In this document: in pieces, positions 1 through 64,000 of the stretch
Layout of the letters: every line of letters starts with the position of its first letter
Position numbering within the stretch: the first letter of the stretch is position 1
Assembly: GCA_016182085.1 (NCBI GenBank)
Contig: JACOYB010000005.1
Location: 1,013 to 65,012 of the forward strand
Length of the DNA: 64,000 bases
Direction: 5' to 3'
Origin: Candidatus Magasanikiibacteriota bacterium
Lineage (GTDB): Bacteria > Patescibacteriota > Patescibacteriia > Magasanikbacterales > GWA2-37-8
Made by a program: the position numbers and the translations under genes
Notes under the pieces: model-generated
What the model was told of the DNA's origin: nothing
Database searches by the model: none
The model's input: only the letters and a program-made list of their open reading frames with translations

Positions 1-855
1 CAACTGTTTTTCAGGATTCGACTCTTTTTCAACATATTCAGAAATATCTGGAGTCACGGCATAGAGCGACTTAAACAACACCTTCTCTTCACCCATCTTT
101 CGTACCAACTTACTATAGTAACCTTTAGATACCGTGCAATCAGCATCAATAAAATCAATGATCGATTTAAGCTCGTCAGGATTAGCATTATTTTTTTGCG
201 CCTTTTTTAGCCTTTCCAAAGCAATATGCCCACCAATATTGCGTGCCTGACCTCCAGGATTATATTTATCATCTACAGCAAACATTTCGCTACTTGCATC
301 TATAGGAAAAATTTTAACACCAGACTCTACACATTCTTTAAAAATAGTTTTTTCATGCTCTGTTAACCCAAGCTGGCTAAGTTTTTCCCGCACACCGATT
401 ATAATTTCATCCAAAGCACCGCCTTCGATAAATTCTCTTTGAGCTATCTGTAATAAACGCAAACAGCGTAGGGTATTTTGATTTTCTTGAAAAGACGGCG
501 TATTACTTTTAGCATCTTCAGTTCGATTATTAATTACATAAAGCGTCTCCGATGAAATCTTAGTGTGAGCGCCTGCTTCATGACTAAGAGATTGTAATAG
601 ACGCCAAAAATTATTATTTTGCAATTCTCTATAAGCAGGGACAACTGTAACCACCTGCAGTTTATTATCTACCTCGGGTAGGTAATCTCCATACTTTGTA
701 ATGATATCATCATGGACGCGTTTAAATTCTCTTTGCCTTCTTTCCAAAAATGGTTTTCTCCAATCATAAAAATCACCTGATGAAATTGGTTCAGGTATTT
801 CTGAATTATGGCTGCCATTACTCATCGCGAAGTTTTGTTCTGGTGATCTGATCAT
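1..855 (-). CDS. Partial GT2-family glycosyltransferase. The N-terminal part is present and the C-terminus lies beyond the left edge.
   Basis: The reverse-strand ORF starts near 855 (ATG) and runs off the window. The translation contains a GT2-like N-terminal motif (LQVVTVVPAYRE) and a DxD-like IDADC. No stop codon occurs before position 1. Confidence 0.35.
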   Translation of the reverse strand, partial: MIRSPEQNFAMSNGSHNSEIPEPISSGDFYDWRKPFLERRQREFKRVHDDIITKYGDYLPEVDNKLQVVTVVPAYRELQNNNFWRLLQSLSHEAGAHTKISSETLYVINNRTEDAKSNTPSFQENQNTLRCLRLLQIAQREFIEGGALDEIIIGVREKLSQLGLTEHEKTIFKECVESGVKIFPIDASSEMFAVDDKYNPGGQARNIGGHIALERLKKAQKNNANPDELKSIIDFIDADCTVSKGYYSKLVRKMGEEKVLFKSLYAVTPDISEYVEKESNPEKQL

Positions 856-919
856 GGAATAGTGTATATCAATTCTGACAATCTCTACTCTATCACATCA
901 TTAAAATCGCTTCAATTAA

Positions 920-1100
920 CAATTTATTTACAGCGGAATACGATAAACTTGATTGGTTAGCCAAAAGGGGCTGGGGAATCCTGTCCGATTTTGGTGGATT
1001 TACGACGGTGCAGCGGGGATACGAAAAGTTACGAGGGGAATTTACGGAATAGGACGGGCGGAAGGAGGGGTTGGGGGAGGAATTCCGCCCGCCCACCGGT
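920..1100 (+). repeat. IR-A, the left inverted repeat of the defense island. It consists of a remnant of the recombinase 3' coding end (about 30 codons) followed by an 88-bp GC-rich core.
   Basis: Positions 1011-1098 are the reverse complement of 9983-10070 with 1 mismatch in 88 nt. Positions 938-1010 translate to FTAEYDKLDWLAKRGWGILSDFGGFTTVQ, which resembles the recombinase C-terminus encoded at 11555-11634. Confidence 0.8.
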
Positions 1101-1137
1101 GTGCTTTTTGACGATTTCAAGTTTTTCTTAACCTTCC

Positions 1138-1686
1138 CTATTTATAAAATAACTCATGATTACGAAGTTCTTTTTTTATATCTAAATAATTTGGAAGTGC
1201 TTCCTCAACTAAAGACCAGAATTTTCTGGAGTGATTAAATTCCTTCAAATGGCACATCTCGTGCACTATAATATAATCCTGGTGTTTTTGCGATAAAAAC
1301 ACTATTTTATAATTCAAATTTAGATTGTGCTTGCATGAACAACTACCCCAGCGAGTCTTTTGATTTTTAATAAAGATTTTATTGAACGAAAAACCATACA
1401 CCTTATTATAAAATGCAACTCGTTCATTCACAAGAGCAAATGCTTTATCTTTATTTTCTAGATAATCCTTGTTCGAAAAAGTGCGTATAGCCCTACTATC
1501 CACGCTCTTAAAAAATTGTATTTTGTCCCACACCCATTGTTTTTTATCGGTAATAAATTTTTCAATTATCGATTGCTGAACCCCAAAAGGACTCGTAATC
1601 ACAACACTTCCGTCACAATAGACCGCGAGACGCATTCGTTTTGCTCGCTTGCTTCTTTTGAGTTTATAGGGGATTTTCTTTTCCAT
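1138..1686 (-). CDS. YgjP-like (DUF45/WLM-type) zinc metallohydrolase. This family is commonly encoded next to hsdR.
   Basis: The HEMCH zinc-binding motif is present. The protein is 182 aa and lies immediately downstream of hsdR on the same strand. Confidence 0.55.
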   Translation of the reverse strand: MEKKIPYKLKRSKRAKRMRLAVYCDGSVVITSPFGVQQSIIEKFITDKKQWVWDKIQFFKSVDSRAIRTFSNKDYLENKDKAFALVNERVAFYNKVYGFSFNKIFIKNQKTRWGSCSCKHNLNLNYKIVFLSQKHQDYIIVHEMCHLKEFNHSRKFWSLVEEALPNYLDIKKELRNHELFYK

Positions 1687-1691
1687 ACGCT

Positions 1692-4607
1692 CTAGAATTT
1701 TTTAGTGATTATATCCACCAACCTATTCAAGAATTTCGGAAAATCTTTTACAACAAACCTGCCTTTATAATCTCGTAATATTATCTCCTGCAGCGTTTGT
1801 TTGATATCCTTTATAAAAACATCCCTCTTTGAGGATTCCTGCCACCCAGCATCAAGATCATCCTCTATACGAATTCGCAACTCCTTCACAAACTTTTTAA
1901 TCTCCTCATCTTTTCCACCTTCAATGAATTCCTGCGAGATTACATAGAGCGCGTACTCTTTTAAATCAAGCCCCAAATCTTTCGCTTCGCCCCCTTTTGT
2001 TCGGATATCTCTCATCAATTCTTCATACCGACGAATTCGTTCAGCAAGATCAATCTGATTCTGTTCAAACTCTTTACGAATAGCGGTAAGTCGCTCGCTG
2101 AACTTCTGGTAGGCTGGATTTTCATCTAGGTTGATTGAAATTTCTTGCTTGAGCATTTTCTCAAGATTCAATGCCTTTTCTTCCTCATCCATCCCTTTTA
2201 ATCGCTCGAGCGTATATAAATCATTCACGCGAAGTTCACGAAAATTCTTAGTGATTCCTTCATAATCAATAATATTACTTTTTTGAATTAATTCTCTAAC
2301 TTTCTCACCGTATTCTTCCAGTAAATATCTGTCGTCTTCACTTCGAAAATGTTTCAAAAATGCTAAATAAAAACTCGTTACCCACTCAAACTGGCGAATA
2401 TACTGCTTCAAGAATGGATCAGGCGATAAAAACTCAAACAAACTCTTGAGCTTCATATATTTCTCAACAAAGTATTTTTGTTTGTCTTGATTATCCATAA
2501 AAATCTTCAAGCATCGGCGAAGGTTATCCATCGACGGATCTTCGATATTCACTCCTGTAAATATCTTCATCATATCATTCAATACGTCCACAAATCTCTC
2601 TTTCACCCGTTCAATATCAATCATCGCTGAATCTATAACATCCTCATCAAAATCAAGCGCATCATACAAATTTCTTGTAATTCCATAATAATCAATAATT
2701 TTTCCCGCTTCTTTGTTTTTATACACACGATTTGTACGCGCAATCGCCTGCAAAAGGTTGTGGTCACGAAGTGGTTTATCGAGATACATCACCTGCTCTA
2801 TAGGCGCATCAAAGCCAGTAAGCAACATGTCGCACACTAAAAGAAATTTCAAAGACGATTTTGGATCTTTGAATCGTTCAATAATTTGTTCGCGTTCACG
2901 CTTGCTAGTGTTATACACTTTCAAATCATCAGCATCGCTATTTGGATCTCCTGGCGAATACACCACGGCTGACCATTCGGTAGGAATAAACTTATCAAGC
3001 AATTTCTTATAAGTCGCCACAGCTTCGCGGTCATACGCTACAATCTGCGCCTTAAAGCCATTTGGCTCAACATAGAGCTTGTAATGTTCAATAATGTCCC
3101 TTGCAACGGCTTCCATGCGTTTTGGCAATTTAACCAAAGCCGCTTTCTTACCATATTTCTTCACCAACTCGGTTTTTTGTTTATCTGGCAAATCTCCGGC
3201 AATTTCTTCAAACTTCTGATCAAGTTTTTCTTCATCAATAGAAAACTTAGAAAGTCGCGCTTCATAAGTCACCGGGATTGTCGCTCCGTCATCAATAGCT
3301 TGCTGAATGGAATAATAATCCAAATACCGTTTTCCCTCACCTTCATAATTTCGGAAAGTGTTTGTATGTGTTTTATCCACCGGAGTACCAGTGAATCCAA
3401 AGAAGAATGCTTTTTTAAACGCATTACGCATATTGATACCCGATACGCCCTCGTCGCCACGGTGTGCTTCGTCAGAAAGAATAATCACATTCTCGTCTAG
3501 ATTTTGTACTTTATCACCAAGTTCGGAAAACTTTTGAATGGTCGTGATGAAAATACCTTTCTCTGGTGATTGAATTTTTAGCTCTAAATCCTTACGAGAA
3601 GTGACACGAACAATATTTTTTCCTCCCGCATTAGTAAATGTTTCAAATATCTGATCGTCCAAATCTACGCGATCAACCAAAATAAACACCTTCGGATTAG
3701 CAAGTTGTTTATTGAAACGCAATTTCCATGCCGTAAAATACATTGTAAGCGTCTTGCCCGATCCTTGCGTATGCCAAATAAGCCCTTGTCGTTTTTCTTT
3801 ATTCACAACACGCTCCACAATTTTATTTGTTGCTCTCATTTGCTGATAGCGAGCCATTTTCTTCACCAATCTTTCTTTTTCTTTTTCAAATAAAATAAAG
3901 TTTTGAACGATATCCAAAAAGTTTGCTTTAGAGAGTAATGAAAAAAGTGTCATCTCCAGTTCTCCGCCTAGTTCTTTTTCGGCATTCTCATCACGCCACT
4001 GAAGAAAATATTGTTTTGGCGTACCGGTTGCACCGTAAACAGTTTTGAGCCCGTCACTGGCGATATTGAAACAGTTTGGAATAAATAATTTACGAGCAAC
4101 TTTTTCATATCGTTTTATTTGGTCAATACCATTCTCAAAACTAACTCCTTCGGAAGCTGTCGGACTTTTGGCTTCAATATCCACGAGCGGAAACCCGTTC
4201 ACAAAAATGATAATATCCGGACGAATATTTTCGGTGTCGCCTTCAAAATAGAACTGATTAGTAACGACAAATTGATTATTTTCCGGATTGTCAAAATCAA
4301 GCAGTTTGTAATCGTGCTTTTTTCCTGTAGATGAATTCTTAAGGTTGATCCCATCTCGTAATACTTTCAAAAAAGCTTCGTTGTTATCAATTTTTCTCAC
4401 CTCGCGAATCACATTCTTGATCTCGCTTTCGTTCGCAGTAGGATTGAGGGCAGAAAGCGCGCGTTCCAAAAGCGGAGTGGTGATGTATTCCGTCTCAAGT
4501 TCGCGATACTTCACAAACTCCTCCGGCTTTATATACTCAAAACCAAGCTTATCTTTAATAAACTTGATGATGTAATTTTCGATTGTAACTTGTTCGTTGA
4601 ATTTCAT
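1692..4607 (-). CDS. hsdR: Type I restriction enzyme R subunit (HsdR)
   Basis: The protein is 971 aa with helicase motifs (GSGKT Walker A, DEAH box in ILSDEAHRG). Its start overlaps the hsdS stop by 4 bp. Confidence 0.9.
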   Translation of the reverse strand: MKFNEQVTIENYIIKFIKDKLGFEYIKPEEFVKYRELETEYITTPLLERALSALNPTANESEIKNVIREVRKIDNNEAFLKVLRDGINLKNSSTGKKHDYKLLDFDNPENNQFVVTNQFYFEGDTENIRPDIIIFVNGFPLVDIEAKSPTASEGVSFENGIDQIKRYEKVARKLFIPNCFNIASDGLKTVYGATGTPKQYFLQWRDENAEKELGGELEMTLFSLLSKANFLDIVQNFILFEKEKERLVKKMARYQQMRATNKIVERVVNKEKRQGLIWHTQGSGKTLTMYFTAWKLRFNKQLANPKVFILVDRVDLDDQIFETFTNAGGKNIVRVTSRKDLELKIQSPEKGIFITTIQKFSELGDKVQNLDENVIILSDEAHRGDEGVSGINMRNAFKKAFFFGFTGTPVDKTHTNTFRNYEGEGKRYLDYYSIQQAIDDGATIPVTYEARLSKFSIDEEKLDQKFEEIAGDLPDKQKTELVKKYGKKAALVKLPKRMEAVARDIIEHYKLYVEPNGFKAQIVAYDREAVATYKKLLDKFIPTEWSAVVYSPGDPNSDADDLKVYNTSKREREQIIERFKDPKSSLKFLLVCDMLLTGFDAPIEQVMYLDKPLRDHNLLQAIARTNRVYKNKEAGKIIDYYGITRNLYDALDFDEDVIDSAMIDIERVKERFVDVLNDMMKIFTGVNIEDPSMDNLRRCLKIFMDNQDKQKYFVEKYMKLKSLFEFLSPDPFLKQYIRQFEWVTSFYLAFLKHFRSEDDRYLLEEYGEKVRELIQKSNIIDYEGITKNFRELRVNDLYTLERLKGMDEEEKALNLEKMLKQEISINLDENPAYQKFSERLTAIRKEFEQNQIDLAERIRRYEELMRDIRTKGGEAKDLGLDLKEYALYVISQEFIEGGKDEEIKKFVKELRIRIEDDLDAGWQESSKRDVFIKDIKQTLQEIILRDYKGRFVVKDFPKFLNRLVDIITKKF

Positions 4608-5746
4608 ATATTTGTTCGTACTACCCCACTCAACAAGTCCTGCATTAGGCCTTTCTTGAGGAGAGTAAGTTTTTCTTTTAATTTTTTATTGACCAAAATC
4701 TTTTTATCAACTGCGGAAAGAATTTCTGCAATCTCTTTTATTTCAGAGGTTTTTTTTGGCTTCGGTATTGGTATCATAAAAAGTCGATCCTTATTTAACT
4801 TCGGTTGAGTCATCCCCGTTAGATACGGCCCCAGATTAAGCATATTCAAATAATCTTGGACATATTGTTGTAAAAATTTATCTTCAAATCTTTGAATATG
4901 TGCATGATTATTCACCCAATACTTACCAGTTGCAGTAAAAGCAATAGGATAATTTCTATCTTTAAGATTCGCGCCATCTTCCGAAATTAGTAATAACGTT
5001 TCTTCAAAAATATAATCACTAACATAATCAACGATGCCTGTTGCGCCGTAGTAGGGATATTGTCCAGTGCTTCTTTTTGATTTAGTTATCGGAATGCGTT
5101 TGTTATCCAAGTTTTTAGAAATATCTTCCAAGCTCAACACATCCCACTCTTCCGGAATCTGTCCGATTTTTGTCTCCTTAAATTTTGTATGCCCAATCCC
5201 GCGAGTAAAAAGCTGTTGCATCAATCCGCGCTTGAGCTTTTCTGTCGCCTCAATCACTTCCTGCGTTTTCGCAATATCCTCATCCACCGCTCCCAAAATT
5301 TCGGCAATTTTTTGTTGTTCAGGGAACGGCGGAACCAACACTTCCAAATTCTGATATTGCGATATGTAGAATCGTTTATGACTTCCAGTAGGAAAATTAA
5401 CAGATTTCATTTTTGCATAAAAAAATCGCAAATCCACATCAGATCTTTTTTCTTTCAAAATTTTAATAGCTGATGACTTTATTTTAAACGGAAAATCAAC
5501 AAACTTACTATCAGTTGTAAAATCATCAAAGATGATTACTGGAAGATTTTTATAAACCCCAAAATCTTCATCCGTATAACCCAATACAAAAGACTTATTT
5601 GCCGTAAGTACGGGGGTCTTTGCTTTGTCGCTATAACTTGTACTTTTAACGATATAATTATCGGGACGCTCATAACCCAAAATATCGCTCAATTTTTTAA
5701 GCGACCACCCTTTTGGAATATTTTGTTGTGTGATGTTAGTTTTCAT
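4604..5746 (-). CDS. hsdS: Type I restriction-modification specificity subunit (HsdS)
   Basis: The protein is 380 aa with two target-recognition-domain halves and conserved central and C-terminal coiled regions (LKRGLMQQL / LKKGLMQDLL repeats). Confidence 0.8.
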   Translation of the reverse strand: MKTNITQQNIPKGWSLKKLSDILGYERPDNYIVKSTSYSDKAKTPVLTANKSFVLGYTDEDFGVYKNLPVIIFDDFTTDSKFVDFPFKIKSSAIKILKEKRSDVDLRFFYAKMKSVNFPTGSHKRFYISQYQNLEVLVPPFPEQQKIAEILGAVDEDIAKTQEVIEATEKLKRGLMQQLFTRGIGHTKFKETKIGQIPEEWDVLSLEDISKNLDNKRIPITKSKRSTGQYPYYGATGIVDYVSDYIFEETLLLISEDGANLKDRNYPIAFTATGKYWVNNHAHIQRFEDKFLQQYVQDYLNMLNLGPYLTGMTQPKLNKDRLFMIPIPKPKKTSEIKEIAEILSAVDKKILVNKKLKEKLTLLKKGLMQDLLSGVVRTNI

Positions 5747-5748
5747 AC

Positions 5749-6648
5749 CTAACTATCAATTCTAATAATCTTAGACGCGTGATTTGGATCTTCGGTTTTC
5801 TCCTGAATTGTAAGTTGTCTATAATACCTACAAGAATATCTTAAATAATCTTCTAACTCATCCAGATCTATATTGCCCTTCTTCAAATCAACGGGGTAGA
5901 TTGAAATAATCAATTTCTCACAGATATTAAGTGTTTTAGAAGTTTCTACATAACTTGCAATGATTTCCTTGATTGATCCTGTGCGAGATAAGTAAGAGTC
6001 CCTTCCATGTTGAGTATTAATCAGTGGAATAGTGACTGCGCTATCCTTAGCAGATTCCAATGCAACGTAAGACCACAGTCCATTCAGGGCTTGAATAAAA
6101 TCATCAATTTCAGATTTCACTCGATTATTACCATTTTTTACAGAATTCACTACGAGATAAAACTTTTTTCCATTTTGCTCAACTTCAATTGTTTTTCCAA
6201 CATCATGGTTAGTCCCAATAGACAACTTAGCGGAAATATCAGTATTTAAGTGTTCGGTTTTTCCATTGTAAAATTTCTGAATTACTTGATTCTGAATACT
6301 ATTTGCCTTTTGAACATTCCCCCCAAGAGACATATCAAATTGATCATTTACAGGGACCACAAGAGCACCTTTATTTTCAAAAGCATCGCCGACTCTGATT
6401 TCCAGAAAATTATCTTTACCGCGCAAGTGATAACCAAAGTGTGATTTCGGTTTATTTTTTACAATAGCAAATAGAAGGATAATAATAAAAACAAAGGCGA
6501 AAACATCAACTTTTTTTAGATAAACATCGGCAGAACCTGCTGTGCTATAACTGGCAATCTCTACAAATAGCCAAAAGATACCTACAAATGACACAAGGTC
6601 CACTAAAATAAATTTCCATTTTTTTATCCACCTCTTTAATAAACTCAT
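5749..6648 (-). CDS. Two-TM N-terminus plus a Macro-like domain protein. It is a candidate type II Thoeris ThsA-like effector.
   Basis: There are two N-terminal hydrophobic helices (residues ~12-32 and 45-63). The soluble domain carries a macro-like motif, GDAFENKGALVVPVNDQFDMSLGGNV. The gene overlaps the upstream TIR-like gene by 4 bp. Confidence 0.45.
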   Translation of the reverse strand: MSLLKRWIKKWKFILVDLVSFVGIFWLFVEIASYSTAGSADVYLKKVDVFAFVFIIILLFAIVKNKPKSHFGYHLRGKDNFLEIRVGDAFENKGALVVPVNDQFDMSLGGNVQKANSIQNQVIQKFYNGKTEHLNTDISAKLSIGTNHDVGKTIEVEQNGKKFYLVVNSVKNGNNRVKSEIDDFIQALNGLWSYVALESAKDSAVTIPLINTQHGRDSYLSRTGSIKEIIASYVETSKTLNICEKLIISIYPVDLKKGNIDLDELEDYLRYSCRYYRQLTIQEKTEDPNHASKIIRIDS

Positions 6649-7148
6649 AGCCCTAGATTTTTATAAGTTTCTTCATTATACCTGTAAGCTCCTGATTTTC
6701 TCTCTCCTCTATATTTTTTATCCAACATCTCCCACTCATCTAACGCTTTTGCAATAATTTTTTGGTTAAAACTAACGTGCACAGCCAACTCATCAACAAG
6801 AGTTGCCGGACAAAGACTTCCATCCTTATACCTTTTTCCATTCAGATTTATAACAATAATTGGCAAACTTCTTTTAACAGCTTGTTCGACCTCCCAGAGT
6901 ACAAACTTACGAAGCAATTTTGTTTTTTCACCGACAAGCAAGACAAAAACTTTCGTATTTTGGAGTCTTTCACGAAGCTTGGCTTTAATTGTTTCCTCGC
7001 TTGCCCATGACATTAAATTATTTAAATCATGAGCATCATAAAAGTTAAATGGTGTATTATCATTTTGCTTCCATGCTTGCATCAGCCGATAATAACGAAT
7101 GTCATTATCGGCATCAAACGCAACATAAGTTTTATTTGTGTAGGCCAT
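6645..7148 (-). CDS. TIR-like (DUF1863 / ThsB-like) protein
   Basis: The protein is 167 aa. Its N-terminal YVAFDADNDIRYYRLMQAW and central KVFVLLVGEKTKLLRKFVLWEVEQA match the TIR-like DUF1863 pattern (FSFHYE..D, VLIGS.T..S.WV..EI). Confidence 0.55.
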   Translation of the reverse strand: MAYTNKTYVAFDADNDIRYYRLMQAWKQNDNTPFNFYDAHDLNNLMSWASEETIKAKLRERLQNTKVFVLLVGEKTKLLRKFVLWEVEQAVKRSLPIIVINLNGKRYKDGSLCPATLVDELAVHVSFNQKIIAKALDEWEMLDKKYRGERKSGAYRYNEETYKNLGL

Positions 7149-7175
7149 ATATTTTTAATATTTTAATTCTAAAAA

Positions 7176-7988
7176 TTATTCCCCACTTTCAATATTCTTT
7201 ACCTTCTTAGACTTCTTTATTCTCGTATGCGCCTTTCCTATCGCGTCCGGCGTTGGCAGATGTTCCGGCATAGTGCCGCCAAGGCTAGCAATGGTGTTGC
7301 GAACTTTTTGACCAACTTCATAATGCGCCAGGCTAGCGTTAGTTTGACCTTGTATATTTTCGCGCTTTATTTTTGCATCAGTTTGAGTGGCGCGAAATAA
7401 GTTGGCTGCTAACTCTTCACTATTCATGTGGTCTAAAATCTTTTGCGACTTCTTCAATCCCTTTTTTTCATGAATATCCTGCATTGTTAGTCCGCCATAC
7501 AAACCTTTATAGCCATAATTCTGGAAAATTGCATAGTTTTCTACCCCTGCTATAGCCGCGGTTTTAGTTAATGCCGTATTGTGTTTTTTCATTTCTTCAC
7601 GCAAATAAACACGACTATGATCTTCAATCAAATTATCAGTTTTTTCTTGGCGTCGGGTCTGAATTGCAAAATAGGTTTGACCTTTAGCAACCACAACCTT
7701 GGTTGGGTCGGAATTTTGCACTATCAAATAACAGGCGTACCGAGATAAATATATGGTATCTATCGGCCTTTCTGCTCCAGAGCCAATCTGGACCATTTCG
7801 TCCATATGGACAAAATGGTTGTGGATAACTTCCCCGCTATTTTCACAAGCAATTTGCGCTTTATCAATAACATTCTGAAATTTACGATAGTCTGGATACT
7901 CTAAAGCCTTGGCCAAATCACGTGAAGACCAATATTCCGCACCATTATTATCTATTCTTTTTATTGATTCAAAGGTATTGTCTGCCAT
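7176..7988 (-). CDS. dinD: DinD-like (DNA-damage-inducible protein D / Bro-N-like) protein
   Basis: The N-terminal FESIKRIDNNGAEYWSSRDLAKALEYPDYRKFQNVIDKAQIAC and the following YLSRYACYLIVQNSDP resemble the DinD family. Confidence 0.5.
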   Translation of the reverse strand: MADNTFESIKRIDNNGAEYWSSRDLAKALEYPDYRKFQNVIDKAQIACENSGEVIHNHFVHMDEMVQIGSGAERPIDTIYLSRYACYLIVQNSDPTKVVVAKGQTYFAIQTRRQEKTDNLIEDHSRVYLREEMKKHNTALTKTAAIAGVENYAIFQNYGYKGLYGGLTMQDIHEKKGLKKSQKILDHMNSEELAANLFRATQTDAKIKRENIQGQTNASLAHYEVGQKVRNTIASLGGTMPEHLPTPDAIGKAHTRIKKSKKVKNIESGE

Positions 7989-7993
7989 ATTAT

Positions 7994-9679
7994 TTAGTAG
8001 TTTAATTCTTTTAAATAGCCTGCAACTTTTTTGTCGGCTGCTTCACGCTCTTTTTCAATCTCCTTCACCTCGCTCCACACTGTTTTCACATCCACCACTT
8101 CCTCATCCTCGCCGTTTTCTACATAGCGTCGCACATTGAGATTAAACTCGTTTTCCTTTAGCTCTTTGATATCCACAACTCGAGCGTATTTTTCAATATC
8201 TCGGTAGCCCTCAAACGCCAACACCATTTTTTCTATATCTTTTTTTCGTAAGCGGTTCTGGTTTTTTCCTTCCTCAAAATCTTGTTCGGCATCAATGATG
8301 AGAATTTTGTTCTTGTGACCCTCTGGTTTATTTTTGTTAAATATCACAATTGCTGCCGGAATACCCGTACCATAAAAAAGTTTTGCAGGAAGAGCAATGA
8401 TGGCTTCGATTAAATCGTTTTTGATAAGATTTTCGCGGATACGACCTTCTGCGCCACCACGGAAAAGCACACCGTGTGGAAGCACGATTCCGGCACGGCC
8501 ATTTTCGTTCATTGATTTCACCATGTGAAGCACGAAAGCATAATCGGCTTTTTTGGCTGGAGGCATTTCGTAGCCGGCAACTCGGCCGTATTTATCATGT
8601 TTAAATATTTCGTATTCCCATTCACTTATAGAATACGGAGGATTAGCAACGCAGATGTCGAACGTCTTCAGCGAACCGTCTGGGTTTAGAAACTTCGGAT
8701 CAGCGAGCGTGTCTCCACGCTGAATGTCGGCACTATCAAGCCCGTGTAGGAACATGTTAATCTTTGCGATTGCATATGTCCCGATATTAATTTCCTGTCC
8801 ATAAAGATAAAGCGAACGGGCTTTTTTGTCTCCCTCTTGGTCTTTTAGATGATGATACGCCTCCAAAAGGAAGCCTCCAGAGCCAACAGCCATGTCATAT
8901 ATATGATCCTTCTCGTGCGGCTTTAAGATGCTAATAATCACACGCTCAACTTCGCGTGGAGTGTAGAATTCTCCACCTTTTTTACCGGCATCCGCCGCAA
9001 ATTGCTCGATTAGATATTCGTACGCATCGCCAAGAAGATCAGAACTGATATAATTGTCTCCAAAATTAAATTGTGAGAAGTGATTTATAAGGCGCTGGAT
9101 TGTTTCATTTGGAAATTTATCTTTATTTGCAAAATCTAGATCATCAAAAATCTTGTCGAGCTTTGGACTATTTGCATTTGTGAGCTTATCAAAAATCCCG
9201 TTTAGTTTATGGCCGATTCCTTCGGCTTGTTTTTGAATTACTTCCCATCGGCAATCTTTTGGAACTTGAAAACGGTGATTGTGGTCTGCGCGCGCAATTT
9301 CTTCATCGTGATATTCTTCTAAAACTTTTTTATACTCTTCATCCCATGAGTCACTAATGCGTTTGTAAAAAAGAAGCCCAAAAATATATTTTTTATAATC
9401 CGAACTATCTATCTTCCCGCGCAAAATATCGGCGCTTCTCCAAAGAAATTGCTTGAGTTGAGTTAGATTCATCTTTCCTTCATCATCTGCGCTAGGAACA
9501 CCGAGCTCTTTTATAATGCTTTTATCGTTTGCGATACGCTCAATATCTTCGGGTTTATATTTTCGATCTTTTCGAGGGCCAACTCGCAAAGGAGTAATGA
9601 GGCCCCTTTTTTCCCAGTTACGAAGAGTGTCTTGATGAATTCCAAATATTTTCGAAACTTCGCTGATTGAGAGTAACAT
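7994..9679 (-). CDS. hsdM: Type I RM DNA methyltransferase (HsdM), with an N-terminal MerR/excisionase-like HTH extension
   Basis: The NPPY catalytic motif (VANPPYSISEW) and the HsdM N-terminal domain (MNLTQLKQFLWRSADILRG) are present. The first ~65 aa (SISEVSKIFGIHQDTLRNWEKRGLI) look like a MerR-type HTH fused in-frame. Confidence 0.85.
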   Translation of the reverse strand: MLLSISEVSKIFGIHQDTLRNWEKRGLITPLRVGPRKDRKYKPEDIERIANDKSIIKELGVPSADDEGKMNLTQLKQFLWRSADILRGKIDSSDYKKYIFGLLFYKRISDSWDEEYKKVLEEYHDEEIARADHNHRFQVPKDCRWEVIQKQAEGIGHKLNGIFDKLTNANSPKLDKIFDDLDFANKDKFPNETIQRLINHFSQFNFGDNYISSDLLGDAYEYLIEQFAADAGKKGGEFYTPREVERVIISILKPHEKDHIYDMAVGSGGFLLEAYHHLKDQEGDKKARSLYLYGQEINIGTYAIAKINMFLHGLDSADIQRGDTLADPKFLNPDGSLKTFDICVANPPYSISEWEYEIFKHDKYGRVAGYEMPPAKKADYAFVLHMVKSMNENGRAGIVLPHGVLFRGGAEGRIRENLIKNDLIEAIIALPAKLFYGTGIPAAIVIFNKNKPEGHKNKILIIDAEQDFEEGKNQNRLRKKDIEKMVLAFEGYRDIEKYARVVDIKELKENEFNLNVRRYVENGEDEEVVDVKTVWSEVKEIEKEREAADKKVAGYLKELNY

Positions 9680-9711
9680 ATTAATTTTTGACTATTTTTT
9701 TAATTTTTCTT

Positions 9712-9741
9712 ATGATATCATAGGTCTGTATGAATTGTCAA
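9712..9741 (-). promoter_or_regulatory. Candidate sigma70-like promoter for the hsdM operon
   Basis: On the minus strand, TTGACA is followed by an 18-nt spacer and TATCAT, about 35 nt upstream of the hsdM ATG. Confidence 0.35.
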
Positions 9742-9859
9742 GGAATAATCAAAAATTCATATATTTTCATAGGTTTGATAGGGAGTTCCTACCTCCTCCG
9801 AGCGCGCACGGGTGGGCGGGGCAAGCGCGGAGAAAAGAAAAGTTTGCTTTTGGCCACCG

Positions 9860-9940
9860 TAAAGTTCGAGCCTATAATCGAAATGAGTGAGTGAAATATT
9901 TTGCTTGCAAAATTGTTTCCGAGCGAATGAGTTTATATCT
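9860..9940 (+). repeat. Dispersed intergenic repeat family, copy a
   Basis: CGAAATGAGTGAG, a hairpin, then CGAGCGAATGAGTTTATAT. Confidence 0.6.
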
Positions 9941-9982
9941 TAATATTTTTTTACAGGTTGTTTGGCAGTTTTTAAAAAGCGC

Positions 9983-10145
9983 ACTCGCCTAGGCGAGGCG
10001 GGCGGAATTCCTCCCCCAACCCCTCCTTCCGCCCGTCCTATTCCGTAAATTCCCCTCGTAATTTTTCGTATCCCCGCTGCGAAAACCGAAATGGGGTTAA
10101 AATTGGTAAAATCCCCCAACCTTTTTTGGCTAACCAATCAAATTT
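9983..10145 (-). repeat. IR-B, the right inverted repeat of the defense island (inverted copy of IR-A)
   Basis: The 88-bp core matches IR-A with 1 mismatch. The outer part begins GATTGGTTAGCCAAAA, as IR-A does, and then diverges (~70% identity). Small palindromes sit at the inner ends (CACCGGTG in A, CTCGCCTAGGCGAG in B). Confidence 0.8.
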
Positions 10146-10206
10146 TTTGCCTTTGTCCGCTCGGCGGACGCCAAAAGCAAACTTTTCTAATATAATGTAA
10201 TTTTAT

Positions 10207-11694
10207 ATGGCCAAATACTTTTTGTACGCTCGCAAGTCTAGCGAATCGGAAGAGCGTCAGGTTATGTCGATTGACGCTCAAATCGACGAGTTAAAAGAAT
10301 TTGCCGTCAAAGAAAAACTTGAAATCGTCGCCTCGCTTTGCGAGGCAAAAACTGCCAAACAACCTGGCCGAACTTTGTTCGGCGAAATGTTATCGCGAAT
10401 TGATGCCGGCGAGGCCGACGGCATTTTGGCTTGGCACCCCGACCGCCTAGCCCGCAACAGCGTGGATGGCGGTCGGATAATATATATGTTGGACACTGGT
10501 AAAATAAATTCCCTCAAATTTCCAACGTTTTGGTTTGACAACACACCGCAAGGAAAGTTTATGCTTAATATTTCTTTCGGCCAAAGCAAATATTATGTAG
10601 ATAATCTAAGTGAAAATGTGAAACGTGGAATAAGGCAAAAACTCCGCAAAGGAATTTGGCCGGGGAAAGCTCCGTTTGGATATAATAATGACCTGCGCCA
10701 TCACACCATACTCCCCGACCCCGAAAAGCATAAACTTGTAAAAAGGATTTTTGAATTATATGCGACCGGCGAATATACTTTTGAACAACTAATACAAAAA
10801 TTTGATATTCGTACTAAGACGAACAAAATAATGATGCCGGGCGACATGCAACATATTCTCAAAAATCCTTTTTACAGCGGCGTGTTTCGTTTCAACAACG
10901 AACTCCACCAGGGTACGCATAAACCGATAATAACAAAGAAACTTTTTGACGATGCCCAAGCGGTAATGGCAGCCAGAGGAAAACGCCGCAAGAAAAGCAG
11001 TCATGGATATATTTTTACCGACCTAATGAGTTGCGGGAATTGTGGCCGAGCCATTACCGCCGAAAAGCAAAAAGGTCATGTTTATTATCGCTGTACAAAG
11101 AAACGAACTAACTGCGATGAAAAATATATCCGCGAGGAAGAACTGCTAAGCCAGTTTAGAGACACATTACAAAAAGTTTCTTTGTCAGACGACTGGACCA
11201 AAAATTTGCTTGCTAAACTGGACGAGGAGCAAGCATCCGCAATCCAGTCGTCTAGCGTCCTTGTTCAGGCCGTAGAAGGACAAATAATGCCCATTAAGAC
11301 TAAGATGGACAAACTCCTTGATTCCCATTTAGACGGCATTATTGATAAACAAGATTACGTAAACAAAAAAGAAAAACTCCTAAATGAAAAACTTGATCTG
11401 GAAGCCAAAATTAAAGAAGTGAGGAACAAGGGCAACGATTGGCTCGAACCGATGAGGGAATTTATTTTAGACAGTTGCCAAGCCAAAAAAATCGCCGCGA
11501 ACGGCGATTCTCTTCAAATTCGAACATTTCTTAAAAAAATAGGCTCGAACTTTACGGTGAAAGGCAAAAAATTTGATTGGTTAGCGAAAAGGGGCTGGAA
11601 AATTATGCCCGATTTTGGCCGGTTTCCGACTGTGCAGGCCCGCTCGGATTCGAACCGAGAACCTCGGTTTTGGAGACCGATGTTTTACCATTGA
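10207..11694 (+). CDS. Large serine recombinase (resolvase catalytic domain, recombinase domain and zinc ribbon)
   Basis: The N-terminal YARKSS..SIDAQ contains the catalytic Ser region. Cys-rich CGNCG...YYRC and coiled-coil segments are present. The protein is 495 aa. The 3' end overlaps tRNA-Trp on the opposite strand, so the true stop may lie earlier. Confidence 0.85.
   Translation: MAKYFLYARKSSESEERQVMSIDAQIDELKEFAVKEKLEIVASLCEAKTAKQPGRTLFGEMLSRIDAGEADGILAWHPDRLARNSVDGGRIIYMLDTGKINSLKFPTFWFDNTPQGKFMLNISFGQSKYYVDNLSENVKRGIRQKLRKGIWPGKAPFGYNNDLRHHTILPDPEKHKLVKRIFELYATGEYTFEQLIQKFDIRTKTNKIMMPGDMQHILKNPFYSGVFRFNNELHQGTHKPIITKKLFDDAQAVMAARGKRRKKSSHGYIFTDLMSCGNCGRAITAEKQKGHVYYRCTKKRTNCDEKYIREEELLSQFRDTLQKVSLSDDWTKNLLAKLDEEQASAIQSSSVLVQAVEGQIMPIKTKMDKLLDSHLDGIIDKQDYVNKKEKLLNEKLDLEAKIKEVRNKGNDWLEPMREFILDSCQAKKIAANGDSLQIRTFLKKIGSNFTVKGKKFDWLAKRGWKIMPDFGRFPTVQARSDSNREPRFWRPMFYH
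11573..11634 (+). repeat. Copy C of the island repeat. It is the intact recombinase 3' end, abutting the tRNA-Trp 3' terminus.
   Basis: The 62 nt are ~80% identical to 950-1011 (direct orientation). Similarity stops exactly at the tRNA-Trp discriminator base. Confidence 0.7.
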
Positions 11695-11706
11695 AACTAC
11701 AGGCCT
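11635..11706 (-). tRNA. tRNA-Trp (anticodon CCA)
   Basis: The sequence folds as a cloverleaf: acceptor AGGCCTG/CGGGCCT, anticodon loop CTCCAAA, T-loop TTCGAAT. It closely resembles E. coli tRNA-Trp. Confidence 0.85.
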
Positions 11707-11716
11707 AAGGAACAAA

Positions 11717-11755
11717 CCCCGCCCGAAAATTATCAGAGCGGGGTTTATTTTTTTA
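11717..11755. terminator. Hairpin terminator (CCCCGC..GCGGGG followed by a T-run) between tRNA-Trp/recombinase and rpmG
   Basis: A 6-bp GC stem is followed by TTTATTTTTTT on the plus strand. A weaker T-run follows on the minus strand. Confidence 0.5.
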
Positions 11756-11908
11756 CTTGGTCTCTTTATGAGTGGTGTGCTTCTTGCAAAACTTGCAGAA
11801 CTTTTCCAACTCCAAACGATTCTTCAAAACTTTTTTATTTTTGTTTGGAAAATAGTTCATACGTTTGCATTCCGTACACTCCATTTTCACCCTATTATCT
11901 TGGGACAT
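11753..11908 (-). CDS. rpmG: Ribosomal protein L33 (absent from the ORF track because it is shorter than 60 aa)
   Basis: Translation gives [51 protein letters not shown]. This is the classic L33 signature (ECTECK...LEL.K.C..C.KHT.HKETK). Confidence 0.85.
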
Positions 11909-11947
11909 ATTTTTAAATAAATTATTAATTTTTTAAAACTCGACTCG

Positions 11948-12020
11948 AGCCGTTGTCGGGAATTGAACCCGAGACCTTTTCCTTACCATGGAAATGCTCT
12001 ACCATCTGAGCTACAACGGC
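11948..12020 (-). tRNA. tRNA-Thr (anticodon GGT)
   Basis: Cloverleaf: acceptor GCCGTTG/CAACGGC, anticodon stem TTTCC/GGAAA, loop ATGGTAA. Confidence 0.8.
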
Positions 12021-12091
12021 ATTGATAGTTATAAAGTTAAAAGTTATAAAGTCCAACCAAACTTTCAACTTACGCCGCTCGCGCGGCGTTG

Positions 12092-12173
12092 TGGGTGGAG
12101 TAGGATTCGAACCTACGAAGGCGGAGCCAACAGATTTACAGTCTGCTCCCTTTGACCGCTCGGGAATCCACCC
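12092..12173 (-). tRNA. tRNA-Tyr (anticodon GTA, long variable arm)
   Basis: GGGTGGATTCCCGAGCGGTCAAAGGGAGCAGACTGTAAATCTG...GGTTCGAATCC closely resembles E. coli tRNA-Tyr. Confidence 0.85.
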
Positions 12174-12194
12174 ATTTGACTTTAATTTAAAGTC

Positions 12195-12270
12195 TGGAGC
12201 CGTCTCGGGGGCTCGAACCCCGGACCCACAGTTTACAAAACTGTTGCTCTACCAGCTGAGCTAAGACGGC
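12195..12270 (-). tRNA. tRNA-Thr (anticodon TGT), with CCA encoded
   Basis: GCCGTCTTAGCTCAGCTGGTAGAGCAACAGTTTTGTAAACTGTGGGTCCGGGGTTCGAGCCCCCGAGACGGCTCCA. Confidence 0.85.
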
Positions 12271-12287
12271 GATTTACTAGATTATTA

Positions 12288-12420
12288 TACTACCACAGTT
12301 TATGCCGCCTCGAGGCGGCACCCCGCTGTGACGGTGGCAAAACTGTTGCTCCCCGCCCGCAACGCCTGAGCAAGCTCAAGCTTGTGATGGCGGGCAGGTA
12401 CCAGCTGAGCTAAGACGGCA
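12288..12420 (-). pseudogene. Disrupted 5' copy of tRNA-Thr(TGT), interrupted by two hairpin-containing insertions. It lacks the T-arm and acceptor 3' half.
   Basis: Three segments are identical to the adjacent tRNA-Thr: its first 21 nt, GAGCAACAGTTTTG, and TAAACTGTGG. They are separated by a 48-nt and a 35-nt insert. The second insert contains the perfect palindrome GCCGCCTCGAGGCGGC. Confidence 0.6.
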
Positions 12421-12446
12421 CTTCACTGGCCTCGTCATGCCAGTCT

Positions 12447-13355
12447 TTATATTTTATAAATTCTATCTTTAAGGTTATGTAATTTCTGATTTTCGGGATT
12501 GACTAACCGCAAATCGCCATACGCCTTAATAGCCAATGGCTTATCGCCGCATATTATAGCAATTTCAATCAGGAAGTCAAGGTACTTTGGATTTTGAGGT
12601 TCTAGCTCTACAGCCTGCAATATGGACTCTTTAGCCACCTGGGGCTGGCCTACCTTTAACAGCAGTTCGGAAAGGTGGTAAAATCGAGGTGAAAACGAAT
12701 CATTGACCAAAACCGCCCGTTGGTAATACTCTATCGCCTCTTCCAAATCACCCTGACTTTCGGCAATTTCTGCTAGTTTTACGAGGACATTGTCATCATC
12801 CGGTTCCATTTTGATAAGGAACTGATACGTTTGCCTGGCTTCTTCTACGGAATTTTTAGCTAGATATGTATCGCCTAATCCTCTATACGCGCTCGTGGAT
12901 TTAGGGTCATTTTTTATGGCTGTAATAAATCGTTCCTCGGCTTGATCGTAATTTCCCTCATTTAAATGCTGTTCGCCCTCAATTATTAATTGTGATAATT
13001 TTTCTTCTTGGTTTTCCACCGGCAGAGCTTCATTCTTTAATTTTGTTTTTAATGCCTGCTCGTGATGCAGCATGCGTTCAATTTTACCGACATAAATTCT
13101 AAATTGCAGCTGCAGTTTGCCCCACAACGCTTTGCGCAGCGGCCCAAAGATTTTCATGATCTTTTTTTTGAGCAAACTTGTATTTTCTTCAATGCGTTTG
13201 TTTATAATCTCTTTTTTCTTGCGATATATTTTTTCTTCCTGCAAATTTTTAATATCTAAATTGGCGAGCTGCGGAAATTTATGAATAACAACAAACACGA
13301 CTACTCCCAAGGCAATGGCACCGATTATTAAAAATATCGCGGACAACATATACAT
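12447..13355 (-). CDS. Membrane-anchored TPR-repeat protein
   Basis: An N-terminal TM helix is followed by several TPR-like repeats (AYRGLGDTYLAKNSVEEA, AIEYYQRAVLVN). Confidence 0.6.
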   Translation of the reverse strand: MYMLSAIFLIIGAIALGVVVFVVIHKFPQLANLDIKNLQEEKIYRKKKEIINKRIEENTSLLKKKIMKIFGPLRKALWGKLQLQFRIYVGKIERMLHHEQALKTKLKNEALPVENQEEKLSQLIIEGEQHLNEGNYDQAEERFITAIKNDPKSTSAYRGLGDTYLAKNSVEEARQTYQFLIKMEPDDDNVLVKLAEIAESQGDLEEAIEYYQRAVLVNDSFSPRFYHLSELLLKVGQPQVAKESILQAVELEPQNPKYLDFLIEIAIICGDKPLAIKAYGDLRLVNPENQKLHNLKDRIYKI

Positions 13356-14102
13356 TTATCTAAAAGAATCTACAATCGCTTCCCAGCTTTCAATGTTTGC
13401 CGAGGCTGCGCCGACAAGCACGCCGCTAATATTTGGATTATTTAAATACTGTTGCACGTTTTCCGGACGCACGCTGCCGCCATAGAGAATCACAGGCGTA
13501 ACACCGGTTAAGGCTATGACTTGTTTTTTGATCAGTTCATGCATGCGTTCGGCTTCTACCGGATCACAGGCCTGGCCAGTGCCGATTGCCCAAACAGGTT
13601 CGTAAGCCACAATAAGTTCCTTGTTTTCCGGCCAGGCAATATTATGGAATGCGGATCTGATTTGAGTTTCAATTGTCTCTTCAGTTTTATTACTCTGTCT
13701 TTCATGTTCTGTCTCACCCACACAAATTACGGGCACAAGACTCGCGGCCAGCGCAGCTTCCACTTTTTGTCTGACCTCGTGATTGGTCTCATTAAATATA
13801 TGACGCCGTTCAGAATGACCCACCAGCGCGTAGGTACAACCCGCGGCTTTATACATATGGGCTGAAATTTCGCCGGTATAACCGCCTTTATCTATCCAAT
13901 AAATATTTTGCGCGCCGGTACTAATTGGCGTATCTTTTAAAGTTTTAGATACATCGGACAGCGCCAGAGCGCTTGGAAAAACCGCCATAACAATATGTTC
14001 CGGCAGCGTTAACTTTTTCGCGAGCGCCAAAGCCAAGGCCTCACTTTCACTGTGATCCAAGTACATTTTCCAATTGGCGAATAAATATTTTTTGTCGCTC
14101 AT
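13356..14102 (-). CDS. tpiA: Triosephosphate isomerase
   Basis: FANWKMY, GHSERR and AYEPVWAIGTG motifs are present. Confidence 0.9.
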   Translation of the reverse strand: MSDKKYLFANWKMYLDHSESEALALALAKKLTLPEHIVMAVFPSALALSDVSKTLKDTPISTGAQNIYWIDKGGYTGEISAHMYKAAGCTYALVGHSERRHIFNETNHEVRQKVEAALAASLVPVICVGETEHERQSNKTEETIETQIRSAFHNIAWPENKELIVAYEPVWAIGTGQACDPVEAERMHELIKKQVIALTGVTPVILYGGSVRPENVQQYLNNPNISGVLVGAASANIESWEAIVDSFR

Positions 14103-14160
14103 ATATTTTGACAGAGATCCTTCGGTTTTAACCTCAGGATGACAGTTATTAAAACAACTG

Positions 14161-15444
14161 TCACTTTAATAAACTAAGAACTTTGGCTTTGTTCATTGGA
14201 CTGATAACGGCAAAACGAGCTTGGCTCATATTAAATATTTTATTAGCCATTCGTTTTACATCCGCGGCTGTAACCTTATTTATTTTTTTCACCACTTGTT
14301 CGTATGTTTGAATTGAATCGGCAAACCAAAACTGCTTGGAAAACCATTGGGCCTGGGCGCTGGAATTTTCCATTGATAATTCCATGCGTCCGGCAATATT
14401 GCTTTTCGCATCCGCCAGTTCTTTAGCCGAAACTGTTTCTTTTTGAATTTTTTCTAACTCGGTTTTTATCACTTTCACGGCATCCCCCAGTCTGGATGGA
14501 TCAAGACCGGCTTGAATACTGGCAATACCGACATCTTTAAAAGATCCGGAATCAGTACGAACCACATACGCTAAACCTCGCTTTTCGCGCACTTCCACAA
14601 ACAGCCGCGAACTCATGCCGCCGCCTAAAATATTTAAGAGCACCGAAAGCGCGTATCTGTCTTTATCATTATAATGAAGACCGGGAAAACCCATAATCAT
14701 CTGCGCTTGATCCAATTTTCTTTCGGAAATCATGACTCTGTCAGCCAAAGGCAGCGCTTTATTGCTCCAGACAAATTTTTTAAATTTATTTTTTAATTCT
14801 TTTTCCCCGGCGCCGGCAGGAGCATTAAAATAGTTGAGCGCTTTTTTTAATTTTGAATTATTTATGTTACCGGCTACCACAAGCACCATATTGCCCGGGA
14901 AATAATAATTCTTATAGTATTTCCATAACTGCTCACGACTTACACCGCGTACGGTATCGGGCGTACCGCCGATATCCCATCCGAGCGGATGATCATCGCC
15001 AAACATTACGCGTTCGGACAAATTCTCCACGGCCATTACGGGATTATCTTCATACATACGAACCTCCTCCACGATCACGCCTTTTTCCTTTTCTACTTCT
15101 TGCGTGTCAAATTTAGAATTAAAAATTATATCTGCCAGCCAATCAAAGGCTTTTTCCATATTTACTTCACCGGTTTTTACGTAATAACCGGTGTAATCTT
15201 TGGAAGTAAACGCGTTATACTCCGCTCCAAACGCGTCCAATTCACGGGTAATTTCCAAATGAGTCGGGCGTTTTTTCGTGCCTTTAAACATCATGTGTTC
15301 CACGAAATGGGACGAGCCTGACATTTGCTTTTGTTCATAACGCGAACCAACCGGAAACATAGCCATGATAGTGAGGGCTTTGGTGCCACTAACGGGAACC
15401 TTGATAAGTGTAATGCCGTTTTTTAATTTGGAAATTTTGTACAT
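14161..15444 (-). CDS. M16-family zinc peptidase (insulinase-like)
   Basis: The HxxEH inverted zinc motif (HFVEHMMFKGT) is present. The protein is 427 aa. Confidence 0.8.
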   Translation of the reverse strand: MYKISKLKNGITLIKVPVSGTKALTIMAMFPVGSRYEQKQMSGSSHFVEHMMFKGTKKRPTHLEITRELDAFGAEYNAFTSKDYTGYYVKTGEVNMEKAFDWLADIIFNSKFDTQEVEKEKGVIVEEVRMYEDNPVMAVENLSERVMFGDDHPLGWDIGGTPDTVRGVSREQLWKYYKNYYFPGNMVLVVAGNINNSKLKKALNYFNAPAGAGEKELKNKFKKFVWSNKALPLADRVMISERKLDQAQMIMGFPGLHYNDKDRYALSVLLNILGGGMSSRLFVEVREKRGLAYVVRTDSGSFKDVGIASIQAGLDPSRLGDAVKVIKTELEKIQKETVSAKELADAKSNIAGRMELSMENSSAQAQWFSKQFWFADSIQTYEQVVKKINKVTAADVKRMANKIFNMSQARFAVISPMNKAKVLSLLK

Positions 15445-15533
15445 ATTCTTTATTATTTGTCATTCCGACCAGGGTGGAGGAATCCCTTATACCCGACGAG
15501 AGGGATCCTTCGGCAAGCTCAGGATGACGGTGA

Positions 15534-16913
15534 TTAGGCAAATTTTTCCTTTAAATAATCCCGCAACTCATTCATAGGCACTCTATCTTGTTGCATGCTA
15601 TCTCTATCCCTCACCGTCACTTTTTTGTCTTCCAGTGAATCAAAATCCAAAGTCACGCAATATGGCGTGCCGATTTCATCCTGGCGGCGATAGCGTTTGC
15701 CGATACTTTGGGTTTCATCATATTCCACGGAAAAATCTTTGCGCAAATTTGCCGCCAACTCTTTGGCTACGCTAGATAATTCTTCTTTTTTGGAAAGCGG
15801 TAAAACTGCAACTTGCACCGGCGCCAAATGTTTGGGGAATTTCATAACTACTCGCGTTTCAGTCTCTCCGGCTTCGGATGTTGGCGCCGCTTCTTCGTGA
15901 TACGCTTCAAGCAAACACACCAGCAACATACGGTCTATACCGAATGTCGGCTCAATCACATGCGGAACAAACTTTTCATTTGTTTCCGGATCAGTATAGT
16001 GCAAATCTTGTCCGCTTACAGTTTCATGTCTGCTCAAATCAAAATCCGTGCGGTAAGCAATTCCGTGGAGTTCTTTGACGCCAAACGGATATTTATATTC
16101 AATATCTACCGTGCGTTTACTGTAAAAAGCTCTGTCTTTGTCAGGAATTTCATGCCAGACCAAATTATCCATATTTATTTGCATAATATCCTTCCACCAG
16201 CGCTTTATTTCTCCCAACCACATTTCAAAAACTGTTTCCCAATCTTTTGGGCTGATAAAATACTCAAATTCACCGATCTCAAATTCACGAGTGCGGAAAA
16301 TAAAATTGCCCGGCGTGATTTCGTTGCGGAAATTTTTGCCAATTTGAGCAATACCAAACGGCAATCGGCGGCGAGTTACATTTAAAATATTTTTGAAATT
16401 TACAAACATACCGGCAGCGCACTCACCACGTAAATAAGCTACAGCAGCACTATCTTCAGTAGGACCCAAATATGTTTTCATGAGTAAATTAAAATTCTTT
16501 GCAGGTGTTAATTTTCCACCGCAATTAGGACATGGGATTTCTGTAACGCTTATTGGCAGCTCTTTATCATAACCCGGCTCAGCACCGCGCGCTTCCAGCA
16601 AATGATCCTCACGAAAACGATGATGACAACTTTTACATTCTACCAGTGGATCGGTAAAATTTTTCAAATGCCCCGAAGCTTCCCAAACCTTGGGGTTCAT
16701 AATAATTGCCGTATCAAGCGGTACCATATCGCCTCTTTCCTGCACAAAGAATTTCCACCAAGCCTTTTTGATGTTTTGTTTTAGTAAATGACCTAATGGG
16801 CCATAGTCCCAGCTATTGGCCAAACCGCCATAAATCTCGCTGCCAGGGAACACAAAACCGCGCCGTTTGGCCAGAGACACTATTTTATCCATTAAATCGT
16901 TTTGTTCTGACAT
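15534..16913 (-). CDS. glyQS: Glycine--tRNA ligase (class II, alpha2 type)
   Basis: FVFPGSEIYGGLANSWDYGPLG and class II aaRS motifs are present. The likely start is MSEQNDLM (internal Met). The ORF track extends the start to 17024. Confidence 0.85.
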   Translation of the reverse strand: MSEQNDLMDKIVSLAKRRGFVFPGSEIYGGLANSWDYGPLGHLLKQNIKKAWWKFFVQERGDMVPLDTAIIMNPKVWEASGHLKNFTDPLVECKSCHHRFREDHLLEARGAEPGYDKELPISVTEIPCPNCGGKLTPAKNFNLLMKTYLGPTEDSAAVAYLRGECAAGMFVNFKNILNVTRRRLPFGIAQIGKNFRNEITPGNFIFRTREFEIGEFEYFISPKDWETVFEMWLGEIKRWWKDIMQINMDNLVWHEIPDKDRAFYSKRTVDIEYKYPFGVKELHGIAYRTDFDLSRHETVSGQDLHYTDPETNEKFVPHVIEPTFGIDRMLLVCLLEAYHEEAAPTSEAGETETRVVMKFPKHLAPVQVAVLPLSKKEELSSVAKELAANLRKDFSVEYDETQSIGKRYRRQDEIGTPYCVTLDFDSLEDKKVTVRDRDSMQQDRVPMNELRDYLKEKFA

Positions 16914-17097
16914 ATACCTATTGACAGTTGTTAAAATTATGTTTATACTATTGGCTCCGGCATTGTAGTAAGTCAACGGGCGTTTACCTAGCGGCCACGG
17001 GAATTTCCCCCCTTCCCAAGGCAAGCTTGCCCTGACGACACTCTACTTTGCCGGACTTTTTTTTAAATTATTATACCAAAGTTTTACTAAACAAAAA

Positions 17098-17122
17098 AGG
17101 CCTCTGTAGGCCTTGGGGTCCC
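17098..17122 (-). terminator. Hairpin terminator downstream of the 17269..17889 gene
   Basis: The stem AGGCCTCTGTAGGCCT is followed by a T-run on the minus strand. Confidence 0.45.
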
Positions 17123-17268
17123 GATTTTATCGGGATGGTTCCACCCAAGTTTTTTTCGCTATTCTCAGCGAAAAACACTCTTTTGAATTACGGCTTACTC
17201 CAAAGGCGCCAACCTTCTTCATCGCTTGCCGAACTCTGTATAAACTATACCTAAATTGTGCAGAATAG

Positions 17269-17889
17269 TCAATTTATATATTTAGTGGATTCAGCAGCCA
17301 CATCAATTAGATCGGCAAATTCTTTTACCGACAATCCAAGCTCTTCGGCCGTAAACTTGAAATCTCTTTGCATATCAAGAAATTTATTATAAAAAGCCTT
17401 TCTCATCCCAGCCTCTTCCCAAGGAACTTCTCTTAAGGCTAACTTCAAAAAACCGCAGGTCACTTTACGGTTAAGGCTATCCAATTCGTTTGAGGAAAGT
17501 CCTAAATCTCTCAGCTCAATACCCTGTTCTCTGAGTACACCGATAGATGTTTTGACAAAAGTTGTTAGATTATCTCCGGCTACATACCCCGGAGCGATGA
17601 TTTCCCTAAACCGCGCGGCGTAATATGCTTTAAGCAATTCTTTTGCCTTATACTCTAAGTTTTCCAACATATCCGCATACATACCTGCTGCCGGATCTTT
17701 TTTCTGGGTTTTGCAGAACTCAAAGGACTTTACCGCTAAAGTTATCACCTCCTTAAAACCATCTAAAACACTGACTTTTTCTAAGTAACCGGGAAGTTTA
17801 CCAAGAATGTCTTCTACCTCTTTGATCCTGTTTTGAATGTCTTGCTCCCGCTCCGCATCTTGTTTCAAAAAGTCGCTTTTTTCTGACAT
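17269..17889 (-). CDS. Hypothetical protein (206 aa). No family was recognised.
   Basis: The ORF is clean and tightly packed between frr and glyQS. Confidence 0.4.
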   Translation of the reverse strand: MSEKSDFLKQDAEREQDIQNRIKEVEDILGKLPGYLEKVSVLDGFKEVITLAVKSFEFCKTQKKDPAAGMYADMLENLEYKAKELLKAYYAARFREIIAPGYVAGDNLTTFVKTSIGVLREQGIELRDLGLSSNELDSLNRKVTCGFLKLALREVPWEEAGMRKAFYNKFLDMQRDFKFTAEELGLSVKEFADLIDVAAESTKYIN

Positions 17890-17892
17890 ATA

Positions 17893-18441
17893 TTAAATTG
17901 TATTTATCTCCGCTTCTTTCTTTTCGGTAATTTCTTTTACTTTGTCATTGTATTCTTTAACTGTTTTATCTAGTTCTTCTTCCAAGCGATACTTTTCATC
18001 TTCGGTAATTTCATCTCCATCTTCGGCGGCTTTTACCATTTCTTTTATTTCTTCACGCACTTTACGAACAGCAATTCTGGCGCCTTCTTCTTTTTGGTGC
18101 AAAACTTTTATTAGCTCGCCTCTGCGCTCGCTGGTAAGTTCAGGTAAAAAAATGCGAATCTGGCTGCCGGTATTTACCGGGCTGATACCTAAACCGGAAT
18201 CCCGAACGGCTTTTTCTATAGCAGATAAAATACTTTTGTCCCAGGGATCAATATTTACGGTTTTTGGATCTGGAATAGAAATAGAGGCCAGAGATTTGAG
18301 GGATTGATAAGTACCGTAAGCTTCTACGGAAATATCTTCAACAATCGCCGAGTTGGCGCGGCCCGTGCGAAGACCGGAAATATCTTCCTTAAAAAATTCA
18401 ACGGCCTTATCAAAATCACCCTTAAAATCTGAGATTTGCAT
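17893..18441 (-). CDS. frr: Ribosome recycling factor
   Basis: The protein is 182 aa. The RRF signature LRTGRANSAIVEDISVEAYG..IPDPKTVNIDPWDKS is present. Confidence 0.9.
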   Translation of the reverse strand: MQISDFKGDFDKAVEFFKEDISGLRTGRANSAIVEDISVEAYGTYQSLKSLASISIPDPKTVNIDPWDKSILSAIEKAVRDSGLGISPVNTGSQIRIFLPELTSERRGELIKVLHQKEEGARIAVRKVREEIKEMVKAAEDGDEITEDEKYRLEEELDKTVKEYNDKVKEITEKKEAEINTI

Positions 18442-18452
18442 ACGACTAAGTA

Positions 18453-19532
18453 TTATAATGTTGTAAATCCTAAAAATATCGTTTTACCATTTTCTTTATT
18501 TATGAGCAGTTCTACCGGAATGGAATTAGTTGGTAGTTTTTTGGTTACCCAGTTTGCGCCGCCATCGCTCGTTTTATATAATGTAGACCGAACATTTTGA
18601 TTGTTGTCTCCCAAAATCGTACCCGTATAATACATTTCCGAAAGATTTTTTGGATTCTGGGCAAAACCGTAAATGTTTACGCTGCCCGGAGGCGTAAGCA
18701 GTTTAATGTCGCTCCAACTGGCGCCGGCATCTGCCGAGCGCAAGATACCATACTTGGAAATCCAAAACAAGTTATCTTTTTGGGTCGGACTAAAGACAAA
18801 CCTATAAAAACTCATACTGCCGTTAAAATTTTCAAAACCGTTGCTGGCGCTTGTCCAAGTTACGGCTTCGTCTTCGGAACGATACAATCCGGTTTCATAG
18901 GCTGCGACATACAATCGTCCGGGATTAAACGGGTCAACTGCCAAATGCCGCAATTGAAAATTAAAACTATGTACCAAACGCCAACTGGCTCCGCCGTCTT
19001 TACTCCTAAAAATATCACCGCCCGACTGAGCCGCATAAATTATTCTTGGATCGGTATAATCAACCGCAATCGCGGCCATGCGCTGTGTGGGCCGCTCTTC
19101 AGAAAAAACGAGTTTCCAACTTCTCTGGCAATCGGTAGTTTTATAAATATGAGTGCCATCACTTGCGTAAATTGTACATTTATCGGCTGGGTCAACCGCT
19201 AAGGCATAAATATATTTACCCGTCATAAAAGGACTTGCTTCCCAAGTATCGCCATTGTCATAGCTATAATACAAACCCTGTCCTCGCGTACCCATATACA
19301 ATGCTTTTGGATCGCTTGGGTCGGTAAACATTTTATATACCTTGGCACCCGACAAATTCTTTATGCCTTGGGCGGTAACCAAAGTATTTTTTTGCTGCCA
19401 GGTTTCACCGCCATCATTTGATGTAAACGCTCCCATCGGCCCTTGCGCGCTACCGGTAAATTGGATACAACCGGCACCGGTAAGCACTACGGCCATAACG
19501 AGCGCCGATAAGACGTATATTTTTTTAGACAT
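18453..19532 (-). CDS. BNR/Asp-box repeat lipoprotein (Ycf48-like beta-propeller)
   Basis: A lipoprotein signal (LTGAGC) is followed by at least 6 Asp-box motifs (GGETW, DNGDTW, DGGASW, DAGASW, DGGANW). Confidence 0.65.
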   Translation of the reverse strand: MSKKIYVLSALVMAVVLTGAGCIQFTGSAQGPMGAFTSNDGGETWQQKNTLVTAQGIKNLSGAKVYKMFTDPSDPKALYMGTRGQGLYYSYDNGDTWEASPFMTGKYIYALAVDPADKCTIYASDGTHIYKTTDCQRSWKLVFSEERPTQRMAAIAVDYTDPRIIYAAQSGGDIFRSKDGGASWRLVHSFNFQLRHLAVDPFNPGRLYVAAYETGLYRSEDEAVTWTSASNGFENFNGSMSFYRFVFSPTQKDNLFWISKYGILRSADAGASWSDIKLLTPPGSVNIYGFAQNPKNLSEMYYTGTILGDNNQNVRSTLYKTSDGGANWVTKKLPTNSIPVELLINKENGKTIFLGFTTL

Positions 19533-19538
19533 AACCCA

Positions 19539-20477
19539 TCAACTTAATGATAATAATATTTGTTCTATAACTAATTTTGGATTTATATTTTGCGCGAGCA
19601 GCGCTTGTGATTTTTTAAAATTATCTATAAGCCCCACCATTTGCGATAAAGACAATTTGCTTTTAGAAATGATTTTATTATCCCTGTTTGCCAGTTTGTC
19701 TAACATAACATCGCGCCATAGTACTGTCCAGGTTTCCAGTACACCCTGTAATTTCTCACCGGTGCGCGTACTTTCGTCTTTATCATTAAATAAATTATCC
19801 ACGCCTTTAATTTTTTTAAAAAACGGCTGATCAACTATTTGTTCCCACCGCTCTACTTCACCCTTAAACTGCCCGTGCAACGCCGGATCAGCGCATAAAT
19901 CAATAGCTCGCCCCGGTCTGCCCCATGATAATTTGGCGGCTTCGCTCGCGATCTTTTTATCATTTCCCAATTTTATTAAATCCTGCTCAATCTCGGATTC
20001 GCTTACCAGTGGAAAATATATTATCTGACAGCGCGAGCGAATTGTAGAGAGCAGCTTGCTATCATCGGCCACAAGTAAAAAAAACACTCTATCGTTTCCC
20101 GCTTCTTCCAAAATTTTTAAAAGCGCGTTTCCGGATTCTTCGTTGAGCAGTTCGGCTTCATCTATGATTACCGATTGATGGCCGCCAAACCAAGACTTGC
20201 GTCCCAGACGCTCTTTAATGCTGCGCGCCTGGGCAATAGAAATTTCTTTTTTTAATTTTCCCGTTTTCTCATCAGCTTGACGGGATAAATAATAAAAATC
20301 AGGATGGGTGTCTAATTTGGCTTCGTCTACTTTTAACAATTTAGCTGAAAAATATCTAGCCACGGTTTTTTTTCCAACTTGTTCCTTGCCCACGAAACAA
20401 TATGCCTGCGACAAAGAATTTTTGGCAATAAGGTTTTCAAAAAAAGAAGTGATTCTGTCGTGACCGATAATAGACAT
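19539..20477 (-). CDS. holB: DNA polymerase III delta-prime subunit
   Basis: A Walker-A-like GKEQVGKKT is present and the AAA+ clamp-loader layout is recognisable. The protein is 312 aa. Confidence 0.7.
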   Translation of the reverse strand: MSIIGHDRITSFFENLIAKNSLSQAYCFVGKEQVGKKTVARYFSAKLLKVDEAKLDTHPDFYYLSRQADEKTGKLKKEISIAQARSIKERLGRKSWFGGHQSVIIDEAELLNEESGNALLKILEEAGNDRVFFLLVADDSKLLSTIRSRCQIIYFPLVSESEIEQDLIKLGNDKKIASEAAKLSWGRPGRAIDLCADPALHGQFKGEVERWEQIVDQPFFKKIKGVDNLFNDKDESTRTGEKLQGVLETWTVLWRDVMLDKLANRDNKIISKSKLSLSQMVGLIDNFKKSQALLAQNINPKLVIEQILLSLS

Positions 20478-20574
20478 AACCTAAAATTGCCGGGAATTTA
20501 ATAACTTTAGTATATCAAAAATTTTGTAAAACAAAAAGACCCTGCTCGGACTTTAGCCAATAACGGACATGGGA

Positions 20575-20955
20575 CTACTGCTTAAGCTTGGATTTAACTT
20601 TTTTTACGAGATCGTCTATATTCCAATCGGATTTTATAAAATAGTCATAACACCCTTCCTTGGCTGCCTCTGCTTCTTTTTTTTCATCGCTTAAGTTGGT
20701 AAGCATAATTATTGGCACGGATTTTCCCCAAGGATCTTGGCGCAATTTATTTAGCATAGTCATACCGTCCATAATAGGCATCAATATATCCAATAAAATA
20801 ATATCCGGGTGATGCTGAAAGGCCTGTTCCAAACCAATCTGACCATTAGGGGCTTCAAATACCTTAAACTTTTCTATAGTAAATTTTTTAGCTAACACAG
20901 CCAAAAGGGCTTGTTCGTCTTCCACGATAAGAACTTTGTCTAATACTTTTGGCAT
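20575..20955 (-). CDS. Stand-alone response-regulator receiver (CheY-like, no output domain)
   Basis: The protein is 126 aa. The motif DIILLDILMPIMDG contains the phospho-Asp. Confidence 0.8.
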   Translation of the reverse strand: MPKVLDKVLIVEDEQALLAVLAKKFTIEKFKVFEAPNGQIGLEQAFQHHPDIILLDILMPIMDGMTMLNKLRQDPWGKSVPIIMLTNLSDEKKEAEAAKEGCYDYFIKSDWNIDDLVKKVKSKLKQ

Positions 20956-20970
20956 AAAAATTAGATTATA

Positions 20971-23900
20971 TTATATGGATAATTCTTTGTCGCCAACTAC
21001 TCTTTTCATTCCGCTTGTAGGTATGGCTACATGAAACACGCTTCCCTTTCCTTCAGTTGATTCAAACCATACTTTTCCACCGCCTGTTTCTATAATCAAC
21101 TTTACAATATACAGACCCAAACCGATTCCTTCGGTACTAACCTTAACCGCATTATCGGCGCGAAAGAACTTGCTAAAAACCTTATCTTGATCTTTAGAAG
21201 GAATACCTATGCCTTCGTCCTTAACGTCAATCTGACAGTGCCCTTCAACTTCTTTAAAACCAATTTCTATCTTGCATTTTCTTGATTTAGAATAATGTAT
21301 GGCATTGTTTAATAAATTTAAAATAACTTGTTTGAGCAACACAGGATCCGCATCAATAAGAGACGCCGGCTGATCCGATTCATTGAATATAATAGCACAG
21401 TTTCTAGCATTTGCAACGGAATTAACTTCGGAAATAACACTGGAAATAAGAGAGGCTATATCCGTTGGCTTTGGCTCAATCTTGATTTTTTGGGCTTCCA
21501 AACGAGAAATGTTAAGCAGAGATTTAATTAAATCGGCCATGCGTTTTTCTCCATTCTCTATTTCATTAAGATACCTTTTTTGTTCAACGGTTAATTCTCC
21601 CGATTTCACATCCCTTAGCATTTCCGTATTCCATTTTATCGCCGTAAGAGGGGTGCGCAACTGATGGGAGGCAAAAGAAATAAAATCCGTTTTCATTTGT
21701 TCCGCTTCTTTTAATTTGGTAATATCTCTCTCTACACCGACAAAAAACTGCACCTGATTATTCTTGTCTAAAACCGGAGCAATTCTAACTTCAGCAGTAT
21801 AGGGCTGGCCGTTTTTTCTATGATTTATTATTTCACCGACAAAAGGCTGTTTTTGGATATCATCAATGACAGTCCACAATTTCTCATAATATTCTTTTGA
21901 CATGTTTCCACCCCAAAGATCCCCGGCATTTTTTCCAATAACTTCTGCCGACATGTAGCCGGTAATTTCTTCTCCGGCTTTATTAACATACAAAATAGCG
22001 CCGTCTTTATCGGTAATCATTACATGATCGGACTCGTTATCTACGGCTAATTTAAATTTCTCCAAATCTTTGGCCAGCAGATCGACTTTTTCTTTTTCTT
22101 TTTTTATATCTTCTTCCGCTTTTTTGATTTTGGAAATATCCATGCCCCAAACAACTATATACAGCTCTTTATTTAATTCAATGCGCGCGGCATTAAAAAA
22201 ATAAATAGCGTGGCTGCGGCCTCTATTAAGCAAATGCTCTACTTCAAGCTGAGCCGAACCTTCACGAAAAGTTTTCTCCATTGCCTCTATGATTTTAACC
22301 CTGTTTTCCTTTGTATAAAACCACTCCAACGCCTGTTCATTTGACATTGTAGAAATCTCTTCACTGGTACGACCGGTAACGATTTCTAAGTTTTTATTCC
22401 AACGCGGAGTACCACCTCTTTGACTTATCATCGCAAATGTACCGGGAAAAGTTTCCATTATAGCATCGGAAATAACTCGCTCGTTTTTAAGCTCCAAAAC
22501 TAGCTGCTTTTGCTTGGTTATATCGCGCGCGGTGGCATAAGTAATTCCTTTGTCTTTATCGTAAGTGGCAATCCATGAAAGCCATAACACCCTGCCGTCT
22601 TTACATATAAAACGATTCTCAAAATTTAGCGAGGAACCTACTTTAATTTGCCGCGCCATTTCATCTAGCGTGGCCTGCTTGTCTTCGGGATAGACAAAAT
22701 CAATAAATGGTTTCGTCAAAAGATCCGCTTCGGAATATCCTAGAATTTTCAAACAAGCCAGGTTCACCTTCTTAAAGGCGCCGTTTGGATCCGCAATAAC
22801 CATGATGTCGGAAGATAAATTAAAAAAATTAAAAAATTGCTCGCGCTCAAACTCGGCTTTTTTACGCTCGGTAATATCTGTAAAGACGGCCATGCTCCCG
22901 GCAAAATCTCCTTTTTCATCAAAAAGCGGAGTGGGCGAAACTATCGCATTTATTTTTAACCCGTCCTTACGCAACCCCACAATTTCATAGCTCGCGCGCT
23001 CCCCTTTGCGTCTTTTTACCATCTGCTCTCTATAAATTTTTTGATTTTCTTCATCAAATAAAATAGTGGCTGATTTACCTATTAACTCTTCCGGTTTATA
23101 ACCAAGAACTGCACTGCCTCGATTATTAATAAAACTAATAATCCCCTTTTCATCCTGAACCGCTATCCCTTCGTCCATTATATCAACCAAGTTATGAAAC
23201 CGCCCTTCTTTTCTTAGTAAGTCTACATCTACTTTCGTTTTATACTCTTCCTGTTTCTTCAATAAACCAATGCCGGCTGTGACTACCGCGGACAAAGTAA
23301 AAATATTTAAAATGGTTTCCAAACCCACATTAAAACCAAGCGTGTACAACCCGATATATTTACCATATTCCACCAACCAACCGATGATTGGAGGGATAAT
23401 AAACATTGTAGGAAGAAAAATACGTGACATTTTCCCGGCAAAACTACGCATAACTAACACTCTGGTAAAACCGCGATCCGGATGCGCAAATAAAATACCA
23501 AGATGAAATATAAAAAAAACTATTACCGTATATAATGGCACGGCGGGAGAAACTGCGACACCCTGAACAAAAGATGGTACATTGTGAATATAGCCCACAA
23601 GCGCAACCAAAGAAATAAACCCGCCCATAATAGCCATGACTTGCGCCGGACGCACACCGCGCTTGGTCTCAAAATCTAAAAACAAAAGAGCTAACCCAAA
23701 AAAAATAAAAACAATAGCGCCGCCTAAGGACATTTTTCCTAGATTTACGACCCAATTAGATGTAGCTACCAATCGAAAAAATAATTCACCCGCAAAAAAA
23801 TTGTTACCAAGCACATACCCTGCAAAAGATATGATACCCAAAATAAATACAAATAACGCGCAGCCCCTGCCTAAATTTCTCACCCACCTTTTTGATCTTT

Positions 23901-24156
23901 TTTCCTGCTGCAGCCATAAAGCTAACCCGAGAAACATGGCGCCTAGCGCAGAGTGAGGCGCCATGAGCGAAAAATTATGAAAGATGCTTGTTAAAATAGC
24001 TATTTTTAAATTCCAACTAACTAAAACCAAAGCCCCAACAACAAAAATCAAAATGCTCGAGGCCTCTGAAAAAACCTTCATACTTGAAACGATCCGAGAG
24101 TCAATGGGCATGTACGGTGAATATTTTGTCCCCTCCATAAATTGTTTAGTTAGCAA
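20971..24156 (-). CDS. Multi-TM, multi-PAS sensor histidine kinase
   Basis: The protein is 1061 aa. An N-terminal polytopic membrane region is followed by repeated PAS/PAC segments, an H-box (HQLRTPLTAIKW) and a HATPase_c domain. Confidence 0.85.
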   Translation of the reverse strand: MLTKQFMEGTKYSPYMPIDSRIVSSMKVFSEASSILIFVVGALVLVSWNLKIAILTSIFHNFSLMAPHSALGAMFLGLALWLQQEKRSKRWVRNLGRGCALFVFILGIISFAGYVLGNNFFAGELFFRLVATSNWVVNLGKMSLGGAIVFIFFGLALLFLDFETKRGVRPAQVMAIMGGFISLVALVGYIHNVPSFVQGVAVSPAVPLYTVIVFFIFHLGILFAHPDRGFTRVLVMRSFAGKMSRIFLPTMFIIPPIIGWLVEYGKYIGLYTLGFNVGLETILNIFTLSAVVTAGIGLLKKQEEYKTKVDVDLLRKEGRFHNLVDIMDEGIAVQDEKGIISFINNRGSAVLGYKPEELIGKSATILFDEENQKIYREQMVKRRKGERASYEIVGLRKDGLKINAIVSPTPLFDEKGDFAGSMAVFTDITERKKAEFEREQFFNFFNLSSDIMVIADPNGAFKKVNLACLKILGYSEADLLTKPFIDFVYPEDKQATLDEMARQIKVGSSLNFENRFICKDGRVLWLSWIATYDKDKGITYATARDITKQKQLVLELKNERVISDAIMETFPGTFAMISQRGGTPRWNKNLEIVTGRTSEEISTMSNEQALEWFYTKENRVKIIEAMEKTFREGSAQLEVEHLLNRGRSHAIYFFNAARIELNKELYIVVWGMDISKIKKAEEDIKKEKEKVDLLAKDLEKFKLAVDNESDHVMITDKDGAILYVNKAGEEITGYMSAEVIGKNAGDLWGGNMSKEYYEKLWTVIDDIQKQPFVGEIINHRKNGQPYTAEVRIAPVLDKNNQVQFFVGVERDITKLKEAEQMKTDFISFASHQLRTPLTAIKWNTEMLRDVKSGELTVEQKRYLNEIENGEKRMADLIKSLLNISRLEAQKIKIEPKPTDIASLISSVISEVNSVANARNCAIIFNESDQPASLIDADPVLLKQVILNLLNNAIHYSKSRKCKIEIGFKEVEGHCQIDVKDEGIGIPSKDQDKVFSKFFRADNAVKVSTEGIGLGLYIVKLIIETGGGKVWFESTEGKGSVFHVAIPTSGMKRVVGDKELSI

Positions 24157-24196
24157 CTAATATTACCTTGATACAAATTTAAAAAAACACCCGCAC

Positions 24197-25933
24197 CTAC
24201 TTTAAACGTCTTACTTCCTGGCCGATATATTTTTTTATTTTAGCAACCGTATCTTTCATTTTATTTATGAGCGCGGCCGCTTTGGTGGAACGAAAGGAGT
24301 TATGTTGTTCTTGCACCCCTTCAAGCTCCTTCAAACAACCGGATAAAATATCAGATAGCTTATCAATGTCACGACCGACAATAACTCTATACACCTCTCG
24401 CGTCTTTTTTGTAGAAATGTAGTACCAGCCGCCAATGCCCGTTACCGACATTCCCACGAGTATAACGATGATGAGTATCTCTAGCCACCCCAAATCAATG
24501 ACGCCAAAGGAAATTATAACTTTTGGTTTTACTTGGAATACGGGCGAATCAACCGGAAAACTCACGGCTCCGCGCTCATCCCGTGCGGTAATGATAAAAG
24601 TGTATTTCCCGACTGGCAAAGTTACACCAATGGATGTTTCCCAGCCTCCAACACCATCACTCGCTATCTTACCGGTTAATTTCTCCTGATTCTTGCTGTC
24701 AACTATGCGGAAATCAACAAATGCGTTGGGTATGGTTTTACCGGAGACAAACAGGGGTTCGCCTTGCGAAACGGTTTTGGTAATAAAATCAACGGTTGGA
24801 GCGGGTAGCGGCAATACTTCAAACGCAAGATCATCTTCAGCGCTGTTACCGGCTTTATCAAGGACGCGGACTAACACAGTGTGCTTGCCCGGAGATTGCG
24901 GAGGCGGAGTAAATTCCATACCAGATACTTCAACAAGGTTTTGATCGTCAATAAATATAACGGCATGCGATATGCCCGATAGACTATCTTGTGTTTCAAA
25001 GCGTAATTGGGGTGAAGGGTTGTCGCTTGCTACCGTATCCATTCCTATTTCAAAAGGAAGCGGCGCGGTGGTGTCAATCAAAATTTTATAATGTGTTACC
25101 GATCCCCAACCAATATTATTCTTAAACCGCACATGAATATACCACACCCCCTCTTCCAGAGTTCCGAATTTCTTGCCGGTGAACAGTTCTTTTTCTATAT
25201 TTTTAGGATCAGTGTTAGGGCTATGATCAAGAACAGTTGCTACTTGGGTAATGTCGGCAGGAACTTCCCAGAGGGCGACTATTTCGCCCAAATGGTTGTA
25301 CCAATGCGTTTCATCCGGATATAAGGGAACTTGAACAACGGGCTTCTGCGGAAGTTTCGTGGAAACAATCGGCTTTCTTTCTACTCGCACCGGCTGCGGC
25401 ACCGGTTTGGCGGATTCTATGGTAGCCGGTTTGGGAACTGCAGGCTGAGCCGTCGTCGCGCCAATCGTATAGCTTGCCTCTTTTATTTTAGAAAGTATAT
25501 TGGTTCCCTTGCCATCACTTGCGGTAACCGCCGCATCGGTTATGAAAATACTAGCCGCACCCGCGCCAAGCGCTTTAAACTTCACTTTCAAAATCTGAAG
25601 CGCGCCACCGGAAATCCCCTTGGCTGTCCCGCCAATAAAACTGAGAGAGTTTTTGGTGTCTGATAAAACAGGGTCTGTTACCCAAAAATTGAAAGCCGAT
25701 CCGGCTTTGCTAACTTCAACAAATTCTAAAATATCAACCGGCCAATTTATTGTTGCTTGGGAGGCGTTGATGCTTTCCGCTTCTGAGTCAATTTTAATAT
25801 CAACAGAGAACTCTGCGCCGATATTAAAGCCGCCGGTTTCGGGAACCGTATAAATAACCGCTGCGTTAACCGACTGCGCAAAGACAAAAAAGAATAGAGA
25901 TGCGACAATTGCTTTAAATACTTTTTTAAACAT
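24197..25933 (-). CDS. Cohesin-domain surface protein with a C-terminal TM anchor (scaffoldin-like)
   Basis: A signal peptide is followed by a ~140-aa cohesin-like beta-sandwich (VIYTVPETGGFNIGAEFSVDIKID...ILEFVEVSKAGSAF) and a Pro-rich linker. A C-terminal TM helix and a cytoplasmic tail end the protein. Confidence 0.5.
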   Translation of the reverse strand: MFKKVFKAIVASLFFFVFAQSVNAAVIYTVPETGGFNIGAEFSVDIKIDSEAESINASQATINWPVDILEFVEVSKAGSAFNFWVTDPVLSDTKNSLSFIGGTAKGISGGALQILKVKFKALGAGAASIFITDAAVTASDGKGTNILSKIKEASYTIGATTAQPAVPKPATIESAKPVPQPVRVERKPIVSTKLPQKPVVQVPLYPDETHWYNHLGEIVALWEVPADITQVATVLDHSPNTDPKNIEKELFTGKKFGTLEEGVWYIHVRFKNNIGWGSVTHYKILIDTTAPLPFEIGMDTVASDNPSPQLRFETQDSLSGISHAVIFIDDQNLVEVSGMEFTPPPQSPGKHTVLVRVLDKAGNSAEDDLAFEVLPLPAPTVDFITKTVSQGEPLFVSGKTIPNAFVDFRIVDSKNQEKLTGKIASDGVGGWETSIGVTLPVGKYTFIITARDERGAVSFPVDSPVFQVKPKVIISFGVIDLGWLEILIIVILVGMSVTGIGGWYYISTKKTREVYRVIVGRDIDKLSDILSGCLKELEGVQEQHNSFRSTKAAALINKMKDTVAKIKKYIGQEVRRLK

Positions 25934-25944
25934 ACGGGTTTTGT

Positions 25945-28296
25945 CTAAATATTCATCGCTCTTAAAAATATGCTAAAATCAAAAATGTTCACTTTGCCAT
26001 CTCCGCTTAAATCGTTTTTCAGCCTAGATTCATCGTTGTCGCTCCCCCACTGAAAAAGAAAAATACTCCAGTCGTTAATATTCACTTTGCCGTCGTTATT
26101 AAAGTCGGTCTTTAGAGTGGGTTGTTTTGACAATTTAAAAACACGCGATGTAGAGAACCCGCTTTTTTTACCATCTAATGTAGTTTGCCGTACTTGCGCC
26201 CGGTGTTCACCGTAAGCAAGAACAGTCGCATCCACATTAAAATTGTAAAATCCGGATTGAGTTGCTTTGGTATCCTGAAACTTTTCTCCATCTACCTCTA
26301 ATTCTACCACATTATCCGGTAAAGCGTAACCATCAATTTTCAAAACATCATTTTTTGTAATTAACGCTTTTTCAAAAACCATTGTCGGAGGAATCAAAAT
26401 GTCTTTAACTTCAAACAGATCGCCCGGCAGATTTACGTAAAAAGGAACGCTAAATGCCAATGCCCCCGAGTTTATCCCGTTTTTATCGTACGCTCGCAAA
26501 GCAAATAAATAATCCGCGCGGATTAGCCCGGTAACAATAATAACAAAAGAACCGTCTTCATTTATCACCGAACTTTCCGAAGGGGCGACGATATATGTTT
26601 CGTCTTCAACAAGTTTTCTTAGCACCTCAATTTTACTTTGCGGATATGCTTGTCCGGAAAAAATAACTCGCCGCGGCTGCGCGCTACCGCCGCTGGCAGA
26701 CGGGCTTGACGCCGCGCTAGGCGAAGGACCGCCATTAGCCAATGTCGTCTTGCTCGGCACATTGGAAATACCGGAAGTATTGGGCACTTCATCGGAAGTT
26801 TTGATTGCAAAATAATAAACCGTGCTGGTGGATAAACCGGTAACCATCATTGAATTACTGGAACCAGCCGCGGATGGAGTTGGTTCACCGGCTACTTGAG
26901 TTGCTGAAGCAAAATTACCTTCTGTAATAGCAGAGGTGGAATAACGTAAATCATATGAGGTGGCAGTACCGGTAGTTCCGTCATCACCGGGCGCTGTCCA
27001 AGAAAGATCCATAGACGAGCCGGTCGGGTTTGATGCGGCCAAATCGGAAACTACCCCCGGAGCGGTGGTGTCGGAAGATATAATATCTACGATTGTGTCC
27101 CCCATCAGATCATCAGTTGAAGCCAAATCCCAAGTCACATATATGCGCTCATTGGACATGGCATTAACTCGCGCCCCATAAAGATCGCCGGCAGTAACAT
27201 TTACCGGGCCCTGCTCGGCCCCCCATGTAGCCATACCATCGGTAGATTTTTTCCAATATACATTTCCGCTAGCGGCCGTACCGGGCGTAGAGCGCGCGGT
27301 ATAAACCGCGTAAATCTCACCCGCGCTTTCATCAAAACTAATTTTTACACCGGTAATGCCTTTTGAATCATTGGTTAGGACATCTGTTTTTGCAGTCCAT
27401 GCGCCGCCGGAATATACCGCTGTCCGTATATCATCATCGGTGCCAAAGGTGGCAACATCAGTAGCATACGCCAAATAAATATCGCCGGTTGATTTTTTAA
27501 GTGTGGCGCCAAAATGAGCATCGTAAGTACCGTCCTCTATGGCGTTGGCATCAATAGTGGCCCAAGAAGAATCCCAAGAATTTGCCGAGTCATTATAGAC
27601 TTTTGACAGAACATCATCAGCCGACATATCCCAACTAATTGCCAAAATATTTCCACTTGAAAGCGGCATCAAAATTAACCAGTCCGTTGCCAAGTCAAAA
27701 GGAATGGCACCGGCTTCTGTCCAGTTGGCAGCAGATGCGCAGTTAGCTCCGGAAACGCATTTGATAACAAAAGAATCTCCGGCATCTTGCACACCCATAT
27801 AAACATCGCCGTCTGTTCCTTTGGTAATAGAAGGAATATTTGACCCCACCGCAAATCCGCCGCCTTGATTGGCGCCACTGGCATTTACAACGGTGGTTAA
27901 CGTATCGTCAGAAGTATTCAGTCTCGCATACCAAATATCGGCAGCGTCCATGGTCGTAATATGTATATATGTGCCAGACGTGTCGCCGGGGGTCCAACGG
28001 TCATACCAAACAGCAATTTTAAAACAGTCGGTCTGAGAATCAACCGTCACGGACGCACCCCAAGAAGTACCGCCATCGGTGGTTTTGCTATAAGCGCAGG
28101 TACCGGCAGAATCACGAAAGAAAGCGTAACCAACTTGATCTGAAATAAATACCACGGTTGGCGAACTGCCATTGTGGGAAGTAAGGGTAGTATGAATAGA
28201 ACTATCAATGGCTACGTCTGCCGCAAAAATAATCACGGGTACGGCAACCAAAATCAGCAGTAAAATTAACAATAAAAATGTTTGTTTCATTTTCAT
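25945..28296 (-). CDS. Secreted BNR/sialidase-like beta-propeller, FN3 and C-terminal type-I dockerin protein
   Basis: A signal peptide is followed by Asp-boxes (TDGGTSWGA, STDGMATWGA) and an FN3-like segment. The C-terminus carries duplicated dockerin Ca-binding segments, DFNNDGKVNINDWSIFL and DLSGDGKVNIFDFSIFL. Confidence 0.65.
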   Translation of the reverse strand: MKMKQTFLLLILLLILVAVPVIIFAADVAIDSSIHTTLTSHNGSSPTVVFISDQVGYAFFRDSAGTCAYSKTTDGGTSWGASVTVDSQTDCFKIAVWYDRWTPGDTSGTYIHITTMDAADIWYARLNTSDDTLTTVVNASGANQGGGFAVGSNIPSITKGTDGDVYMGVQDAGDSFVIKCVSGANCASAANWTEAGAIPFDLATDWLILMPLSSGNILAISWDMSADDVLSKVYNDSANSWDSSWATIDANAIEDGTYDAHFGATLKKSTGDIYLAYATDVATFGTDDDIRTAVYSGGAWTAKTDVLTNDSKGITGVKISFDESAGEIYAVYTARSTPGTAASGNVYWKKSTDGMATWGAEQGPVNVTAGDLYGARVNAMSNERIYVTWDLASTDDLMGDTIVDIISSDTTAPGVVSDLAASNPTGSSMDLSWTAPGDDGTTGTATSYDLRYSTSAITEGNFASATQVAGEPTPSAAGSSNSMMVTGLSTSTVYYFAIKTSDEVPNTSGISNVPSKTTLANGGPSPSAASSPSASGGSAQPRRVIFSGQAYPQSKIEVLRKLVEDETYIVAPSESSVINEDGSFVIIVTGLIRADYLFALRAYDKNGINSGALAFSVPFYVNLPGDLFEVKDILIPPTMVFEKALITKNDVLKIDGYALPDNVVELEVDGEKFQDTKATQSGFYNFNVDATVLAYGEHRAQVRQTTLDGKKSGFSTSRVFKLSKQPTLKTDFNNDGKVNINDWSIFLFQWGSDNDESRLKNDLSGDGKVNIFDFSIFLRAMNI

Positions 28297-28692
28297 TTAT
28301 TTTGCCTGCGGATGAGATTCTTTTGCAAAAAAGTGCTGCACTTTTTCTATAATCTCACCTACGGGATGATCTGATTTTACGATATAATCATCTGCTCCGA
28401 GCCTGAGACCTTTTTTAATGTCATCATCTTCGCCAAGCATAGTAAGAACTATCACGGGGATGGCTTTGGTACCCGGGAATTTTTTAAGTTCTTCTAAAAC
28501 CTCGAAGCCGTGCTTTTTAGGCAACACTAAATCCAGCAGCACCAGGTCTGGGTGTTTGGATTTCACCATTTCCAAACCCGATTCGCCGTCAAATGCCTGC
28601 AAAGCATCAAACCCGGCATCAAAAAGTTCGGTATAGAGCACTTTGGCAAGCACTTCGTCGTCTTCTACTATTACAATTTTAATTTTCTCCAT
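28297..28692 (-). CDS. Stand-alone response-regulator receiver
   Basis: The protein is 131 aa. The motif DLVLLDLVLPKKHG is present. Its stop abuts the dockerin gene start. Confidence 0.8.
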   Translation of the reverse strand: MEKIKIVIVEDDEVLAKVLYTELFDAGFDALQAFDGESGLEMVKSKHPDLVLLDLVLPKKHGFEVLEELKKFPGTKAIPVIVLTMLGEDDDIKKGLRLGADDYIVKSDHPVGEIIEKVQHFFAKESHPQAK

Positions 28693-28826
28693 ATGCGAAA
28701 TGAGTGAGGGAAATAATCAAATGTTTTTGATTATTTCTGAACGAATGAGTATATACCTTAGTATATGCGAAATGAGTGAATATAAAATTAAATGTATTTA
28801 ACTTTATACGAGCGAGTGAATGTATA
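28691..28826 (+). repeat. Dispersed repeat family, copy b (two tandem ~66-nt units)
   Basis: The unit GCGAAATGAGTGAG, hairpin, GAACGAATGAGTATATA occurs twice. The first unit abuts the response-regulator start codon. Confidence 0.7.
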
Positions 28827-28867
28827 ATTACTTATGCGCTATCTATTAATTCATTATACACCGCTCA

Positions 28868-29998
28868 TTATTTATCCTGCAAGTACACGGGAACAAATCC
28901 TTTTTCTCCTTTTTGCGCTTTTGCCACCAAGGGAATTTCTATATAAAAAGTAGAACCGCTTTCTGCATCTCCGCCCGCCGTAGTTTTTTTAACTAAATTA
29001 GGAGATTTAAACCAAATTTTGCCGCCAATGAGCCCGGCCGCTTGGGAAGCAATATATAGCCCCAGACCGCTGCCATCAGTCTTAACGGCAGCCGCATTTG
29101 ACGCGCGAAAAAATTTCTCAAAAATATGAACCTGCTCCTGTTTTGGTATTCCTATACCCGTGTCCCGAATCATAAAAAACGCGGCGTTGTTTTTCTTTTC
29201 TATGCCCACCTCTACCTTTCCTCCTTGAGGAGTATATTCAATGGCGTTTCTAATAATATCTTGCAAAATATAATCCAACGCGTTTCTGTCGGTAGTGGCG
29301 GCAAGTTTTTTGAGGTGGTTAGTAAATATAAGTTTTAAATCTTTTTTTTCAGAGAGTGTCTGAAGCCTGCTTATAAGTTCTTTTGTAAACTTTACCAGGT
29401 CTAAATCTTCCGGCGCTACCATTATGCGCCCCGACTCAATCCGCGATATATTCAACATGAGTTTTATCAGCGTATTAAGACGCGAAGCTGAGTAAATAAT
29501 ATCGCGAAGATATTTCTTTCCACTCTCCGTTAATTTTTCTTTTTCTAAAAAAAGTTCGGCTGTCCACCTAATCCCGGTCAAAGGGGTACGAAGCTGATGC
29601 GAGGCAAGAGAAACAAACTCGGTTTTTGAACGATCAAGCTCTTTTAAACGAGTAACGTCGTGGAGAATTATGATTCCCCCGATAGATCCTCTTTGCTCGT
29701 GCAGGGCGGGCGTAATGGATATCTCAAAAAAAAAGTTTGCCAAAGAAATTTCTTCTGTGCGGATGACCTTATCTTTTTTTATCGCCTCGCCAACTTTATT
29801 TTCCAAGTCCAGAGCGGGAAATAATTTGTAAAATTTTGAAAGGCCATACCCTTCCCGAGGCAGTCCGGTAAAACTCATGGCCGCCGGGTTTGCCAGAATA
29901 ACTTTTTTCTTTGCGTCAAATATAATTACCCCGTCTGTAAGGCTTGAAAGAATAGTGGTAATAACATCTTGCGGCAAGATCTTGGTCGTTTCCGCCAT
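28868..29998 (-). CDS. PAS sensor histidine kinase (cytoplasmic)
   Basis: A PAS domain, an H-box (HQLRTPLTGIRW) and a HATPase_c domain are present. The protein is 376 aa. Confidence 0.85.
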   Translation of the reverse strand: MAETTKILPQDVITTILSSLTDGVIIFDAKKKVILANPAAMSFTGLPREGYGLSKFYKLFPALDLENKVGEAIKKDKVIRTEEISLANFFFEISITPALHEQRGSIGGIIILHDVTRLKELDRSKTEFVSLASHQLRTPLTGIRWTAELFLEKEKLTESGKKYLRDIIYSASRLNTLIKLMLNISRIESGRIMVAPEDLDLVKFTKELISRLQTLSEKKDLKLIFTNHLKKLAATTDRNALDYILQDIIRNAIEYTPQGGKVEVGIEKKNNAAFFMIRDTGIGIPKQEQVHIFEKFFRASNAAAVKTDGSGLGLYIASQAAGLIGGKIWFKSPNLVKKTTAGGDAESGSTFYIEIPLVAKAQKGEKGFVPVYLQDK

Positions 29999-30039
29999 AC
30001 AGGACTATTTTAATTATCCGCTAACAAAGTTTCTTATTC

Positions 30040-30165
30040 ACTCATCTCTAGTAATTATAAGCGGAGCTTGAAATTACGTCGAGCTTCGGAATAAGAAAAT
30101 ACTAAGGTATTTTCTTATTCACTCATCTCTAGTAATTATAACAAACTTTTTTTAAAACAAAAATA
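30040..30165 (-). repeat. Dispersed repeat family, copy c (inverted orientation). It has two 30-nt direct repeats and a 14-bp perfect-stem hairpin.
   Basis: TTCTTATTCACTCATCTCTAGTAATTATAA occurs twice. It is the reverse complement of the GAGATGAGTGAATAA core. Between the copies lies GAATAAGAAAATAC-TAAG-GTATTTTCTTATTC. Confidence 0.6.
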
Positions 30166-30191
30166 CCCTACTATGAACTATATAATAAATT

Positions 30192-31199
30192 TTATTTTGT
30201 CGCTAGTATGCTGCGTTTATAGTTTTCTAAATTGTCTAGAGCAATACCGGTGCCTTTGGCCACACAAAGCAATGGCTCTTCGGCCACATAGGTAGCCACG
30301 CCCGTTGCTTGAGCGATAAGTTCGTTTAAATTTCGCAGCATGGCCGAACCGCCGGATAAAATTATGCCTTTGTCTATTACATCTGCCGAAAGTTCAGGCG
30401 GGGTTTTGTACAAAACTGCTTTTACCGCCTCAGTTAAATTACCCAACTCATGCTGCAAGGCTTCGGTCGTATCATCGGAACTTACCATAATAGTTTTTGG
30501 CAAACCGGTAATCATATCGCGGCCTTTTACTTCCATAGTCAGAGGTTTTTCCATATACATGGCCGAACCAACTTTAATTTTTATATCTTCGGCTGACCGC
30601 TCGCCGATCGCCAAATTATATTTATGGCGAACATATTCCATGATAGCTTGGTCAAATTTATTGCCGCCCACGCGAGCCGAACCCCAAGAAACTATTCCGC
30701 CCAGAGAAATCACGGCAATTTCGGCTGTGCCGCCGCCAATATCTATAATCATATGTCCCGAAGCCGCGCCAATCGGAATATCAGCGCCAATTGCGGCCAC
30801 CACCGGTTCTTTAATGATATATGCCGCGCGCGCGCCGGCAGCGATGGTGGCGTCAATTACAGCTCGGCGTTCGGTGGAAGTAATGCCAGCCGGCACGGCC
30901 ACCATAACTTCCGGACGAAACAAACGCACACCGCCTAAAGCTTTATTTATAAAATACCTAAGCATGGCTTCGGTGGTATGGTAGTTGGCAATCACGCCAT
31001 CTTTAAGCGGGCGTTCGGCCAAGATCGCGTCCGGAGCGCGCCCAATCATATCTTTAGCCTCAACTCCTACGGCGAGCACTTTGCCATCGGCTTTAGATAC
31101 GGCCACAACACTGGGTTCATTAATAACAATTCCTTTTTTTGGAACATATACAAGCACGTTAGTCGTACCCAGATCAATGCCGATTTTTTTGATAAACAT
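30192..31199 (-). CDS. mreB: Rod-shape determining actin homolog MreB
   Basis: The N-terminal GIDLGTTNVLVY and the actin fold match MreB. The protein is 335 aa. Confidence 0.9.
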   Translation of the reverse strand: MFIKKIGIDLGTTNVLVYVPKKGIVINEPSVVAVSKADGKVLAVGVEAKDMIGRAPDAILAERPLKDGVIANYHTTEAMLRYFINKALGGVRLFRPEVMVAVPAGITSTERRAVIDATIAAGARAAYIIKEPVVAAIGADIPIGAASGHMIIDIGGGTAEIAVISLGGIVSWGSARVGGNKFDQAIMEYVRHKYNLAIGERSAEDIKIKVGSAMYMEKPLTMEVKGRDMITGLPKTIMVSSDDTTEALQHELGNLTEAVKAVLYKTPPELSADVIDKGIILSGGSAMLRNLNELIAQATGVATYVAEEPLLCVAKGTGIALDNLENYKRSILATK

Positions 31200-31288
31200 A
31201 GTGAATGAGAGAAATAGACGAGCTTGCTCGGATATTTCCGAGTGAGCTGTGTTTATATGTGGCTTTAGCCCATATAAACATAATTGTA
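31200..31288 (+). repeat. Dispersed repeat family, copy d (abuts the mreB start)
   Basis: CATAGTGAATGAGAG, a hairpin, then CGAGTGAGCTGTGTTTATATGTGGCTTTAGCCCATATAA. Confidence 0.65.
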
Positions 31289-32722
31289 TTAATTAGCCAA
31301 GCCTACTTCTATACTACGATCAACTGTCAAATCCGTTTTATAATTATATTTTTGATCGCCGATATTTTCTTGAGCTTCACTTGGGCTTGCTGATACGATA
31401 TTTTTACCAAAATTAAGGTTGAGCGTCAATTTATCCGCGATTGTTCCTAATTGTTTTTGCACAAGCAGATTATACGAATTATTTTTTATTTGCCCAGCTA
31501 CTTGCGGCGCCACATAAAACTGCCAGGCGAGCTCACCGGTTTTGCCCGGTTCAATGGAAATAAATGCGCCAAACCACTGTCGGCCGTTTTCCATTCCTTG
31601 ATCTACAGCTCCGGGTTCGATTGATCTGTCTGTTTTCATACTGCCGGAAACCGAAATAAATTTACTGCCTTCAGGCAAGAAAACCCTGGCATACGTTCTG
31701 TATCTCGTTGTAAATTTCGTAAAGCTGCCATTGTTTTTATATTTCATTTTTACCGTGCCAACATATTTATCCGTGCCGCTTGGCGCAACCGAATACGACA
31801 ATTCTTTATCCATGACCTTATCGGTTTTAAGCGCGGCCATATTGGCATCCGCCCATAATATATAATCTTTTTTATCCTGTTTCATTTCTCCGCTCCAACC
31901 TCGGGCTACCAAAATTTTTTGTATTTCCGAATCCGTGGAATACGCCAAAATATGTTTCTCCAGCAACATGCGCTGGCTTAAAGCAAAATAACTGGACCAG
32001 TGTTTAAATAAATCGCCGCGGATGCGAGCTAAAAGCGCATGGCTTAAATCGGCTAAAATTTTCTTGCGCTCGTCAAAATGCAAACCATCTTCGGCAAAAC
32101 CAAACTCCACTTCATATTCCAATTTTTCCGTAAAGTTGTCCGCGTTAAATTCTTCGCCATTTACGGTAATCGACCCGCTGATGCGCAAAATTTCTTCAAG
32201 CAGAGTGGGTGTAATTCCAATCACGCCCGTAATTTCATCCGCCGAAACGCCGCGTTCTTTTTTAAACAAGTCCAGTGATTTCATGGAAGAGGCTGCAAAA
32301 TCCGGCGACCAGTTGCTGTCCCTAAAACCCCATCTTTTGACGAGCACATATTTTTGCAGCGGTTCGGGCGGCACAGACTCAAAATCTTGCGGCGCCTGGT
32401 TATCTAAAATTTCAGTTCCTTCCACTTTTAAAATATGGGGTATGCCTTTATCAACTCGCACCACGCTATAGGCGCCGATAAATCCCCCGCCCGGACGAAT
32501 TTCAGTATTGTTTAAAAACAACACCAAATAGGTCTGTGGTTTTTCAAAACCCAATACTTTCGGAACCAGGATATTTTCCGCCGGATCAGAAACAACCGTT
32601 TCGGCAACTTTTTTTATTACAGCCGATTGCAATCCGCCTTGGGAACGAGACCAGCGCCACAGCCCCAAAGCGCCGATAACAACTAGCGCAAAAAGTAAAA
32701 TAAAAATTATTTTTTTTATCAT
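31289..32722 (-). CDS. Membrane-anchored hypothetical protein (N-terminal TM, large extracytoplasmic domain)
   Basis: The protein is 477 aa with a single N-terminal TM. It lies next to the processive GT2 synthase. Confidence 0.4.
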   Translation of the reverse strand: MIKKIIFILLFALVVIGALGLWRWSRSQGGLQSAVIKKVAETVVSDPAENILVPKVLGFEKPQTYLVLFLNNTEIRPGGGFIGAYSVVRVDKGIPHILKVEGTEILDNQAPQDFESVPPEPLQKYVLVKRWGFRDSNWSPDFAASSMKSLDLFKKERGVSADEITGVIGITPTLLEEILRISGSITVNGEEFNADNFTEKLEYEVEFGFAEDGLHFDERKKILADLSHALLARIRGDLFKHWSSYFALSQRMLLEKHILAYSTDSEIQKILVARGWSGEMKQDKKDYILWADANMAALKTDKVMDKELSYSVAPSGTDKYVGTVKMKYKNNGSFTKFTTRYRTYARVFLPEGSKFISVSGSMKTDRSIEPGAVDQGMENGRQWFGAFISIEPGKTGELAWQFYVAPQVAGQIKNNSYNLLVQKQLGTIADKLTLNLNFGKNIVSASPSEAQENIGDQKYNYKTDLTVDRSIEVGLAN

Positions 32723-32745
32723 ATGTTTAGTCCATATAAACGAAA

Positions 32746-34230
32746 CTAACTTCTCTTTTTTACGGAAACGTTAAAACCAAGGTATTTGCCAAACATGAGA
32801 TGAGAAACCGCGTCCAGACAAGGCAGCGACGAAAAGAAAATAAGCGATATCGGCAAAAGAAACCATTGCAGAATCATAAATAAATATCCATGACGCGGGT
32901 GATTTTCCGGACGTGCCGGTAAAATCAACATGCTCATTACGGCTGAAACGAGCAGCCCGAGCATAGCCAGGGTCATCAGAATTTCTAAAATATTGGGGGC
33001 ATTAAAAAATAACGCGCTCTGCCGAACTTCGTTTCCCGCCACCCACAGAGGCAATCGGCCAATGAGGGTGATAAGAATTGCCACCACCGCCCAACTCCAC
33101 TTGCCTTCCCATTCATGAAACAGCACTGATATTTTTTTAAACCAGGGAATTTTTTTATTCTGGCGGAACTGCCATAATAAATACGGAATATGTTCCGTGC
33201 CCCAGGCCCAACGGCGCTGCTGCAAATATAAATTTTTCAAACTGCGCCACCACGAGTCGTCGCGCACCGTATCCATGGATACGGGGATATACATTGGCGT
33301 GACTTCATAATCTCCATTATACCGCAACCAGCATTGATAAAAAATACGCGAATCTTCGCTGACAATGTCCTTGCTATGCCCCCCGCAATCCATAATCGCT
33401 TTAAAACTCATGCTGTGCGAAGAAAATGTAACCAGGCTGTCTAACCTGGCCAAGCTAAACAACATCCAAAAACTGGTACCGAAGGCCATGATACGGATAA
33501 TGGCCGGCGACTCCCACAAATTATTATTATACAAGGTGAGCGGCTGGAACGAACTGTGATCTGGCCGCGGATGATTATTATACAAATACGCCAGATGCGC
33601 AAAGTATTCGCTATGCACAATCGTGTCAATATCAAAAACCGAAGTAATAATATCTATGTACTCCCAGCCGCGCTGGTCGGCATATTTCTTAAATTCCCAT
33701 TCGGCATAGTGAATATTGGAACCTTTCCCCGGAATTTCATCGGGCAAATTTTCCGGATGCGTATAAAAAATTATATCCGCGAATTTTCCCGAATAATTCT
33801 CAACAACTAATTTTTGTATGCCTTGCAAGTGTTCCGGTTTTCTAGCTTCGCCGGAAATTACCAGATAGGTTTTGCCGGCTGGAAAGCTGGATTTTAAAAA
33901 ACTATCCAATGTCGGCGCCACCACATCCCAACTTTCATTATATAGAGGCAGAAAAACGACATTCTTTCTTTTTTCCCAATCTGGAAATTCGGCTTTAAGT
34001 TTTTCAAACCAATTTATTTTTACGGCCTTGCGGAAACGCCTCCAAGACAAAAACAAATAAAAAGAAAAATATGATACGCGGATAACCCAATACACATCAA
34101 AGACCAAGATAAAATAAATCATCCATAACGGCTTGGCAAAGGATAAGATAATGGTCAAAAAAATCGTAAGCCAAATACTTAAGCCCGGTAACATTTCGTA
34201 CAGACGATACCTGTGATAATTCGAGATCAT
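32746..34230 (-). CDS. Processive GT2 glycosyltransferase (cellulose/chitin/hyaluronan-synthase-like) with flanking TM helices
   Basis: N- and C-terminal TM helices flank a GT2 core. The QxxRW motif (QQRRWAWG) and D,D,D-type motifs are present. Confidence 0.65.
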   Translation of the reverse strand: MISNYHRYRLYEMLPGLSIWLTIFLTIILSFAKPLWMIYFILVFDVYWVIRVSYFSFYLFLSWRRFRKAVKINWFEKLKAEFPDWEKRKNVVFLPLYNESWDVVAPTLDSFLKSSFPAGKTYLVISGEARKPEHLQGIQKLVVENYSGKFADIIFYTHPENLPDEIPGKGSNIHYAEWEFKKYADQRGWEYIDIITSVFDIDTIVHSEYFAHLAYLYNNHPRPDHSSFQPLTLYNNNLWESPAIIRIMAFGTSFWMLFSLARLDSLVTFSSHSMSFKAIMDCGGHSKDIVSEDSRIFYQCWLRYNGDYEVTPMYIPVSMDTVRDDSWWRSLKNLYLQQRRWAWGTEHIPYLLWQFRQNKKIPWFKKISVLFHEWEGKWSWAVVAILITLIGRLPLWVAGNEVRQSALFFNAPNILEILMTLAMLGLLVSAVMSMLILPARPENHPRHGYLFMILQWFLLPISLIFFSSLPCLDAVSHLMFGKYLGFNVSVKKRS

Positions 34231-34679
34231 ACCTGGTTATTTTTTCCTTGTATATGAGCCTCCGCGCTATATTCGGGCATCACATACTGTCCGGCCTTAG
34301 CCTCTTTGGCCTTAGCTGAAGCCGCCCGCCGGTCAAAATTCTTTTCTAATTTTATAACCGGAATACGCAAGCCATAAGCTAAGGTGTTAGCCAGAGTTAC
34401 GGCCAGCCTAGTACCCGTAAACCTTCCCACACCCATCACCACGCCCACGCATGTAATATCTTTTACAGATAGGTTAAGTTCGGATAAAAACTTGTCCAAA
34501 CAAACTAGCAAATCATCACTCTGTTTCGTTTTAAAAGCCTTTGATCTAATATTGTGTCCGGAAGTTTTTTGTTTTGACGAAGCCGCGGTTCTTTTCAAAA
34601 CACCTTGAACAAATTTATTATCCATTTCAGCGTAGAACACACCCCTATCGTCTTCGGTATTGTCAATAACAAGCAGCAT
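34227..34679 (-). CDS. tsaB: TsaB (YeaZ)-like N-terminal domain protein (t6A biosynthesis partner), short form
   Basis: ITCVGVVMGVGRFTGTRLAVTLANTLAYGLRIPV matches the TsaB GPGSFTGLRIG signature. The protein is only 150 aa. Confidence 0.5.
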   Translation of the reverse strand: MLLVIDNTEDDRGVFYAEMDNKFVQGVLKRTAASSKQKTSGHNIRSKAFKTKQSDDLLVCLDKFLSELNLSVKDITCVGVVMGVGRFTGTRLAVTLANTLAYGLRIPVIKLEKNFDRRAASAKAKEAKAGQYVMPEYSAEAHIQGKNNQV

Positions 34680-34685
34680 AACCGA

Positions 34686-35285
34686 TTACATTTTATTTAT
34701 TTCGTCAACCACCTTTACATACTTGCCTTCAAAGATGCTATATAAGAATTTATCGCCAATTTCACGACGATCATTTAATTCTTTTTCACTCATGATTGTA
34801 TAGCGGAGCGACTTGCCCAGCTTTTTCTCAAAATCAGCCACCAGCTTTGAAACCAAAACCGGTTTTATTTCTCCCACGAGTAAAATATCGGTTTCCGCGT
34901 TTTTAGCATCCGTAAAGCAACCGGTAAACAACAGTAATTTCAGCTTGCCGGCTTTGTTCTTTAAGAGTTCAATCAGCTCACGCTCGTACAGTATTTGCGC
35001 CTTAAACAGCAGGGCTTTAAGTTCCGCATACAGCAAACAAGCGGTGTCTAATTTATAATATTTTGAACGGCCGGTACCGGATTGTTCGGCAGAGTCGGTA
35101 ATTTCGGCAACCGTAGGCATAATAATACCTACTTTTTCCAAATTACTGAGTTCGCGCCTGACCGCGTTAAGCTGGGATTCAGTCAGTCTTGCCAGTTCGC
35201 GCACATAAAATGGCCGATCCGGAGAGTGGAAAAAAATATGCAAAAGTTTTATCCTAGTCTTTGAACCAAAAAGTTGTTCAAGCAT
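34686..35285 (-). CDS. Putative winged-helix transcriptional regulator
   Basis: The N-terminal FYVRELARLTESQLNAVRRELSNLEKVGII is wHTH-like. Confidence 0.35.
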   Translation of the reverse strand: MLEQLFGSKTRIKLLHIFFHSPDRPFYVRELARLTESQLNAVRRELSNLEKVGIIMPTVAEITDSAEQSGTGRSKYYKLDTACLLYAELKALLFKAQILYERELIELLKNKAGKLKLLLFTGCFTDAKNAETDILLVGEIKPVLVSKLVADFEKKLGKSLRYTIMSEKELNDRREIGDKFLYSIFEGKYVKVVDEINKM

Positions 35286-35384
35286 ATCGCTAAGGTTGCA
35301 CTAAATAAGAAAATCGTAATAAATAGCTTTACTATTTTACGCCGTTTATAGTATAATTATTAAAGAAGAAAAAGTCAAAATACC

Positions 35385-37673
35385 ATGGATAAAACACTAC
35401 ACCTGCATGAATTTTTCGTGGAAGGAAACAATCCCGAAGAATCCCATGTCTTATTAAATATCACTGAACCCTCTACTTCAGCCGAAAGAAGCAAGGGCTA
35501 TTTTTTCGTAATCTGCGAAATAAACAACGGCGATACCAAATATATCGCCAAGATGCAAAATATCATAGATGAGATAGAAAATAGTTACTACGAAATTCCA
35601 GATCAAGAATACCAAACTGCCTTAGAAATTGTCTTAAACAAGATCAATCAAGAAAACATGTCCATGATCCAGCCAGAGATTGGCTTGCATTGCATTGTGG
35701 GCGCGATTCGCGAAAATGATATTATCTTTAGCTTTTACGGGCATCCGCAAATGGTGCTTTTCTATAAAATCAAGGATGGTCTATTATATAAAAAAATGGA
35801 TTTGGTAGAAGAAAATAAATCTACCGAAAACTCGGAAAACAACCAGCTGTTTTCTCAAATTGTTCAGGGAAAAATCGGCCCCAACGATTTTTTCTTTGCC
35901 GGTACGCCAAATATTATAAACTACTTCAATCATGACCGCCTGCAAAAAATTATTACTACCCGCCCTCCGCGCCAAAGTTCCGAACACTTGCAGCGAGTAT
36001 TGTCCGAACTTCAAAACAATATTTCATTTGGCGGCATCATAATTAACCTGCAAAAAAGTACGGAGCCTATTCCAACTCCAAGAATCTCTCCTGTTAAAAA
36101 AGGAGAATCCGCCCGCTCATTAAAGAGCTTGTTTAGCACTGAACAAAATACAGCGAGCATTCTCTCTCCGTCTTTACTGCCAAAATTTCAAGACAAAGTA
36201 AATAATGCCTTTACCGATCAAGAAGAGCCGGAAATGATGCAGCCAAATCCAACCGGCTTGCGCGCCAATACCGAAATTACTTCTTCACACTTACGCGCCA
36301 GACAAGACCGGATACGACCAGCGGCGAGACCTAACACCCAGGAAATAATTAAAAAAATAATATTTATTATCTGGCAAATCCTAAAATACACGGGCCGAGC
36401 AATCATGATTCTCTTGCTTTTTATTGGCGCTGTGTTTTCCACGCTTGGCAGAAACGCGATGTTATTATTTTTCGTGGCTACCAATTACCAAAACAGACGC
36501 CGCAATATTTTGACTCAGTGGGGCAACTGGTGGCGCAATCTAAAGAATAACCTTAAGCAACTGCCGCTCATTACCAAAGCTTTGCTTATTGTCTCCATAA
36601 TTTTAGTGCTCGTATTTACCGTTGGAATCGTGTATGTAAAAAATAAACAGAAAAAAGAAGTTCGTGTAAAACAATCCATGCAAATCGCTCAGATGATACA
36701 AAATAAACAAGATGAAGCCGAGAGCTCTTTGGTATACGGCGATACGGATACGGCTATAACCAAACTACAAGAGGCCGAAGAAATTCTCACCACTCTCCCT
36801 TGCGAAACAAACGCTGAAAAAGCAACGTGCCAAAACCTGCAGATCCAACTAGCTGCCTTACAATTAAGGGCTCGCCATATTACTCTGGTCACCCCGCAGC
36901 TTCTGGCGGATTGGAATACGCTCGCTCCCAACAACCAAATGGAAAATATCTTCTTGCTTAACAATAAAATTTACGGATTTGGCAAAACCAACTCCGATAT
37001 CTTGGCCTATGACATGCTGACCAAAGAGTCACAGCTCACGAGTCCAAACTTATCTGTAAACAACTTTATTACAGTTTCCGTACCAAAAGAAAATGATTAC
37101 GCGGTACTGCTTTATGACAACCAACACGTGGCACAGTTCCAACCAACGGACAATTCCTGGAAAAAGGTAGATATCTCCTACCCTGCTCAAAATGCTAGCA
37201 TTTCTAGTTTGGCCGTATATAATCGCAGACTCTACACCCTGGACGCTCAAAATAATAAAATCTATCGCCATGATTCAATTAAAACCGGCTTCTCCACAGG
37301 CAAAGAATGGACCCAAAATAACACGACCGATATTAAATCCGGCATTGATATGTCTATAGACGGCGATGTCTTTATCTTAGGCAAGAACGGCAGCATTTAT
37401 AAATTTACCAAAGGCCAGACACAAAACTTTAATCTTTCCAAAATTGACCCACCGCTCACTTCGGCTGATAAAATTTGGACATATAATGATCTTAACTATC
37501 TTTATATTTTAGACAGTGCTGGCAAAAGAATTATCATTGCGGATAAAACCGGTGAATTCAAATCTCAGATTACAGCCAGTGAATTTGTCCATCCTACGGG
37601 CATGATCGTAGATGAACAAAAGAAAGCCGCCTTTATCTTGGATAATAACAAGTTGTACCAGATTGAGCTGTAA
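35385..37673 (+). CDS. Large multi-domain membrane protein (N-terminal soluble domain, central TM helices, C-terminal beta-propeller-like repeats)
   Basis: The protein is 762 aa with central hydrophobic helices. The C-terminus has NHL/propeller-like repeats (NKIYRHD, KRIIIADKTGEF). It is the only long plus-strand gene in the window. Confidence 0.4.
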   Translation: MDKTLHLHEFFVEGNNPEESHVLLNITEPSTSAERSKGYFFVICEINNGDTKYIAKMQNIIDEIENSYYEIPDQEYQTALEIVLNKINQENMSMIQPEIGLHCIVGAIRENDIIFSFYGHPQMVLFYKIKDGLLYKKMDLVEENKSTENSENNQLFSQIVQGKIGPNDFFFAGTPNIINYFNHDRLQKIITTRPPRQSSEHLQRVLSELQNNISFGGIIINLQKSTEPIPTPRISPVKKGESARSLKSLFSTEQNTASILSPSLLPKFQDKVNNAFTDQEEPEMMQPNPTGLRANTEITSSHLRARQDRIRPAARPNTQEIIKKIIFIIWQILKYTGRAIMILLLFIGAVFSTLGRNAMLLFFVATNYQNRRRNILTQWGNWWRNLKNNLKQLPLITKALLIVSIILVLVFTVGIVYVKNKQKKEVRVKQSMQIAQMIQNKQDEAESSLVYGDTDTAITKLQEAEEILTTLPCETNAEKATCQNLQIQLAALQLRARHITLVTPQLLADWNTLAPNNQMENIFLLNNKIYGFGKTNSDILAYDMLTKESQLTSPNLSVNNFITVSVPKENDYAVLLYDNQHVAQFQPTDNSWKKVDISYPAQNASISSLAVYNRRLYTLDAQNNKIYRHDSIKTGFSTGKEWTQNNTTDIKSGIDMSIDGDVFILGKNGSIYKFTKGQTQNFNLSKIDPPLTSADKIWTYNDLNYLYILDSAGKRIIIADKTGEFKSQITASEFVHPTGMIVDEQKKAAFILDNNKLYQIEL

Positions 37674-37683
37674 CACCTAAAAC

Positions 37684-37712
37684 AAAAAGACTCCGATTAT
37701 GGAGCCTTTTTG
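37684..37712. terminator. Bidirectional hairpin terminator between the 35385..37673 gene and rplL
   Basis: AAAAAGACTCCGATTATGGAGCCTTTTTG. Confidence 0.5.
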
Positions 37713-37729
37713 TTTATATCAAGCTCTGC

Positions 37730-38137
37730 TTATTTTAATGTGACCTTACCGCCAGCTTCTTCAATTTTCTTCTTCATAGCTTCGGCTTCCTCTTTCTTTA
37801 CCGCTTCCTTAATTACCTTAGGAGCGCCATCAACCATAGCTTTGGCATCAGCCAGTCCAAGACCGGTAATTTCCTTAACTGCCTTGATAACATTGATTTT
37901 GCTAGCACCAGCGTCTGTGAGTTCAACATTGAACTCAGTCTTTTCTTCAGCGGCAGCAGCGCCTCCGGCAGCTGGAGTGGCAGCCATCATCATGGCTGGA
38001 GCAGCAGCGGATACGCCGAATTTCTCTTCCAAAACTTTTACAAGTTCGGAAAGATCGAGCACTGACATTTTTTCAATTTCAGCCACCAAATCCTTGAATT
38101 TGGCAGGCACTTCTACAACTTTATTTTCTTCTGACAT
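37730..38137 (-). CDS. rplL: Ribosomal protein L7/L12
   Basis: A C-terminal domain [36 protein letters not shown] and an Ala-rich hinge are present. Confidence 0.9.
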
Positions 38138-38158
38138 AGGATTAATTAAATATGTAAA

Positions 38159-38683
38159 TTATGATTTTGCTTTGGCGATATTATTAAGTACTCCGACAAG
38201 CCCGCGTAAATTTCCAGCCATGACGTTTACAAATCCGGAAACCGGAGCGTTGAGAGAACCAACCAATTTTGCCAAGAGTTCCTGCTTGCTTGGCAAGCTG
38301 GCCAAACTCTTTACCATGGAAACATCTATAAATTTGCCTTCCAGCACACCACCAAATAGTTTAACTATTTCGTGATCTTTGGAGAACGTATGCACTATTT
38401 TTGCGGCGGAAACCTCGTCTCCCAAAGCCATAAAAGTAGCCACACCGCCGGAGAAAACCTTAGGATCAATATCTTTGAGTCCCAATTCTTCACACGCGCG
38501 CTTTACCAAGGTTTTCTTGGCAGCCACAACTTTGACGTTGTTTTTTCGGCACTCTCGGCGCAATTCTTCTGCTTCCGAAACCTTCAATCCTTGAAAATTG
38601 GCAAAAACCACGGCCTTAGCCGCTTTAAGGCCATCTTCCAAAGATTTAACGGTATCTTGTTTTTGTAGTTTTGTTTTTGGCAT
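38159..38683 (-). CDS. rplJ: Ribosomal protein L10
   Basis: The MPKTKLQKQDTVKSLEDGLKAAKAVVFANFQGLKV start was chosen. The ORF track extends 12 codons further upstream. Confidence 0.85.
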   Translation of the reverse strand: MPKTKLQKQDTVKSLEDGLKAAKAVVFANFQGLKVSEAEELRRECRKNNVKVVAAKKTLVKRACEELGLKDIDPKVFSGGVATFMALGDEVSAAKIVHTFSKDHEIVKLFGGVLEGKFIDVSMVKSLASLPSKQELLAKLVGSLNAPVSGFVNVMAGNLRGLVGVLNNIAKAKS

Positions 38684-38699
38684 AATTATTGCTTTTAAC

Positions 38700-38900
38700 A
38701 AAAAATCTGTGTTCTCCACAGACCTCTAGCACAAATCGACCGAATCTAGCCTTACTCAGCACGAGGCTGATCCGCCTTGGGCGGAAGCTATTATTTGTAC
38801 CTCGGCAGGCCTACCCGCAAAACGGGCAAATTAGATCCTTTCGGACACCTACTGTCTATGGTTAGACCAAGTATATATATACTGATAAAAAAAGTCAAGG
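38700..38900 (-). promoter_or_regulatory. Possible L10 (rplJ) leader / autoregulatory 5'UTR
   Basis: A long structured, GC-richer untranslated region lies between the upstream gene and rplJ. It is assigned by position only. Confidence 0.25.
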
Positions 38901-38903
38901 GCT

Positions 38904-39308
38904 CTATTTCTTATGTCTCCCGATACCGGGGTTGGTATCCTCAAGTCCCACTTCCCAAGTTTTAGGTACGCCAACACTAGCAAAATCTTTGATCTTTCGC
39001 ATGTCGTTAATCCCCAATTTTGCGAGCTCCTGTATGAGCGCGGCTTTGTTAACTTTTTCATCACCTGAAACAACCTTAATACATATCTCTCTTATTCTTA
39101 ACCTTTCATAGCCCGGATCTTGTTTGGCGAGAGCCAGCATTTCCGCATCCTTAACCACATCAAAGCTATGCTTTAGACTGCTTCTGGCCGCAGCCCGATC
39201 TTCTTCACTTTTACCAAAAACAGCTGTAATAGCTAATTCAATTTTCACCCTTTGTCTTCCAATTTCTCTTGATCCTACTCCCATTCCTCCTTCAGATGAT
39301 TTTGCCAT
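38904..39308 (-). CDS. Hypothetical protein (134 aa) occupying the position where rplK-rplA is normally found
   Basis: It does not resemble L11 or L1. Its start codon abuts a copy of the dispersed repeat. Confidence 0.35.
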   Translation of the reverse strand: MAKSSEGGMGVGSREIGRQRVKIELAITAVFGKSEEDRAAARSSLKHSFDVVKDAEMLALAKQDPGYERLRIREICIKVVSGDEKVNKAALIQELAKLGINDMRKIKDFASVGVPKTWEVGLEDTNPGIGRHKK

Positions 39309-39400
39309 ATACGAAATGAGTGAGGTAAAAGTTAAATGTGTTTAACTTTTACCGAACGAATGAGTATATATGCGGCTTTAGCCCCTATACATTAAAATTC
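39301..39400 (+). repeat. Dispersed repeat family, copy e (abuts the start of the 38904..39308 gene)
   Basis: ATACGAAATGAGTGAG, a perfect hairpin GTAAAAGTTAAA/TTTAACTTTTAC, then CGAACGAATGAGTATATATGCGGCTTTAGCCCCTATAC. Confidence 0.7.
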
Positions 39401-39492
39401 TAGTTATTTTTTATATTTCCTAGTGAGGTCATGCGAAAATTTATTTTCGTGATGGCCGAGCGACGGAAATTCAAGAAATGCCATAGCATTTC

Positions 39493-40176
39493 TTATTTTA
39501 TAATCGTACCATTAAACGGCTCACCGCTCAAGGCTTGGTTTAATAAATTTAAATTTGTGCCTTTTACAAACTTTACTGTTAACCCCAGTTTCTGCGCGGT
39601 TTTGGCTGCCACCGGATCAAACGGAAAATTTGCCCCCGGGCTCCATTTGTCGCCTATAATACCTCTCATTTCCTTCCAACTTAACTCTGACAGTGCCTTG
39701 GCGCCTGGATATTTTTTTGGATCAGCCGTATAGACATAATCAATATTAGACGCGTTAATCACTTCTTTAGCTCCATATGTTTTTGCCAGAAGCACAGCGT
39801 CGTGGTCGGTAGAACAGCCTGGCTTCCAACCCGCGGCCATAAGTATTGGCTTGGTGCTTTTAATTTTTTTTGTTGGGTTGGTAATGATTTCACTATGCGC
39901 GTAATCTTTAAATAAAAATCTTACAAATTCCGCGTTAAATATAGTGGATTTTATCCCCAACCAATCCAAATCCGCACTTGTCATAGACACAACTTGTCCG
40001 ACCGCATTTTGATAATTACGGCATGTCGCTCCCCCGCCGATTACCAGAATAAACTTCTCACCTTTTTTAACTCGTTCCACAATTAAATCACGCAGTTTTT
40101 TAAGAAATTCAATATCAAAACCGGTGGGAGGAATAATGATAGAACCGCCAATGGAAATAACTCTAAATTTGTTCAT
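39493..40176 (-). CDS. pyrH: Amino-acid-kinase family protein, UMP kinase-like (archaeal-type PyrH)
   Basis: The protein is 227 aa. ILVIGGGATCRNY and the carbamate/UMP kinase fold pattern are present. Confidence 0.5.
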   Translation of the reverse strand: MNKFRVISIGGSIIIPPTGFDIEFLKKLRDLIVERVKKGEKFILVIGGGATCRNYQNAVGQVVSMTSADLDWLGIKSTIFNAEFVRFLFKDYAHSEIITNPTKKIKSTKPILMAAGWKPGCSTDHDAVLLAKTYGAKEVINASNIDYVYTADPKKYPGAKALSELSWKEMRGIIGDKWSPGANFPFDPVAAKTAQKLGLTVKFVKGTNLNLLNQALSGEPFNGTIIK

Positions 40177-40330
40177 AAAAATTTTTCTTAATCTTGGGGT
40201 TATCTATCCTCGCTTTTTTATTAGCTACAAAAATCGCTTTATTTGCCTTAAACAAACTCGGCGTGCGATACGCGATTTTGCCTTTTTGCGCTCGATTGGA
40301 AGAATAATTTTTCATGCAGAGCTTTACTAC

Positions 40331-40684
40331 TTAACTATTGGTACTATTACTACTCTTAATTAACGAACTTACAGCCCAGCCCACCAACCACATAATTATT
40401 GCTCCCCAGAGCGCGGCCCAGAAACCTGACACATAAAAACCCTTAACAATAGTTGAGGCAAGTAAAAACATGGCTGCATTTATTACAAACGTAAAAAGCC
40501 CCAGGGTTAGAATATTTATTGGCAGTGTTAAGACAATAAGAAGCGGACGAATGAGGGCGTTAATAAGCCCCAAAATTAATGCTGCCACCAGCGCCGCGTA
40601 TACGCTCTCTACCACAATACCCGGCACCAGATAGGCCACGAACATTAGGGTTGCTGCACTCACCAACCATCTAAGAACTAACAT
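40331..40684 (-). CDS. DUF360/holin-4-like small polytopic membrane protein
   Basis: The protein is 117 aa with four predicted TM helices. Confidence 0.35.
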   Translation of the reverse strand: MLVLRWLVSAATLMFVAYLVPGIVVESVYAALVAALILGLINALIRPLLIVLTLPINILTLGLFTFVINAAMFLLASTIVKGFYVSGFWAALWGAIIMWLVGWAVSSLIKSSNSTNS

Positions 40685-40709
40685 ACAATTGCGATATTAA
40701 AAATTAAAT

Positions 40710-41324
40710 TTAACCTACTAATAATCTAAATAAGCCATTTATCAGCGGTGCAATAAGCTCAAACAAAAAGAAAACAAAAAATAATAAAATAATAAACCCA
40801 TATCGGTCTAGAAAATTCTTAATTTCATTCGCCGAGTTTGGCAATACGGCATACAAAACTTTTGATCCATCCAGCGGCGGGATCGGCACTAAATTAAATA
40901 TCATTAACATAATATTGGCATACACAATAATTGCTAAAATCTCAGCCAGACCCAGCGGCAGAGGCAAAAAGCGTATAAGCAAGGCAAATGCTACAGCCAA
41001 AAGAAGGTTGGCGGCTGGTCCGGCCAGCGCCACCATAACCGGCCCCCATTTCTGATTTTTTAAATTATACGGGTTATACGGCACGGGTTTGGCATACGCA
41101 AATAAAAATCTACCGCCCGTGAGAATTGAAAGCATTATTGGCATTAAAATCGTACCCCAGGGGTCTATGTGGGCCATGGGGTTTACAGTCAGTCTTCCGG
41201 CATGACGGGCGGTAGGGTCGCCAAGCATATCTGCCACCCAGCCATGAGCATATTCATGGATAATCGCCGAAGGCACAATGACCAAAAAATAAAAGATAAA
41301 GTCCATACGTAACAGAGTTGACAA
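40710..41324 (-). CDS. Site-2 protease family (M50) zinc metalloprotease
   Basis: HEYAHGWVA (HExxH) lies within a TM segment. The protein is polytopic and 204 aa. Confidence 0.7.
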   Translation of the reverse strand: MSTLLRMDFIFYFLVIVPSAIIHEYAHGWVADMLGDPTARHAGRLTVNPMAHIDPWGTILMPIMLSILTGGRFLFAYAKPVPYNPYNLKNQKWGPVMVALAGPAANLLLAVAFALLIRFLPLPLGLAEILAIIVYANIMLMIFNLVPIPPLDGSKVLYAVLPNSANEIKNFLDRYGFIILLFFVFFLFELIAPLINGLFRLLVG

Positions 41325-41394
41325 AACTTAAGTAGTAGCGTATACTGTAACCATTGTATTTAAGTATACTTAAAAAATCTTAAAGTTTCAACAT

Positions 41395-41571
41395 ATGTCC
41401 CGAGCTTGCTCTATTTGTGAAAAATCGGCTGTTCGCGCCAACCACGTGAGCCATTCCAATCGCAAAGTACCGCGCAGACAAAATCCAAACTTACAGTTGG
41501 TTAGAGTAGACGGCAAAAGTATCAAAGCCTGCTCCACCTGCCGCCGTACGATGGTAAAAAAGTTGGCCTAA
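41395..41571 (+). CDS. rpmB: Ribosomal protein L28 (shorter than 60 aa, absent from the ORF track)
   Basis: Translation gives MSRACSICEKSAVRANHVSHSNRKVPRRQNPNLQLVRVDGKSIKACSTCRRTMVKKLA. A hairpin terminator follows at 41588-41620. Confidence 0.85.
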   Translation: MSRACSICEKSAVRANHVSHSNRKVPRRQNPNLQLVRVDGKSIKACSTCRRTMVKKLA

Positions 41572-41740
41572 AATCTTCATAAAAATAAAAACCGCTTGAA
41601 TTATCAGGCGGTTTTTATTTTCTATCAAAAAACTAATTGACAGTATTTAAAAAATACTATTACATACATAATATCTTTCGGTTGAACTAGTCCGCACCAA
41701 CAACGCGGGTTGGTTTCAACCCGAGAAACGGAGACAGGTT

Positions 41741-41926
41741 ATGGACAAGAAAAAGACTTCTCACCAAGTGACTTTACTCTTCTGCCTTACCTACGCGACC
41801 GCAACTGTTGCTATGCTGGTAAAAAAACAGTTCGTCTGGTCTGCCGTATTCGCTTCAGTAGGCGTTCTTCATTTTCTAGCCGCTATTACAGTGATCGCTC
41901 TTACTTCTAAAAAGAAAGGGCGGTAG
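41741..41926 (+). CDS. Small hydrophobic protein (61 aa, 2 TM), putative
   Basis: A GGAG sequence sits 8 nt upstream and a hairpin (CGGGTTG..CAACCCG) lies just 5' of it. Confidence 0.25.
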   Translation: MDKKKTSHQVTLLFCLTYATATVAMLVKKQFVWSAVFASVGVLHFLAAITVIALTSKKKGR

Positions 41927-42009
41927 AATTCCTGTTTCCGCAACCCGCCGGCACCTATAAATGCCGGCGTTGATTTTTTACCAAACACAAGATATAATGC
42001 CCAATAATT

Positions 42010-42084
<75 letters not shown>

Positions 42085-42086
42085 AA

Positions 42087-42674
42087 TTATCTAAAACTTA
42101 TTTCTACCTCTCTATTTCCCGCGATAAGTTTTACCAATCTCTCAATTTCTTTTTTGGTATTTTCTTTGGCTTCATTTTGAACCACATCGCTTTTGGCCGC
42201 AGCCAGGGCCGCCTCTTTTAATTTAGCATAAGCGGCATTATAGCCATCATCGTTATTAAAAATCTTTTTGAAGATCCCTTGTTTGTTTTGGAGGGTGATA
42301 TCGCCGATTAGCTCTACTCCGTGATCCTCAAGGGATGGCAAGCTAGCCGTAACGGTGCGAGCATCAACCGTAATATCTTCAGGTGAAATTTTGTTTAGAT
42401 CTACCCCCAAACTCGCTTTCATCGTACCCATAGCCACGATATCTTGACCCCAAAAAAAGTCTTTAAACGCGCTGCCCGTGGAGCGGTCTATGGTAATCTG
42501 CTGGGTAATAATATATGTTTCGGTAACCAAAAATCCTTCATGCTTTAACGCTTGCACGATAGATTGTGAACTTACCTGCTCACCCGGTTGATTTGGTTTG
42601 CCAAGACGGTAGCCGACAAAAAGACTTGCAGCTACGATTACTAAGACACCGATAGTTATTAATTTGTTTTTCAT
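42087..42674 (-). CDS. Membrane-anchored hypothetical protein (N-terminal TM)
   Basis: The protein is 195 aa with a single N-terminal helix. Confidence 0.4.
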   Translation of the reverse strand: MKNKLITIGVLVIVAASLFVGYRLGKPNQPGEQVSSQSIVQALKHEGFLVTETYIITQQITIDRSTGSAFKDFFWGQDIVAMGTMKASLGVDLNKISPEDITVDARTVTASLPSLEDHGVELIGDITLQNKQGIFKKIFNNDDGYNAAYAKLKEAALAAAKSDVVQNEAKENTKKEIERLVKLIAGNREVEISFR

Positions 42675-42938
42675 ACAACTTAGTTTAGTTCATCCGGATG
42701 AACCATCTTGCTTCGCATAAATAAAGAAACCGTAATCATTATTAATATTATCTAAAATTGATATTTAATGTAACACAGACCATTATCTTTGCCAAGTTAT
42801 TTTATAAAAACAAAAAACCGCCTGCTCACTAGTTTCCACATCGGTGAAAAATAATGAGCATAGCGGCGGTCTTGTGTTGACCTCCGCCATGCTTACTCCC
42901 AAAGAGTCAAGCGAAGCGAAGGTCTGATTGCGACCGGT

Positions 42939-43383
42939 TCAGTTTGCGGTAGCCTGCTGGTACCGGACCGCAGACGGACGACGACGGCCTGAAGAAAACA
43001 GCATCGTCTTCACCACAGGTGGAGTCGGAGGCTGAGCCACCAGCTCGGGCATCGTGAACGAGCAACGCATCAGAATGACCCAGACCGGATCAGGCTTCAC
43101 CCCTCCCTGCAACTTCAGGGCCGCGGCGGTAGCATGACGATCTGTCACCACCTCGCCTGTCGTGGCAGTGACGAGCTGCACGTCGCGCATCACCCTCATC
43201 AAGAGGTAAGCGTGACGCTGCTGCTGAGCGCGAGAGTCAGCGCGATGATTGGGAATATCGCCGTAGCGCACCTTCCCAACATGGAACTGACGGGCGCCTT
43301 TCCCACCCTCTGAGTCACGTGACATCACGACGCAGACCACTTCTACGTCGTCCTGCGAACGCTTGGTTGACCGTTTCTTCATG
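42939..43383 (-). CDS. Hypothetical protein (148 aa) encoded in a high-GC foreign-looking island
   Basis: The ATG is preceded by a strong Shine-Dalgarno sequence (AAGGGGGGAA). GC3 is very high, unlike host genes. The ORF track gives a 214-aa extension that is probably read-through. Confidence 0.4.
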
Positions 43384-43407
43384 GTTCCCCCCTTGTGAAG
43401 ATTGGGC

Positions 43408-43596
43408 CTACCGACGACCCGAGCGGGAACCGCCCGGCATGGTTCCCCGACGACCATAGTCGCCCGGGGGACGGTTGTGGAAGGCATCCTTCTGACGCCG
43501 GATTCCAGCCTCGGTGTCATCGCCGGACGGATCATCCGTCTCGTTGCGCGCTTCCTCGATCGAGATGTTGGAAGAGTGACCATTCCATCGATTCAT
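43408..43596 (-). CDS. Small hypothetical protein (62 aa) in the high-GC island, upstream of the 148-aa gene
   Basis: A Shine-Dalgarno sequence (GAGGGG) sits 8 nt upstream. Its stop lies 24 nt before the next start. Confidence 0.3.
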   Translation of the reverse strand: MNRWNGHSSNISIEEARNETDDPSGDDTEAGIRRQKDAFHNRPPGDYGRRGTMPGGSRSGRR

Positions 43597-43880
43597 GTGG
43601 AGTTTCCCCTCAGCCTTAACCGGTGAAAATCAAGCAAAGAAATTCCAAATGGAATGCCTTAAGCGGCCTGCAAAACCGCACTCGCGACTCTGCACTTCCA
43701 TACTTGCACCGATCTGCGTACTGCATACCTGGATTTCAGATATAAAATACGCAGACCGGTAAAAAATTTAAAAATATTTTATCTGTAAAAGAGCTTGCAA
43801 CAGTATACGTTAAAAAACAAATTTTGTCAATAAAAATAAGAATCGCTCCTTCTACGGCCGAGCGACCCTCCTCACGAGCT

Positions 43881-44963
43881 CTAAAGTTCCACTAGTGTAT
43901 TTTCTCCCAAAATCATTTTTTGATGCCCCGATTCATTTTTTGTCACCAGTACATCCGAACCAATAATACTTTCTCTAAGTTTAATATCACAATCAATGGT
44001 GCATTTATTTAAGATGATTGAATCTTTAATTTCTGCTTTGCGAATCTTAGTGCCCGCGCCAAGTGTAGTATTGGGACTAATTATACAATCTTCCAGGGTG
44101 CAGTTTTCACCAATAAGCACCGGGCCGGTAATTGTAACGTTTTTATTTACGGTCGTACCTACGCCAATTCTCACGTTACCGCTTATGCGCGCTCCAGATT
44201 CAACAGTCCCTTCAATTTTAAAATTTTCGGCTGGGATTTCTTTAAGCAACAATTCGCTGGCCAGAATTAGATCTTCCGGTTTACCGGTATCCTTCCACCA
44301 GCCGGTAATTTCTTTATATCCGACTTTAAAATTATTTTTTAATAAATCCGAGTGAATGCTGGAAATTTCATATTCTCCCCTCTCGCTTTTCTCAATATTA
44401 TTGAAAGCTTTAAAAAATACGCCCGGACCATATAAATAAATACCGGTAACCGCAAAATTATTAGGAGGAGTTGCGGGTTTTTCTAAAACATCCGTTAACT
44501 TGCCGCTGGCATCTAACACCGGCACGCCAAATCGTTCCGGATCCGGCACTTGCGACAGAGCCAGCATGCAATCGTAGTTGCCTTCTATAAATTCATCTAC
44601 AAAATCTTTGAGACTGCCTAAAATAACATTATCCGATAGATAAAATAAAAACGGATCATTGCCGATAAACTTTTCGGCCTGTTTTACTACATGGGCAACC
44701 CCTTGCGGCCCACCCTCCTGCTCAAAGAATATAATCTTTATCCCCCAATGACCGCCATCACCGATATATTTTTGCAATTCCGTTTCCCCAGGATTGGTAT
44801 TGATAAAGATCTCTTCCACACCGGCATTTACCGCCTTTTCAATCGCATGAAAAATCATCGGCTTGTTGGCCAGCGGAATTAAATGTTTGTTCATGGTGGA
44901 GGTTACGGGCCTCAGTCGTGTCGCCCTACCGCCTCCGGTTAATATCGCTTTTTTAATTTTCAT
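43881..44963 (-). CDS. Sugar-1-phosphate nucleotidyltransferase (RmlA/GlmU-like N-terminus with a C-terminal left-handed beta-helix)
   Basis: ILTGGGRATRLRPVT is the NTP-transferase G-loop. The C-terminus has hexapeptide repeats. The protein is 360 aa. Confidence 0.7.
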   Translation of the reverse strand: MKIKKAILTGGGRATRLRPVTSTMNKHLIPLANKPMIFHAIEKAVNAGVEEIFINTNPGETELQKYIGDGGHWGIKIIFFEQEGGPQGVAHVVKQAEKFIGNDPFLFYLSDNVILGSLKDFVDEFIEGNYDCMLALSQVPDPERFGVPVLDASGKLTDVLEKPATPPNNFAVTGIYLYGPGVFFKAFNNIEKSERGEYEISSIHSDLLKNNFKVGYKEITGWWKDTGKPEDLILASELLLKEIPAENFKIEGTVESGARISGNVRIGVGTTVNKNVTITGPVLIGENCTLEDCIISPNTTLGAGTKIRKAEIKDSIILNKCTIDCDIKLRESIIGSDVLVTKNESGHQKMILGENTLVEL

Positions 44964-44975
44964 ATGATTGAAACC

Positions 44976-46067
44976 CTACCAAAAAATTATCCGTTTGGCA
45001 ATAAACCAATAGGCCGTCATAAGCGGATTGGCAATATACTTAAGCAAAGGATTGTTAATATCTTTTTCCTCAAAAATTACTTTGCTCGCGGCCATTTTCA
45101 AAATTTCCTTGTCTGTGACTTTACGAATAGATTGGATATGTTTACGCTTTTCCAGCCATAAATCCCAATGTTTCGGATCAAGCCAGTAAGCATAAATACT
45201 CATCCGCACTTTAAACCAACCGGTCATGATGGAAAAAAGAATCAATCCAAATTCCATAATTATGGCCATGGGCAAAAGCAGAATTAAAGTCGTCCATTTA
45301 AAATACATAAGCATTACGCCGTAACGGTTTCTTTCCATATAATAAAACTTGTCCTGGTTGCGGCTAAATTGATATTTATGATAAAAAATCGCGTCCCGGA
45401 CGATACAGACTTTATAACCCACCGCTCTCATACGCAATGAATATTCCAAATCTTCATGATACAAAAAAAAGTCTTTATCCCAGACGCCATACTCTTTAAG
45501 TAATTTAGCACGCATTAAAATTGATGCGCCGCTGGCATAGCCTACTTCTTCTATTTCCCTTAATTTTAAATCGCTTTTTTTGCGCCTGAAGCTGCCGCAA
45601 TAACCAAAGCCTAGGTAATGAAACGAATTGCCGGCGGTATTTACCAATTCTGTTTCCGGGTATAGCAGAAGCAAAGACTGGGCGGCACCAATTTTCTGAT
45701 CGTTTTCCAAAGCCGCCACCAATTTTTCTATACAATTGGCGGCCATAAAGCCATCATTATTATGGAAATAAATATATTCAAAACCGTGTTCCAAAGCCCA
45801 GGCAATGCCTACATTATTACCACCGGCGAATCCGAGATTTTCTTTTTGCGGCAGAAGCGTAACATGCGGGATACTTTGTCCGGAAATAGGCAGTAGTTTT
45901 TCTTCTAAGTTTCTCATTGAACTTCCGAACTTCGGATGCGGGTTATCTACAACCACAAACTCTACCATATCTTTGGGATAGGTAATTTTTTCTAAAGACG
46001 AAACCACATCGTCCAAATAGATGTCCGAGTTAAACGAAAGGTAAATAATTGCCACTTTTGGACTCAT
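44976..46067 (-). CDS. GT2 glycosyltransferase with C-terminal TM helices
   Basis: VAIIYLSFNS...VVVDN and LGFAGGNN motifs are present. Confidence 0.7.
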   Translation of the reverse strand: MSPKVAIIYLSFNSDIYLDDVVSSLEKITYPKDMVEFVVVDNPHPKFGSSMRNLEEKLLPISGQSIPHVTLLPQKENLGFAGGNNVGIAWALEHGFEYIYFHNNDGFMAANCIEKLVAALENDQKIGAAQSLLLLYPETELVNTAGNSFHYLGFGYCGSFRRKKSDLKLREIEEVGYASGASILMRAKLLKEYGVWDKDFFLYHEDLEYSLRMRAVGYKVCIVRDAIFYHKYQFSRNQDKFYYMERNRYGVMLMYFKWTTLILLLPMAIIMEFGLILFSIMTGWFKVRMSIYAYWLDPKHWDLWLEKRKHIQSIRKVTDKEILKMAASKVIFEEKDINNPLLKYIANPLMTAYWFIAKRIIFW

Positions 46068-46069
46068 AT

Positions 46070-46918
46070 TTAGTGAGGAAAATGTTTAAAATTATGACGC
46101 CATTTCCACATATATTGCAGCCAGCTCTGCAAATGAATGCGGGCCAGCTTGTTTTTTATAAGCGCCTTAAAAATACCGGGTACCTTAGCTGAATCACGAT
46201 TATATTTATGCGTAATTATAATATCATGCACGTAATATATTGGCCAACCATTATTCCACATCGTGCGGCACCAGTCGCTGTCTTCCAGGTACATAAAATA
46301 CTGCTCATCAAACCAGCCAACTTGATCTATGGCTTCCTTGCGCACGACCATGGCCGCCCCAAGCACCCAATCTACCGGTCGAGTGGAATTATGATCAAAA
46401 TCTTTCATGAGCAGCCAGTCGGAAAACTTTCTTACCCAGCTGTATTTTTTATCAAAATTTATTTGTTTAAGCGGCTTGATAAGCATTGACTGCAAATCAA
46501 ATCTATAACAAGAATACTGCAGCGTACCGTCAATATTTAACAGCTTGGTGCCAATACAGCCAATCTTTGGGTGCTCGTCCATGAATTTTATTACTCGCTC
46601 TATAACATGAGAATTTTCGGGAATAACCGTATCCGGATTTAAGGCAAAGTAATATCGAGCCGGGATGGATTTAAAACCCATCGTGTTGCCTTTGCCAAAA
46701 CCTACATTACCGCCACAGTCCACATAGTTTACCAAAGGAAATTGCCCGTCCAAGGCTTCTTTTATGCCATCCTGATTTTGTGAGTTGTCAGCTACGGTAA
46801 CTTGAACGGCATACGGACAATTAGATATATCATTAAAAACTGAAGCCACGGCATGCAAAATGTCGTCTTTCATCAAATAGTTTACAAAAACTATATTTAT
46901 GTCCTTTAATTCCACCAT
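46070..46918 (-). CDS. GT2 glycosyltransferase
   Basis: GT2 fold motifs (VTVADNSQ, GGNVGFGKGNT) are present. Confidence 0.65.
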   Translation of the reverse strand: MVELKDINIVFVNYLMKDDILHAVASVFNDISNCPYAVQVTVADNSQNQDGIKEALDGQFPLVNYVDCGGNVGFGKGNTMGFKSIPARYYFALNPDTVIPENSHVIERVIKFMDEHPKIGCIGTKLLNIDGTLQYSCYRFDLQSMLIKPLKQINFDKKYSWVRKFSDWLLMKDFDHNSTRPVDWVLGAAMVVRKEAIDQVGWFDEQYFMYLEDSDWCRTMWNNGWPIYYVHDIIITHKYNRDSAKVPGIFKALIKNKLARIHLQSWLQYMWKWRHNFKHFPH

Positions 46919-47943
46919 ACACGCACTTGTTTCCAGTCTACTTTTCTTAACTGTTTAATATATTTCCTTTTTCCAACTAAATTATAGGCAAAAACTTCCT
47001 TTAAACCGGCCAAAACCTGCCTATCAAATAACAAAAAATATACGAACTTCTTTAGTTCATACCATAAAATCCACGGAAGATCAAGAATAAAGTTCTGCCA
47101 GTATTCATTTTTATAGAGGGACGCTATATGGTTTTTATAGCTATGATACTTGACGAGTTCTGATTGAGACTGTTTATTTATAAGTGCCGCAACATCGCCA
47201 GCTTGTTTAGAACCAGCTGCGGAACGATCGTGAAATGCCAGGGCATCAAGCAGCACACAGGCCATATTACCCGAAGCGATTAACCGGTACGCCAAATCCA
47301 CATCTTCTTTATACGAATGGTAACTTTCATCAAAAATAGTTCCATCTTCATACAAAATACCTTTAATTATAGACCTCCTAAACACGGGCAACGCCCCAGA
47401 AATACCAAATACCTGAAATACGTTCCCTTGCCCCAAGAGTTCATCCGAAATTTCCAGCCAGTCCGCTTGAGCATACTGCTCAACCACGCGACGATTCCGA
47501 TATACTTTGAGCCCTAAACTATCTACTTGATCGGTAAAACTGTTTTGCAAACCATGTTGAATATTGTTGAAATTCCATTTCATCAGACGCGGCGAAACTG
47601 CGGCAACATCGGCATGAGAATCTAAAAATTTTATAATCCGCTCTAAACAATCCGGCATCAAATACATATCCTGATTTAACATCAAAAAATATTCTGTATC
47701 TGTTTTTTTAAAGGCCAGATTTTGTCCGCCGGCAAATCCCAAATTTTCTTTATTCTCAATAATTTGATATGTAACTGGAAAGTTTTCGAGCTCTTTTTTT
47801 ATTAATTCTAGGGTATTATCTGTGGAATTATTATCAATTACCAAAAGCTGCCAATCCAAAAAGGTTTGCTTTCGCAACGAATCAAACAAATGCGGCACAT
47901 ACTTGGCGCCATTCCAAACAACTAGGTGTATTGATAAACGCAT
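46906..47943 (-). CDS. GT2 glycosyltransferase
   Basis: LLVIDNNSTDNT and NLGFAGGQN are present. The stop overlaps the upstream gene start. Confidence 0.7.
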   Translation of the reverse strand: MRLSIHLVVWNGAKYVPHLFDSLRKQTFLDWQLLVIDNNSTDNTLELIKKELENFPVTYQIIENKENLGFAGGQNLAFKKTDTEYFLMLNQDMYLMPDCLERIIKFLDSHADVAAVSPRLMKWNFNNIQHGLQNSFTDQVDSLGLKVYRNRRVVEQYAQADWLEISDELLGQGNVFQVFGISGALPVFRRSIIKGILYEDGTIFDESYHSYKEDVDLAYRLIASGNMACVLLDALAFHDRSAAGSKQAGDVAALINKQSQSELVKYHSYKNHIASLYKNEYWQNFILDLPWILWYELKKFVYFLLFDRQVLAGLKEVFAYNLVGKRKYIKQLRKVDWKQVRVWWN

Positions 47944-47949
47944 AATAGA

Positions 47950-48723
47950 TCAAAAACCCCACTTCTTAAAATACCGATACATGCTTTTTATAAATTGCTT
48001 CTGCTTCCAGAAAGTGCTTCTTTCTTTAAAACTCTGCCCAACGTAATCTACGCAGGAAATAATCGGGGTATGCATTACCTTAAACCCTAATCTTTTTACT
48101 TCTTTGCAAAGATCCACATCTTCAAACCAAATATAATACCTGGGGTCAAACGCCCAGCCTAATCTTTCGTAAATTTCTCGGCGCATCATCATAAATGATC
48201 CGCGAACCGAATCTACTTCCTGTTCTACATCCGGATTAAAATCCTTAAACAAATACCTGTCATTTATATGAGGAAAAATATGAGGTAATTTTAAAACAAC
48301 TGCCAGCTGATCCCACAGCCCCGGGAAACGCCTCGGTTGGGCATCTTGGTTTATATAACCATGTTCGTCTACCAATTTACAACTGGCCAAGCCAACATCT
48401 GGATGATTTTTCATCCAGTCTAGCATGATATTCAAAGACCCTTCCGCCGCACGCATATCTGGATTCAAAAAAAGCAAAAATTCGCCCCGCGCGAGTTTGG
48501 CAGCCATATTATTTGCCGCGGCAAAACCGACATTTTTAAAATTTTTTAACAATTTAATTTCGGGAAAATTTTTTGATACAACTTCCGTCGTGTTATCCGT
48601 GGAAGCATTGTCTACAATAAACTGTTCAAAACTAATATTCTTGCAGCTGGCTTTAACGGATTTTATCTGATCCGCAATTAAATTCGCGCTATTCCAAGTT
48701 ACGGTGATCACGCTTAGCTGCAT
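47950..48723 (-). CDS. GT2 glycosyltransferase
   Basis: SVITVTWNS, IVDNASTDNT and NVGFAAANN are present. Confidence 0.7.
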   Translation of the reverse strand: MQLSVITVTWNSANLIADQIKSVKASCKNISFEQFIVDNASTDNTTEVVSKNFPEIKLLKNFKNVGFAAANNMAAKLARGEFLLFLNPDMRAAEGSLNIMLDWMKNHPDVGLASCKLVDEHGYINQDAQPRRFPGLWDQLAVVLKLPHIFPHINDRYLFKDFNPDVEQEVDSVRGSFMMMRREIYERLGWAFDPRYYIWFEDVDLCKEVKRLGFKVMHTPIISCVDYVGQSFKERSTFWKQKQFIKSMYRYFKKWGF

Positions 48724-48741
48724 ACGCTATTTTATAAAAAA

Positions 48742-49797
48742 TTATCTTTTGAGTTCGGCTTTAAAAAAATCCACAAATGGGATGGCGGTTGGGTCTATGC
48801 CTTGCAGCATAGCGGAATAAAAACTGATATAGCTGCCAAGCATCAATACTTCGCAGACCTGTAATGATTTTGTTTTTTCTTGGCACTTGTACGAAACATA
48901 TTCTATACCGTTTTTATCCAAAATAGTTTTAGTAATTTCATATCTTTTTTGTACTCGGCTATCATACAAACCTGACTCTAATAAAACAAATTTAATGTTA
49001 TTTTTATTAGTCTCCGGAAATAACATCCCTTCCATTAAATGATGGTTGAGTTCTGGTATTAAAAAATATCCGCCGAAACGTTTGGCATTTTCATTCATCT
49101 GGTTTGCCGCGATATGCGCATTACCGGATAAATGTTCGGAAGCCGCATACCAGACGCTTTTGCCAAATAATGCGCCCGCCATTTGCTTGGCTGTATTTTT
49201 TTCTTCTGCATTATTAACTCCAAACAAAGAATTATACTTGGCAATATTTTGTAAAACGCTTTTTACTTCGGCCGGTGAAAATTTTAATATGCCCGCGTTA
49301 GCCAGCATAGCCGCCTGCCCAAAAATAGAATAACCCAGCCCCATGCGCGGCGAACCGCACGGGTTATTATTAACGGTAAAAACTAAGACAGGAATTTTAT
49401 TTTTTCTGGCCCACTGGGCCAATTGCCCCCCGGAACAAATAACCATTACTTTTGCCTGTTTCTTTTTTGCCTCTTTTACGGCCTGCAATACTTCTTCGGT
49501 CGAACCGGAATAACTGGAAGCGATAACAAGTGATTTCGATGATACAAAAGCGGGCGCTTGGTAGCCATTTATTATTTCTAGGGGAATCTTTAAGGAAACG
49601 GATTTTAATACATGCGCGCCTAGCGCCGAACCGCCCATGCCTAGTACCACTATATTATTTACTTTTTTATAACTTGCCGGAATTTTTACCTGTTTAGCCT
49701 GAGCCAAAACTTCTTCTACCTGGCTGCCCAAAAGCTCTATGCTCCCAAGCATGTTTTTTGAATCTAACTGAGAAATTTTTGCTTTGTCGTCTAGCAT
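48742..49797 (-). CDS. SIS-domain bifunctional phosphoglucose/phosphomannose isomerase-like protein
   Basis: VVLGMGGSALGAHV and a second SIS-like segment are present. The protein is 351 aa. Confidence 0.55.
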   Translation of the reverse strand: MLDDKAKISQLDSKNMLGSIELLGSQVEEVLAQAKQVKIPASYKKVNNIVVLGMGGSALGAHVLKSVSLKIPLEIINGYQAPAFVSSKSLVIASSYSGSTEEVLQAVKEAKKKQAKVMVICSGGQLAQWARKNKIPVLVFTVNNNPCGSPRMGLGYSIFGQAAMLANAGILKFSPAEVKSVLQNIAKYNSLFGVNNAEEKNTAKQMAGALFGKSVWYAASEHLSGNAHIAANQMNENAKRFGGYFLIPELNHHLMEGMLFPETNKNNIKFVLLESGLYDSRVQKRYEITKTILDKNGIEYVSYKCQEKTKSLQVCEVLMLGSYISFYSAMLQGIDPTAIPFVDFFKAELKR

Positions 49798-50001
49798 ACC
49801 TTTATTTTAAAATTTGAAAAGTTAAGTTATTTTAGCAATTTTATACGTCCTTGTAAAGCAATAATTTAAAACAAAAACAGCCTTCGTTTGAAGACTGTTT
49901 TTGTGCTTGGCCCGAGAATTTCTTCTCAAGGCCAGTCTCTTGTTGGCGGCCTTTACGAGCCGCCGTCCGCCTTGTGGGCAGACTACCCCAGTCGGGGGCG
50001 G

Positions 50002-50463
50002 CTATTGAAACAGGTTCAGGTCACCGAGCTCCAGAACCCGGACCTGCGCGGGCTGCTGGCGGACGAGGTACGCGTCGTAGTTCACGACACGATTCTTATC
50101 CTTGGAGAAGAGGGTGACCAGATGCCACACCTCATTGCCGATCTGGATCGAGCCGTCATCGCTCACCACCACCGTAATACCCTTGTTCTTGGCGTTGGTG
50201 AGCGAGAAGCGGGGTCCATCCTGGCAGATGATGCCGGCGATCTTCTCGCTGGGCGTCACCGTCTCGCCCTTGGCGTTGACGTAGGTGAGGTTGGAGGGCG
50301 CGTCGAACGCGAGATCGGGTTCCGCCGTGATGATGGGCTGGCCGTACTGGCCCGGGCTCACCATGTAGAACTGGCGTTCGCCGTTCGGACCAAGGTTGGT
50401 GACGTTGTAGTCGCCCGTCGTTTCATCCACCTTGATAGTCCACTGCTTATTCATGACCTGCAT
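50002..50463 (-). CDS. Hypothetical beta-rich protein (153 aa) in a second high-GC island
   Basis: A Shine-Dalgarno sequence (GGAGCGGAG) precedes ATGCAGGTCATG. GC3 is very high. The antisense 202-aa ORF (49888..50496) is an Arg/Gly/Leu-rich GC artefact. Confidence 0.4.
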   Translation of the reverse strand: MQVMNKQWTIKVDETTGDYNVTNLGPNGERQFYMVSPGQYGQPIITAEPDLAFDAPSNLTYVNAKGETVTPSEKIAGIICQDGPRFSLTNAKNKGITVVVSDDGSIQIGNEVWHLVTLFSKDKNRVVNYDAYLVRQQPAQVRVLELGDLNLFQ

Positions 50464-50606
50464 TTTCTATCTCCGCTCCCAGGGCCTATTGCCTGAGATT
50501 GAAGTTGGGTGCTGGCAGTAAGTGCAGCACTCATACACCCGCCTGTGCAATTTACACACGCGCGATTAAGCTTTCTCAATCGCCCGAGTACAAAATACTT
50601 CAACTA

Positions 50607-50634
50607 TAAAACCCGTTACTAGAACGGGTTATAA
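50607..50634 (-). terminator. Hairpin terminator after the 50670..51566 gene
   Basis: AACCCGTTCTAGTAACGGGTTTT on the minus strand. Confidence 0.5.
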
Positions 50635-50669
50635 TAGCACAAAAATGACTTCCTGTCAATACCCCAAGA

Positions 50670-51566
50670 TTAACCTTTTTGTCTTAATTCACGTAAAAAT
50701 TCTTCTGCTTGCGCAGCTCCGCTCCAGTACCCTATACCATCCATAGCATTTCTTGCATCTTCAGCATAACGCTTGGCCATTTTTTTCTTTTTAAGGGCTA
50801 GGAAAGCTTTGGCAACATCTAAGTTAACCCTGCCTATGTTAAACGTATCTCCCAGCTCCTGGCGCTGACGTTGCAAGGCAAATAATTGTTGAATACCAGA
50901 TTCAATCTTATCCGGCTCAGCCTGAAGGGTCATTTTAGAAATTTGAGCTCCATATCTTAATTTACTGACCTGCCACCGCACATTTAAATCGCTGGCCTGC
51001 TCTTTTTTAAGTAAAAGGTCTAACCCTGCCTTATGCATGTCTTTAGACAGTTCAACCTCTCCTTGGCGCAAATAGATACATCCGAGCGTATTATACGCAT
51101 TAGCTTGGGAGACCGCATCAACCACGAAACTTTCAACTCTAGTTAGTAATTTTGCCAGCCGCTCAGACGCGCCATCTCTCTTTTCATGATATAGCGCGCC
51201 AGCTAGCTCTGCGGCTGCAAACGCAGATAATTTGGCAGACTGAAGCACACGTTCCAACTCCGCGACATCTGAAATATCGGTTATACTTTTACCGATTGAT
51301 TCTTGGACTATAGAATTTATTGACCGTTCAAGAAGGCCTAACCATTCTGTATCTTTGTCGCCCTTTCTAACAACAACGTTCTCAACAAATTTATTTCTAT
51401 CTAGCAATTCTCTTACAACATCTAGTTCATTTGCATTACAAGCCTCTTCTAAACTTCCTATACGCTCATTAAAACCTTTATCAAGGCCAAAAATTATATC
51501 GGGTGAATTTTTATCAACTTCTTTCTTTTCTATTTTTTCTTTCCAGCCGCTCTCCGACTCGGTCAT
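50670..51566 (-). CDS. Hypothetical helical (TPR-like) protein
   Basis: The protein is 298 aa and helical-repeat rich. Confidence 0.35.
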   Translation of the reverse strand: MTESESGWKEKIEKKEVDKNSPDIIFGLDKGFNERIGSLEEACNANELDVVRELLDRNKFVENVVVRKGDKDTEWLGLLERSINSIVQESIGKSITDISDVAELERVLQSAKLSAFAAAELAGALYHEKRDGASERLAKLLTRVESFVVDAVSQANAYNTLGCIYLRQGEVELSKDMHKAGLDLLLKKEQASDLNVRWQVSKLRYGAQISKMTLQAEPDKIESGIQQLFALQRQRQELGDTFNIGRVNLDVAKAFLALKKKKMAKRYAEDARNAMDGIGYWSGAAQAEEFLRELRQKG

Positions 51567-51589
51567 ACTGATGGATAATTTTATTTTAA

Positions 51590-52207
51590 CTATAATGCCA
51601 CCGGCTCAATTTTTTCCTTTAACCATTTCTTAAAATATTTTTCTACTGGTTCAAGCATGTTTTTTTCTTGCACGATCTTTTTAGCCTGGCGACTGCGTAA
51701 ATTATACAGAGTGTGATACCGCAAGCGAAGATCCACTTCTATTTTTCCCTCATCGCCTTCAAAAAAATCCAAGCTTCTTTTTAAACCCAGCTTGCCAAAA
51801 CCGTCCAGTTTATCGGCATCACGCAAAATCCAAGCTACAGCGTAATCATTTGCCATATCATTCCAGTGGTAGCGAAGCGCGTATAAAATTTGCAGTTTTT
51901 CTTCCTTTGACAGCGCATCAAATCTCTTGTCCTCCCTAAACCACTCCCGGCACATTTCATACGAAAGCTCGTGATGTCTTTTTTTATGACCAAAAAATTC
52001 TTCCCTGACTCTGCCAATATCATGAAGCCAGGCGGAAATTTCCGATAAAAATATATTGGCATGTTCGGCTGTAGCGATTAGCACCGCCCACTTGGCTACC
52101 CGCTTAGCATGATCAAAACCATGCGCTTTGGCCGGATACTGGTTCATCAATTCTTTTACTCTCACTCGAACATAGCTAACTAACTTTTTTTGTTCCTTGG
52201 TGTACAT
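51590..52207 (-). CDS. HD-domain phosphohydrolase
   Basis: HGFDHAKRV...WLHDIGR gives the H..HD..D pattern. Confidence 0.65.
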   Translation of the reverse strand: MYTKEQKKLVSYVRVRVKELMNQYPAKAHGFDHAKRVAKWAVLIATAEHANIFLSEISAWLHDIGRVREEFFGHKKRHHELSYEMCREWFREDKRFDALSKEEKLQILYALRYHWNDMANDYAVAWILRDADKLDGFGKLGLKRSLDFFEGDEGKIEVDLRLRYHTLYNLRSRQAKKIVQEKNMLEPVEKYFKKWLKEKIEPVAL

Positions 52208-52213
52208 AAACCA

Positions 52214-53062
52214 CTAAACCTTCCTTAGCTCCGCGTATTTTTTAAGTGTTTCTCGCACCGCTTCATGCACAGGTCGCATTTGTATACCTAGTTTTTCTAA
52301 GTTACCGGATTGCAAAATAGTATTTGATCTGGTTTTTTTGGCCAGGCCGCTAGCCACCAATTCTTGGGCAGATATCCATTCTTCTACTTTGTGATTTGGA
52401 TCTACAATTTCCTCGTACATTGCCACAATTTCTTTATGTTTGATCGCGCCCGGATTGGTAACGTGAAAAATTCCGGCAGCTTGTTTTTCTAAAAGCTGTT
52501 TAAAAACATTTATCATATCCTCTACCACCGTGATGCTGTTTATCACATCAATTACGCGTGGAAATGACATGAGCTTGTCTATTAAATTTGCCGGTGACGG
52601 CTCATAATCAACCGGCATTCTGATTCTGGCAATCCCGATGTTTGGCATTGTTGATAATACCAAGTCTGCAGCGTATTTACTGCGCGTATAAACAGCCAAG
52701 GGGTTAGGATGATCATCTTCTTTCCAACCCTTCGGGTCTGCGGAATAGCCATAAAAAATACAGCCTGTGCCCATATGCAATAAATATACGCCTTTTTTCT
52801 GACACGCCTCGGCAATCATGATCGGCAAGGTCGTGTTACCCGCAATTGTTTCAAGCTGATGAGTTTCGCACCAATCTACGTTTGGCTTACCCACAATACC
52901 CGCGGCATTTAATACCGAATCCGGTTTGTGTTCATCTATGAGTTCTTCAACATCTTGCGCGGAATGAATTATTTTATCCGATAAAACTGCCTCGGGCCAA
53001 GCTGCTGCGCACCGCTTACCCAAAAAGCCATTGCCAATGATTAAAATTTTTTTTGCTTGCAT
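52214..53062 (-). CDS. rmlD: dTDP-4-dehydrorhamnose reductase-like (RmlD family) NAD(P)-dependent reductase
   Basis: The N-terminal ILIIGNGFLGKR is a Rossmann motif. The protein is 282 aa and lies adjacent to rmlB. Confidence 0.55.
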   Translation of the reverse strand: MQAKKILIIGNGFLGKRCAAAWPEAVLSDKIIHSAQDVEELIDEHKPDSVLNAAGIVGKPNVDWCETHQLETIAGNTTLPIMIAEACQKKGVYLLHMGTGCIFYGYSADPKGWKEDDHPNPLAVYTRSKYAADLVLSTMPNIGIARIRMPVDYEPSPANLIDKLMSFPRVIDVINSITVVEDMINVFKQLLEKQAAGIFHVTNPGAIKHKEIVAMYEEIVDPNHKVEEWISAQELVASGLAKKTRSNTILQSGNLEKLGIQMRPVHEAVRETLKKYAELRKV

Positions 53063-53066
53063 ATAA

Positions 53067-54077
53067 TTAAGCTTTTTCCGTATATTGTTTTTTAAAATAC
53101 TCTCTATGCTCTCCGCTCTTAAGCGGCTGCCACCAATTTGGATTATTTTTATACCATTTGATGGTTTCTCTTAAACCCGCCTTAAAGTCTTTTTCCGGAT
53201 GCCAGCCAAAATCTTTTTTTAATTTGCTCCAATCTATGGAATACCGCCTATCATGTCCCGGTCTATCACGCACCGGCTCAATCATATCCCCGCCAAACCC
53301 CATTTCGGATAGTATCATGTTGGTTAACTCTATATTTTCTAACTCCTGACCAGAACCAATATTATATACCTCTCCCGGCGCAGCCTTATGCAATAGCACA
53401 TCAACAGCTTTGCAATGGTCGCTGGTATGAATCCACTCTCTCACATTTTTTCCATCACCATACAAGGGCACTTTTTTACCTTCAATTAGATTCGTGATGA
53501 AAAATGGTATTAATTTTTCCGGATACTGATTGGTACCATAAAAATTACAGCTGTGGGTGACTACCACCGGCGTTTTATAGGTAACAAAATAAGCCCGGCA
53601 TAAATGATCGCCGCCGGCTTTGGCTGCCGAATAGGGGCTATTGGGAGAAAACGGCGACTCTTCCGTAAAACTGCCGGCTTCAATACTGCCGTATACTTCA
53701 TCCGTAGAAATCTGCACCATTTTAGTTAAATTGAAATTTTTGGTCGCTTCCAGCAAATTAAAGGTGCCCAAAATATCGGTTCGCAAAAACGCGTCCGGGT
53801 CCATAATAGATCTGTCTACATGGGTTTCGGCTGCGTAGTTAACTATTGCCTCAATATTATTTTCCCTAATCACATCCTCAACCGCAGCCTTATCACAGAT
53901 ATCTCCGCGAACAAATGTATACCGAGGATTATTTTCAACTTCGCGTAAATTTTCCAAATTACCGGCATAGGTCAGCTTATCAAAATTTACCACCTCGTAA
54001 TCCGGGTATGTTGCTAAAATATATTTTATGAAATGGGAGCCCATAAACCCGGCCCCGCCGCAAACAAGTAACTTCAT
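53067..54077 (-). CDS. rmlB: dTDP-glucose 4,6-dehydratase
   Basis: LLVCGGAGFMGSH, YxxxK and the TDEVYG pattern are present. The protein is 336 aa. Confidence 0.8.
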   Translation of the reverse strand: MKLLVCGGAGFMGSHFIKYILATYPDYEVVNFDKLTYAGNLENLREVENNPRYTFVRGDICDKAAVEDVIRENNIEAIVNYAAETHVDRSIMDPDAFLRTDILGTFNLLEATKNFNLTKMVQISTDEVYGSIEAGSFTEESPFSPNSPYSAAKAGGDHLCRAYFVTYKTPVVVTHSCNFYGTNQYPEKLIPFFITNLIEGKKVPLYGDGKNVREWIHTSDHCKAVDVLLHKAAPGEVYNIGSGQELENIELTNMILSEMGFGGDMIEPVRDRPGHDRRYSIDWSKLKKDFGWHPEKDFKAGLRETIKWYKNNPNWWQPLKSGEHREYFKKQYTEKA

Positions 54078-54088
54078 AAGCGTATCAT

Positions 54089-55204
54089 TTAAATTTTACC
54101 GTACTTACTTATATTGGCAACAATGCCCATGCTGGCAAGCCCGATGAGCAGAGCTGATCCGCCATGGCTAATAAACGGCAGGGGTACGCCCGTAAGGGGC
54201 AATAACCCGATAATTGTGCCAATATTTAAGAAAGATTGCCAGATAAACCATATCATAATCCCCGCGGCAAGTAAACGGCCAAAGGGGTCTGGGGCGCCTT
54301 TGGCAATCTTGAAGCCTCGGAGCGCCAAAAAACTGATTAAAAAAACCAAAATTGAGGTAACTAAAAAACCCATCTCTTCGGCAATAATGGCAAATATTGA
54401 ATCGGCTTGCGCTTCGGGCAAATATTGAAATTTTTGTCTGGAGTGTCCAAGTCCCAACCCCCATACCCCGCCAGAGCCAACCGCGAGATATGCCTGATTT
54501 ATTTGATAACCAATACCTTGCGGATCAAGTTCGGGATGCAAAAAGGTCGTAAGCCGCTGCACGCGGTATGGCGCTACCAAGAGCAATATGGCAAATGATA
54601 CCGCTGTCAGCAAGCCAAGAATCACCAAATACACCCGAGGAATACCCGCCAAATACAGCATGGCAAAAATTATAACTACCAAAATTGACAGAGTTCCCAC
54701 ATCGGGCTGGGCGGCGACAAGCAAAACTACCGGCAATAGCATGGCAAAAATTGGCATCAAGCCATTTTTCCAATCACGCAAATCCCTGCCTTCAGACAAA
54801 AGTTTAGCAAGTATTATTATCGTGGTGAGCTTTACAAATTCTGAAGGCTGAAAACTGAGCCCAAACAACTGTACCCAGCTTCGCGAACCATTGATGGTGA
54901 GTCCGATGCCCGGTATAAAAACCAAACAGAGAATTACAAGCGATAATAGATATATAATACCGCCAAATTTTTGCAGCAGCTCATATTTGGTATTGCCAAA
55001 AACTAAAAATAAAAAGAGTCCGGGGAGCAAGCCAAACAATAATTGTTTTTTAATAAAAAAATACGTATCGCCGAATTTGGCATAGCCTATAGGGGCGCTC
55101 GCCGAAGCAAGCATTACCAGCCCAAAAACTACCAGGATAGCAAAAAATAATAAAAACAATCTATCAGCCGATTTTTTTGATCTTTCCATAAACTTATTTT
55201 TCAA
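54089..55204 (-). CDS. SEDS-family peptidoglycan polymerase (RodA/FtsW)
   Basis: The protein has 10 TM helices and is 371 aa. SEDS motifs (GSxxWI...QPSEFxK) are present. Confidence 0.8.
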   Translation of the reverse strand: MKNKFMERSKKSADRLFLLFFAILVVFGLVMLASASAPIGYAKFGDTYFFIKKQLLFGLLPGLFLFLVFGNTKYELLQKFGGIIYLLSLVILCLVFIPGIGLTINGSRSWVQLFGLSFQPSEFVKLTTIIILAKLLSEGRDLRDWKNGLMPIFAMLLPVVLLVAAQPDVGTLSILVVIIFAMLYLAGIPRVYLVILGLLTAVSFAILLLVAPYRVQRLTTFLHPELDPQGIGYQINQAYLAVGSGGVWGLGLGHSRQKFQYLPEAQADSIFAIIAEEMGFLVTSILVFLISFLALRGFKIAKGAPDPFGRLLAAGIMIWFIWQSFLNIGTIIGLLPLTGVPLPFISHGGSALLIGLASMGIVANISKYGKI

Positions 55205-55207
55205 AGA

Positions 55208-55564
55208 CTAGGAATTCAATCTCACAAGCAATGCGATGCCAATGGCTAAAAACAAGTGAAAGAATAAAATCCAAGCATTCAATAGTCTTGCCAAAAACTT
55301 ATCGTAAAAGTAAACTGCGAGCGAACACAGACAATTAAATAAAATAACCAGCACGCCAATAAGGGGCGGGAAATAAATCTGCCACCACTCTCCGACTGAA
55401 TCAACTCCAAAAATAATATTATAATGTAAAAAAATAACAGGCGTATCCGGACTAACATTCATAACTAAAATTACCCACAAAAAAATTTGTATTAAAATTG
55501 ACCCTGCCAAGGGTATGGAAATCCACGGATCACGAAGGTAGAGTTTGGGCGAATAAAAAAGCAT
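55208..55564 (-). CDS. Small polytopic membrane protein, hypothetical
   Basis: The protein is 118 aa with four TM helices. Confidence 0.35.
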   Translation of the reverse strand: MLFYSPKLYLRDPWISIPLAGSILIQIFLWVILVMNVSPDTPVIFLHYNIIFGVDSVGEWWQIYFPPLIGVLVILFNCLCSLAVYFYDKFLARLLNAWILFFHLFLAIGIALLVRLNS

Positions 55565-55652
55565 GCTGTATTTAGGCTAAATTGAAGAAAAAACCCTGAA
55601 CTTATCTATATTTAGAGCAAATCCACTGGTATAATAACAAATTTTAACCCCC

Positions 55653-55688
55653 TTGACAATAATGGGATTTTGTATTATATTTATCAGG
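55653..55688 (+). promoter_or_regulatory. Candidate sigma70 promoter for rpmA
   Basis: TTGACA is followed by a 17-nt spacer and TATATT, about 40 nt upstream of the rpmA ATG. Confidence 0.4.
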
Positions 55689-55720
55689 TAAAACTTCATT
55701 TCTCTAACTTATAAACCCGT

Positions 55721-55996
55721 ATGTCTCATAAAAAAGCAGGTGGTTCTACCCGGCTCGGACGTGATTCTACCTCTCAACGGCTTGGCGTTAAATTGCATGA
55801 TGGACAGGCTGTGCAAAAAGGCATGATAATCATACGTCAACGCGGTACTAAATTTCACCCAGGAAAAAACGTAAAACGAGCTGGCGATGACACAATTTTT
55901 GCCATGGCTGACGGCAAAGTTAAATTTTCCCAGCATAAACGACGCCGCTTTGATGGCAGTATGAAAATGGCAAAATTCGTAAACGTGGTAGCCTAA
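55721..55996 (+). CDS. rpmA: Ribosomal protein L27
   Basis: [24 protein letters not shown] is the L27 N-terminus. There is no rplU upstream. Confidence 0.9.
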
Positions 55997-56004
55997 TATT
56001 ATAA

Positions 56005-56045
56005 CCTATAAAACAAAAACCCTCCTAAGTTAGGAGGGTTTTTGT
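56005..56045. terminator. Bidirectional hairpin terminator between rpmA (+) and the epimerase gene (-)
   Basis: AAACCCTCCTAAGTTAGGAGGGTTT is flanked by T-runs on both strands. Confidence 0.65.
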
Positions 56046-56046
56046 T

Positions 56047-56961
56047 TTATAGGCCCCACTGTTTTTTTAGTTCAGCAACACCATCTTTTAACTGTATGGT
56101 CGGCTCCCAACCAAGAAGTTTTTTTGCTTTGGAATAATCGGCTTCGGTTTTTTGCATCTCTCCCGGCAGAGCTGGAACATATTCCACCGGACCGCCTATC
56201 AATTCTGCGAGCTCATTTACTGATACGGAATGGCCATTGCCAACATTTAACACTTCGCCGTGGCCTACCGTATCTTTAGTCATAGCCAACATATTGGCAT
56301 GCACCACATCATCCACGTGAGTATAGTCCCTTCTCATTTCCCCATCGCCTCTAATTGTCAGCGGTTTTCCTTCTTTTCGCAATTTTAGAAACCTGCCGAT
56401 AACAAGCGCGTAGGCTCCTTCCGGATCCAAATACGGACCGTAGACATTATAATAACACAAACTAACCGTCTCTACGCCATAGAGTTCCCAAAATAAACGG
56501 CAATACTCTTCGCCAATAAACTTATGCAACGCATATGGACTGAGCGGCTTCTTTACCACGCCATCTTCTACAAAAGGAATGGTGGGTTGATTACCATAGG
56601 CTGAAGACGAAGTTGCAAACACTACTCTTTTTATTTTATGGTTTCGAGCAGCCAGAAGCACATTTAACGTACCGTTGACGTTTGTGTCATGAGTTTCCAG
56701 CGGATTTTCTACGGAAAATAAAACCCTGGGCAGGGCTGCTAAATGAAATATGCCATCAAAACCCTGGGCGCAGACTTTGTCCAGATCTTCCATCTTTCGT
56801 ATATCTCCTTCAAAATATGTTGCGCCTTCCTGCATGCGATCTTCTTTTTTCCCCGCCGCATAATTATCTACAACAGTTACGATATGGCCTAGAGCCAAAA
56901 GTTTTTTTACGATATTTGTGCCAATAAAACCAGCTCCGCCGGTAACAAGATATTTTGACAT
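56047..56961 (-). CDS. NAD-dependent sugar epimerase/dehydratase (GalE-like)
   Basis: [12 protein letters not shown] and YxxxK are present. The MSKYLVTGG start was chosen. Confidence 0.7.
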   Translation of the reverse strand: MSKYLVTGGAGFIGTNIVKKLLALGHIVTVVDNYAAGKKEDRMQEGATYFEGDIRKMEDLDKVCAQGFDGIFHLAALPRVLFSVENPLETHDTNVNGTLNVLLAARNHKIKRVVFATSSSAYGNQPTIPFVEDGVVKKPLSPYALHKFIGEEYCRLFWELYGVETVSLCYYNVYGPYLDPEGAYALVIGRFLKLRKEGKPLTIRGDGEMRRDYTHVDDVVHANMLAMTKDTVGHGEVLNVGNGHSVSVNELAELIGGPVEYVPALPGEMQKTEADYSKAKKLLGWEPTIQLKDGVAELKKQWGL

Positions 56962-56965
56962 ATAT

Positions 56966-58369
56966 TTAAATACTTCCTTTAAAAAATGGGGAACCAACCG
57001 CGATTATACTATAGCCCTTTTTTGCCAGGTCCACAAACTGATCCTGAACCATGCGGCGACCATCCATGATTAAATACGGTGCCGGACAAATCTTCGCTAC
57101 TTTTTCCCCGACCAACCGGAATTGAGGCCAGTCTGTTAAAATTAAACATGCTTGACTCGACTCGAGCGCGTCTTCTTCGCTTTCGTGATAACTTATTCTT
57201 TCATACCTGGAATCGGCTGGCGGCAAAAATGCTTTAAACATGGGCGCAGCTACCGGATCATAAATTTTAATCTGAGCCACCCCGTCATCAATAAGATGGT
57301 TAACAATATCAAAGGCCGGAGAATTTCTCACATCGTTAGTGTTTTGTTTAAAAGCCACACCGAGCACGGCCACGGTTTTTCCTGCCCAAGAAAACCCGGC
57401 TTCTTTTTGCGCGCGGCTATAGAAATGATCGCGCTGAAACCTGTTTTCTTCTAGTGTTAAACGAACTTGATGAGCTGTGCCTCCAACTTCTTCTATCTGG
57501 TGAGCTAGTGAAGCCGCGTCTTTAATAAAACAACTGCCGCCCGCGTACACGCTGTCATAAAATCCCCAGCCGCCTATCCTCTCATCGCTCATCAGTATTT
57601 TACGAACATTTTCAAATTTAATATTATCAAATATTTCACAGACCCTGCCCACCACGCTAAACGTGTTAGCCAGCCTGGAAAACAGTAAGTAGTTTGCCAA
57701 AAGTTTGCTAGCTGCGGCCTCGTATGGATTGACTTCAATATATTTGACGCCCGTAGAATTATAAAAACGAGCGTATACCATGCGCATGACTTTAAAGTCA
57801 TCCTCTTTTTCCGCTCCGATAACAACTCTATCCGGACGAGCCGATCCTTCTACCGCCTTACCTTCTACCAAAAATTCCGGATTAGAAACCACGCCGAAAT
57901 TTATGACTCCATGTGATTTCATAATTGTTTCAGTTTCATTCATCATACGTATTGGCACGGTACTCTTATTTACAATGACTACGTATTTCGTTTGCCCACC
58001 ACCATTTCTCTTTGCCAAATTTTCGGCCAGAGTTTGCGCGGCCTGATAATAATAAGAGAGATCAGAACTTCCTTCGGCACCCATCTTTTCCGGAGTCGGC
58101 AAACACATAAAAATCGCGTCTGCTTCGTCAAGCGCGCCAATAACCTTGGCGTAATCATGAGTAAATTCAATTCTATTTTTATTTTTTACCAAAAGATCCC
58201 CTAGGCTGGGTTCAAACAAACAGGATTCAACTGTCTGCGCATTTGCCGAACCAAGCATCTCAATTTTTTTCTGATCAACATCGTATAATAAAACATCATG
58301 GCCGGCTTCCGCCATCACTCCTCCCGAACAAGCACCCACAAAACCAGCGCCAATATATATTAATTTCAT
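56966..58369 (-). CDS. ugd: UDP-glucose 6-dehydrogenase
   Basis: The N-terminal IGAGFVGACSG, the catalytic Cys region (GGSCFIKD) and the three-domain UDPGDH layout are present. Confidence 0.8.
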   Translation of the reverse strand: MKLIYIGAGFVGACSGGVMAEAGHDVLLYDVDQKKIEMLGSANAQTVESCLFEPSLGDLLVKNKNRIEFTHDYAKVIGALDEADAIFMCLPTPEKMGAEGSSDLSYYYQAAQTLAENLAKRNGGGQTKYVVIVNKSTVPIRMMNETETIMKSHGVINFGVVSNPEFLVEGKAVEGSARPDRVVIGAEKEDDFKVMRMVYARFYNSTGVKYIEVNPYEAAASKLLANYLLFSRLANTFSVVGRVCEIFDNIKFENVRKILMSDERIGGWGFYDSVYAGGSCFIKDAASLAHQIEEVGGTAHQVRLTLEENRFQRDHFYSRAQKEAGFSWAGKTVAVLGVAFKQNTNDVRNSPAFDIVNHLIDDGVAQIKIYDPVAAPMFKAFLPPADSRYERISYHESEEDALESSQACLILTDWPQFRLVGEKVAKICPAPYLIMDGRRMVQDQFVDLAKKGYSIIAVGSPFFKGSI

Positions 58370-58382
58370 AATTCATCAATAA

Positions 58383-59321
58383 CTAAATTTTTGATTTAAA
58401 ATACTCTATGGTTTTTAACAATCCCGTTTCCAAATTTATTTTCGGCTCCCAACCGAGCGCTTGTTTTGCCATACGTATATCCGGACAGCGTCGAGTTGGA
58501 TCATCAGTTGGCAGTTCTTTATATACCACTCTGCTGCTTGAGCCGGTTAACTTTAAAATTAACTCCGCAATTTCTTTAATAGAAACCTCATTTGGATTTC
58601 CTAAATTTACGGGGCCGGTAAAATCGTTCGACGTTGCCATAGTTTGCATCATACCGTCAACCAGATCATCTACATAACAAAAACTTCTGGTCTGGCTGCC
58701 ATCCCCCTGGATGGTAATATCCTGGTTAGTTAAAGCTTGGACAATAAAATTTGATATTACCCGACCGTCGTCTTTAGACATGTGCGTGCCATATGTATTA
58801 AAAATTCTGACTACTTTTATATTTAATCCATGCGAACGGCGGTATTCAAAAAATAACGCTTCCGCGCAACGCTTCCCTTCATCGTAACAAGCTCTGGGCC
58901 CAATACTGCTTACATTGCCGCGATACTGTTCCGTTTGCGGATGTTCCAGCGGTTCACCGTAAATTTCAGAAGTAGAGGCTTGCAATACTTTTGCTTTAAT
59001 GGCCTTGGCAAAACCGAGCGTGTTAATTACACCCAGCGTATTAACTTTAATTGTTCTAATGGCATTTTTTTGATAATGAATGGGCGATGCCGGACAGGCA
59101 AGATTATATATCTCATCAACCGGTTCGTTAATAGTAATTGGATCAATAATATCGTGTTCAACAAAAATAAAAAGTGGATTGTCAAACAAACGCTCAATAT
59201 TATCCTTAGAACCCGTCAAAAAATTATCCAGACAAATTACTTTATTTCCCTCATTCAAAAGACGCTGGCATAAATGCGAGCCGATAAACCCTGCCCCGCC
59301 GGTAACTAAGATTCTTTTCAT
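58383..59321 (-). CDS. uxs: UDP-glucuronate decarboxylase (UDP-xylose synthase)
   Basis: [34 protein letters not shown] matches the UXS N-terminal signature. The protein is 312 aa and lies immediately downstream of ugd. Confidence 0.7.
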
Positions 59322-59326
59322 ACCGG

Positions 59327-60184
59327 TTATTTTAGATAGTTGATTAGTAGCGCAATCGCCATTCTCACTTTTATTCCCATCCAGATTATTAGATTTAAAA
59401 TAATATTGTGTTGGTTATAAAAATGTTTTCTATAATACAGCCACATGGCTTCATAAAAATTGATAAGGGATTTTACCCAGCGTTTCCCGCTACTTTGGCC
59501 GCCAAAATGAATTATTTTTGCTTCACTAACATACACTGTTTTCCACCCTTTATCAAGTACCCGTTTGCAAAAATCGAGATCTTCCCCGTACATAAAGAAT
59601 GTCTCATCAAACCCGCCTATTTGCTCATACACAGCCTTGCGAAACATCATCGCCGCTCCTGATAGGGCCTGTGCCGGACCGGTAACTTCCGGATCAGCTA
59701 AATACTGTTTATAGTCGGTTACAAATTTACTATTTTTAAAAATTTTAGTCAGCCCAAATAAGTGAAAAAATGAGTTTGTCGGGTTGGGCAGCATGCGGCG
59801 GCAGACGTGTTGAAAAGTTAAATCCCTATTTAACAGCCTTGGGCCAACCATCATCACGTCCGCATGGGTATCTAAGTAATTCACTAATTTTTCTATGGCA
59901 TGATCCAGCACAACTACATCCGTATTTAAAAACATCAAATAATCGCCTTTGGCGATTTTCAACCCCTGATTATTGGCTTTGCCAAAACCGCGATTATCCG
60001 AATTTTCAATCAAAATAACTTGCGGAAATTCTTTTTTAATCATTTCCACGCTGCCATCTTGAGAGTTATTATCTACCACGATCACTTCAAATTCTATATT
60101 CCTAGTTTCTTTATAAATAGAAACAAGCGCATCCCTGGTTATATCCCGTGTTTTCCAATTCACCAAAATAACGGAGAGTTTCAT
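59327..60184 (-). CDS. GT2 glycosyltransferase
   Basis: [21 protein letters not shown] and GFGKANNQG are present. The start codon is directly preceded by a dispersed-repeat copy. Confidence 0.7.
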
Positions 60185-60310
60185 ATACGAAATGAGTGAG
60201 AGAAATAGCCGGTGAGATATTTATAACTCGCAAGCGGTTATAAATATTGAACCCGGATATTTCCGAGTGAATGAGTATATATGGGCTTTAGCCCATATAA
60301 TCGAAATGAA
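60181..60310 (+). repeat. Dispersed repeat family, copy f (abuts the GT2 start)
   Basis: CATATACGAAATGAGTGAG, a hairpin (ATATTTATAAC..GTTATAAATAT), then CGAGTGAATGAGTATATATGGGCTTTAGCCCATATAATCG. Confidence 0.7.
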
Positions 60311-60319
60311 TAAATAAAA

Positions 60320-61288
60320 CTAGCATGGTTTAAATGTGATTTTGCCTGTTTTCCGCTCATAAACACCGACCGGCCAGCCAGACATTTTAGCAATATCACC
60401 AAAGGCCACAATGAAAGGCAATAAAATAAATCCAATAATTTTACCGGGCAAAGAAAATTTTTCGGAAAACACCAGCCATCTTTTGCCAAACTTTCTCATA
60501 TAATCAACTTGGCCAAGCAAAATTATTACCGCAAACCACCAGCTTACCGTGAGTGTTAAATACAAAAAAATCAAATTCAGGGAATAAAAAATATATCTGA
60601 CCATCTGACGATAAAACCACAGCTTGCCATGGCCATCGCTTCGGGTATAGCCAAACAACTGTTTAAAATACGCTTTTAAATTTGTGCGCGGACGCCAGAA
60701 AACCAAGGCTTCGCGCACATATTCGGGCTTTATTCCGGATTTAAAAATCTTAAGATCAAAAACCACGTCTTCGCAGAGCGGAATCCACTGCGGATAGCCG
60801 CCGACTTTCTGCCACACATCTTTTTTAAAAGCTACAGATCGGCTAGAAGGCAGCCAATCACGCTTAAACTCAATGGGGGCTGGAATTGTGGCCGCCGCTA
60901 TTAGTCGTGTTAATAAATTGTCGTGTTCTTTAAACCACGGGCCAAAGCCGGTTGCCGCAAACATACTCCGACCTGACAGGAGCGGTTCGGTAATTTTTTT
61001 AAACCAGTCTTTATCGTAATTGCACCCGGCATCAGTCACTACAATTATATCACCCGCTGCCTTGGAGATCGCAAAGTTTCTTCCCATTGATATATTACCG
61101 GGGTGTTGCCATACGTTAATTATGGCATGTTCTTTGCTTTTTTTCTGAAGCATTTCCCACGTACCATCGGTGGAACCGCCATCAACAATAATTACCTCGT
61201 CCGGCAAAACATTTTGAGATAAAATACCATCCAGCCAATCCGGCAAATTGTGCTGTTCGTTCAAAACAGTGGCTACTAATGAAACCAT
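60320..61288 (-). CDS. GT2 glycosyltransferase with C-terminal TM helices
   Basis: VIIVDGGSTDGT and DAGC are present, with C-terminal hydrophobic helices. Confidence 0.65.
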   Translation of the reverse strand: MVSLVATVLNEQHNLPDWLDGILSQNVLPDEVIIVDGGSTDGTWEMLQKKSKEHAIINVWQHPGNISMGRNFAISKAAGDIIVVTDAGCNYDKDWFKKITEPLLSGRSMFAATGFGPWFKEHDNLLTRLIAAATIPAPIEFKRDWLPSSRSVAFKKDVWQKVGGYPQWIPLCEDVVFDLKIFKSGIKPEYVREALVFWRPRTNLKAYFKQLFGYTRSDGHGKLWFYRQMVRYIFYSLNLIFLYLTLTVSWWFAVIILLGQVDYMRKFGKRWLVFSEKFSLPGKIIGFILLPFIVAFGDIAKMSGWPVGVYERKTGKITFKPC

Positions 61289-61292
61289 ACAA

Positions 61293-62168
61293 TTATAATT
61301 TTTCTTTAAATTTTTTTACAAAGATGCTGATACTCCCGAATAAAAACACTTCCGCCATAATCGCAAAACGTCGCCAGCCAGTATAATTTTTTTTCACAAA
61401 TTTAATCAGGCTTTCTTGAAATAATTGCAATCTTCTAGGATCGTATTTTGTCTTGAAACTGCCGCCATACACATGCATTACCGGTTCGCAATTAATCGCC
61501 TGTATTTTCCAACCGGCCTTTTTCATGCGATAGCACATGTCCGTCTCCTCAAAATACATAAAGTAATCCTCCGGCATAAGACCCACTTCATCCAGCGCTT
61601 TTCTGCGAAGCAAAGACGCGGCCCCAGTGACATAATCCAAATCAAGAGCTTTGTCAGGTAGAGGCCGCGGAAAAACAGCTATGGATTTTAATTGGCGGCG
61701 CCATGATTTGGGAATAAAAAATACAAATGGCAATAAGTAATAAAACACATTCGCAATCGATGGAAAATAACCGCCTACGGACTGAAATTCTCTCGTAGGA
61801 TAGACCATCTGCGGGCCGAGCGCGCCTACTTCCGGGTGTTGTTCCATATATTCTAACAACTGTTGCAGGCTGTGTTTGCCGGTTTCCGTATCGCTATTTA
61901 ACAGCCAAACATATGGCTGATTGACATACGTTTTAATACCCAAATTATTGCCTTTGGCAAAACCCAAGTTTTCTTTACTTTCAATAAGCAGAACGTGCGG
62001 AAATTCTTCCTTTATCATTTGGGCGCTGCCGTCTTGGGAATTATTATCTACCACAATAACTTGTTCCGGCAGTCTACTCGAATTATACAAGGCCTGAAGC
62101 GCCTTGCGAGTAAGATCTTTTGTGTTAAAGCTCACGATAATTACTGAAACGGGGAGTTTATTTTCCAT
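61293..62168 (-). CDS. GT2 glycosyltransferase
   Basis: [22 protein letters not shown] and NLGFAKGNN are present. Confidence 0.7.
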   Translation of the reverse strand: MENKLPVSVIIVSFNTKDLTRKALQALYNSSRLPEQVIVVDNNSQDGSAQMIKEEFPHVLLIESKENLGFAKGNNLGIKTYVNQPYVWLLNSDTETGKHSLQQLLEYMEQHPEVGALGPQMVYPTREFQSVGGYFPSIANVFYYLLPFVFFIPKSWRRQLKSIAVFPRPLPDKALDLDYVTGAASLLRRKALDEVGLMPEDYFMYFEETDMCYRMKKAGWKIQAINCEPVMHVYGGSFKTKYDPRRLQLFQESLIKFVKKNYTGWRRFAIMAEVFLFGSISIFVKKFKEKL

Positions 62169-62214
62169 AACTTCTAAAACTTAGAAGATTTAGTGTTTTA
62201 AGTTTGGCATCTTT

Positions 62215-64000
62215 TTACTCCTTAGTCAACAAATAAACCTCATATTTATACTCATAGCTTTGTCTACCGGTAATCCTTTGCTTTAATTGTAGCAGGGTTT
62301 TATCTATAGGTACGGACTTAAACTGGCTGCTCATAACAAACCCTTCGGGAATTTTATCTTCGGCAGTTGCAGATGGATAGGCGCTATCGCCATCAGACCC
62401 GGTCGCAAAAAACCAAAATCGTTCGCCTGTATCAAATTTTACGGGTGGCAAATTATATATGAAAACTGGTTTTAAATTTTTAAAATAACTATTTTTATAA
62501 AAATTATATACGCCAATATTTGCATCGCCATTAATAATCAAATAATCGCCCGCTCTGGAATTGCTTTCCACGAACTCAAAAGATTTAAAACTATTAAAGT
62601 AGCTGCCATTTAGATAATTTGTTGATCCGTAGAAATTTTGCAGTCCGTACATTGATATTCCGGTTATAGCCGCTACTACCAGCCATTTGATTTTAAAATT
62701 TTCTATTTGCCAAATAAGGGCGCTTATTAAAATAATAAACAACGGAAAAGCCGCGAAAGCGTATTTTGGGAAAACTATAAAATTATATCTTGGATCAGCG
62801 TAATTGAGGAAGGTGGTATTTAAAATAACTAACGAAAAAAATAAATATAATAACAGGTTGAAGTTGGGCGATAATTTTTTCTTATAAACGCCTCTGATCA
62901 AAACAAACAAAAGCCCCCCAGCCGCTAAAACGCCGGCTGCAAAAGGCGCCACATTCCACGGAAAAATATTTTCACCGAAAAAATAGGCATAAAAATGCAT
63001 GGAAAAATCGGCCAGCCTGTCCGTAAGCGATCCGCCAAGCAGCCCTTCTTTTTCAAACCCCTTATCATTTTGATGAAAAACTCGCAGATAAAATAAATAA
63101 ACTATCGGCAAAAATAGAGCCGCGACCGCCAGCTGGCCGCTCACCCATTTTTTAATCCCAAAAACATCAAACTTTTTTATTAATTTTTTATAAAAATAAA
63201 ATAAGTTAGTAATGACTGTCAAATAAATAAAGTGCGGTAAATCCGTATACGCCACCAGCAGCGCCAAGACTAAAAATTTTATAAAATATTTTTTATTATA
63301 GCCTTCTATAAAAATTTTAGAGAAATAATATAAACTTGCCAAAGTCAAAAACGCGGCTAAACTATGATACCTGGCCATCTGTGAAATCAAAATAAAGTAA
63401 GAAGAAATTATTGTTAAAAACATGGCTAATCGGGCCACAGACTTATTTTTAAACAATAAAATTGAAAAGCTATAAACCAGAGCTGTTATCCCCAAACCTG
63501 ATAATACCGAAACCAGCCGAATTCCAAATTCGCCCCATGGCGCTATTTTATATAAAGCAATCACTAAAAAATAATATAAAGGAGGGTGGTTGTCCGGAGT
63601 GCGAAAATACTGAACTATAAAATCAAACGGATTTGGAGTTAGATACATATACTCTAAGACCGCCGTTTCATCCATCCAGAACGTTCTCGCCCCTACTCTA
63701 TACAAAAGTAAACCCGCGGCAAAAATAAACAGCAATAGAAAATAAAGCCTATCTTTAGAAGTTGTAAAATATTGATATAGCCTATAGCAAGCGTATTTAA
63801 CTAATTGCCCAAAAAATAACAGGTACTCTGCATAATTTAACTTGGAAGCGCTGAATTTACGCATTCTAAAGACAAATGGAACTTCTTTTACCTTAGAAAA
63901 TTTACCTTTGACCAATATTTCCAATAAAATTTTATAGCCTTTGGTCTTTAAATCAACACCTTCAATCACTTTTTTATTAAGGAAAAAGTATCCGCTGAGC
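62215..64000 (-). CDS. GT2 (DPM-synthase-like) C-terminus fused to a GT39/GT83 (PMT/ArnT-like) polytopic glycosyltransferase. The 5' end lies beyond the window.
   Basis: No in-frame stop occurs up to 64000. The translated 5' part (...GYKILLEIL..KVKEVPFVFRMRKFSASKL) is the typical C-terminus of polyprenol-phosphate glycosyltransferases. It is followed by ~12 TM helices carrying a DE-type motif (WMDETAV). Confidence 0.55.
   Translation of the reverse strand, partial: LSGYFFLNKKVIEGVDLKTKGYKILLEILVKGKFSKVKEVPFVFRMRKFSASKLNYAEYLLFFGQLVKYACYRLYQYFTTSKDRLYFLLLFIFAAGLLLYRVGARTFWMDETAVLEYMYLTPNPFDFIVQYFRTPDNHPPLYYFLVIALYKIAPWGEFGIRLVSVLSGLGITALVYSFSILLFKNKSVARLAMFLTIISSYFILISQMARYHSLAAFLTLASLYYFSKIFIEGYNKKYFIKFLVLALLVAYTDLPHFIYLTVITNLFYFYKKLIKKFDVFGIKKWVSGQLAVAALFLPIVYLFYLRVFHQNDKGFEKEGLLGGSLTDRLADFSMHFYAYFFGENIFPWNVAPFAAGVLAAGGLLFVLIRGVYKKKLSPNFNLLLYLFFSLVILNTTFLNYADPRYNFIVFPKYAFAAFPLFIILISALIWQIENFKIKWLVVAAITGISMYGLQNFYGSTNYLNGSYFNSFKSFEFVESNSRAGDYLIINGDANIGVYNFYKNSYFKNLKPVFIYNLPPVKFDTGERFWFFATGSDGDSAYPSATAEDKIPEGFVMSSQFKSVPIDKTLLQLKQRITGRQSYEYKYEVYLLTKE

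Follow-up and report, generated by a model that had tools for sequence, protein, structure and literature searches.

A serine recombinase element with an inverted attP-like copy, probably inserted at a tRNA gene of a Candidatus Magasanikiibacteriota bacterium

An inverted repeat around defence genes

Which unit is mobile when an inverted repeat encloses a block of defence genes and a serine recombinase gene lies just outside it? This question is raised by the window studied here, the whole 64,000-nt stretch of DNA that we analysed from a Candidatus Magasanikiibacteriota bacterium (GCA_016182085.1, contig JACOYB010000005.1, positions 1,013-65,012 of the forward strand). The cargo arc lies entirely on the minus strand (1138-9679). 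It encodes a YgjP-like peptidase (1138-1686), HsdR (1692-4607; PADLOC REase_I, 8e-138), HsdS (4604-5746; Specificity_I, 7e-60), ThsA-Macro (5749-6648; ThsA, 1.2e-38), ThsB-TIR (6645-7148; ThsB, 4e-72), a Bro-N/PDC-S13 protein (7176-7988) and HsdM with an N-terminal MerR/HTH_17 domain (7994-9679; MTase_I, 8e-143), all assigned with Pfam. By PADLOC, the gene sets for Thoeris (ThsA and ThsB) and for type I restriction-modification (HsdR, HsdM and HsdS) are complete. A promoter-like site for hsdM is found at 9741-9712.

The initial annotation of this DNA reported an 88-nt near-identical inverted repeat around the cargo. The repeat does exist, with different limits: our search places the arms at 1010-1093 and 9997-10080 (rather than 9983-10070 for the right arm), with a length of 84 nt and 83/84 positions complementary. 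BLAST extends the pair to 945-1093 and 9997-10145, at 84% over 150 nt, and GATTGGTTAGCCAAAA occurs in both outer arms (951-966 and the reverse complement of 10124-10139). As previously noticed, the outer arms resemble the 3' end of the intact recombinase gene (927-1013 versus 11551-11637, 78% identity; 10077-10159 versus 11555-11637, 71%, where the family median is 99.1%). The translations quoted for them are correct as read from the sequence, and both inner palindromes, CACCGGTG at 1094-1101 and CTCGCCTAGGCGAG at 9984-9997, are present. The intact C-terminus, which had been located at 11573-11634, in fact begins at 11575 (DWLAK...), and the last base of its Q codon is 11637. No second match like this 84-nt one at 99% turned up in the 14 kb searched. 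Moreover, the same pair occupies the same place in the related loci L001, L002 and L004 despite unrelated cargo. Uniqueness and recurrence together exclude chance as the origin of the repeat.

Three sites and a tRNA gene

The arms belong to a set of three sites that share the tetranucleotide GCAG, hereafter O. Site L (1010-1109) is attL-like. Its O lies at 1010-1013 on the plus strand and is the putative crossover region. Its P' arm (1014-1109, plus strand) consists of RGYEKLRGEFTE codons and a stop (1014-1052), a GC-rich stem (1055-1093), CACCGGTG and a T run. On folding, the stem was no more stable than shuffled sequence (z = -0.66), and a terminator role for it is something that we only infer. 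To the left of L, an older recombinase gene has left a remnant of its final ~28 codons (..FTAEYDKLDWLAKRGWGILSDFGGFTTV; 927-1009, plus strand). Judged from its sequence, the left repeat combines an attL with an arm that remains from an older element, since deleted. Site M (9974-10154, minus strand) is a complete attP-like copy in inverted orientation, just upstream of the presumed recombinase promoter. It comprises a P' arm (9974-10076) that contains the palindrome CTCGCCTAGGCGAG, O in inverted form (CTGC, 10077-10080) and a P arm (10081-10154) that has diverged from R in the window and is usually 98-100% identical to it in relatives. Site R (11560-11637, plus strand) is attR-like, with a P arm at 11560-11633 and O at 11634-11637, and adjoins host DNA. 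The repeat noted first is L paired with M; the third site, at the recombinase 3' end beside tRNA-Trp, had been overlooked. The 4 nt of O are common to the L/M and M/R repeat pairs, and empty sites break there too.

The mobile unit spans 1010-11637 and includes the recombinase gene. Hence, the earlier view that inverted att-like sites derived from recombinase ends enclose the cargo is right about the att-type nature of the sites and wrong about their bracketing the mobile unit. The repeats are not terminal inverted repeats of a transposon, as the right end of the element (11637) lies beyond the inverted repeat, and there is no direct target-site duplication at M, as O is inverted there.

The recombinase ORF (10207-11694, plus strand; 495 aa) encodes a large serine recombinase (LSR). 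An N-terminal resolvase catalytic domain (PF00239, aa 5-150, E = 1.3e-19) with the motif YARKSSESEERQ at the N-terminus is followed by a Recombinase domain (PF07508, aa 172-256) and a zinc ribbon (Zn_ribbon_recom, PF13408, aa 270-319). Its best NCBIfam similarities are to XisF and CcrB, far under their cut-offs, and its identity to any recombinase in phage and plasmid collections is below 30%. The ORF contains a 17-nt palindrome (10330-10346). The presumed promoter region (10170-10196, plus strand) combines a short sequence, X', with TATAAT (10191-10196) and is kept in L001 and L002. The native codons run to 11637, against the 3' end of tRNA-Trp (CCA; 11634-11706, minus strand; ARAGORN, Rfam 61.5 bits), so that GCAG is common to both; the last 19 codons of the ORF are antisense of this tRNA. 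The shared core is 4 nt, and in the lineage of L012 it is 8 nt, TGGCGGTG.

We consider it probable, from sequence comparison, that a single copy of a small LSR-moved element targeting tRNA 3' ends lies integrated at 1010-11637. In the free form, the attachment site P-O-P' would overlap the end of the recombinase gene, with P formed by the last ~25 native codons, O by GCAG, and P' by 12 more codons, a stop and the GC-rich stem with its T run. Recombination with a tRNA end (B-O-B') would then yield two junctions. L would be B-O-P', beyond the cargo, with the P arm of the older element in the B position in the window. R would be P-O-B' at the tRNA, and this junction would explain why the recombinase ORF lacks its native tail and runs into the tRNA antisense. 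M would represent a second complete P-O-P' copy, inverted, between the cargo and the recombinase promoter. Large serine recombinases recombine attP with attB through a 2-bp staggered crossover. We infer that the recombinase itself would catalyse both excision (L x R) and integration (attP x attB), the crossover falling within GCAG.

The same arrangement recurs in relatives. Where downstream sequence is available, an opposite-strand tRNA begins at the end of the P arm in essentially all loci, and the recombinase reads into the tRNA in every case. The first P' codons encode a conserved peptide, [FY]EK[IL]R[TG][DE]F, across lineages, which indicates that recombinase translation runs on through these codons in the P-O-P' form. 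Database homologues end instead in tRNA-antisense '..DSN..' tails. A point against the model is that full-length recombinase sequences with the tail, which we constructed for L001, L012 and L022, were absent from a collection of 15 billion proteins; the same collection contains two close tailed variants, both with a circle- or tandem-type flank. In addition, near-identical recombinases carry different tRNA-derived tails, pointing to recent spread between sites or hosts.

Mobility, orientation and cargo exchange

The earlier suggestion of a mobilisable defence island gains support from related genomes with an empty site. Four of them (L169-L172) keep the ProRS-M16-TIM-TPR-tRNA block with no recombinase, and in these the unrelated flank starts exactly at GCAG; comparison with genomes that lack the island had been proposed at the outset. 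L174 retains only a 3' remnant of the recombinase gene. Hybrid junctions were also found, with L as B-O-P' in L001 and R as P-O-B'. Contigs L177 and L176 contain a recombinase-P-O-P'-R5a(-)-cargo joint, R5a being a recombinase gene fragment described below, as expected for a circle or a tandem copy. L176 also has M, as an inverted copy of 195 nt at 96%. L015 carries a 51-nt terminal direct repeat and an N gap inside M. These junctions could reflect a circular form; a head-to-tail tandem copy or an assembly-graph artefact would also fit.

We compared 163 related loci for site pairs. The M/R pair is present in 126 of them (median 87 nt, 99.1% identity), among them L012, the Schleiferia thermophila DSM 21410 record, and the L/M pair, within range, also in 61 (median 114 nt, 99.1% identity). 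M is absent in about ten loci with enough sequence to show it. The three-site arrangement spans several phyla, with recombinases down to only 50% identical. It also recurs at the same chromosomal locus with unrelated cargo, in L001 and L004 (93% recombinase identity) and in L002 (80%). M, an internal inverted attP-like copy, is on this comparison a hallmark of the family.

This distribution bears on two further explanations of the repeats. They might be remains of two dead elements with no connection to each other, inserted by coincidence in opposite directions and without a current role. The older element's arm at L (927-1009) and the decayed P arm of M would fit, and the window copy does look partly decayed, with M and R only 71% alike in their P arms, a foreign P arm at L and no separate xre gene. 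However, a layout kept with ~99% identical arms in 126 loci, across several phyla and such divergent recombinases, together with the conserved P' tail peptide, makes this account very improbable. Alternatively, M might stem from mis-joined reads of circular and integrated forms, as repeats break many assemblies and L015 has its gap in M. We give this idea practically no credence, since unique sequence adjoins M on either side, and M comes from many assemblers and is found in the S. thermophila record and in contigs of 100-700 kb.

The initial annotation also raised the possibility of a cassette inverted by the recombinase. A long near-perfect inverted repeat around cargo, with a serine recombinase gene adjoining, does recall the segments flipped by Hin, Gin, Cin and Pin as on/off or phase-variation switches, the ~99% identity of the arms in most relatives could reflect continuing exchange, and contigs often break at M. 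Yet the cargo has a single orientation in all 69 informative assembled loci, with the XRE gene beside M on the minus strand and no flipped case. R5a is always at L, and two other fragments, R5b-R3a, always at M. Repeats alone would break contigs during assembly, and are the reason why assemblies break just upstream of the recombinase. Hin, Gin, Cin and Pin are small recombinases (~190 aa, with a C-terminal HTH) that act on 26-bp sites with an enhancer bound by Fis, and their segments are present side by side in both orientations. In contrast, the enzyme here is a 495-aa LSR with a zinc ribbon, and the arms measure 80-270 nt. Moreover, the cargo promoter lies inside the segment, so that flipping would leave the cargo unswitched. 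Inversion of the cargo thus appears quite improbable, though rare flipping within a population may still take place.

A further reading divides the element into a cargo arc (P'...P' inverted) and a recombinase arc (P inverted...P) that are separately exchangeable, with M permitting cargo swaps either through paired recombination events at inverted att sites, as a natural equivalent of recombinase-mediated cassette exchange, or through homologous recombination in the conserved frames. The window, L001 and L002 share the recombinase, the site and the frames P'-j-R5a and X-R3a-R5b-j-P', their cargo is wholly different, and the breakpoints coincide with the frame edges; inverted half-sites bound both arcs. 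Against this, no lone cargo arc or recombinase arc was found at any tRNA among the loci. L is attL-type rather than attP, and there are no evident partners for a paired exchange between att sites. Cargo turnover would be explained equally well if elements accrete in tandem and deletions then arise between neighbours, and tandem arrays with a P1-O-P2' junction, as at L in the window, occur in L022, L034, L086 and L100. We regard two separately exchangeable modules as unlikely. MiMIC-type landing pads engineered for cassette exchange likewise have a cassette between inverted serine-integrase sites (10.1101/2020.08.13.249656); those pads are artificial and both their sites are attP, whereas here one partner is attL-type and exchange is putative.

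Possible roles of site M and related systems

The integrated element at the tRNA gene remains our preferred reading, and what M might do within it can be framed in several ways. Our leading, if rather doubtful, suggestion is that M keeps a spare of the lost tail and stem, recombination between the inverted P arms flipping the recombinase gene and restoring its full length. The flipped state that this predicts was seen in none of about 160 loci. About as likely, and equally conjectural, is a role for M as a recombinase-binding operator between two divergent promoters. More generally, M may tentatively be seen as a working part of a widespread class of serine-recombinase mini-islands, undescribed to the extent of our searches, either a lock-and-key device that rebuilds the truncated recombinase or a pivot for exchange of defence cassettes. 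In that case, the co-varying recombinase fragments and the small hairpins that edge the arms would serve as additional sites of recombination or regulation. If M controls directionality, this would be a serine integrase regulated by its own site arrangement without a separate directionality factor, which would bear on the use of serine integrases in genome engineering.

Recombinase gene fragments just inside both arms (1110-1129, 9855-9875 and 9954-9973) had escaped the first description and are not accounted for by the integrated-element model. All are minus-strand, reverse-complement copies: R5a (1110-1129) of recombinase nt 104-123 (10310-10329, 20/20), R5b (9954-9973) of nt 141-160 (10347-10366, 20/20) and R3a (9855-9875) of 11539-11559, 21 nt before the P arm (21/21). 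R5a adjoins L in 22/32 loci and R3a adjoins M in 31/57. A 19-nt inverted repeat had likewise been overlooked, formed by X (9836-9854) and X' (10170-10188), with extended arms at 9836-9859 and 10165-10188 (92%). In relatives, X precedes the xre gene, and the first cargo gene is a small XRE regulator. An insertion of ~70 nt resembling a MITE (9876-9946; copies at 28691-28764 and 39307-39371) lies outside the conserved architecture, being absent in L001 and located elsewhere in L002. At the outer edge of M is a small hairpin, GTCCGC-TCG-GCGGAC (10155-10169); a perfect stem of at least 5 bp occurs there in 61 of 84 distinct relatives versus 13% of shuffles, and the stem sequences vary between lineages.

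LSR elements such as phiC31, Bxb1, A118, SCCmec CcrAB, XisF and SpoIVCA have the same set of Resolvase, Recombinase and zinc ribbon domains and insert site-specifically with a very short shared core, as here. SCC composites grow by tandem accretion at one site, which resembles the present arrays. Unlike in phiC31-type elements, attP here overlaps the region of the recombinase stop codon, insertion is at the very 3' end of tRNA genes, and most relatives (126/163) have a second inverted attP-like copy. We know of no second inverted attP copy in any of the systems just named, and our literature search found no description of an extra inverted att-site copy in such islands. The integrase of Myxococcus phage Mx8 (IntP) and SSV1-type archaeal integrases, which are tyrosine recombinases, have attP inside their own gene. 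Integration alters or splits their ORF, much as the conserved 12-codon recombinase tail is replaced here by tRNA-antisense codons. To our knowledge, no inverted spare site copy has been described for them.

Tycheposons of Prochlorococcus, as far as their description goes, are also small elements with cargo or defence genes that sit at tRNA genes and form tandem arrays with the newest copy nearest the tRNA, as in the present islands (10.1101/2020.12.28.424599). According to the parts of that account considered here, LSRs are a minority among them, most have tyrosine recombinases and many have replication genes; a term search of the description returned no mention of an internal inverted att copy (10.1101/2020.12.28.424599). 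The 3-11 kb elements described here appear to be one of the principal carriers of restriction, Thoeris and other defence genes in Patescibacteria, and their exact limits can be read from the three-site signature. Related elements also occur in Gammaproteobacteria, Bacteroidota and Nitrospira.

A recombinase gene end in three copies

The island at the 3' end of the tRNA-Trp gene (1010-11637) carries a near-perfect inverted repeat around its cargo. A repeat search matched 1010-1093 to 9997-10080 at 83/84 bases, and with its flanks the similarity covers 945-1093 and 9997-10145 at 84%. The left outer flank (927-1013) repeats the 3' end of the intact recombinase gene (11551-11637) directly at 78% identity, and the right one (10077-10159) repeats it in inverted orientation at 71%. 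The initial annotation had described this repeat, and the peptides and palindromes that it reported were confirmed on re-reading the sequence; its right arm lay 10-14 nt off, and the core, given as 88 nt, measures 84 nt. In all three copies, TGCAG closes the recombinase-derived stretch; what follows is the GC-rich core in both repeat copies and the tRNA in the intact one. We denote the recombinase 3' stretch P, the common GCAG O, the core with its tail codons and stem P', and the downstream host side B'. The island then reads as an attL-like site L, (P-old)-O-P' (927-1109), an inverted attP-like copy M, P-O-P' (9974-10154), and an attR-like site R, P-O-B' (11560-11637). P' extends the recombinase frame by 12 codons (RGYEKLRGEFTE) up to a stop at 1050-1052, beyond which lie a GC-rich stem and a run of T residues. 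A consensus terminator scan misses this stem because of its 19-nt loop, and its role as a strong terminator was rejected, since the fold is no better than that of shuffled sequences. An Rfam scan of 1-14000 returned only tRNAs, with no known RNA matching the core, and neither ARAGORN nor alignment supported the core as a degenerate tRNA.

The recombinase gene (10207-11694) encodes three large-serine-recombinase domains. Its open reading frame overruns the native end and continues for 57 nt antisense to tRNA-Trp (11634-11706, minus strand), with which a tRNA cluster opens; the last 19 codons (11637-11694; ARSDSNREPRFWRPMFYH) come from this antisense stretch. The "..DSN.." tail, which reads the T-arm of the tRNA in antisense, identifies integrated copies throughout the protein database. 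By its domains the protein is a large serine recombinase, not close to any named family nor to any phage or plasmid recombinase; plasmid and phage collections contained only distant relatives (<30%). Exact look-up found no identical protein on record. The cargo genes all lie on the minus strand and comprise the type I restriction genes HsdR, HsdS and HsdM, with a Thoeris pair (ThsA-Macro and ThsB-TIR) and a Bro-N/PDC-S13 gene embedded, followed by a YgjP-like peptidase. The window has no separate XRE gene; instead, HsdM bears an N-terminal MerR/HTH_17 domain (7994-8150), which is excisionase-like and occupies the position of the small XRE gene of relatives. Just beyond the 5' side of tRNA-Trp, a terminator-like element lies on the plus strand (11713-11755; stem AAACCCCGC...GCGGGGTTT, then a T run). 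At 12271-12427, the 5' half of tRNA-Thr(TGT) occurs a second time: 12399-12427 matches 12250-12278 at 90%, with GC-rich hairpins between the copies. A disrupted tRNA copy, or the scar left by a further insertion, may account for it.

Related islands and the orientation of the cargo

The closest recombinases (93% and 80% identity) occupy the same chromosomal place (tRNAs-TPR-TIM-peptidase M16-ProRS) with quite different cargo, and their cores and frames are kept at 85-90%. Scans of species-representative genomes and metagenome contigs yielded 160 further loci with recombinase identities of 50-93%, mostly from Patescibacteria, the rest from Gammaproteobacteria, Nitrospira, Thermodesulfovibrio, Kiritimatiellia MAGs and the Schleiferia thermophila DSM 21410 record. 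On self-comparison, the M/R pair (P arm) was present in 126/163 loci, with a median length of 87 nt and a median identity of 99.1%; the L/M pair (P' arm) was also in range in 61 loci (median 114 nt, median identity 99.1%). M is absent in about ten loci having enough sequence. In essentially every locus with downstream sequence, an opposite-strand tRNA (Trp, Ser, Gln, Asn, Arg or Gly) starts at most a few bases from where the P arm ends. The cargo arcs measure 0.8-8.9 kb and, in 69 loci, the neighbour of M is an XRE-type regulator of 65-71 aa, divergent from the recombinase. The window island, somewhat decayed, belongs to a large, coherent family of tRNA-end-targeting serine-recombinase mini-islands, and the interpretation in the initial annotation was correct in part.

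What found no support is its proposal that the recombinase inverts the cassette between the inverted sites. Frequent recombination of L with M, or of M with R, should leave both orientations among some 160 independent assemblies, and only one is seen. In 69 loci the XRE gene adjoins M on the minus strand, against 0 with the flipped arrangement; the recombinase-gene fragments that border the cargo keep their places, R5a always at L and R5b-R3a always at M; and a tRNA was never found upstream of M. Contig ends do cluster at M, as might be cited for inversion, but a repeat exceeding the assembler's word size is enough to end contigs there. Rare flipping may still occur at a frequency that assemblies would miss. 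The element qualifies neither as an invertase switch nor as a transposon with terminal inverted repeats. It works like serine-integrase islands with tandem accretion and, as in Mx8 and SSV1, its attP lies within the recombinase gene. The literature searched, of which coverage is incomplete, described an internal inverted attP in none of its natural elements, and only engineered landing pads turned up; as far as can be told, the constant internal inverted attachment-site copy of this family is undescribed.

Insertion, tandem arrays and traces of mobility

Four related contigs (L169-L172) share the gene block and the tRNA cluster and have no recombinase, and unrelated sequence begins exactly at GCAG. 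In another contig (L174), just a recombinase 3' remnant is left at the GCAG position. Moreover, P1-O-P2' junctions occur in tandem arrays (L022/L110, L034, L042, L086, L100 and L085). These junctions explain the P-old arm of the window (927-1009), which is the apparent last trace of an older upstream element. For the left-flank gene (1-870, minus strand), which encodes at least 285 aa beginning MIRSPEQNF..., none of the nine related loci searched, whether empty-site or occupied, offered a counterpart, and this comparison did not yield the original B flank, the upstream host side, of the window copy. This gene may be older island material and not core chromosome.

The peptide encoded at the start of P', [FY]EK[IL]R[TG][DE]F, is conserved in distant lineages, and most of the 55 database homologues inspected have tRNA-antisense ends (e.g. 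..RDSNPR..). Taken together, these sequence features imply that full-length recombinase must be produced in some non-integrated state. Constructed proteins joining the recombinase to its full tail gave 0 exact matches, but 2/5 controls were absent too, and a protein search with the P-plus-tail peptide returned only ORFs of 39-84 aa from an index that missed even known full-length relatives. Two proteins with the full tail, P0298 and P0310, were reached via cluster lists. Their contigs (L176 and L177) have the order recombinase-P-O-P'-R5a(-)-cargo, the joint that L x R recombination would produce. Contig L176 holds M too, as a 195-nt inverted copy of the recombinase-P-O-P' joint (96%), and L015, which is 4.6 kb long and ends in a 51-nt terminal direct repeat, has its parts in the same order as the P0298 and P0310 contigs. 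The arrangements in L176, L177 and L015 fit a circle bearing two inverted attP-like sites, although they may instead reflect a head-to-tail tandem. In addition, near-identical recombinases with differing tRNA-derived tails indicate recent movement between sites or hosts. In the cluster of database protein P0288, a recombinase sharing about 99% identity with the Schleiferia thermophila enzyme is found with at least six tRNA-derived tails, and also in a bin labelled Pacearchaeota, a pattern that suggests very recent spread or mis-binning.

The internal inverted copy and the recombinase-gene fragments

M carries an inverted P together with P', that is, the lost tail-plus-stem. Recombination of P arm with P arm would invert the recombinase gene and fuse it to P', which would restore the full-length gene and render integration self-limiting and reversible. 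We put forward this restoring role only tentatively. M is located between two divergent promoters, and an operator function is about as likely as the restoring one; a cassette-exchange site is a third possibility. The idea that M is a small gene of its own, encoding the recombinase C-terminal peptide, was discarded, as no consistent start codon was found over 16 loci. Since the P arm of the window's M has diverged (71%), this copy may no longer be capable of restoring the full-length gene.

In the window's subfamily, fragments of the recombinase gene border the cargo. Beside L lies R5a (1110-1129), corresponding to recombinase nt 104-123 (nt 86-123 in the related locus L001). Beside M, nt 141-160 (R5b, 9954-9973) are fused to the 21-29 nt preceding P (R3a, 9855-9875), followed by a 19-nt element, X (9836-9854), which is present before the recombinase promoter as well (10170-10188). 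In the intact gene, the first two pieces are separated by 17 nt that form a perfect palindrome, GCCTCGCTTTGCGAGGC (10330-10346; codons ASLCEA). The fragments match the resident gene at 94-100% and track its lineage-specific synonymous changes; the tRNA-Gln subfamily lacks them and keeps L, M and R. An origin of the whole pattern (R5a, R5b, R3a and X) from single inversions was rejected, as it formally requires two recombinase-gene sites recombining with two palindromic sites, for which no mechanism was found.

A small hairpin at the outer edge of M occurs in 61/84 distinct sequences versus 13% of shuffles, with stems varying by lineage and a loop that is often GAA. In the tRNA-Ser lineage, two small hairpins, rich in GC and looped by AAA or TTC, break R5a beside L (L012, 4748-4829; L177, 1587-1660; L176, 2974-3044); they resemble the M-edge hairpin in kind. 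The M unit of the window also contains a dispersed MITE-like repeat of about 70 nt (9876-9946), found again at 28691-28764, 28762-28826, 39307-39371 and 60183-60207. This repeat is absent in L001 and, in the related locus L002, takes another position, inside R3a, in apparently opposite orientation.

What the first reader, a model, noticed from the sequence alone, without database searches (positions are those of the whole stretch)
1138..9741. Type I RM operon with a type II Thoeris-like TIR + TM-Macro pair and a DinD-like gene inserted between hsdM and hsdS
Seven genes are packed on one strand, with 2-6 bp gaps or 4-bp overlaps. A single candidate promoter lies upstream of hsdM. The order is hsdM, dinD-like, TIR-like (DUF1863), 2TM+Macro-like, hsdS, hsdR, YgjP-like hydrolase. 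Placing a NAD+/ADPR-signalling abortive-infection pair (TIR producer plus TM-Macro effector, as in type II Thoeris) inside a type I RM transcription unit would couple restriction with a signalling defense in one co-regulated cassette. Such a composite RM-Thoeris operon is not a standard described architecture. DinD-like proteins have no assigned defense role, and one sits directly upstream of the TIR gene here. The trio DinD-TIR-Macro could be a three-gene module.
Basis: partly seen in the sequence, partly recalled or inferred. Interest (0 to 1): 0.75.

Follow-up and report, generated by a model that had tools for sequence, protein, structure and literature searches.

The report
Thoeris cassette nested in restriction operon
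A candidate-phylum bacterium carries a complete two-gene type II Thoeris anti-phage system nested inside a type I restriction-modification operon; this is a new example of an already described habit of defence genes, not a new kind of system.

Summary
Seven intact genes lie head-to-tail on the minus strand (1138-9679) behind one strong promoter-like site. The order is HTH-hsdM, dinD-like, thsB, thsA, hsdS, hsdR, ygjP-like. The 167-aa protein is an EcThsB2-type TIR-like ThsB. The 299-aa protein has two TM helices and a Macro domain whose model best matches solved ThsA Macro structures. The pair is therefore a type II Thoeris.

The proposed DinD-TIR-Macro module is refuted. A sister operon (L038, 92-94% identical HsdM, DinD, HsdR, YgjP) keeps dinD but has other genes in place of thsB-thsA. 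DinD accompanies only 2 of 18 RM-flanked thsBA clusters.

thsB-thsA is a mobile two-gene cassette. In at least 11 of 26 well-flanked clusters of this clade it sits beside RM genes. It occupies M|S, S|R and R|M junctions and one type III system. The state changes at least 9 times on the ThsA tree, and the pair also occurs alone.

Defence genes embedded in type I RM are already documented (PrrC, DarTG2, TgvAB, 'guilt-by-embedding'). This is a new member of a known kind.

The whole operon is cargo in an inverted-repeat-flanked slot beside a serine recombinase and tRNA-Trp. Sister genomes hold other defence cargo there.

The parts
9712..9741 (-). Promoter-like site of the operon (TTGACA-18-TATCAT, TG-extended)
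   Evidence: 11 of 12 matches, the best on this strand. It lies inside the cassette shared with L038, which has TTGACA-17-TAGAAT at the same place.
9716..9776 (-). Cluster of five TATGAW/WTCATA hexamers around the promoter; candidate operator for the HTH on HsdM (inferred)
   Evidence: 5 hexamers in 121 nt against 0.39 expected, and 0 of 5000 shuffles reach 5. The tandem TATGAA pair upstream of -35 is conserved in L038.
7994..9679 (-). hsdM, type I methyltransferase subunit with an N-terminal MerR/HTH_17 helix-turn-helix (residues 1-51)
   Evidence: N6_Mtase 1.6e-109, HsdM_N 1.9e-26, TIGR00497 292 bits (cut-off 242.75), MerR_1 3.8e-12. Motifs DMAVGSGGF and NPPY are present. The same fusion is called in L038.
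7176..7988 (-). DinD-family gene (Bro-N N-terminal domain); accessory gene of the RM backbone, PADLOC candidate PDC-S13
   Evidence: NF008573 369 bits (cut-off 242). PDC-S13 1e-111, and it matches the N-terminus of a DinD-HsdS fusion model at 1.5e-95. It is 93% identical in L038, which lacks thsBA.
7155..7169 (-). 15-nt relic of an hsdM 3' end (GAATTAAAATATTAA) directly upstream of thsB
   Evidence: identical to the last 15 nt of L038 hsdM and unique in the window. In L025 the same sequence continues into a 35-codon hsdM pseudogene remnant.
6645..7148 (-). thsB, TIR-like signal-producing sensor of type II Thoeris (EcThsB2 / subfamily-9 type)
   Evidence: PF08937 1.6e-19. PADLOC ThsB 4e-72 over the full length; 8v6t 1.7e-32. 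Y8, W26, H40, D41, E86, Y157 and Y162 are invariant across 19 clade members and EcThsB2.
5749..6648 (-). thsA, effector with two N-terminal TM helices (about residues 13-33 and 46-64) and a C-terminal Macro domain (about 83-251)
   Evidence: PF20016 1.1e-28. PADLOC ThsA 1.2e-38; hydropathy. AF2 pLDDT 81.5, and the top PDB matches are 8v6q, 8v6r, 8r66 and 8v6s (TM 0.76-0.78).
4604..5746 (-). hsdS, specificity subunit with two target-recognition domains
   Evidence: Methylase_S 7.5e-28 in 2 stretches. Only the conserved central and C-terminal parts match L038 hsdS, so the specificity differs.
1692..4607 (-). hsdR, restriction/translocase subunit
   Evidence: HSDR_N, SWI2_SNF2, T1R_D3-like and T1RH-like_C; TIGR00348 566 bits. 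GSGKT, DEAH, QAIARTNR and the D..E-A-K nuclease motif are present.
1138..1686 (-). YgjP-like HExxH metallopeptidase gene, last gene of the cassette
   Evidence: PF01863 2.3e-41. HEMCH at residue 142. A YgjP-like gene also follows hsdR in L004, L029, L038 and L096.
927..1131 (.). Left arm of the cargo slot
   Evidence: From left to right it holds a copy of the recombinase 3' end (927-1013), the 84-nt element (1010-1093), and an exact reverse complement of recombinase codons ~35-41 (1110-1129). The arm is conserved at the cargo border in L122 and L123.
9785..10206 (.). Right arm of the cargo slot
   Evidence: It holds inverted fragments of the recombinase gene (9855-9875 and 9954-9973), an inverted 84-nt element (9997-10080, 99% identical to the left copy), and an inverted copy of the recombinase 3' end (10081-10159). 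It is conserved in L122 and L123.
10207..11694 (+). Large serine recombinase, divergent from the operon; its 3' end reads into tRNA-Trp
   Evidence: Resolvase, Recombinase and Zn_ribbon_recom; phrog_95 integrase 1.5e-79. Homologues of 93% and 80% identity sit at the same chromosomal site with other cargo.
11634..11706 (-). tRNA-Trp, first of a four-tRNA cluster that marks the conserved chromosomal side of the slot

Best explanation
The region is a horizontally mobile, promoter-to-stop type I restriction-modification cassette. It comprises HTH-HsdM, HsdS and HsdR plus the accessory DinD-like and YgjP-like genes. In its variable slot upstream of hsdS it carries a self-contained type II Thoeris cassette, thsB-thsA.

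Proposed working (the biochemistry is inferred from characterised homologues):
1. The HsdM2S complex methylates the host, and HsdR2M2S cuts unmethylated incoming DNA.
2. Phages that get past restriction are sensed by the TIR-like ThsB.
3. ThsB converts NAD+ into a histidine-ADPR-type signal.
4. The signal is bound by the Macro domain of membrane-anchored ThsA.
5. ThsA then oligomerises and, through its two TM helices, perturbs the membrane or arrests growth.

The two systems act independently and in layers. They are linked because they are inherited, transferred and very probably transcribed together from the promoter at 9741-9712. That promoter may be autoregulated by the HTH fused to HsdM. 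DinD belongs to the RM backbone, not to Thoeris. The whole cassette is itself cargo in an inverted-repeat-flanked slot next to a large serine recombinase and tRNA-Trp, which serves as a defence hotspot in related genomes.
For: Identity of the parts:
- Profile hits above curated cut-offs for HsdM, HsdR and DinD, and strong Pfam and PADLOC hits for HsdS, ThsB, ThsA and YgjP.
- Catalytic motifs are intact.
- ThsB: 1.7e-32 to solved EcThsB2, with the catalytic Glu (E86), the active-site Tyr (Y8) and the two tail tyrosines invariant (PMC11204291).
- ThsA: two hydrophobic helices. The AF2 model (pLDDT 81.5) has ThsA Macro domains as its eight best PDB matches, including the His-ADPR complex 8r66.
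- Profile alignment to 8r66 puts clade-invariant D88, S169 and R216 on the ligand contacts D100, S194 and R240 (bioRxiv 10.1101/2024.01.03.573942).
- A thsA+thsB2 pair alone protects E. coli (bioRxiv 10.64898/2026.01.22.701046).

Independence and mobility of the cassette:
- thsB-thsA are adjacent in all 59 clusters examined.
- 18 clusters are flanked by RM genes, at M|S, S|R and R|M junctions of different type I families and once between type III mod and res.
- 15 well-flanked clusters have no RM gene.
- At least 9 state changes occur on the ThsA tree.
- The sister operon L038 shares DNA with window 9777-7156 and 4615-1139 but has orf115-hsdS-orf279 in the slot.
- The closest thsBA (L025, 85% DNA identity over window 7180-5736) sits behind an hsdM pseudogene remnant. 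The window keeps a 15-nt hsdM relic.
- GC3 of thsB, thsA and hsdS (0.28-0.32) is below that of hsdM, dinD and hsdR (0.37-0.38).

Co-transcription: spacings of -4 to +27 nt, one outstanding promoter, and no intergenic terminator-like site.

Cargo slot: L122 and L123 share the arms and the chromosomal synteny but carry PDC-S02, or a type III RM with a Schlafen/AlbA-like gene.
Against: - Nothing here is experimental. Transcription, methylation, restriction, signal chemistry and phage protection are all inferred.
- EcThsB2, the closest solved ThsB, showed no NADase activity in vitro (PMC11204291), and the signal made by this ThsB subfamily has not been identified directly.
- ThsA is only about 20% identical to the characterised Macro effectors.
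- One type II system causes growth arrest without membrane-death markers (bioRxiv 10.64898/2026.01.22.701046), so the effector outcome is uncertain.
- Internal promoters cannot be excluded. The scan finds several weaker minus-strand sites inside the operon.
- The high share of RM-flanked loci (at least 42%) could reflect functional coupling rather than mere linkage.
Confidence: 0.8

Rival explanations
1. Guard-type coupling, as in PrrC/EcoprrI. The Thoeris pair is not merely a passenger. It is kept silent by, or monitors, the type I RM complex and fires when a phage anti-restriction protein disables it. Under this view, nesting is selected for mechanistic reasons.
For: An unusually large share of this thsBA clade is RM-flanked. 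It is 11 of 26 clusters with at least 1.5 kb on both sides and 18 clusters in all. This is a lower bound, because a tblastn panel was used. Even the closest non-embedded relative (L025) is a decayed RM locus. Precedent: PrrC (cited in bioRxiv 10.1101/2024.01.29.577857).
Against: The cassette sits at three different junctions, in unrelated HsdR families (HindI-like and EcoEI-like C-termini) and in a type III system. Fifteen well-flanked clusters have no RM neighbour. The state flips at least 9 times on the tree. E. coli thsA+thsB2 works without any RM partner (bioRxiv 10.64898/2026.01.22.701046). A conserved protein-protein partnership is hard to reconcile with such varied partners.
Confidence: 0.1
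2. One reading: DinD, ThsB and ThsA form one three-gene signalling module, with DinD as an extra sensor or regulator.
For: The genes are adjacent in the window, and the same order occurs in one distant locus (L017, Omnitrophota). A Bro-N/AntA-type gene lies upstream of thsB in L029-31.
Against: L038 has DinD (93% identical) in the same place without thsBA. L004, L026-28, L096, L008, L014, L089 and others have thsBA in RM operons without DinD. Only 2 of 18 RM-flanked clusters have DinD. DinD homologues number more than 8000 and occur solo next to housekeeping genes. DinD-HsdS fusions tie it to RM instead (PMC4996451). The hsdM relic between dinD and thsB shows that thsB once followed hsdM directly.
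Confidence: 0.03
3. Adjacent but separately expressed units. thsB-thsA, and perhaps dinD, have their own promoters, so that restriction and Thoeris are not co-regulated.
For: The 27-nt AT-rich spacer before thsB is the only real gap. Several weaker promoter-like hexamer pairs occur on the minus strand within dinD and thsB. In stand-alone loci the pair must carry or borrow a promoter.
Against: The 27-nt spacer is largely the hsdM relic and shows no -35/-10 pair above the scan threshold. The 4-nt overlaps and 2-5-nt gaps elsewhere suggest translational coupling. There are no terminator-like sites in the gaps. This rival can hold alongside read-through from the main promoter.
Confidence: 0.15
4. 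A decaying or inactive locus. The RM or the Thoeris genes are relics kept only by linkage, as in L025, L015 and L017.
For: Relatives show decay: an hsdM pseudogene in L025, a frameshifted thsA in L017 and an interrupted thsA in L015.
Against: All seven window ORFs are full length with catalytic motifs intact. Identical copies were assembled from two other samples.
Confidence: 0.05

Closest known systems
Type II Thoeris (TM-Macro ThsA plus TIR ThsB): B. amyloliquefaciens Y2, E. coli CFT073 and ATCC 25922
   Same: Two-gene core. ThsB belongs to the EcThsB2/subfamily-9 type, with the catalytic Glu, the active-site Tyr and the C-terminal Tyr-bearing tail. ThsA has two N-terminal TM helices and a Macro domain whose fold and key ligand contacts (Asp, Ser, Arg) match the solved complexes.
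   Different: ThsA is only about 20% identical to the solved Macro domains and forms a separate clade found mainly in uncultured lineages. There is one ThsB, not two. The gene order is thsB then thsA with a 4-nt overlap. The pair is nested in an RM operon rather than standing alone.
Defence systems embedded in type I RM operons: PrrC in EcoprrI, DarTG2 in EPEC (RptR island), TgvAB in V. cholerae VPI-2, PADLOC 'guilt-by-embedding' candidates
   Same: An independent defence module sits between hsd genes on the same strand and shares the operon. Sister operons carry different cargo in the same slot, which is the 'recombination hotspot' described for DarTG2 (PMC12255303) and Btr190I (PMC4996451).
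   Different: The cargo is a TIR-signalling abortive or arrest system, which I did not find named in this position in the literature searched. The regulator is an HTH fused to HsdM rather than a separate RptR or C protein. Unlike PrrC, the cargo is not restricted to RM contexts.
DinD family / PADLOC PDC-S13
   Same: Full-length match above the NCBIfam equivalog cut-off, a Bro-N N-terminal domain, and a position between hsdM and hsdS as in other RM operons and in DinD-HsdS fusions (PMC4996451).
   Different: No function in defence has been shown. Here it is highly conserved (over 80% identity across more than 120 clusters) and is also found solo. No usable structure model could be obtained for its C-terminal part.
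Integrative defence islands / hotspots next to tRNA genes carried by large serine recombinases
   Same: A recombinase with Resolvase, Recombinase and Zn-ribbon domains lies beside a tRNA. The chromosomal flank is conserved and the defence cargo varies between close relatives.
   Different: The cargo is bracketed by about 150-nt inverted repeats (inner 84 nt 99% identical) that contain exact fragments of the recombinase's own coding sequence. This layout is not explained by standard attL/attR products.

Membership tests
Type II Thoeris | ThsB: TIR or TIR-like (DUF1863) protein with a catalytic glutamate | tested here: met
   PF08937 1.6e-19. PADLOC ThsB 4e-72 over the full length. 8v6t (EcThsB2) 1.7e-32. 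E86 aligns with the Glu of EcThsB2 'HEID' and is invariant in 20 sequences.
Type II Thoeris | ThsA: N-terminal transmembrane helices plus a C-terminal Macro domain (not SIR2-SLOG) | tested here: met
   Two 19-residue hydropathy peaks above 2.0, at about residues 13-33 and 46-64. PF20016 1.1e-28. AF2 model pLDDT 81.5, with top Foldseek PDB matches 8v6q, 8v6r, 8r66 and 8v6s, then MacroD/macroH2A.
Type II Thoeris | thsA and thsB encoded together as one locus | tested here: met
   4-nt overlap in the window. The genes are adjacent in every one of 59 clusters with both genes visible.
Type II Thoeris | The Macro pocket binds a His-ADPR-type signal made by ThsB from NAD+ | tested here: inconclusive
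   Profile alignment to 8r66 places invariant D88, S169 and R216 on contacts D100, S194 and R240 (bioRxiv 10.1101/2024.01.03.573942). Ligand production and binding cannot be tested with these tools.
Type II Thoeris | Confers phage resistance | not testable with these tools
   Needs heterologous expression and plaque assays.
Type I restriction-modification system | HsdM, HsdS and HsdR all present and intact | tested here: met
   TIGR00497 292 bits and TIGR00348 566 bits, both above cut-off. Methylase_S in 2 stretches. NPPY, DMAVGSGGF, GSGKT, DEAH and QAIARTNR motifs are present.
Embedded defence system ('guilt-by-embedding' sense) | Genes of one system nested between the genes of another multi-gene system, on the same strand | tested here: met
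   thsB-thsA lie between hsdM/dinD and hsdS. The same nesting recurs in 12 clusters flanked by RM genes on both sides.
PrrC-like RM-dependent guard | Cargo found almost exclusively inside type I RM loci, implying dependence on the RM complex | tested here: not met
   15 of 26 well-flanked clusters have no RM gene nearby. Junction and RM type vary, and there are at least 9 state changes on the tree.
DinD family (NF008573) / PDC-S13 | Full-length match to the family model above the curated cut-off | tested here: met
   369 bits against a cut-off of 242. PDC-S13 1e-111.
DinD family (NF008573) / PDC-S13 | SOS (LexA) regulation, as for E. coli dinD | not tested
   No LexA-box search was made. Here the gene has no promoter of its own within 5 nt of the hsdM stop.
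Proposed DinD-ThsB-ThsA three-gene module | The three genes co-occur across loci | tested here: not met
   DinD accompanies thsBA in the window and in L017 only. L038 has DinD without thsBA.
Large-serine-recombinase integrative element | Recombinase with Resolvase, Recombinase and Zn-ribbon domains at one end of variable cargo beside a conserved chromosomal flank | tested here: met
Large-serine-recombinase integrative element | Recognisable attL/attR pair and excision product | tested here: inconclusive
   Direct repeat 927-1013 / 11551-11637 (78%), and inverted repeats 945-1093 / 9997-10145. The layout does not fit a simple attP x attB product. No read-level data are available.

The most novel reading that the evidence does not exclude
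This ThsB/ThsA clade may be specialised for life inside restriction-modification operons. Its sensor would then respond to failure or inhibition of restriction, for example to DNA-mimic anti-restriction proteins or unrepaired restriction damage. RM plus Thoeris would form a wired two-layer circuit under one HTH-HsdM-controlled promoter, exchanged as cassettes through a recombinase-served, inverted-repeat-flanked slot.
Probability: 0.1. Interest if true: 0.7.

Novelty: new member of a known kind. Interest (0 to 1): 0.4.

Why it matters
The locus adds a TIR-signalling system to the list of defence modules that ride inside type I RM operons. It gives an unusually clean natural 'swap' series:
- the same RM backbone with and without the cassette;
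- the same cassette in other RM families;
- a decayed RM operon that kept the cassette.

This series supports the view that the hsdM-hsdS and hsdS-hsdR junctions are exchange points for defence cargo.

It also shows that a candidate-phylum (Patescibacteria) genome can stack restriction, a signalling arrest system and a candidate gene (DinD/PDC-S13) in 8.6 kb. The uncharacterised genes that occupy the same slots in relatives (L038 orf115 and orf279, the L016 HATPase_c_3 gene) become candidates for new defence functions.

For Thoeris biology it offers a compact, divergent ThsB2-type/ThsA pair in which the still unidentified signal of this ThsB subfamily could be tested.

Tried and rejected
- DinD function. 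There was no sequence match to any solved structure. The AF2 model is unusable outside the Bro-N domain (mean pLDDT 51), so no fold search was run. PHROGs gives only 'unknown function'.
- Literature. I found no paper on PDC-S13 and none naming Thoeris inside an hsd operon.
- hsdM lookup. The exact 561-aa HsdM is not on record in the contig index, probably because a different start was called. The fusion was confirmed through L038 instead.
- 84-nt inverted-repeat element. It matches no Rfam family. Its fold is not better than shuffles (z -1.3), although it contains a 12-bp GC hairpin. It was not found in any thsA- or dinD-derived locus.
- Integration model. I tried to explain the arms as the product of a circle integrating into a palindromic site. 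The expected halves of the 17-nt palindrome (10330-10346) are not at the junctions, so the model was dropped.
- A tRNA-derived att repeat was considered. The repeat ends exactly at the tRNA 3' end and is recombinase coding sequence, not tRNA.
- L038 alternative cargo. orf115 and orf279 gave no PADLOC hit and only a sub-threshold Trypco2 hit.

Full report
**1. Observation**

The window comes from a Candidatus Magasanikbacteria (Patescibacteria/CPR) metagenome-assembled genome, according to the name a source gives the identical ThsA protein.

ORF listing shows seven uninterrupted genes on the minus strand:
- hsdM 7994-9679
- a dinD-like gene 7176-7988
- a 167-aa gene 6645-7148
- a 299-aa gene 5749-6648
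- hsdS 4604-5746
- hsdR 1692-4607
- a ygjP-like gene 1138-1686

The spacings are +5, +27, -4, +2, -4 and +5 nt.

The strongest promoter-like site on that strand is 9741-9712, with 11 of 12 matches and a TG extension. That scan finds more sites than shuffles in general (47 against 34 +/- 5). It supports 'one outstanding candidate', not 'the only promoter'. No terminator-like site lies in an intergenic gap.

**2. Identity of the genes**

Pfam, NCBIfam and PADLOC agree.
- HsdM, HsdS and HsdR are complete. Their AdoMet, NPPY, Walker A, DEAH, motif VI and D..E-x-K motifs are present.
- HsdM carries an extra N-terminal MerR/HTH_17 helix-turn-helix (residues 1-51).
- The 270-aa protein is a full-length DinD-family member (369 bits, cut-off 242) with a Bro-N domain. 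It is PADLOC candidate PDC-S13 (1e-111). It also matches the N-terminal 261 positions of a PADLOC HsdS model, which means DinD-HsdS fusions exist.

The 167-aa protein is ThsB.
- It hits PF08937 at 1.6e-19 and a PADLOC ThsB model end to end at 4e-72.
- It matches the solved E. coli CFT073 EcThsB2 (8v6t) at 1.7e-32.
- An alignment of 19 clade members with EcThsB2 keeps Y8, W26, H40, D41, E86, Y157 and Y162 invariant.
- E86 aligns with the glutamate of EcThsB2. Y157 and Y162 correspond to the two tail tyrosines described for ThsB subfamily 9. That subfamily is found only with TM-Macro ThsA (PMC11204291).

The 299-aa protein is ThsA of the TM-Macro type.
- It has two hydrophobic helices at about residues 13-33 and 46-64.
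- It hits PF20016 at 1.1e-28.
- Its AlphaFold model (pLDDT 81.5) has as its eight best PDB matches the ThsA Macro domains 8v6q/8v6r (EcThsA), 8r66 (B. amyloliquefaciens ThsA with His-ADPR) and 8v6s (PcThsA). Target-normalised TM-scores are 0.76-0.78. Classical MacroD and macroH2A domains follow.
- A profile alignment to 8r66 places clade-invariant D88, S169 and R216 on D100, S194 and R240. These residues contact the adenine, the N-ribose and the histidine carboxylate of His-ADPR (bioRxiv 10.1101/2024.01.03.573942).

**3. Is DinD part of the Thoeris module? No.**

The decisive comparison is locus L038, found through a DinD homologue that is 93% identical.
- L038 has the same RM backbone. HsdM is 92% identical (also HTH-fused), DinD 93%, HsdR 94% and YgjP 93%.
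- Its DNA aligns with window 9777-7156 and 4615-1139.
- Between dinD and hsdR it holds orf115, a different hsdS and orf279 instead of thsB-thsA-hsdS.

DinD therefore stays with the backbone while the Thoeris pair is exchangeable.

Conversely, thsB-thsA occur in RM operons without DinD in L004, L008, L014, L026-28, L089, L090 and L096. Of 18 RM-flanked clusters, only the window and L017 have DinD. L029-31 have an AntA/Bro-type gene.

DinD has more than 8000 homologues. Those listed are over 80% identical, and many are solo next to rpoBC or other housekeeping genes. A dinD-hsdS fusion inside a type I operon whose S region had been replaced by recombination was described in Bibersteinia (PMC4996451).

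**4. What the Thoeris pair is: a mobile two-gene cassette with a taste for RM operons**

I fetched relatives of ThsA from reference genomes, from metagenomes and by exact-protein look-ups. I annotated their flanks with a panel of RM proteins and with Pfam.

After clustering ThsA at 95% identity there are 59 clusters.
- 18 clusters have an RM gene directly next to the pair on the same strand.
- 12 of those 18 are flanked by RM genes on both sides.
- 15 clusters have at least 1.5 kb on both sides and no RM gene.
- The remaining clusters are too short or visible on one side only.
- Restricting to clusters with at least 1.5 kb on both sides gives 11 of 26 (42%) embedded.

The 42% figure is a lower bound. 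Some loci scored as RM-free show an HsdS C-terminus just upstream (L075), and the panel can miss divergent RM genes.

The junction varies:
- hsdM|hsdS: window, L004, L017, L026, L029, L096
- hsdS|hsdR: L008, L082, L089
- hsdR|hsdM: L014
- between type III mod and res, together with a HATPase_c_3 gene: L016, Uhrbacteria

The HsdR families also differ, with HindI-like and EcoEI-like C-termini. On a neighbour-joining tree of ThsA, the embedded/not-embedded state needs at least 9 changes over 30 tips.

The hosts span Patescibacteria, Bacteroidales, Gammaproteobacteria, Zixibacteria, Calditrichia and Omnitrophota.

The closest relative (L025; ThsA 91%, ThsB 89%; DNA 85% over window 7180-5736) sits next to GmrSD. 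It is immediately preceded by a 35-codon hsdM pseudogene remnant and followed by an hsdS-like start.

In the window, the 27-nt spacer upstream of thsB contains GAATTAAAATATTAA (7155-7169). This sequence is identical to the last 15 nt of L038 hsdM and unique in the window. The cassette therefore once followed an hsdM gene of this family directly.

GC3 of thsB, thsA and hsdS (0.28-0.32) is lower than that of hsdM, dinD and hsdR (0.37-0.38). This fits a separate origin for the slot contents.

**5. How it most likely works**

Shown by sequence: all parts of a type I RM enzyme and of a type II Thoeris are present and intact, and the packing is compatible with one transcript.

Inferred from characterised homologues:
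- Restriction acts on unmodified DNA.
- ThsB senses infection and makes a histidine-ADPR-type molecule from NAD+.
- The Macro domain of ThsA binds the molecule.
- ThsA then oligomerises and acts through its TM helices (bioRxiv 10.1101/2024.01.03.573942; PMC11204291).

A thsA+thsB2 pair alone protects E. coli. It needs both TM helices and the conserved Trp of ThsB2, which corresponds to W26 here. It causes growth arrest without NAD+ loss (bioRxiv 10.64898/2026.01.22.701046).

I therefore regard the two systems as independent layers linked by inheritance and expression. Confidence is 0.8 for this overall picture and lower, about 0.7, for strict co-transcription.

The main rival is PrrC-like guard coupling. 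The high embedded fraction favours it. The variety of junctions and RM types, the many stand-alone loci and the E. coli result argue against it. I give it 0.1.

**6. Comparison with what is known**

Type II Thoeris is a known system, and membership is met on every feature testable here.

Nesting of independent defence systems in type I RM operons is also known:
- PrrC in EcoprrI.
- DarTG2 between hsdS and hsdR under the repressor RptR. [quoted passage not shown]
- TgvAB in Vibrio cholerae (PMC11411939).
- A systematic survey that derived the PDC candidates, including the family DinD belongs to (bioRxiv 10.1101/2024.01.29.577857).

I found no text naming Thoeris in that position. The specific combination is a new example, not a new principle. 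Hence 'new member of a known kind'.

**7. Surroundings**

The operon is itself cargo.

A large serine recombinase gene (10207-11694, plus strand) diverges from it and reads into tRNA-Trp. Homologues of 93% and 80% identity (L122, L123) sit at the same chromosomal place. The shared flank holds the tRNA cluster, a TPR protein, triose-phosphate isomerase, an M16 peptidase and a tRNA synthetase.

Sequence is shared with the window up to sharp borders at about 1131 and about 9785. Between the borders the contents differ:
- the window has the RM/DinD/Thoeris cassette, whose limits coincide with the L038-shared segment 1139-9777;
- L122 has PDC-S02 (2.9e-151) plus small unknown genes;
- L123 has a C-protein-like HTH and a type III RM with an embedded Schlafen/AlbA-HATPase_c_4 gene.

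The borders are inverted repeats, 945-1093 against 9997-10145. The inner 84 nt are 99% identical.

The repeats contain pieces of the recombinase gene:
- Two copies of its 3' end that preserve the reading frame. One of them (927-1013) is a direct repeat of the real 3' end, 11551-11637.
- Two exact 20-mers (1110-1129 and 9954-9973). These are reverse complements of recombinase positions 10310-10329 and 10347-10366, which flank a 17-nt palindrome in the intact gene.

I could not derive this layout from a simple attP x attB event. It is recorded as unexplained. All three cargos point away from the recombinase, so there is no sign of inversion polymorphism.

**8. Verdict**

The three-gene-module idea is refuted. 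The 'undescribed architecture' claim is only narrowly true.

The added value lies in three things:
- the natural swap series;
- the high and labile RM association of this Thoeris clade;
- the recombinase-served defence slot.

Interest is 0.4.

Noticed in passing
window 9527-9679 (HTH of HsdM) and 9716-9776 (promoter region): HsdM has an N-terminal MerR/HTH_17 domain fused to it, as does L038. The promoter region holds five TATGAW/WTCATA hexamers (0.39 expected; 0 of 5000 shuffles reach 5). A tandem pair upstream of -35 is conserved in L038. This suggests autoregulation of the whole operon by the methyltransferase subunit.
   Followed up: partly
window 927-1131 and 9785-10206; L122 5903-6031 and 9767-9940; L123 707-898 and 9796-9946: The operon is bracketed by about 150-nt inverted repeats (inner 84 nt 99% identical). 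These contain frame-preserving copies of the recombinase 3' end and exact 20-nt fragments of its 5' coding region. The same arms bracket different defence cargo in two sister genomes. The mechanism (cassette integration or exchange, inversion, or debris of tandem integrations) is unresolved.
   Followed up: partly
window 10207-11694 and 11634-11706: The large serine recombinase ORF overlaps tRNA-Trp by 61 nt on the opposite strand. Its last ~30 codons are the sequence repeated at 927-1013 and, inverted, at 10081-10159.
   Followed up: partly
window 7155-7169: A 15-nt relic identical to the 3' end of L038 hsdM sits between the dinD stop codon and the thsB start codon.
   Followed up: yes
L025 4353-5882: The closest thsB-thsA relative (85% DNA identity) sits behind a stop-containing 35-codon hsdM remnant and next to a GmrSD gene. 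This is an RM operon that decayed while the Thoeris cassette stayed intact.
   Followed up: yes
L016 5517-13654 (Candidatus Uhrbacteria): thsB-thsA and a 688-aa HATPase_c_3 protein lie between a type III mod gene and a type III res gene. This is embedding in a different RM type, together with a second embedded gene.
   Followed up: partly
L123 2860-9480: The sister recombinase slot carries a C-protein-like HTH, a type III Mod, a 488-aa SLFN_AlbA_2/HATPase_c_4 protein (which matches the N-terminal part of a PADLOC pAgo model) and a type III Res. This is another embedded gene inside an RM operon.
   Followed up: partly
L038 3573-3920 and 5162-6001: In the sister RM operon, the slot that holds thsB-thsA in the window contains orf115 (sub-threshold Trypco2) and, after hsdS, orf279 (no family). 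They are candidates for unknown defence genes by the embedding argument.
   Followed up: partly
protein P0119: A 469-aa protein carries both the ThsA_Macro and the ThsB_TIR Pfam domains. It may be a natural ThsB-ThsA fusion or a frameshifted call.
   Followed up: no
L015 10001-12181; L017 3787-4643: thsA is interrupted by a 404-aa ORF on the opposite strand in L015, probably an insertion sequence. It is frameshifted in L017. This indicates cassette decay in some lineages.
   Followed up: no
window 1138-1686; L004, L029, L038, L096: A YgjP-like HExxH metallopeptidase gene follows hsdR in several unrelated type I operons. It is a recurrent RM accessory of unknown role.
   Followed up: partly
window 1-822 (minus strand): The gene to the left of the slot runs off the window. 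It has no counterpart in L122 or L123, so the left chromosomal flank is not syntenic among the three genomes. L123 has a further copy of the 84-nt element 640 nt beyond its left arm, which hints at tandem slots.
   Followed up: no

Follow-up and report, generated by a model that had tools for sequence, protein, structure and literature searches.

The genes thsB and thsA, which overlap on the minus strand of the window (the whole stretch of DNA that was analysed, 64,000 nucleotides), are a real, canonical type II Thoeris pair and an ordinary member of this known system, not a new type. Judged from its sequence the pair is probably functional, and we are highly confident that it represents a canonical anti-phage system working in the same way as its characterised homologues. 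The initial annotation had proposed a type II Thoeris pair consisting of a TIR-like ThsB and a ThsA with two transmembrane (TM) helices and a Macro domain, and Pfam, PADLOC, the PDB and the predicted folds agree on this assignment, the Pfam and PADLOC scores exceeding chance similarity by a wide margin. The sizes that it gave for the two ORFs (167 and 299 aa) and the 4-bp overlap between them were likewise correct (Table 1).

Table 1. Features of the thsB-thsA cassette and of the surrounding operon, in coordinates of the window.
Feature	Position	Strand	Description
thsB	6645..7148	-	167 aa, ATG start; single-domain TIR-like protein (DUF1863), ThsB subfamily 9 (EcThsB2-like)
ThsB Y8 codon	7125..7127	-	Putative active-site tyrosine of the type marking TM-Macro-associated ThsB subfamilies
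ThsB E86 codon	6891..6893	-	Predicted catalytic glutamate (W85-E86)
thsB/thsA stop/start overlap	6645..6648	-	ATGA, 4 bases
thsA	5749..6648	-	299 aa, ATG start; two N-terminal TM helices and C-terminal Macro domain
ThsA TM helix 1	6544..6612	-	Predicted, residues ~13-35 (hydropathy); AF2 helix 11-35
ThsA TM helix 2	6454..6510	-	Predicted, residues ~47-65 (hydropathy); AF2 helix 47-64
ThsA Macro domain	5896..6402	-	Pfam envelope, residues 83-251; includes D88, S169 and R216
hsdM	7994..9679	-	First operon gene; Pfam N6_Mtase (1.6e-109) and HsdM_N
dinD-like Bro-N gene	7176..7988	-	Between hsdM and thsB; Pfam Bro-N
hsdS	4604..5746	-	Begins 2 nt past the thsA stop; Pfam Methylase_S (7.5e-28)
hsdR	1692..4607	-	4-bp overlap with hsdS; Pfam HSDR_N, SWI2_SNF2, ResIII and T1RH-like_C
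YgjP-like metallopeptidase gene	1138..1686	-	Last gene of the cluster; Pfam PF01863 (2.3e-41)
Sigma-70-like promoter match	9712..9741	-	Candidate, upstream of hsdM; best match, TTGACA-18-TATCAT with TG
84-nt inverted repeat	1010-1093 and 9997-10080		Brackets the operon; only two copies within the window

As the gene arrangement indicates, thsB and thsA are translationally coupled through the ATGA overlap. The same 4-bp overlap is found in 36 of the 53 non-redundant related pairs that have a callable ThsA start, and the gap between the two genes in the other 17 is mostly -1 to +8 nt, with two outliers at -21 and +65. In the NCBI record ThsA is labelled as a hypothetical protein, and both genes are recognised by Pfam (PF08937 and PF20016) and PADLOC. 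NCBIfam holds no model for either ThsB or ThsA and is therefore uninformative on the two proteins.

ThsB is a typical member of subfamily 9

ThsB matched the Pfam family PF08937 (ThsB_TIR) at 1.6e-19 and the PADLOC model PDLC00429 at 4e-72, the latter with 167 of 167 positions covered. In the PDB, the structure 8V6T was matched from end to end, at 1.7e-32 with the single sequence and at 1e-41 with a profile, and it was also the best Foldseek match of the AF2 model of ThsB (pLDDT 79.9), with TM-scores of 0.85-0.88. The protein is 42% identical to EcThsB2.

The two TIR-like motifs quoted in the initial annotation, FDADNDIRYYRLMQAW and KVFVLLVGEKTKLLRKFVLWEVEQAVK, correspond to residues 11-26 and 66-92 of ThsB, and the glutamate expected in a catalytically competent protein of this type is present as E86. 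This residue aligns with the Glu of EcThsB2, of BcThsB (in 'VRYEI', 6LHY) and of the ThsB chain of 9UV0 (in 'REEID'). The latter is presumably BaThsB, given its pairing with 9UUZ, and the aligned residue of BcThsB would be E85 by our own count of the chain numbering. E86 is invariant among 19 orthologues and EcThsB2 as well as among 30 database homologues, and the same holds for Y8, W26, Y157 and Y162 in the orthologue and database homologue alignments. Since an active-site Tyr next to the catalytic Glu marks the ThsB subfamilies that are associated with TM-Macro effectors (Shi et al., 2024, PMC11204291), Y8 is probably this structural active-site tyrosine; the NKTYVAF motif in which it lies is identical in EcThsB2. 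A further likeness concerns the C-terminal tail of EcThsB2, which comprises ~20 residues, contains Y159 and Y164 and folds back on the TIR domain (PMC11204291). Y157 and Y162 of ThsB align to these two tyrosines, and the tail was modelled with a pLDDT >90.

The WxxxE motif, which has been mutated in EcThsB2 (10.64898/2026.01.22.701046), was also considered as a criterion. It reads W26-K-Q-N-D30 in ThsB, and it was dropped because position 30 varies, even though W26 is invariant.

Subfamily-9 ThsB proteins occur only together with TM-Macro ThsA (PMC11204291). In our data set, wherever a related locus includes the sequence upstream of ThsA, the gene directly preceding ThsA is that of ThsB, and every recovered ThsB orthologue is located directly upstream of a TM-Macro ThsA, a test of co-occurrence that is one-directional because the sample was gathered through ThsA. 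By these sequence features, ThsB is a typical member of subfamily 9, of the kind represented by EcThsB2 and BaThsB.

ThsA carries a membrane anchor and a Macro domain

ThsA matched the Pfam family PF20016 (ThsA_Macro) at 1.1e-28, with no other domain matched, and the PADLOC model PDLC00414 at 1.2e-38; neither SIR2 nor SLOG was detected in ThsA with Pfam at E <= 0.1. A PDB search with the single sequence gave 8V6Q as the best but insignificant match (E = 0.16). All four solved ThsA Macro domains were reached only with a family profile built from 37 ThsA sequences, which matched 8V6Q (7e-9), 9UUZ (4e-8), 8R66 (5e-8) and 8V6S. The Macro domain of ThsA is 14-20% identical to these solved domains. 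In a Foldseek search with the AF2 model (pLDDT 82.5), the top eight matches were ThsA Macro structures (8V6Q/R, 8R66 and 8V6S) with target-normalised TM-scores of 0.73-0.79, and generic macro domains ranked next. The macro-like motif on which the initial annotation had drawn, GDAFENKGALVVPVNDQFDMSLGGNV, is found at residues 87-112, and its prediction of a Macro fold was borne out, the solved ThsA Macro domains being the nearest structures.

The two N-terminal TM helices, which had also been postulated, were recovered by both hydropathy and the AF2 model. Kyte-Doolittle means over 19 residues reached 2.3 in the first hydrophobic stretch and 2.44 in the second, and positive charges flank the two helices. 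The first helix is amphipathic, with the polar residues E30, S33 and T36 conserved (alignment A1).

The ligand pocket combines conserved residues with a divergent loop

In BaThsA, His-ADPR is contacted by D100, N133, Q135, S194, R240 and Y277 (10.1101/2024.01.03.573942). D100, S194 and R240 align to D88, S169 and R216 of ThsA, which are invariant or nearly so, while N133 aligns to Q119, with N120 adjoining, and the equivalent of Y277 falls outside the HMM alignment. The ligand loop reads NTQHGR and is invariant in the clade to which this ThsA belongs, compared with GSGITR in BaThsA and EcThsA. This loop (residues 212-217) is the sole low-confidence stretch of the model (pLDDT < 50).

Because the loop differs and N133 is aligned to Q119, the signal could differ from His-ADPR. 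The architecture would then be the same, but the NTQHGR clade of ThsA would sense another ADPR derivative, such as a different conjugate of ADPR with an imidazole or an amino acid, and would represent a sub-type of type II Thoeris with a chemistry of its own. Five of the six loop positions are changed relative to BaThsA and EcThsA, and the low identity of the Macro domain to the solved ThsA proteins points in the same direction. Some latitude in the ligand is known for the family, since EcThsA and PcThsA bind IAD and ADPR (PMC11204291), and a TIR cluster whose partners are mostly Macro genes also adjoins other effector types. We nevertheless consider a different signal unlikely. ThsB has the complete set of hallmark residues of subfamily 9 and the 42% identity to EcThsB2 described above, and this subfamily includes the His-ADPR-producing BaThsB (PMC11204291). 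Furthermore, R216 is invariant and is the counterpart, in the alignment, of the residue contacting the carboxylate of the histidine, and the sequence of the loop may not matter because much of the ligand of BaThsA is held by backbone atoms (10.1101/2024.01.03.573942).

The cassette lies within a type I R-M operon

The 1.4-kb thsBA cassette lies inside a tightly packed array of seven genes in the order hsdM-dinD-thsB-thsA-hsdS-hsdR-ygjP, with neighbouring genes overlapping by 4 bp at one extreme and separated by 27 nt at the other. The type I R-M set of hsdM, hsdS and hsdR is complete and intact. The hsdM product carries an N-terminal MerR-type HTH (Pfam MerR_1, residues 4-51), and HsdS has two Methylase_S target-recognition stretches. 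The dinD-like gene matched the NCBIfam DinD equivalog at 1.6e-110 and the PADLOC candidate PDC-S13 at 1e-111, and a YgjP-like gene also follows hsdR in two related loci (L009 and L073). The sigma-70-like match upstream of hsdM is a candidate promoter for the whole seven-gene operon on the basis of its fit to the consensus, CPR promoters being uncharacterised. From the gene spacing and this match, thsBA is probably co-transcribed with the hsd genes.

The operon is bracketed by an 84-nt inverted repeat, which had no Rfam match (E <= 1) and no exact copy in IMG/VR. In folding calculations one strand was unremarkable and the other gave z = -2.4. Candidate explanations for the repeat are a mobile-element scar, an invertible segment or a terminator. 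On the left side of the island, the low G+C region extends to the edge of the window, and the gene to the left of position 927 continues beyond it.

The 1.4-kb thsB-thsA cassette has the character of a self-contained module: relatives of thsBA occur in Patescibacteria, Bacteroidales, Zixibacteria, Omnitrophota, Calditrichaceae and Proteobacteria, they share no flanking DNA, and the DNA similarity between loci ends at the borders of the cassette. In at least 10 of 26 non-redundant related loci, the cassette lies inside a type I R-M operon, at three different positions that include both the hsdS/hsdR and the hsdM/hsdS junctions. The host operons belong to different R-M families, with hsdM 28-40% identical compared with 55-71% for ThsA. 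Approximately 60% of the related cassettes have no adjacent hsd gene and are instead neighboured by recombinases, Shedu, GmrSD or type II methylases. The neighbour counts were obtained by tblastn with two R-M families as queries and are a lower bound because only these two were used; the same proportion was obtained when the immediate neighbours were scanned with Pfam. Within the NTQHGR clade, about a third of the members are hosted by type I R-M operons.

This recurrent embedding raises the question of whether thsBA is functionally coupled to its host type I R-M complex, as the anticodon nuclease PrrC is to EcoprrI, rather than autonomous. In that case the DinD-like protein or the Hsd complex would restrain ThsB, or ThsB would sense a perturbation of either. 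The tight spacing of the seven genes and the insertion at three positions in different R-M families are compatible with such coupling, and PrrC itself hardly ever occurs outside type I R-M (Payne et al., 2024). The majority of cassettes without adjacent hsd genes and the loss of DNA similarity at the cassette borders argue against it, as does the fact that the type II Thoeris systems of Bacillus amyloliquefaciens (Ba) and Escherichia coli (Ec) work alone in heterologous hosts (10.1101/2024.01.03.573942; 10.64898/2026.01.22.701046). Moreover, unrelated defence systems are commonly embedded in hsd operons, which is usually read as insertion into a hotspot. We therefore regard coupling as very unlikely.

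The gene pair is intact and of normal size

Some related copies have decayed: in an embedded copy from Omnitrophota (L022) ThsA is split over two reading frames, and another locus (L024) contains a partial ThsA fragment. It is nonetheless highly improbable that thsBA, too, is a non-functional insertion decaying within the hsd operon. Both ORFs are full length and retain all hallmark residues, and dN/dS is ~0.05 for thsB and for thsA in comparison with the closest relative (L026, 85% identical in DNA), so that both genes are under purifying selection. In addition, the independent assembly of two sequencing runs yielded identical copies.

One claim of the initial annotation did not hold, namely that the effector might be a minimal or divergent variant because no SLOG or further C-terminal domain is present. 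SLOG is a feature of type I ThsA. The Macro domain is indeed the sole domain past the TM helices, but this layout is exactly that of canonical type II Thoeris, and the comparison of lengths and domains with reference type II ThsA proteins rules out a minimal variant and leaves next to no probability for any other new Thoeris type lacking an effector domain. A length of 299 aa is the norm, since BaThsA consists of a TM region (1-82) and a Macro domain (83-297) (10.1101/2024.01.03.573942), the PADLOC ThsA models have 278-297 positions, and hundreds of relatives are close to 300 aa in length: almost every one of the 120 close relatives listed has 296-309 aa, and most of the 150 listed ThsA representatives have ~280-320 aa.

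Discussion

We propose a model that draws on the characterised homologues for the nature of the signal, the oligomerisation step, the effect on the membrane and the triggering by phage, and in which ThsB would act as both infection sensor and signal synthase. Upon phage infection it would use NAD+ to form an ADP-ribose conjugate, most likely histidine-ADPR; subfamily 9 is the ThsB class that is thought to make His-ADPR (PMC11204291). No NADase activity was seen in vitro with purified EcThsB2 (PMC11204291). The two helices near its N-terminus would anchor ThsA in the membrane, with both ends of the protein facing the cytoplasm. The cytoplasmic Macro domain of ThsA would bind the signal, whereupon ThsA would oligomerise. 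Type II ThsA proteins, composed of two TM helices and a Macro domain, bind His-ADPR (10.1101/2024.01.03.573942), and Macro domains oligomerise upon ligand binding (PMC11204291). The clustered TM helices of ThsA may then damage the membrane or bring growth to a halt, and phage propagation would thereby be stopped. An abortive infection by membrane disruption is not a universal step, because one E. coli type II system arrests growth without detectable death (10.64898/2026.01.22.701046). As thsBA is probably co-transcribed with the surrounding type I R-M genes, the locus may form a layered defence operon.

Among the closest known systems is the type II Thoeris system of B. amyloliquefaciens Y2 (8R66, His-ADPR complex), which likewise consists of two genes, with a single ThsB that has a Tyr-containing active site. 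BaThsA is 297 aa long, compared with 299 aa here, and the Macro domain begins at residue 83 in both proteins. The residues aligned to three of its ligand contacts are conserved, whereas the Macro domains are only ~19-20% identical and differ in the loop and at Q119, as described above. The presumed BaThsB (9UV0, 195-aa chain) was matched by ThsB at only 4e-10 in a profile comparison. The Ba system is hosted by a Firmicute, while the present cassette resides in a CPR bacterium and inside a type I R-M operon. In the system of E. coli ATCC 25922 (EcThsA, EcThsB1 and EcThsB2; 8V6Q/8V6R/8V6T), EcThsB2 is the direct counterpart of ThsB and shares with it the Tyr/Glu active site and the C-terminal tail with two Tyr residues. 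ThsA is ~19% identical to EcThsA. The E. coli system contains ThsB1, which is missing here, and EcThsA and ThsB2 alone give defence, for which the TM helices are required (10.64898/2026.01.22.701046). EcthsB2 is encoded on the strand opposite to EcthsA, whereas thsB is co-oriented and overlaps with thsA.

Type I Thoeris (SIR2-SLOG ThsA, 3'cADPR) follows the same logic of a TIR-like ThsB synthase and a ThsA effector. In contrast to type I, the effector described here is predicted to be anchored in the membrane and to sense its ligand through a Macro domain, and it is not expected to act by depleting NAD+. With respect to genomic context, whole unrelated defence modules are also found between hsd genes in the cases of PrrC/EcoprrI, TgvAB (Vibrio cholerae VPI-2) and DarTG2 (EPEC). 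Like thsBA, these modules are encoded on the same strand as the hsd genes with tight spacing ('guilt-by-embedding', Payne et al., 2024), the difference being that the embedded module here is Thoeris. Thoeris is absent from the main text of that study, and our literature search returned nothing specific on Thoeris in CPR bacteria or within hsd operons; large-scale surveys may include embedded cases.

The cross-phylum NTQHGR clade of ThsA has only a slim chance of being a distinct sub-type, whether through a signal other than His-ADPR, through wiring to type I R-M or through both. If the wiring were true, the clade would act as a PrrC-like guard of restriction, with Thoeris being triggered when a phage disables restriction. 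As an ordinary type II system, the pair has little bearing on Thoeris biology itself, and standard tools already recognise both genes. It does provide a clear case of TIR-based immune signalling in Candidatus Magasanikiibacteriota, reduced, uncultured and ultra-small members of the CPR/Patescibacteria. In addition, Thoeris joins the systems for which hsd operons serve as hotspots of insertion, and the locus offers a testable, if unlikely, case for coupling between R-M and Thoeris.

An intact type II Thoeris gene pair

The pair consists of two intact open reading frames on the minus strand, thsB (167 aa) and thsA (299 aa), and the stop codon of the first shares the four bases ATGA with the start codon of the second. 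The initial annotation had reported these frames, their overlap and three peptide motifs, and had proposed a type II Thoeris system; both frames lie where it placed them, all three motifs were found, and the identification is borne out by family models, solved structures, predicted folds and key residues.

ThsB matches Pfam ThsB_TIR (PF08937; 1.6e-19), with no other Pfam domain found, and the PADLOC ThsB model PDLC00429 from end to end (4e-72, 167/167 positions). It aligns over its full length to EcThsB2 of the E. coli type II system (PDB 8V6T; 1.7e-32 with the single sequence, 1e-41 with a family profile). In a structure search, its AlphaFold2 model (pLDDT 79.9, pTM 0.81) matched 8V6T with TM 0.85-0.88 and 42% identity, followed by other ThsB/TIR structures and by nucleoside 2'-deoxyribosyltransferase/DNPH1 folds, whose resemblance to this TIR class was remarked by Shi et al. 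(PMC11204291).

Residue conservation was determined by aligning 19 ThsB orthologues from related loci with EcThsB2, and 30 database homologues were also examined. Y8 (in the NKTYVAF motif), W26, E86 (in the W-E motif), Y157 and Y162 were invariant throughout. E86 aligns to the Glu of EcThsB2 (AHEID), of the ThsB in 9UV0 (REEID) and of B. cereus ThsB (6LHY, VRYEI). By our own count of the numbering, the 6LHY residue is chain position 87, which we take to be the published catalytic E85; 9UV0 is taken to be BaThsB of B. amyloliquefaciens, since it pairs with 9UUZ, whose aligned region equals that of 8R66. In the alignment, Y8 sits where Shi et al. place an active-site tyrosine reported only in ThsBs partnering TM-Macro effectors (PMC11204291). 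By its sequence, ThsB is a member of subfamily 9, to which 73.8% of the ThsBs in TM-Macro systems belong, among them the one ThsB of the B. amyloliquefaciens system, a His-ADPR producer (PMC11204291).

ThsA matches Pfam ThsA_Macro (PF20016) at residues 83-251 (1.1e-28), with no other Pfam domain found, and the 292-position PADLOC model PDLC00414 (1.2e-38). The two N-terminal TM helices of the initial annotation correspond to two strongly hydrophobic segments, which span residues ~13-35 (19-residue Kyte-Doolittle mean up to 2.3) and ~47-65 (up to 2.4). The first segment is preceded by the basic stretch MSLLKRWIKKWK and the second is followed by another, KNKPKSH; by the positive-inside rule both termini, C-terminal domain included, would be cytoplasmic. 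The first helix carries conserved polar residues (E30, S33, T36), which fits the suggestion of Shi et al. that an amphipathic TM1 could line the membrane lesion (PMC11204291).

Searched as a single sequence against the PDB, ThsA gave a best match of only E = 0.16 (8V6Q); a family profile built from 37 relatives matched all solved type II ThsA Macro domains, namely 8V6Q (7e-9), 9UUZ (4e-8), the His-ADPR complex 8R66 (5e-8) and 8V6S (0.018). The top eight Foldseek matches of the AlphaFold2 model (pLDDT 82.5, pTM 0.76) in the PDB are ThsA Macro structures (target-normalised TM 0.73-0.79), and classical macro domains come next (Oceanobacillus MacroD, macroH2A, PARP14). A non-macro fold or a missing TIR catalytic Glu had been named as findings that would speak against the proposal; the predicted fold is Macro, and the Glu is present as E86. 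The two genes are intact, conserved and translationally coupled, and their products have the folds and the characteristic residues of type II Thoeris.

Signal recognition and proposed mechanism

The residues of BaThsA that contact His-ADPR were taken from the preprint 10.1101/2024.01.03.573942, with BaThsA numbering equal to the 8R66 chain index + 80 (checked by N53/Q55 = N133/Q135). D100 (adenine N6), N133 (N-ribose O2') and S194 (N-ribose O3') align to D88, Q119 (with N120 adjacent) and S169 of ThsA, all nearly invariant in its clade, and R240, which contacts the histidine carboxylate, aligns to the invariant R216. The loop GSGITR of BaThsA and EcThsA reads NTQHGR here, a difference that, from the alignment, is clade-specific; T212, H214, G215 and R216 of this loop are invariant within the clade, and it is the sole stretch of the model with pLDDT < 50.

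From homologues, phage infection would activate ThsB, which would turn NAD+ into an ADPR conjugate. His-ADPR is the probable product because ThsB falls in subfamily 9 and R216 of ThsA is invariant, and we regard it, with reasonable though not strong confidence, as the actual signal. Within the same scheme, it is possible, if unlikely, that the clade with the NTQHGR loop uses a different signal molecule. The Macro domain, presumably cytoplasmic and tethered to the two TM helices, would bind the signal and then oligomerise, and the clustered helices would damage the membrane or arrest growth; one E. coli type II system causes growth arrest without measurable NAD+ loss or death (10.64898/2026.01.22.701046).

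Operon context and host

The exact ThsA sequence is found in NCBI as the hypothetical protein HYT15_02295 of a Candidatus Magasanikbacteria MAG, and the host belongs to the Parcubacteria group of Patescibacteria/CPR. The pair lies within a cluster of seven same-strand genes, in which neighbours overlap by at most 4 bp or stand at most 27 nt apart. Co-transcription is likely, since the best promoter-like site on this strand lies just upstream of hsdM and no convincing terminator was found between the cluster genes.

Features of the Thoeris locus and its flanks (window coordinates)
Feature	Position	Strand	Remarks
ygjP-like	1138-1686	-	
hsdR	1692-4607	-	
hsdS	4604-5746	-	
thsA	5749-6648	-	
thsB	6645-7148	-	
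dinD-like Bro-N gene	7176-7988	-	PADLOC candidate PDC-S13 1e-111; NCBIfam DinD equivalog 1.6e-110
hsdM	7994-9679	-	N-terminal MerR-type HTH
Promoter-like site	9741-9712	-	
Bracketing inverted repeats, ~167 nt	927-1093; 9997-10159		
Recombinase 3'-end copies	927-1013 (+); 10077-10159 (-)		71-86% identity
84-nt G-rich unit	1010-1093; 9997-10080		99% identical; GGGCGGAA...TTCCGCCC hairpin
Serine-recombinase gene, intact	10207-11694		
Inverted pair flanking recombinase gene	10077-10159; 11555-11637		repeat region 11551-11637
tRNA-Thr(TGT), tRNA-Tyr, tRNA-Thr(GGT), 51-aa zinc-ribbon ORF, tRNA-Trp	11634-12270	-	immediately right of recombinase

The MerR-type HTH of HsdM (residues 4-51, MerR_1 3.8e-12) precedes the usual HsdM_N and N6_Mtase domains and may be a built-in operon regulator. 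The dinD-like gene stands between hsdM and thsB, and the order hsdM-dinD-thsB-thsA recurs in an Omnitrophota MAG (L022, dinD 2429-3187; DinD 60% identical). A 717-position PADLOC model named 'type I specificity subunit' is matched by the DinD-like protein as well, over its N-terminal 261 positions, so that DinD-HsdS fusions appear to exist. Behind hsdR, both here and in the related R-M loci L009 and L073, comes a gene for a YgjP-like metallopeptidase, which points to a conserved accessory gene in this family of type I R-M systems.

The R-M/Thoeris operon is bracketed by inverted repeats, each a ~85-nt copy of the serine-recombinase 3' end followed by the G-rich unit. Both copies encode the C-terminal tail only ('..DWLAKRGWGI..QRGYEKLRGEFTE', then a stop), with no open reading frame upstream, and the arrangement could reflect either scars left by nested integrative elements or an invertible segment. 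The intact recombinase gene ends against the 3' end of tRNA-Trp, into which its frame extends ~60 nt antisense, an arrangement commonly seen where elements integrate at tRNA genes. The zinc-ribbon ORF in the tRNA cluster, identified by eye only, is presumably rpmG-like (L33). G+C is 0.34-0.40 over the island as against 0.41-0.46 to its right.

The cassette in other genomes

ThsB lies directly upstream of ThsA in all related loci from genomes and metagenomes that include upstream sequence. The ATGA overlap occurs in 36/53 non-redundant pairs with a callable ThsA start; in the other 17 the spacing is mostly -1 to +8 nt, apart from two outliers (-21 and +65). DNA similarity between loci runs from a few bases before the thsB start to the thsA stop or earlier (window ~7155-5747), so that the mobile unit is a bare 1.4-kb two-gene cassette; with L022, similarity extends over dinD too. 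Its hosts include Patescibacteria, Bacteroidales, Zixibacteria, Omnitrophota, Calditrichaceae, Gamma- and Alphaproteobacteria and others. Two ThsA relatives have unusual forms. P0119 is annotated as one protein of 469 aa in which ThsB_TIR comes after ThsA_Macro; either effector and sensor are naturally fused in it or the gene call is an artefact. P0119 probably equals locus L055 (metagenome contig Ga0256845_1023236), where the TIR-like frame runs past the ThsA match. In L022 (3787-4643) the ThsA match is split over two reading frames at ~residue 171, by either a pseudogene frameshift or an assembly error.

In at least 10 of the 26 non-redundant loci with >=1.5 kb on either side, the cassette lies within or next to a type I R-M operon: at the hsdM/hsdS junction (the window, L009, L022, L027), at hsdS/hsdR (L013, L058, L067, L068), at hsdR/hsdM (L019), and in L026 with thsB directly preceded by no more than a 35-aa stretch left over from the hsdM 3' end. 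L061, L066 and L073 also belong with these loci. Pfam scans of immediate neighbours found a type I subunit upstream in 7/21 loci and downstream in 7/18. Elsewhere the cassette adjoins large serine recombinases, Shedu-like genes, GmrSD or type II methylases. HsdM of the other host systems is 28-40% identical to that of the window, ThsA is 55-71% identical, and the HsdR C-terminal domains differ. The host R-M systems are of different families, and repeated independent insertion would therefore be the simplest reading.

The surrounding R-M genes would form a first defence layer and Thoeris a second. A functional coupling of Thoeris to the R-M complex, as with PrrC, is improbable: the cassette does recur in hsd operons, but most copies have no hsd genes beside them, and in heterologous hosts type II systems work on their own. 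That hsd operons harbour unrelated defence modules has been described (TgvAB, DarTG2, PrrC, 'guilt-by-embedding'); we found no paper describing Thoeris there, and the present case follows a pattern already known rather than a new one.

Standing of the pair

ThsA relatives were sought exhaustively with HMMER among 1.84 billion cluster representatives, and 768 were found at E <= 1e-3. For ThsB, there are at least 1,493 clusters when 90% identity is the cut-off; the best 120 are 67-89% identical to ThsB here. The ThsB/ThsA family is not rare. Relative to the closest copy, 85% identical in DNA, dN/dS is ~0.05 for thsB and thsA; both are under strong purifying selection, and that the pair is an inactive relic seems very improbable.

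Type I ThsA senses through its SLOG domain, whose absence therefore defines type II; the initial annotation had read the lack of SLOG as a sign of a 'minimal or divergent' variant. This suggestion failed, as TM + Macro only is the reference type II layout and ~300 aa the usual length. In BaThsA, residues 1-82 form the TM region and 83-297 the Macro domain, with no further part (10.1101/2024.01.03.573942), and the Pfam Macro match of ThsA likewise begins at residue 83. The six PADLOC ThsA profiles that it matched are 278-297 positions long, its 120 closest database clusters are almost all 296-309 aa with PF20016 as the only domain, and among the matches listed from its 768 relatives most are ~280-320 aa. 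A minimal variant is scarcely credible.

We are confident that the pair is a canonical, functional type II Thoeris system. It adds a new, uncharacterised member to a system that is well described, and standard defence-finding tools would call both genes; NCBIfam has a model for neither ThsB nor ThsA. The original reason for interest in the pair was not correct, and what remains of value is the CPR host and the repeated occurrence of the cassette within type I R-M operons.
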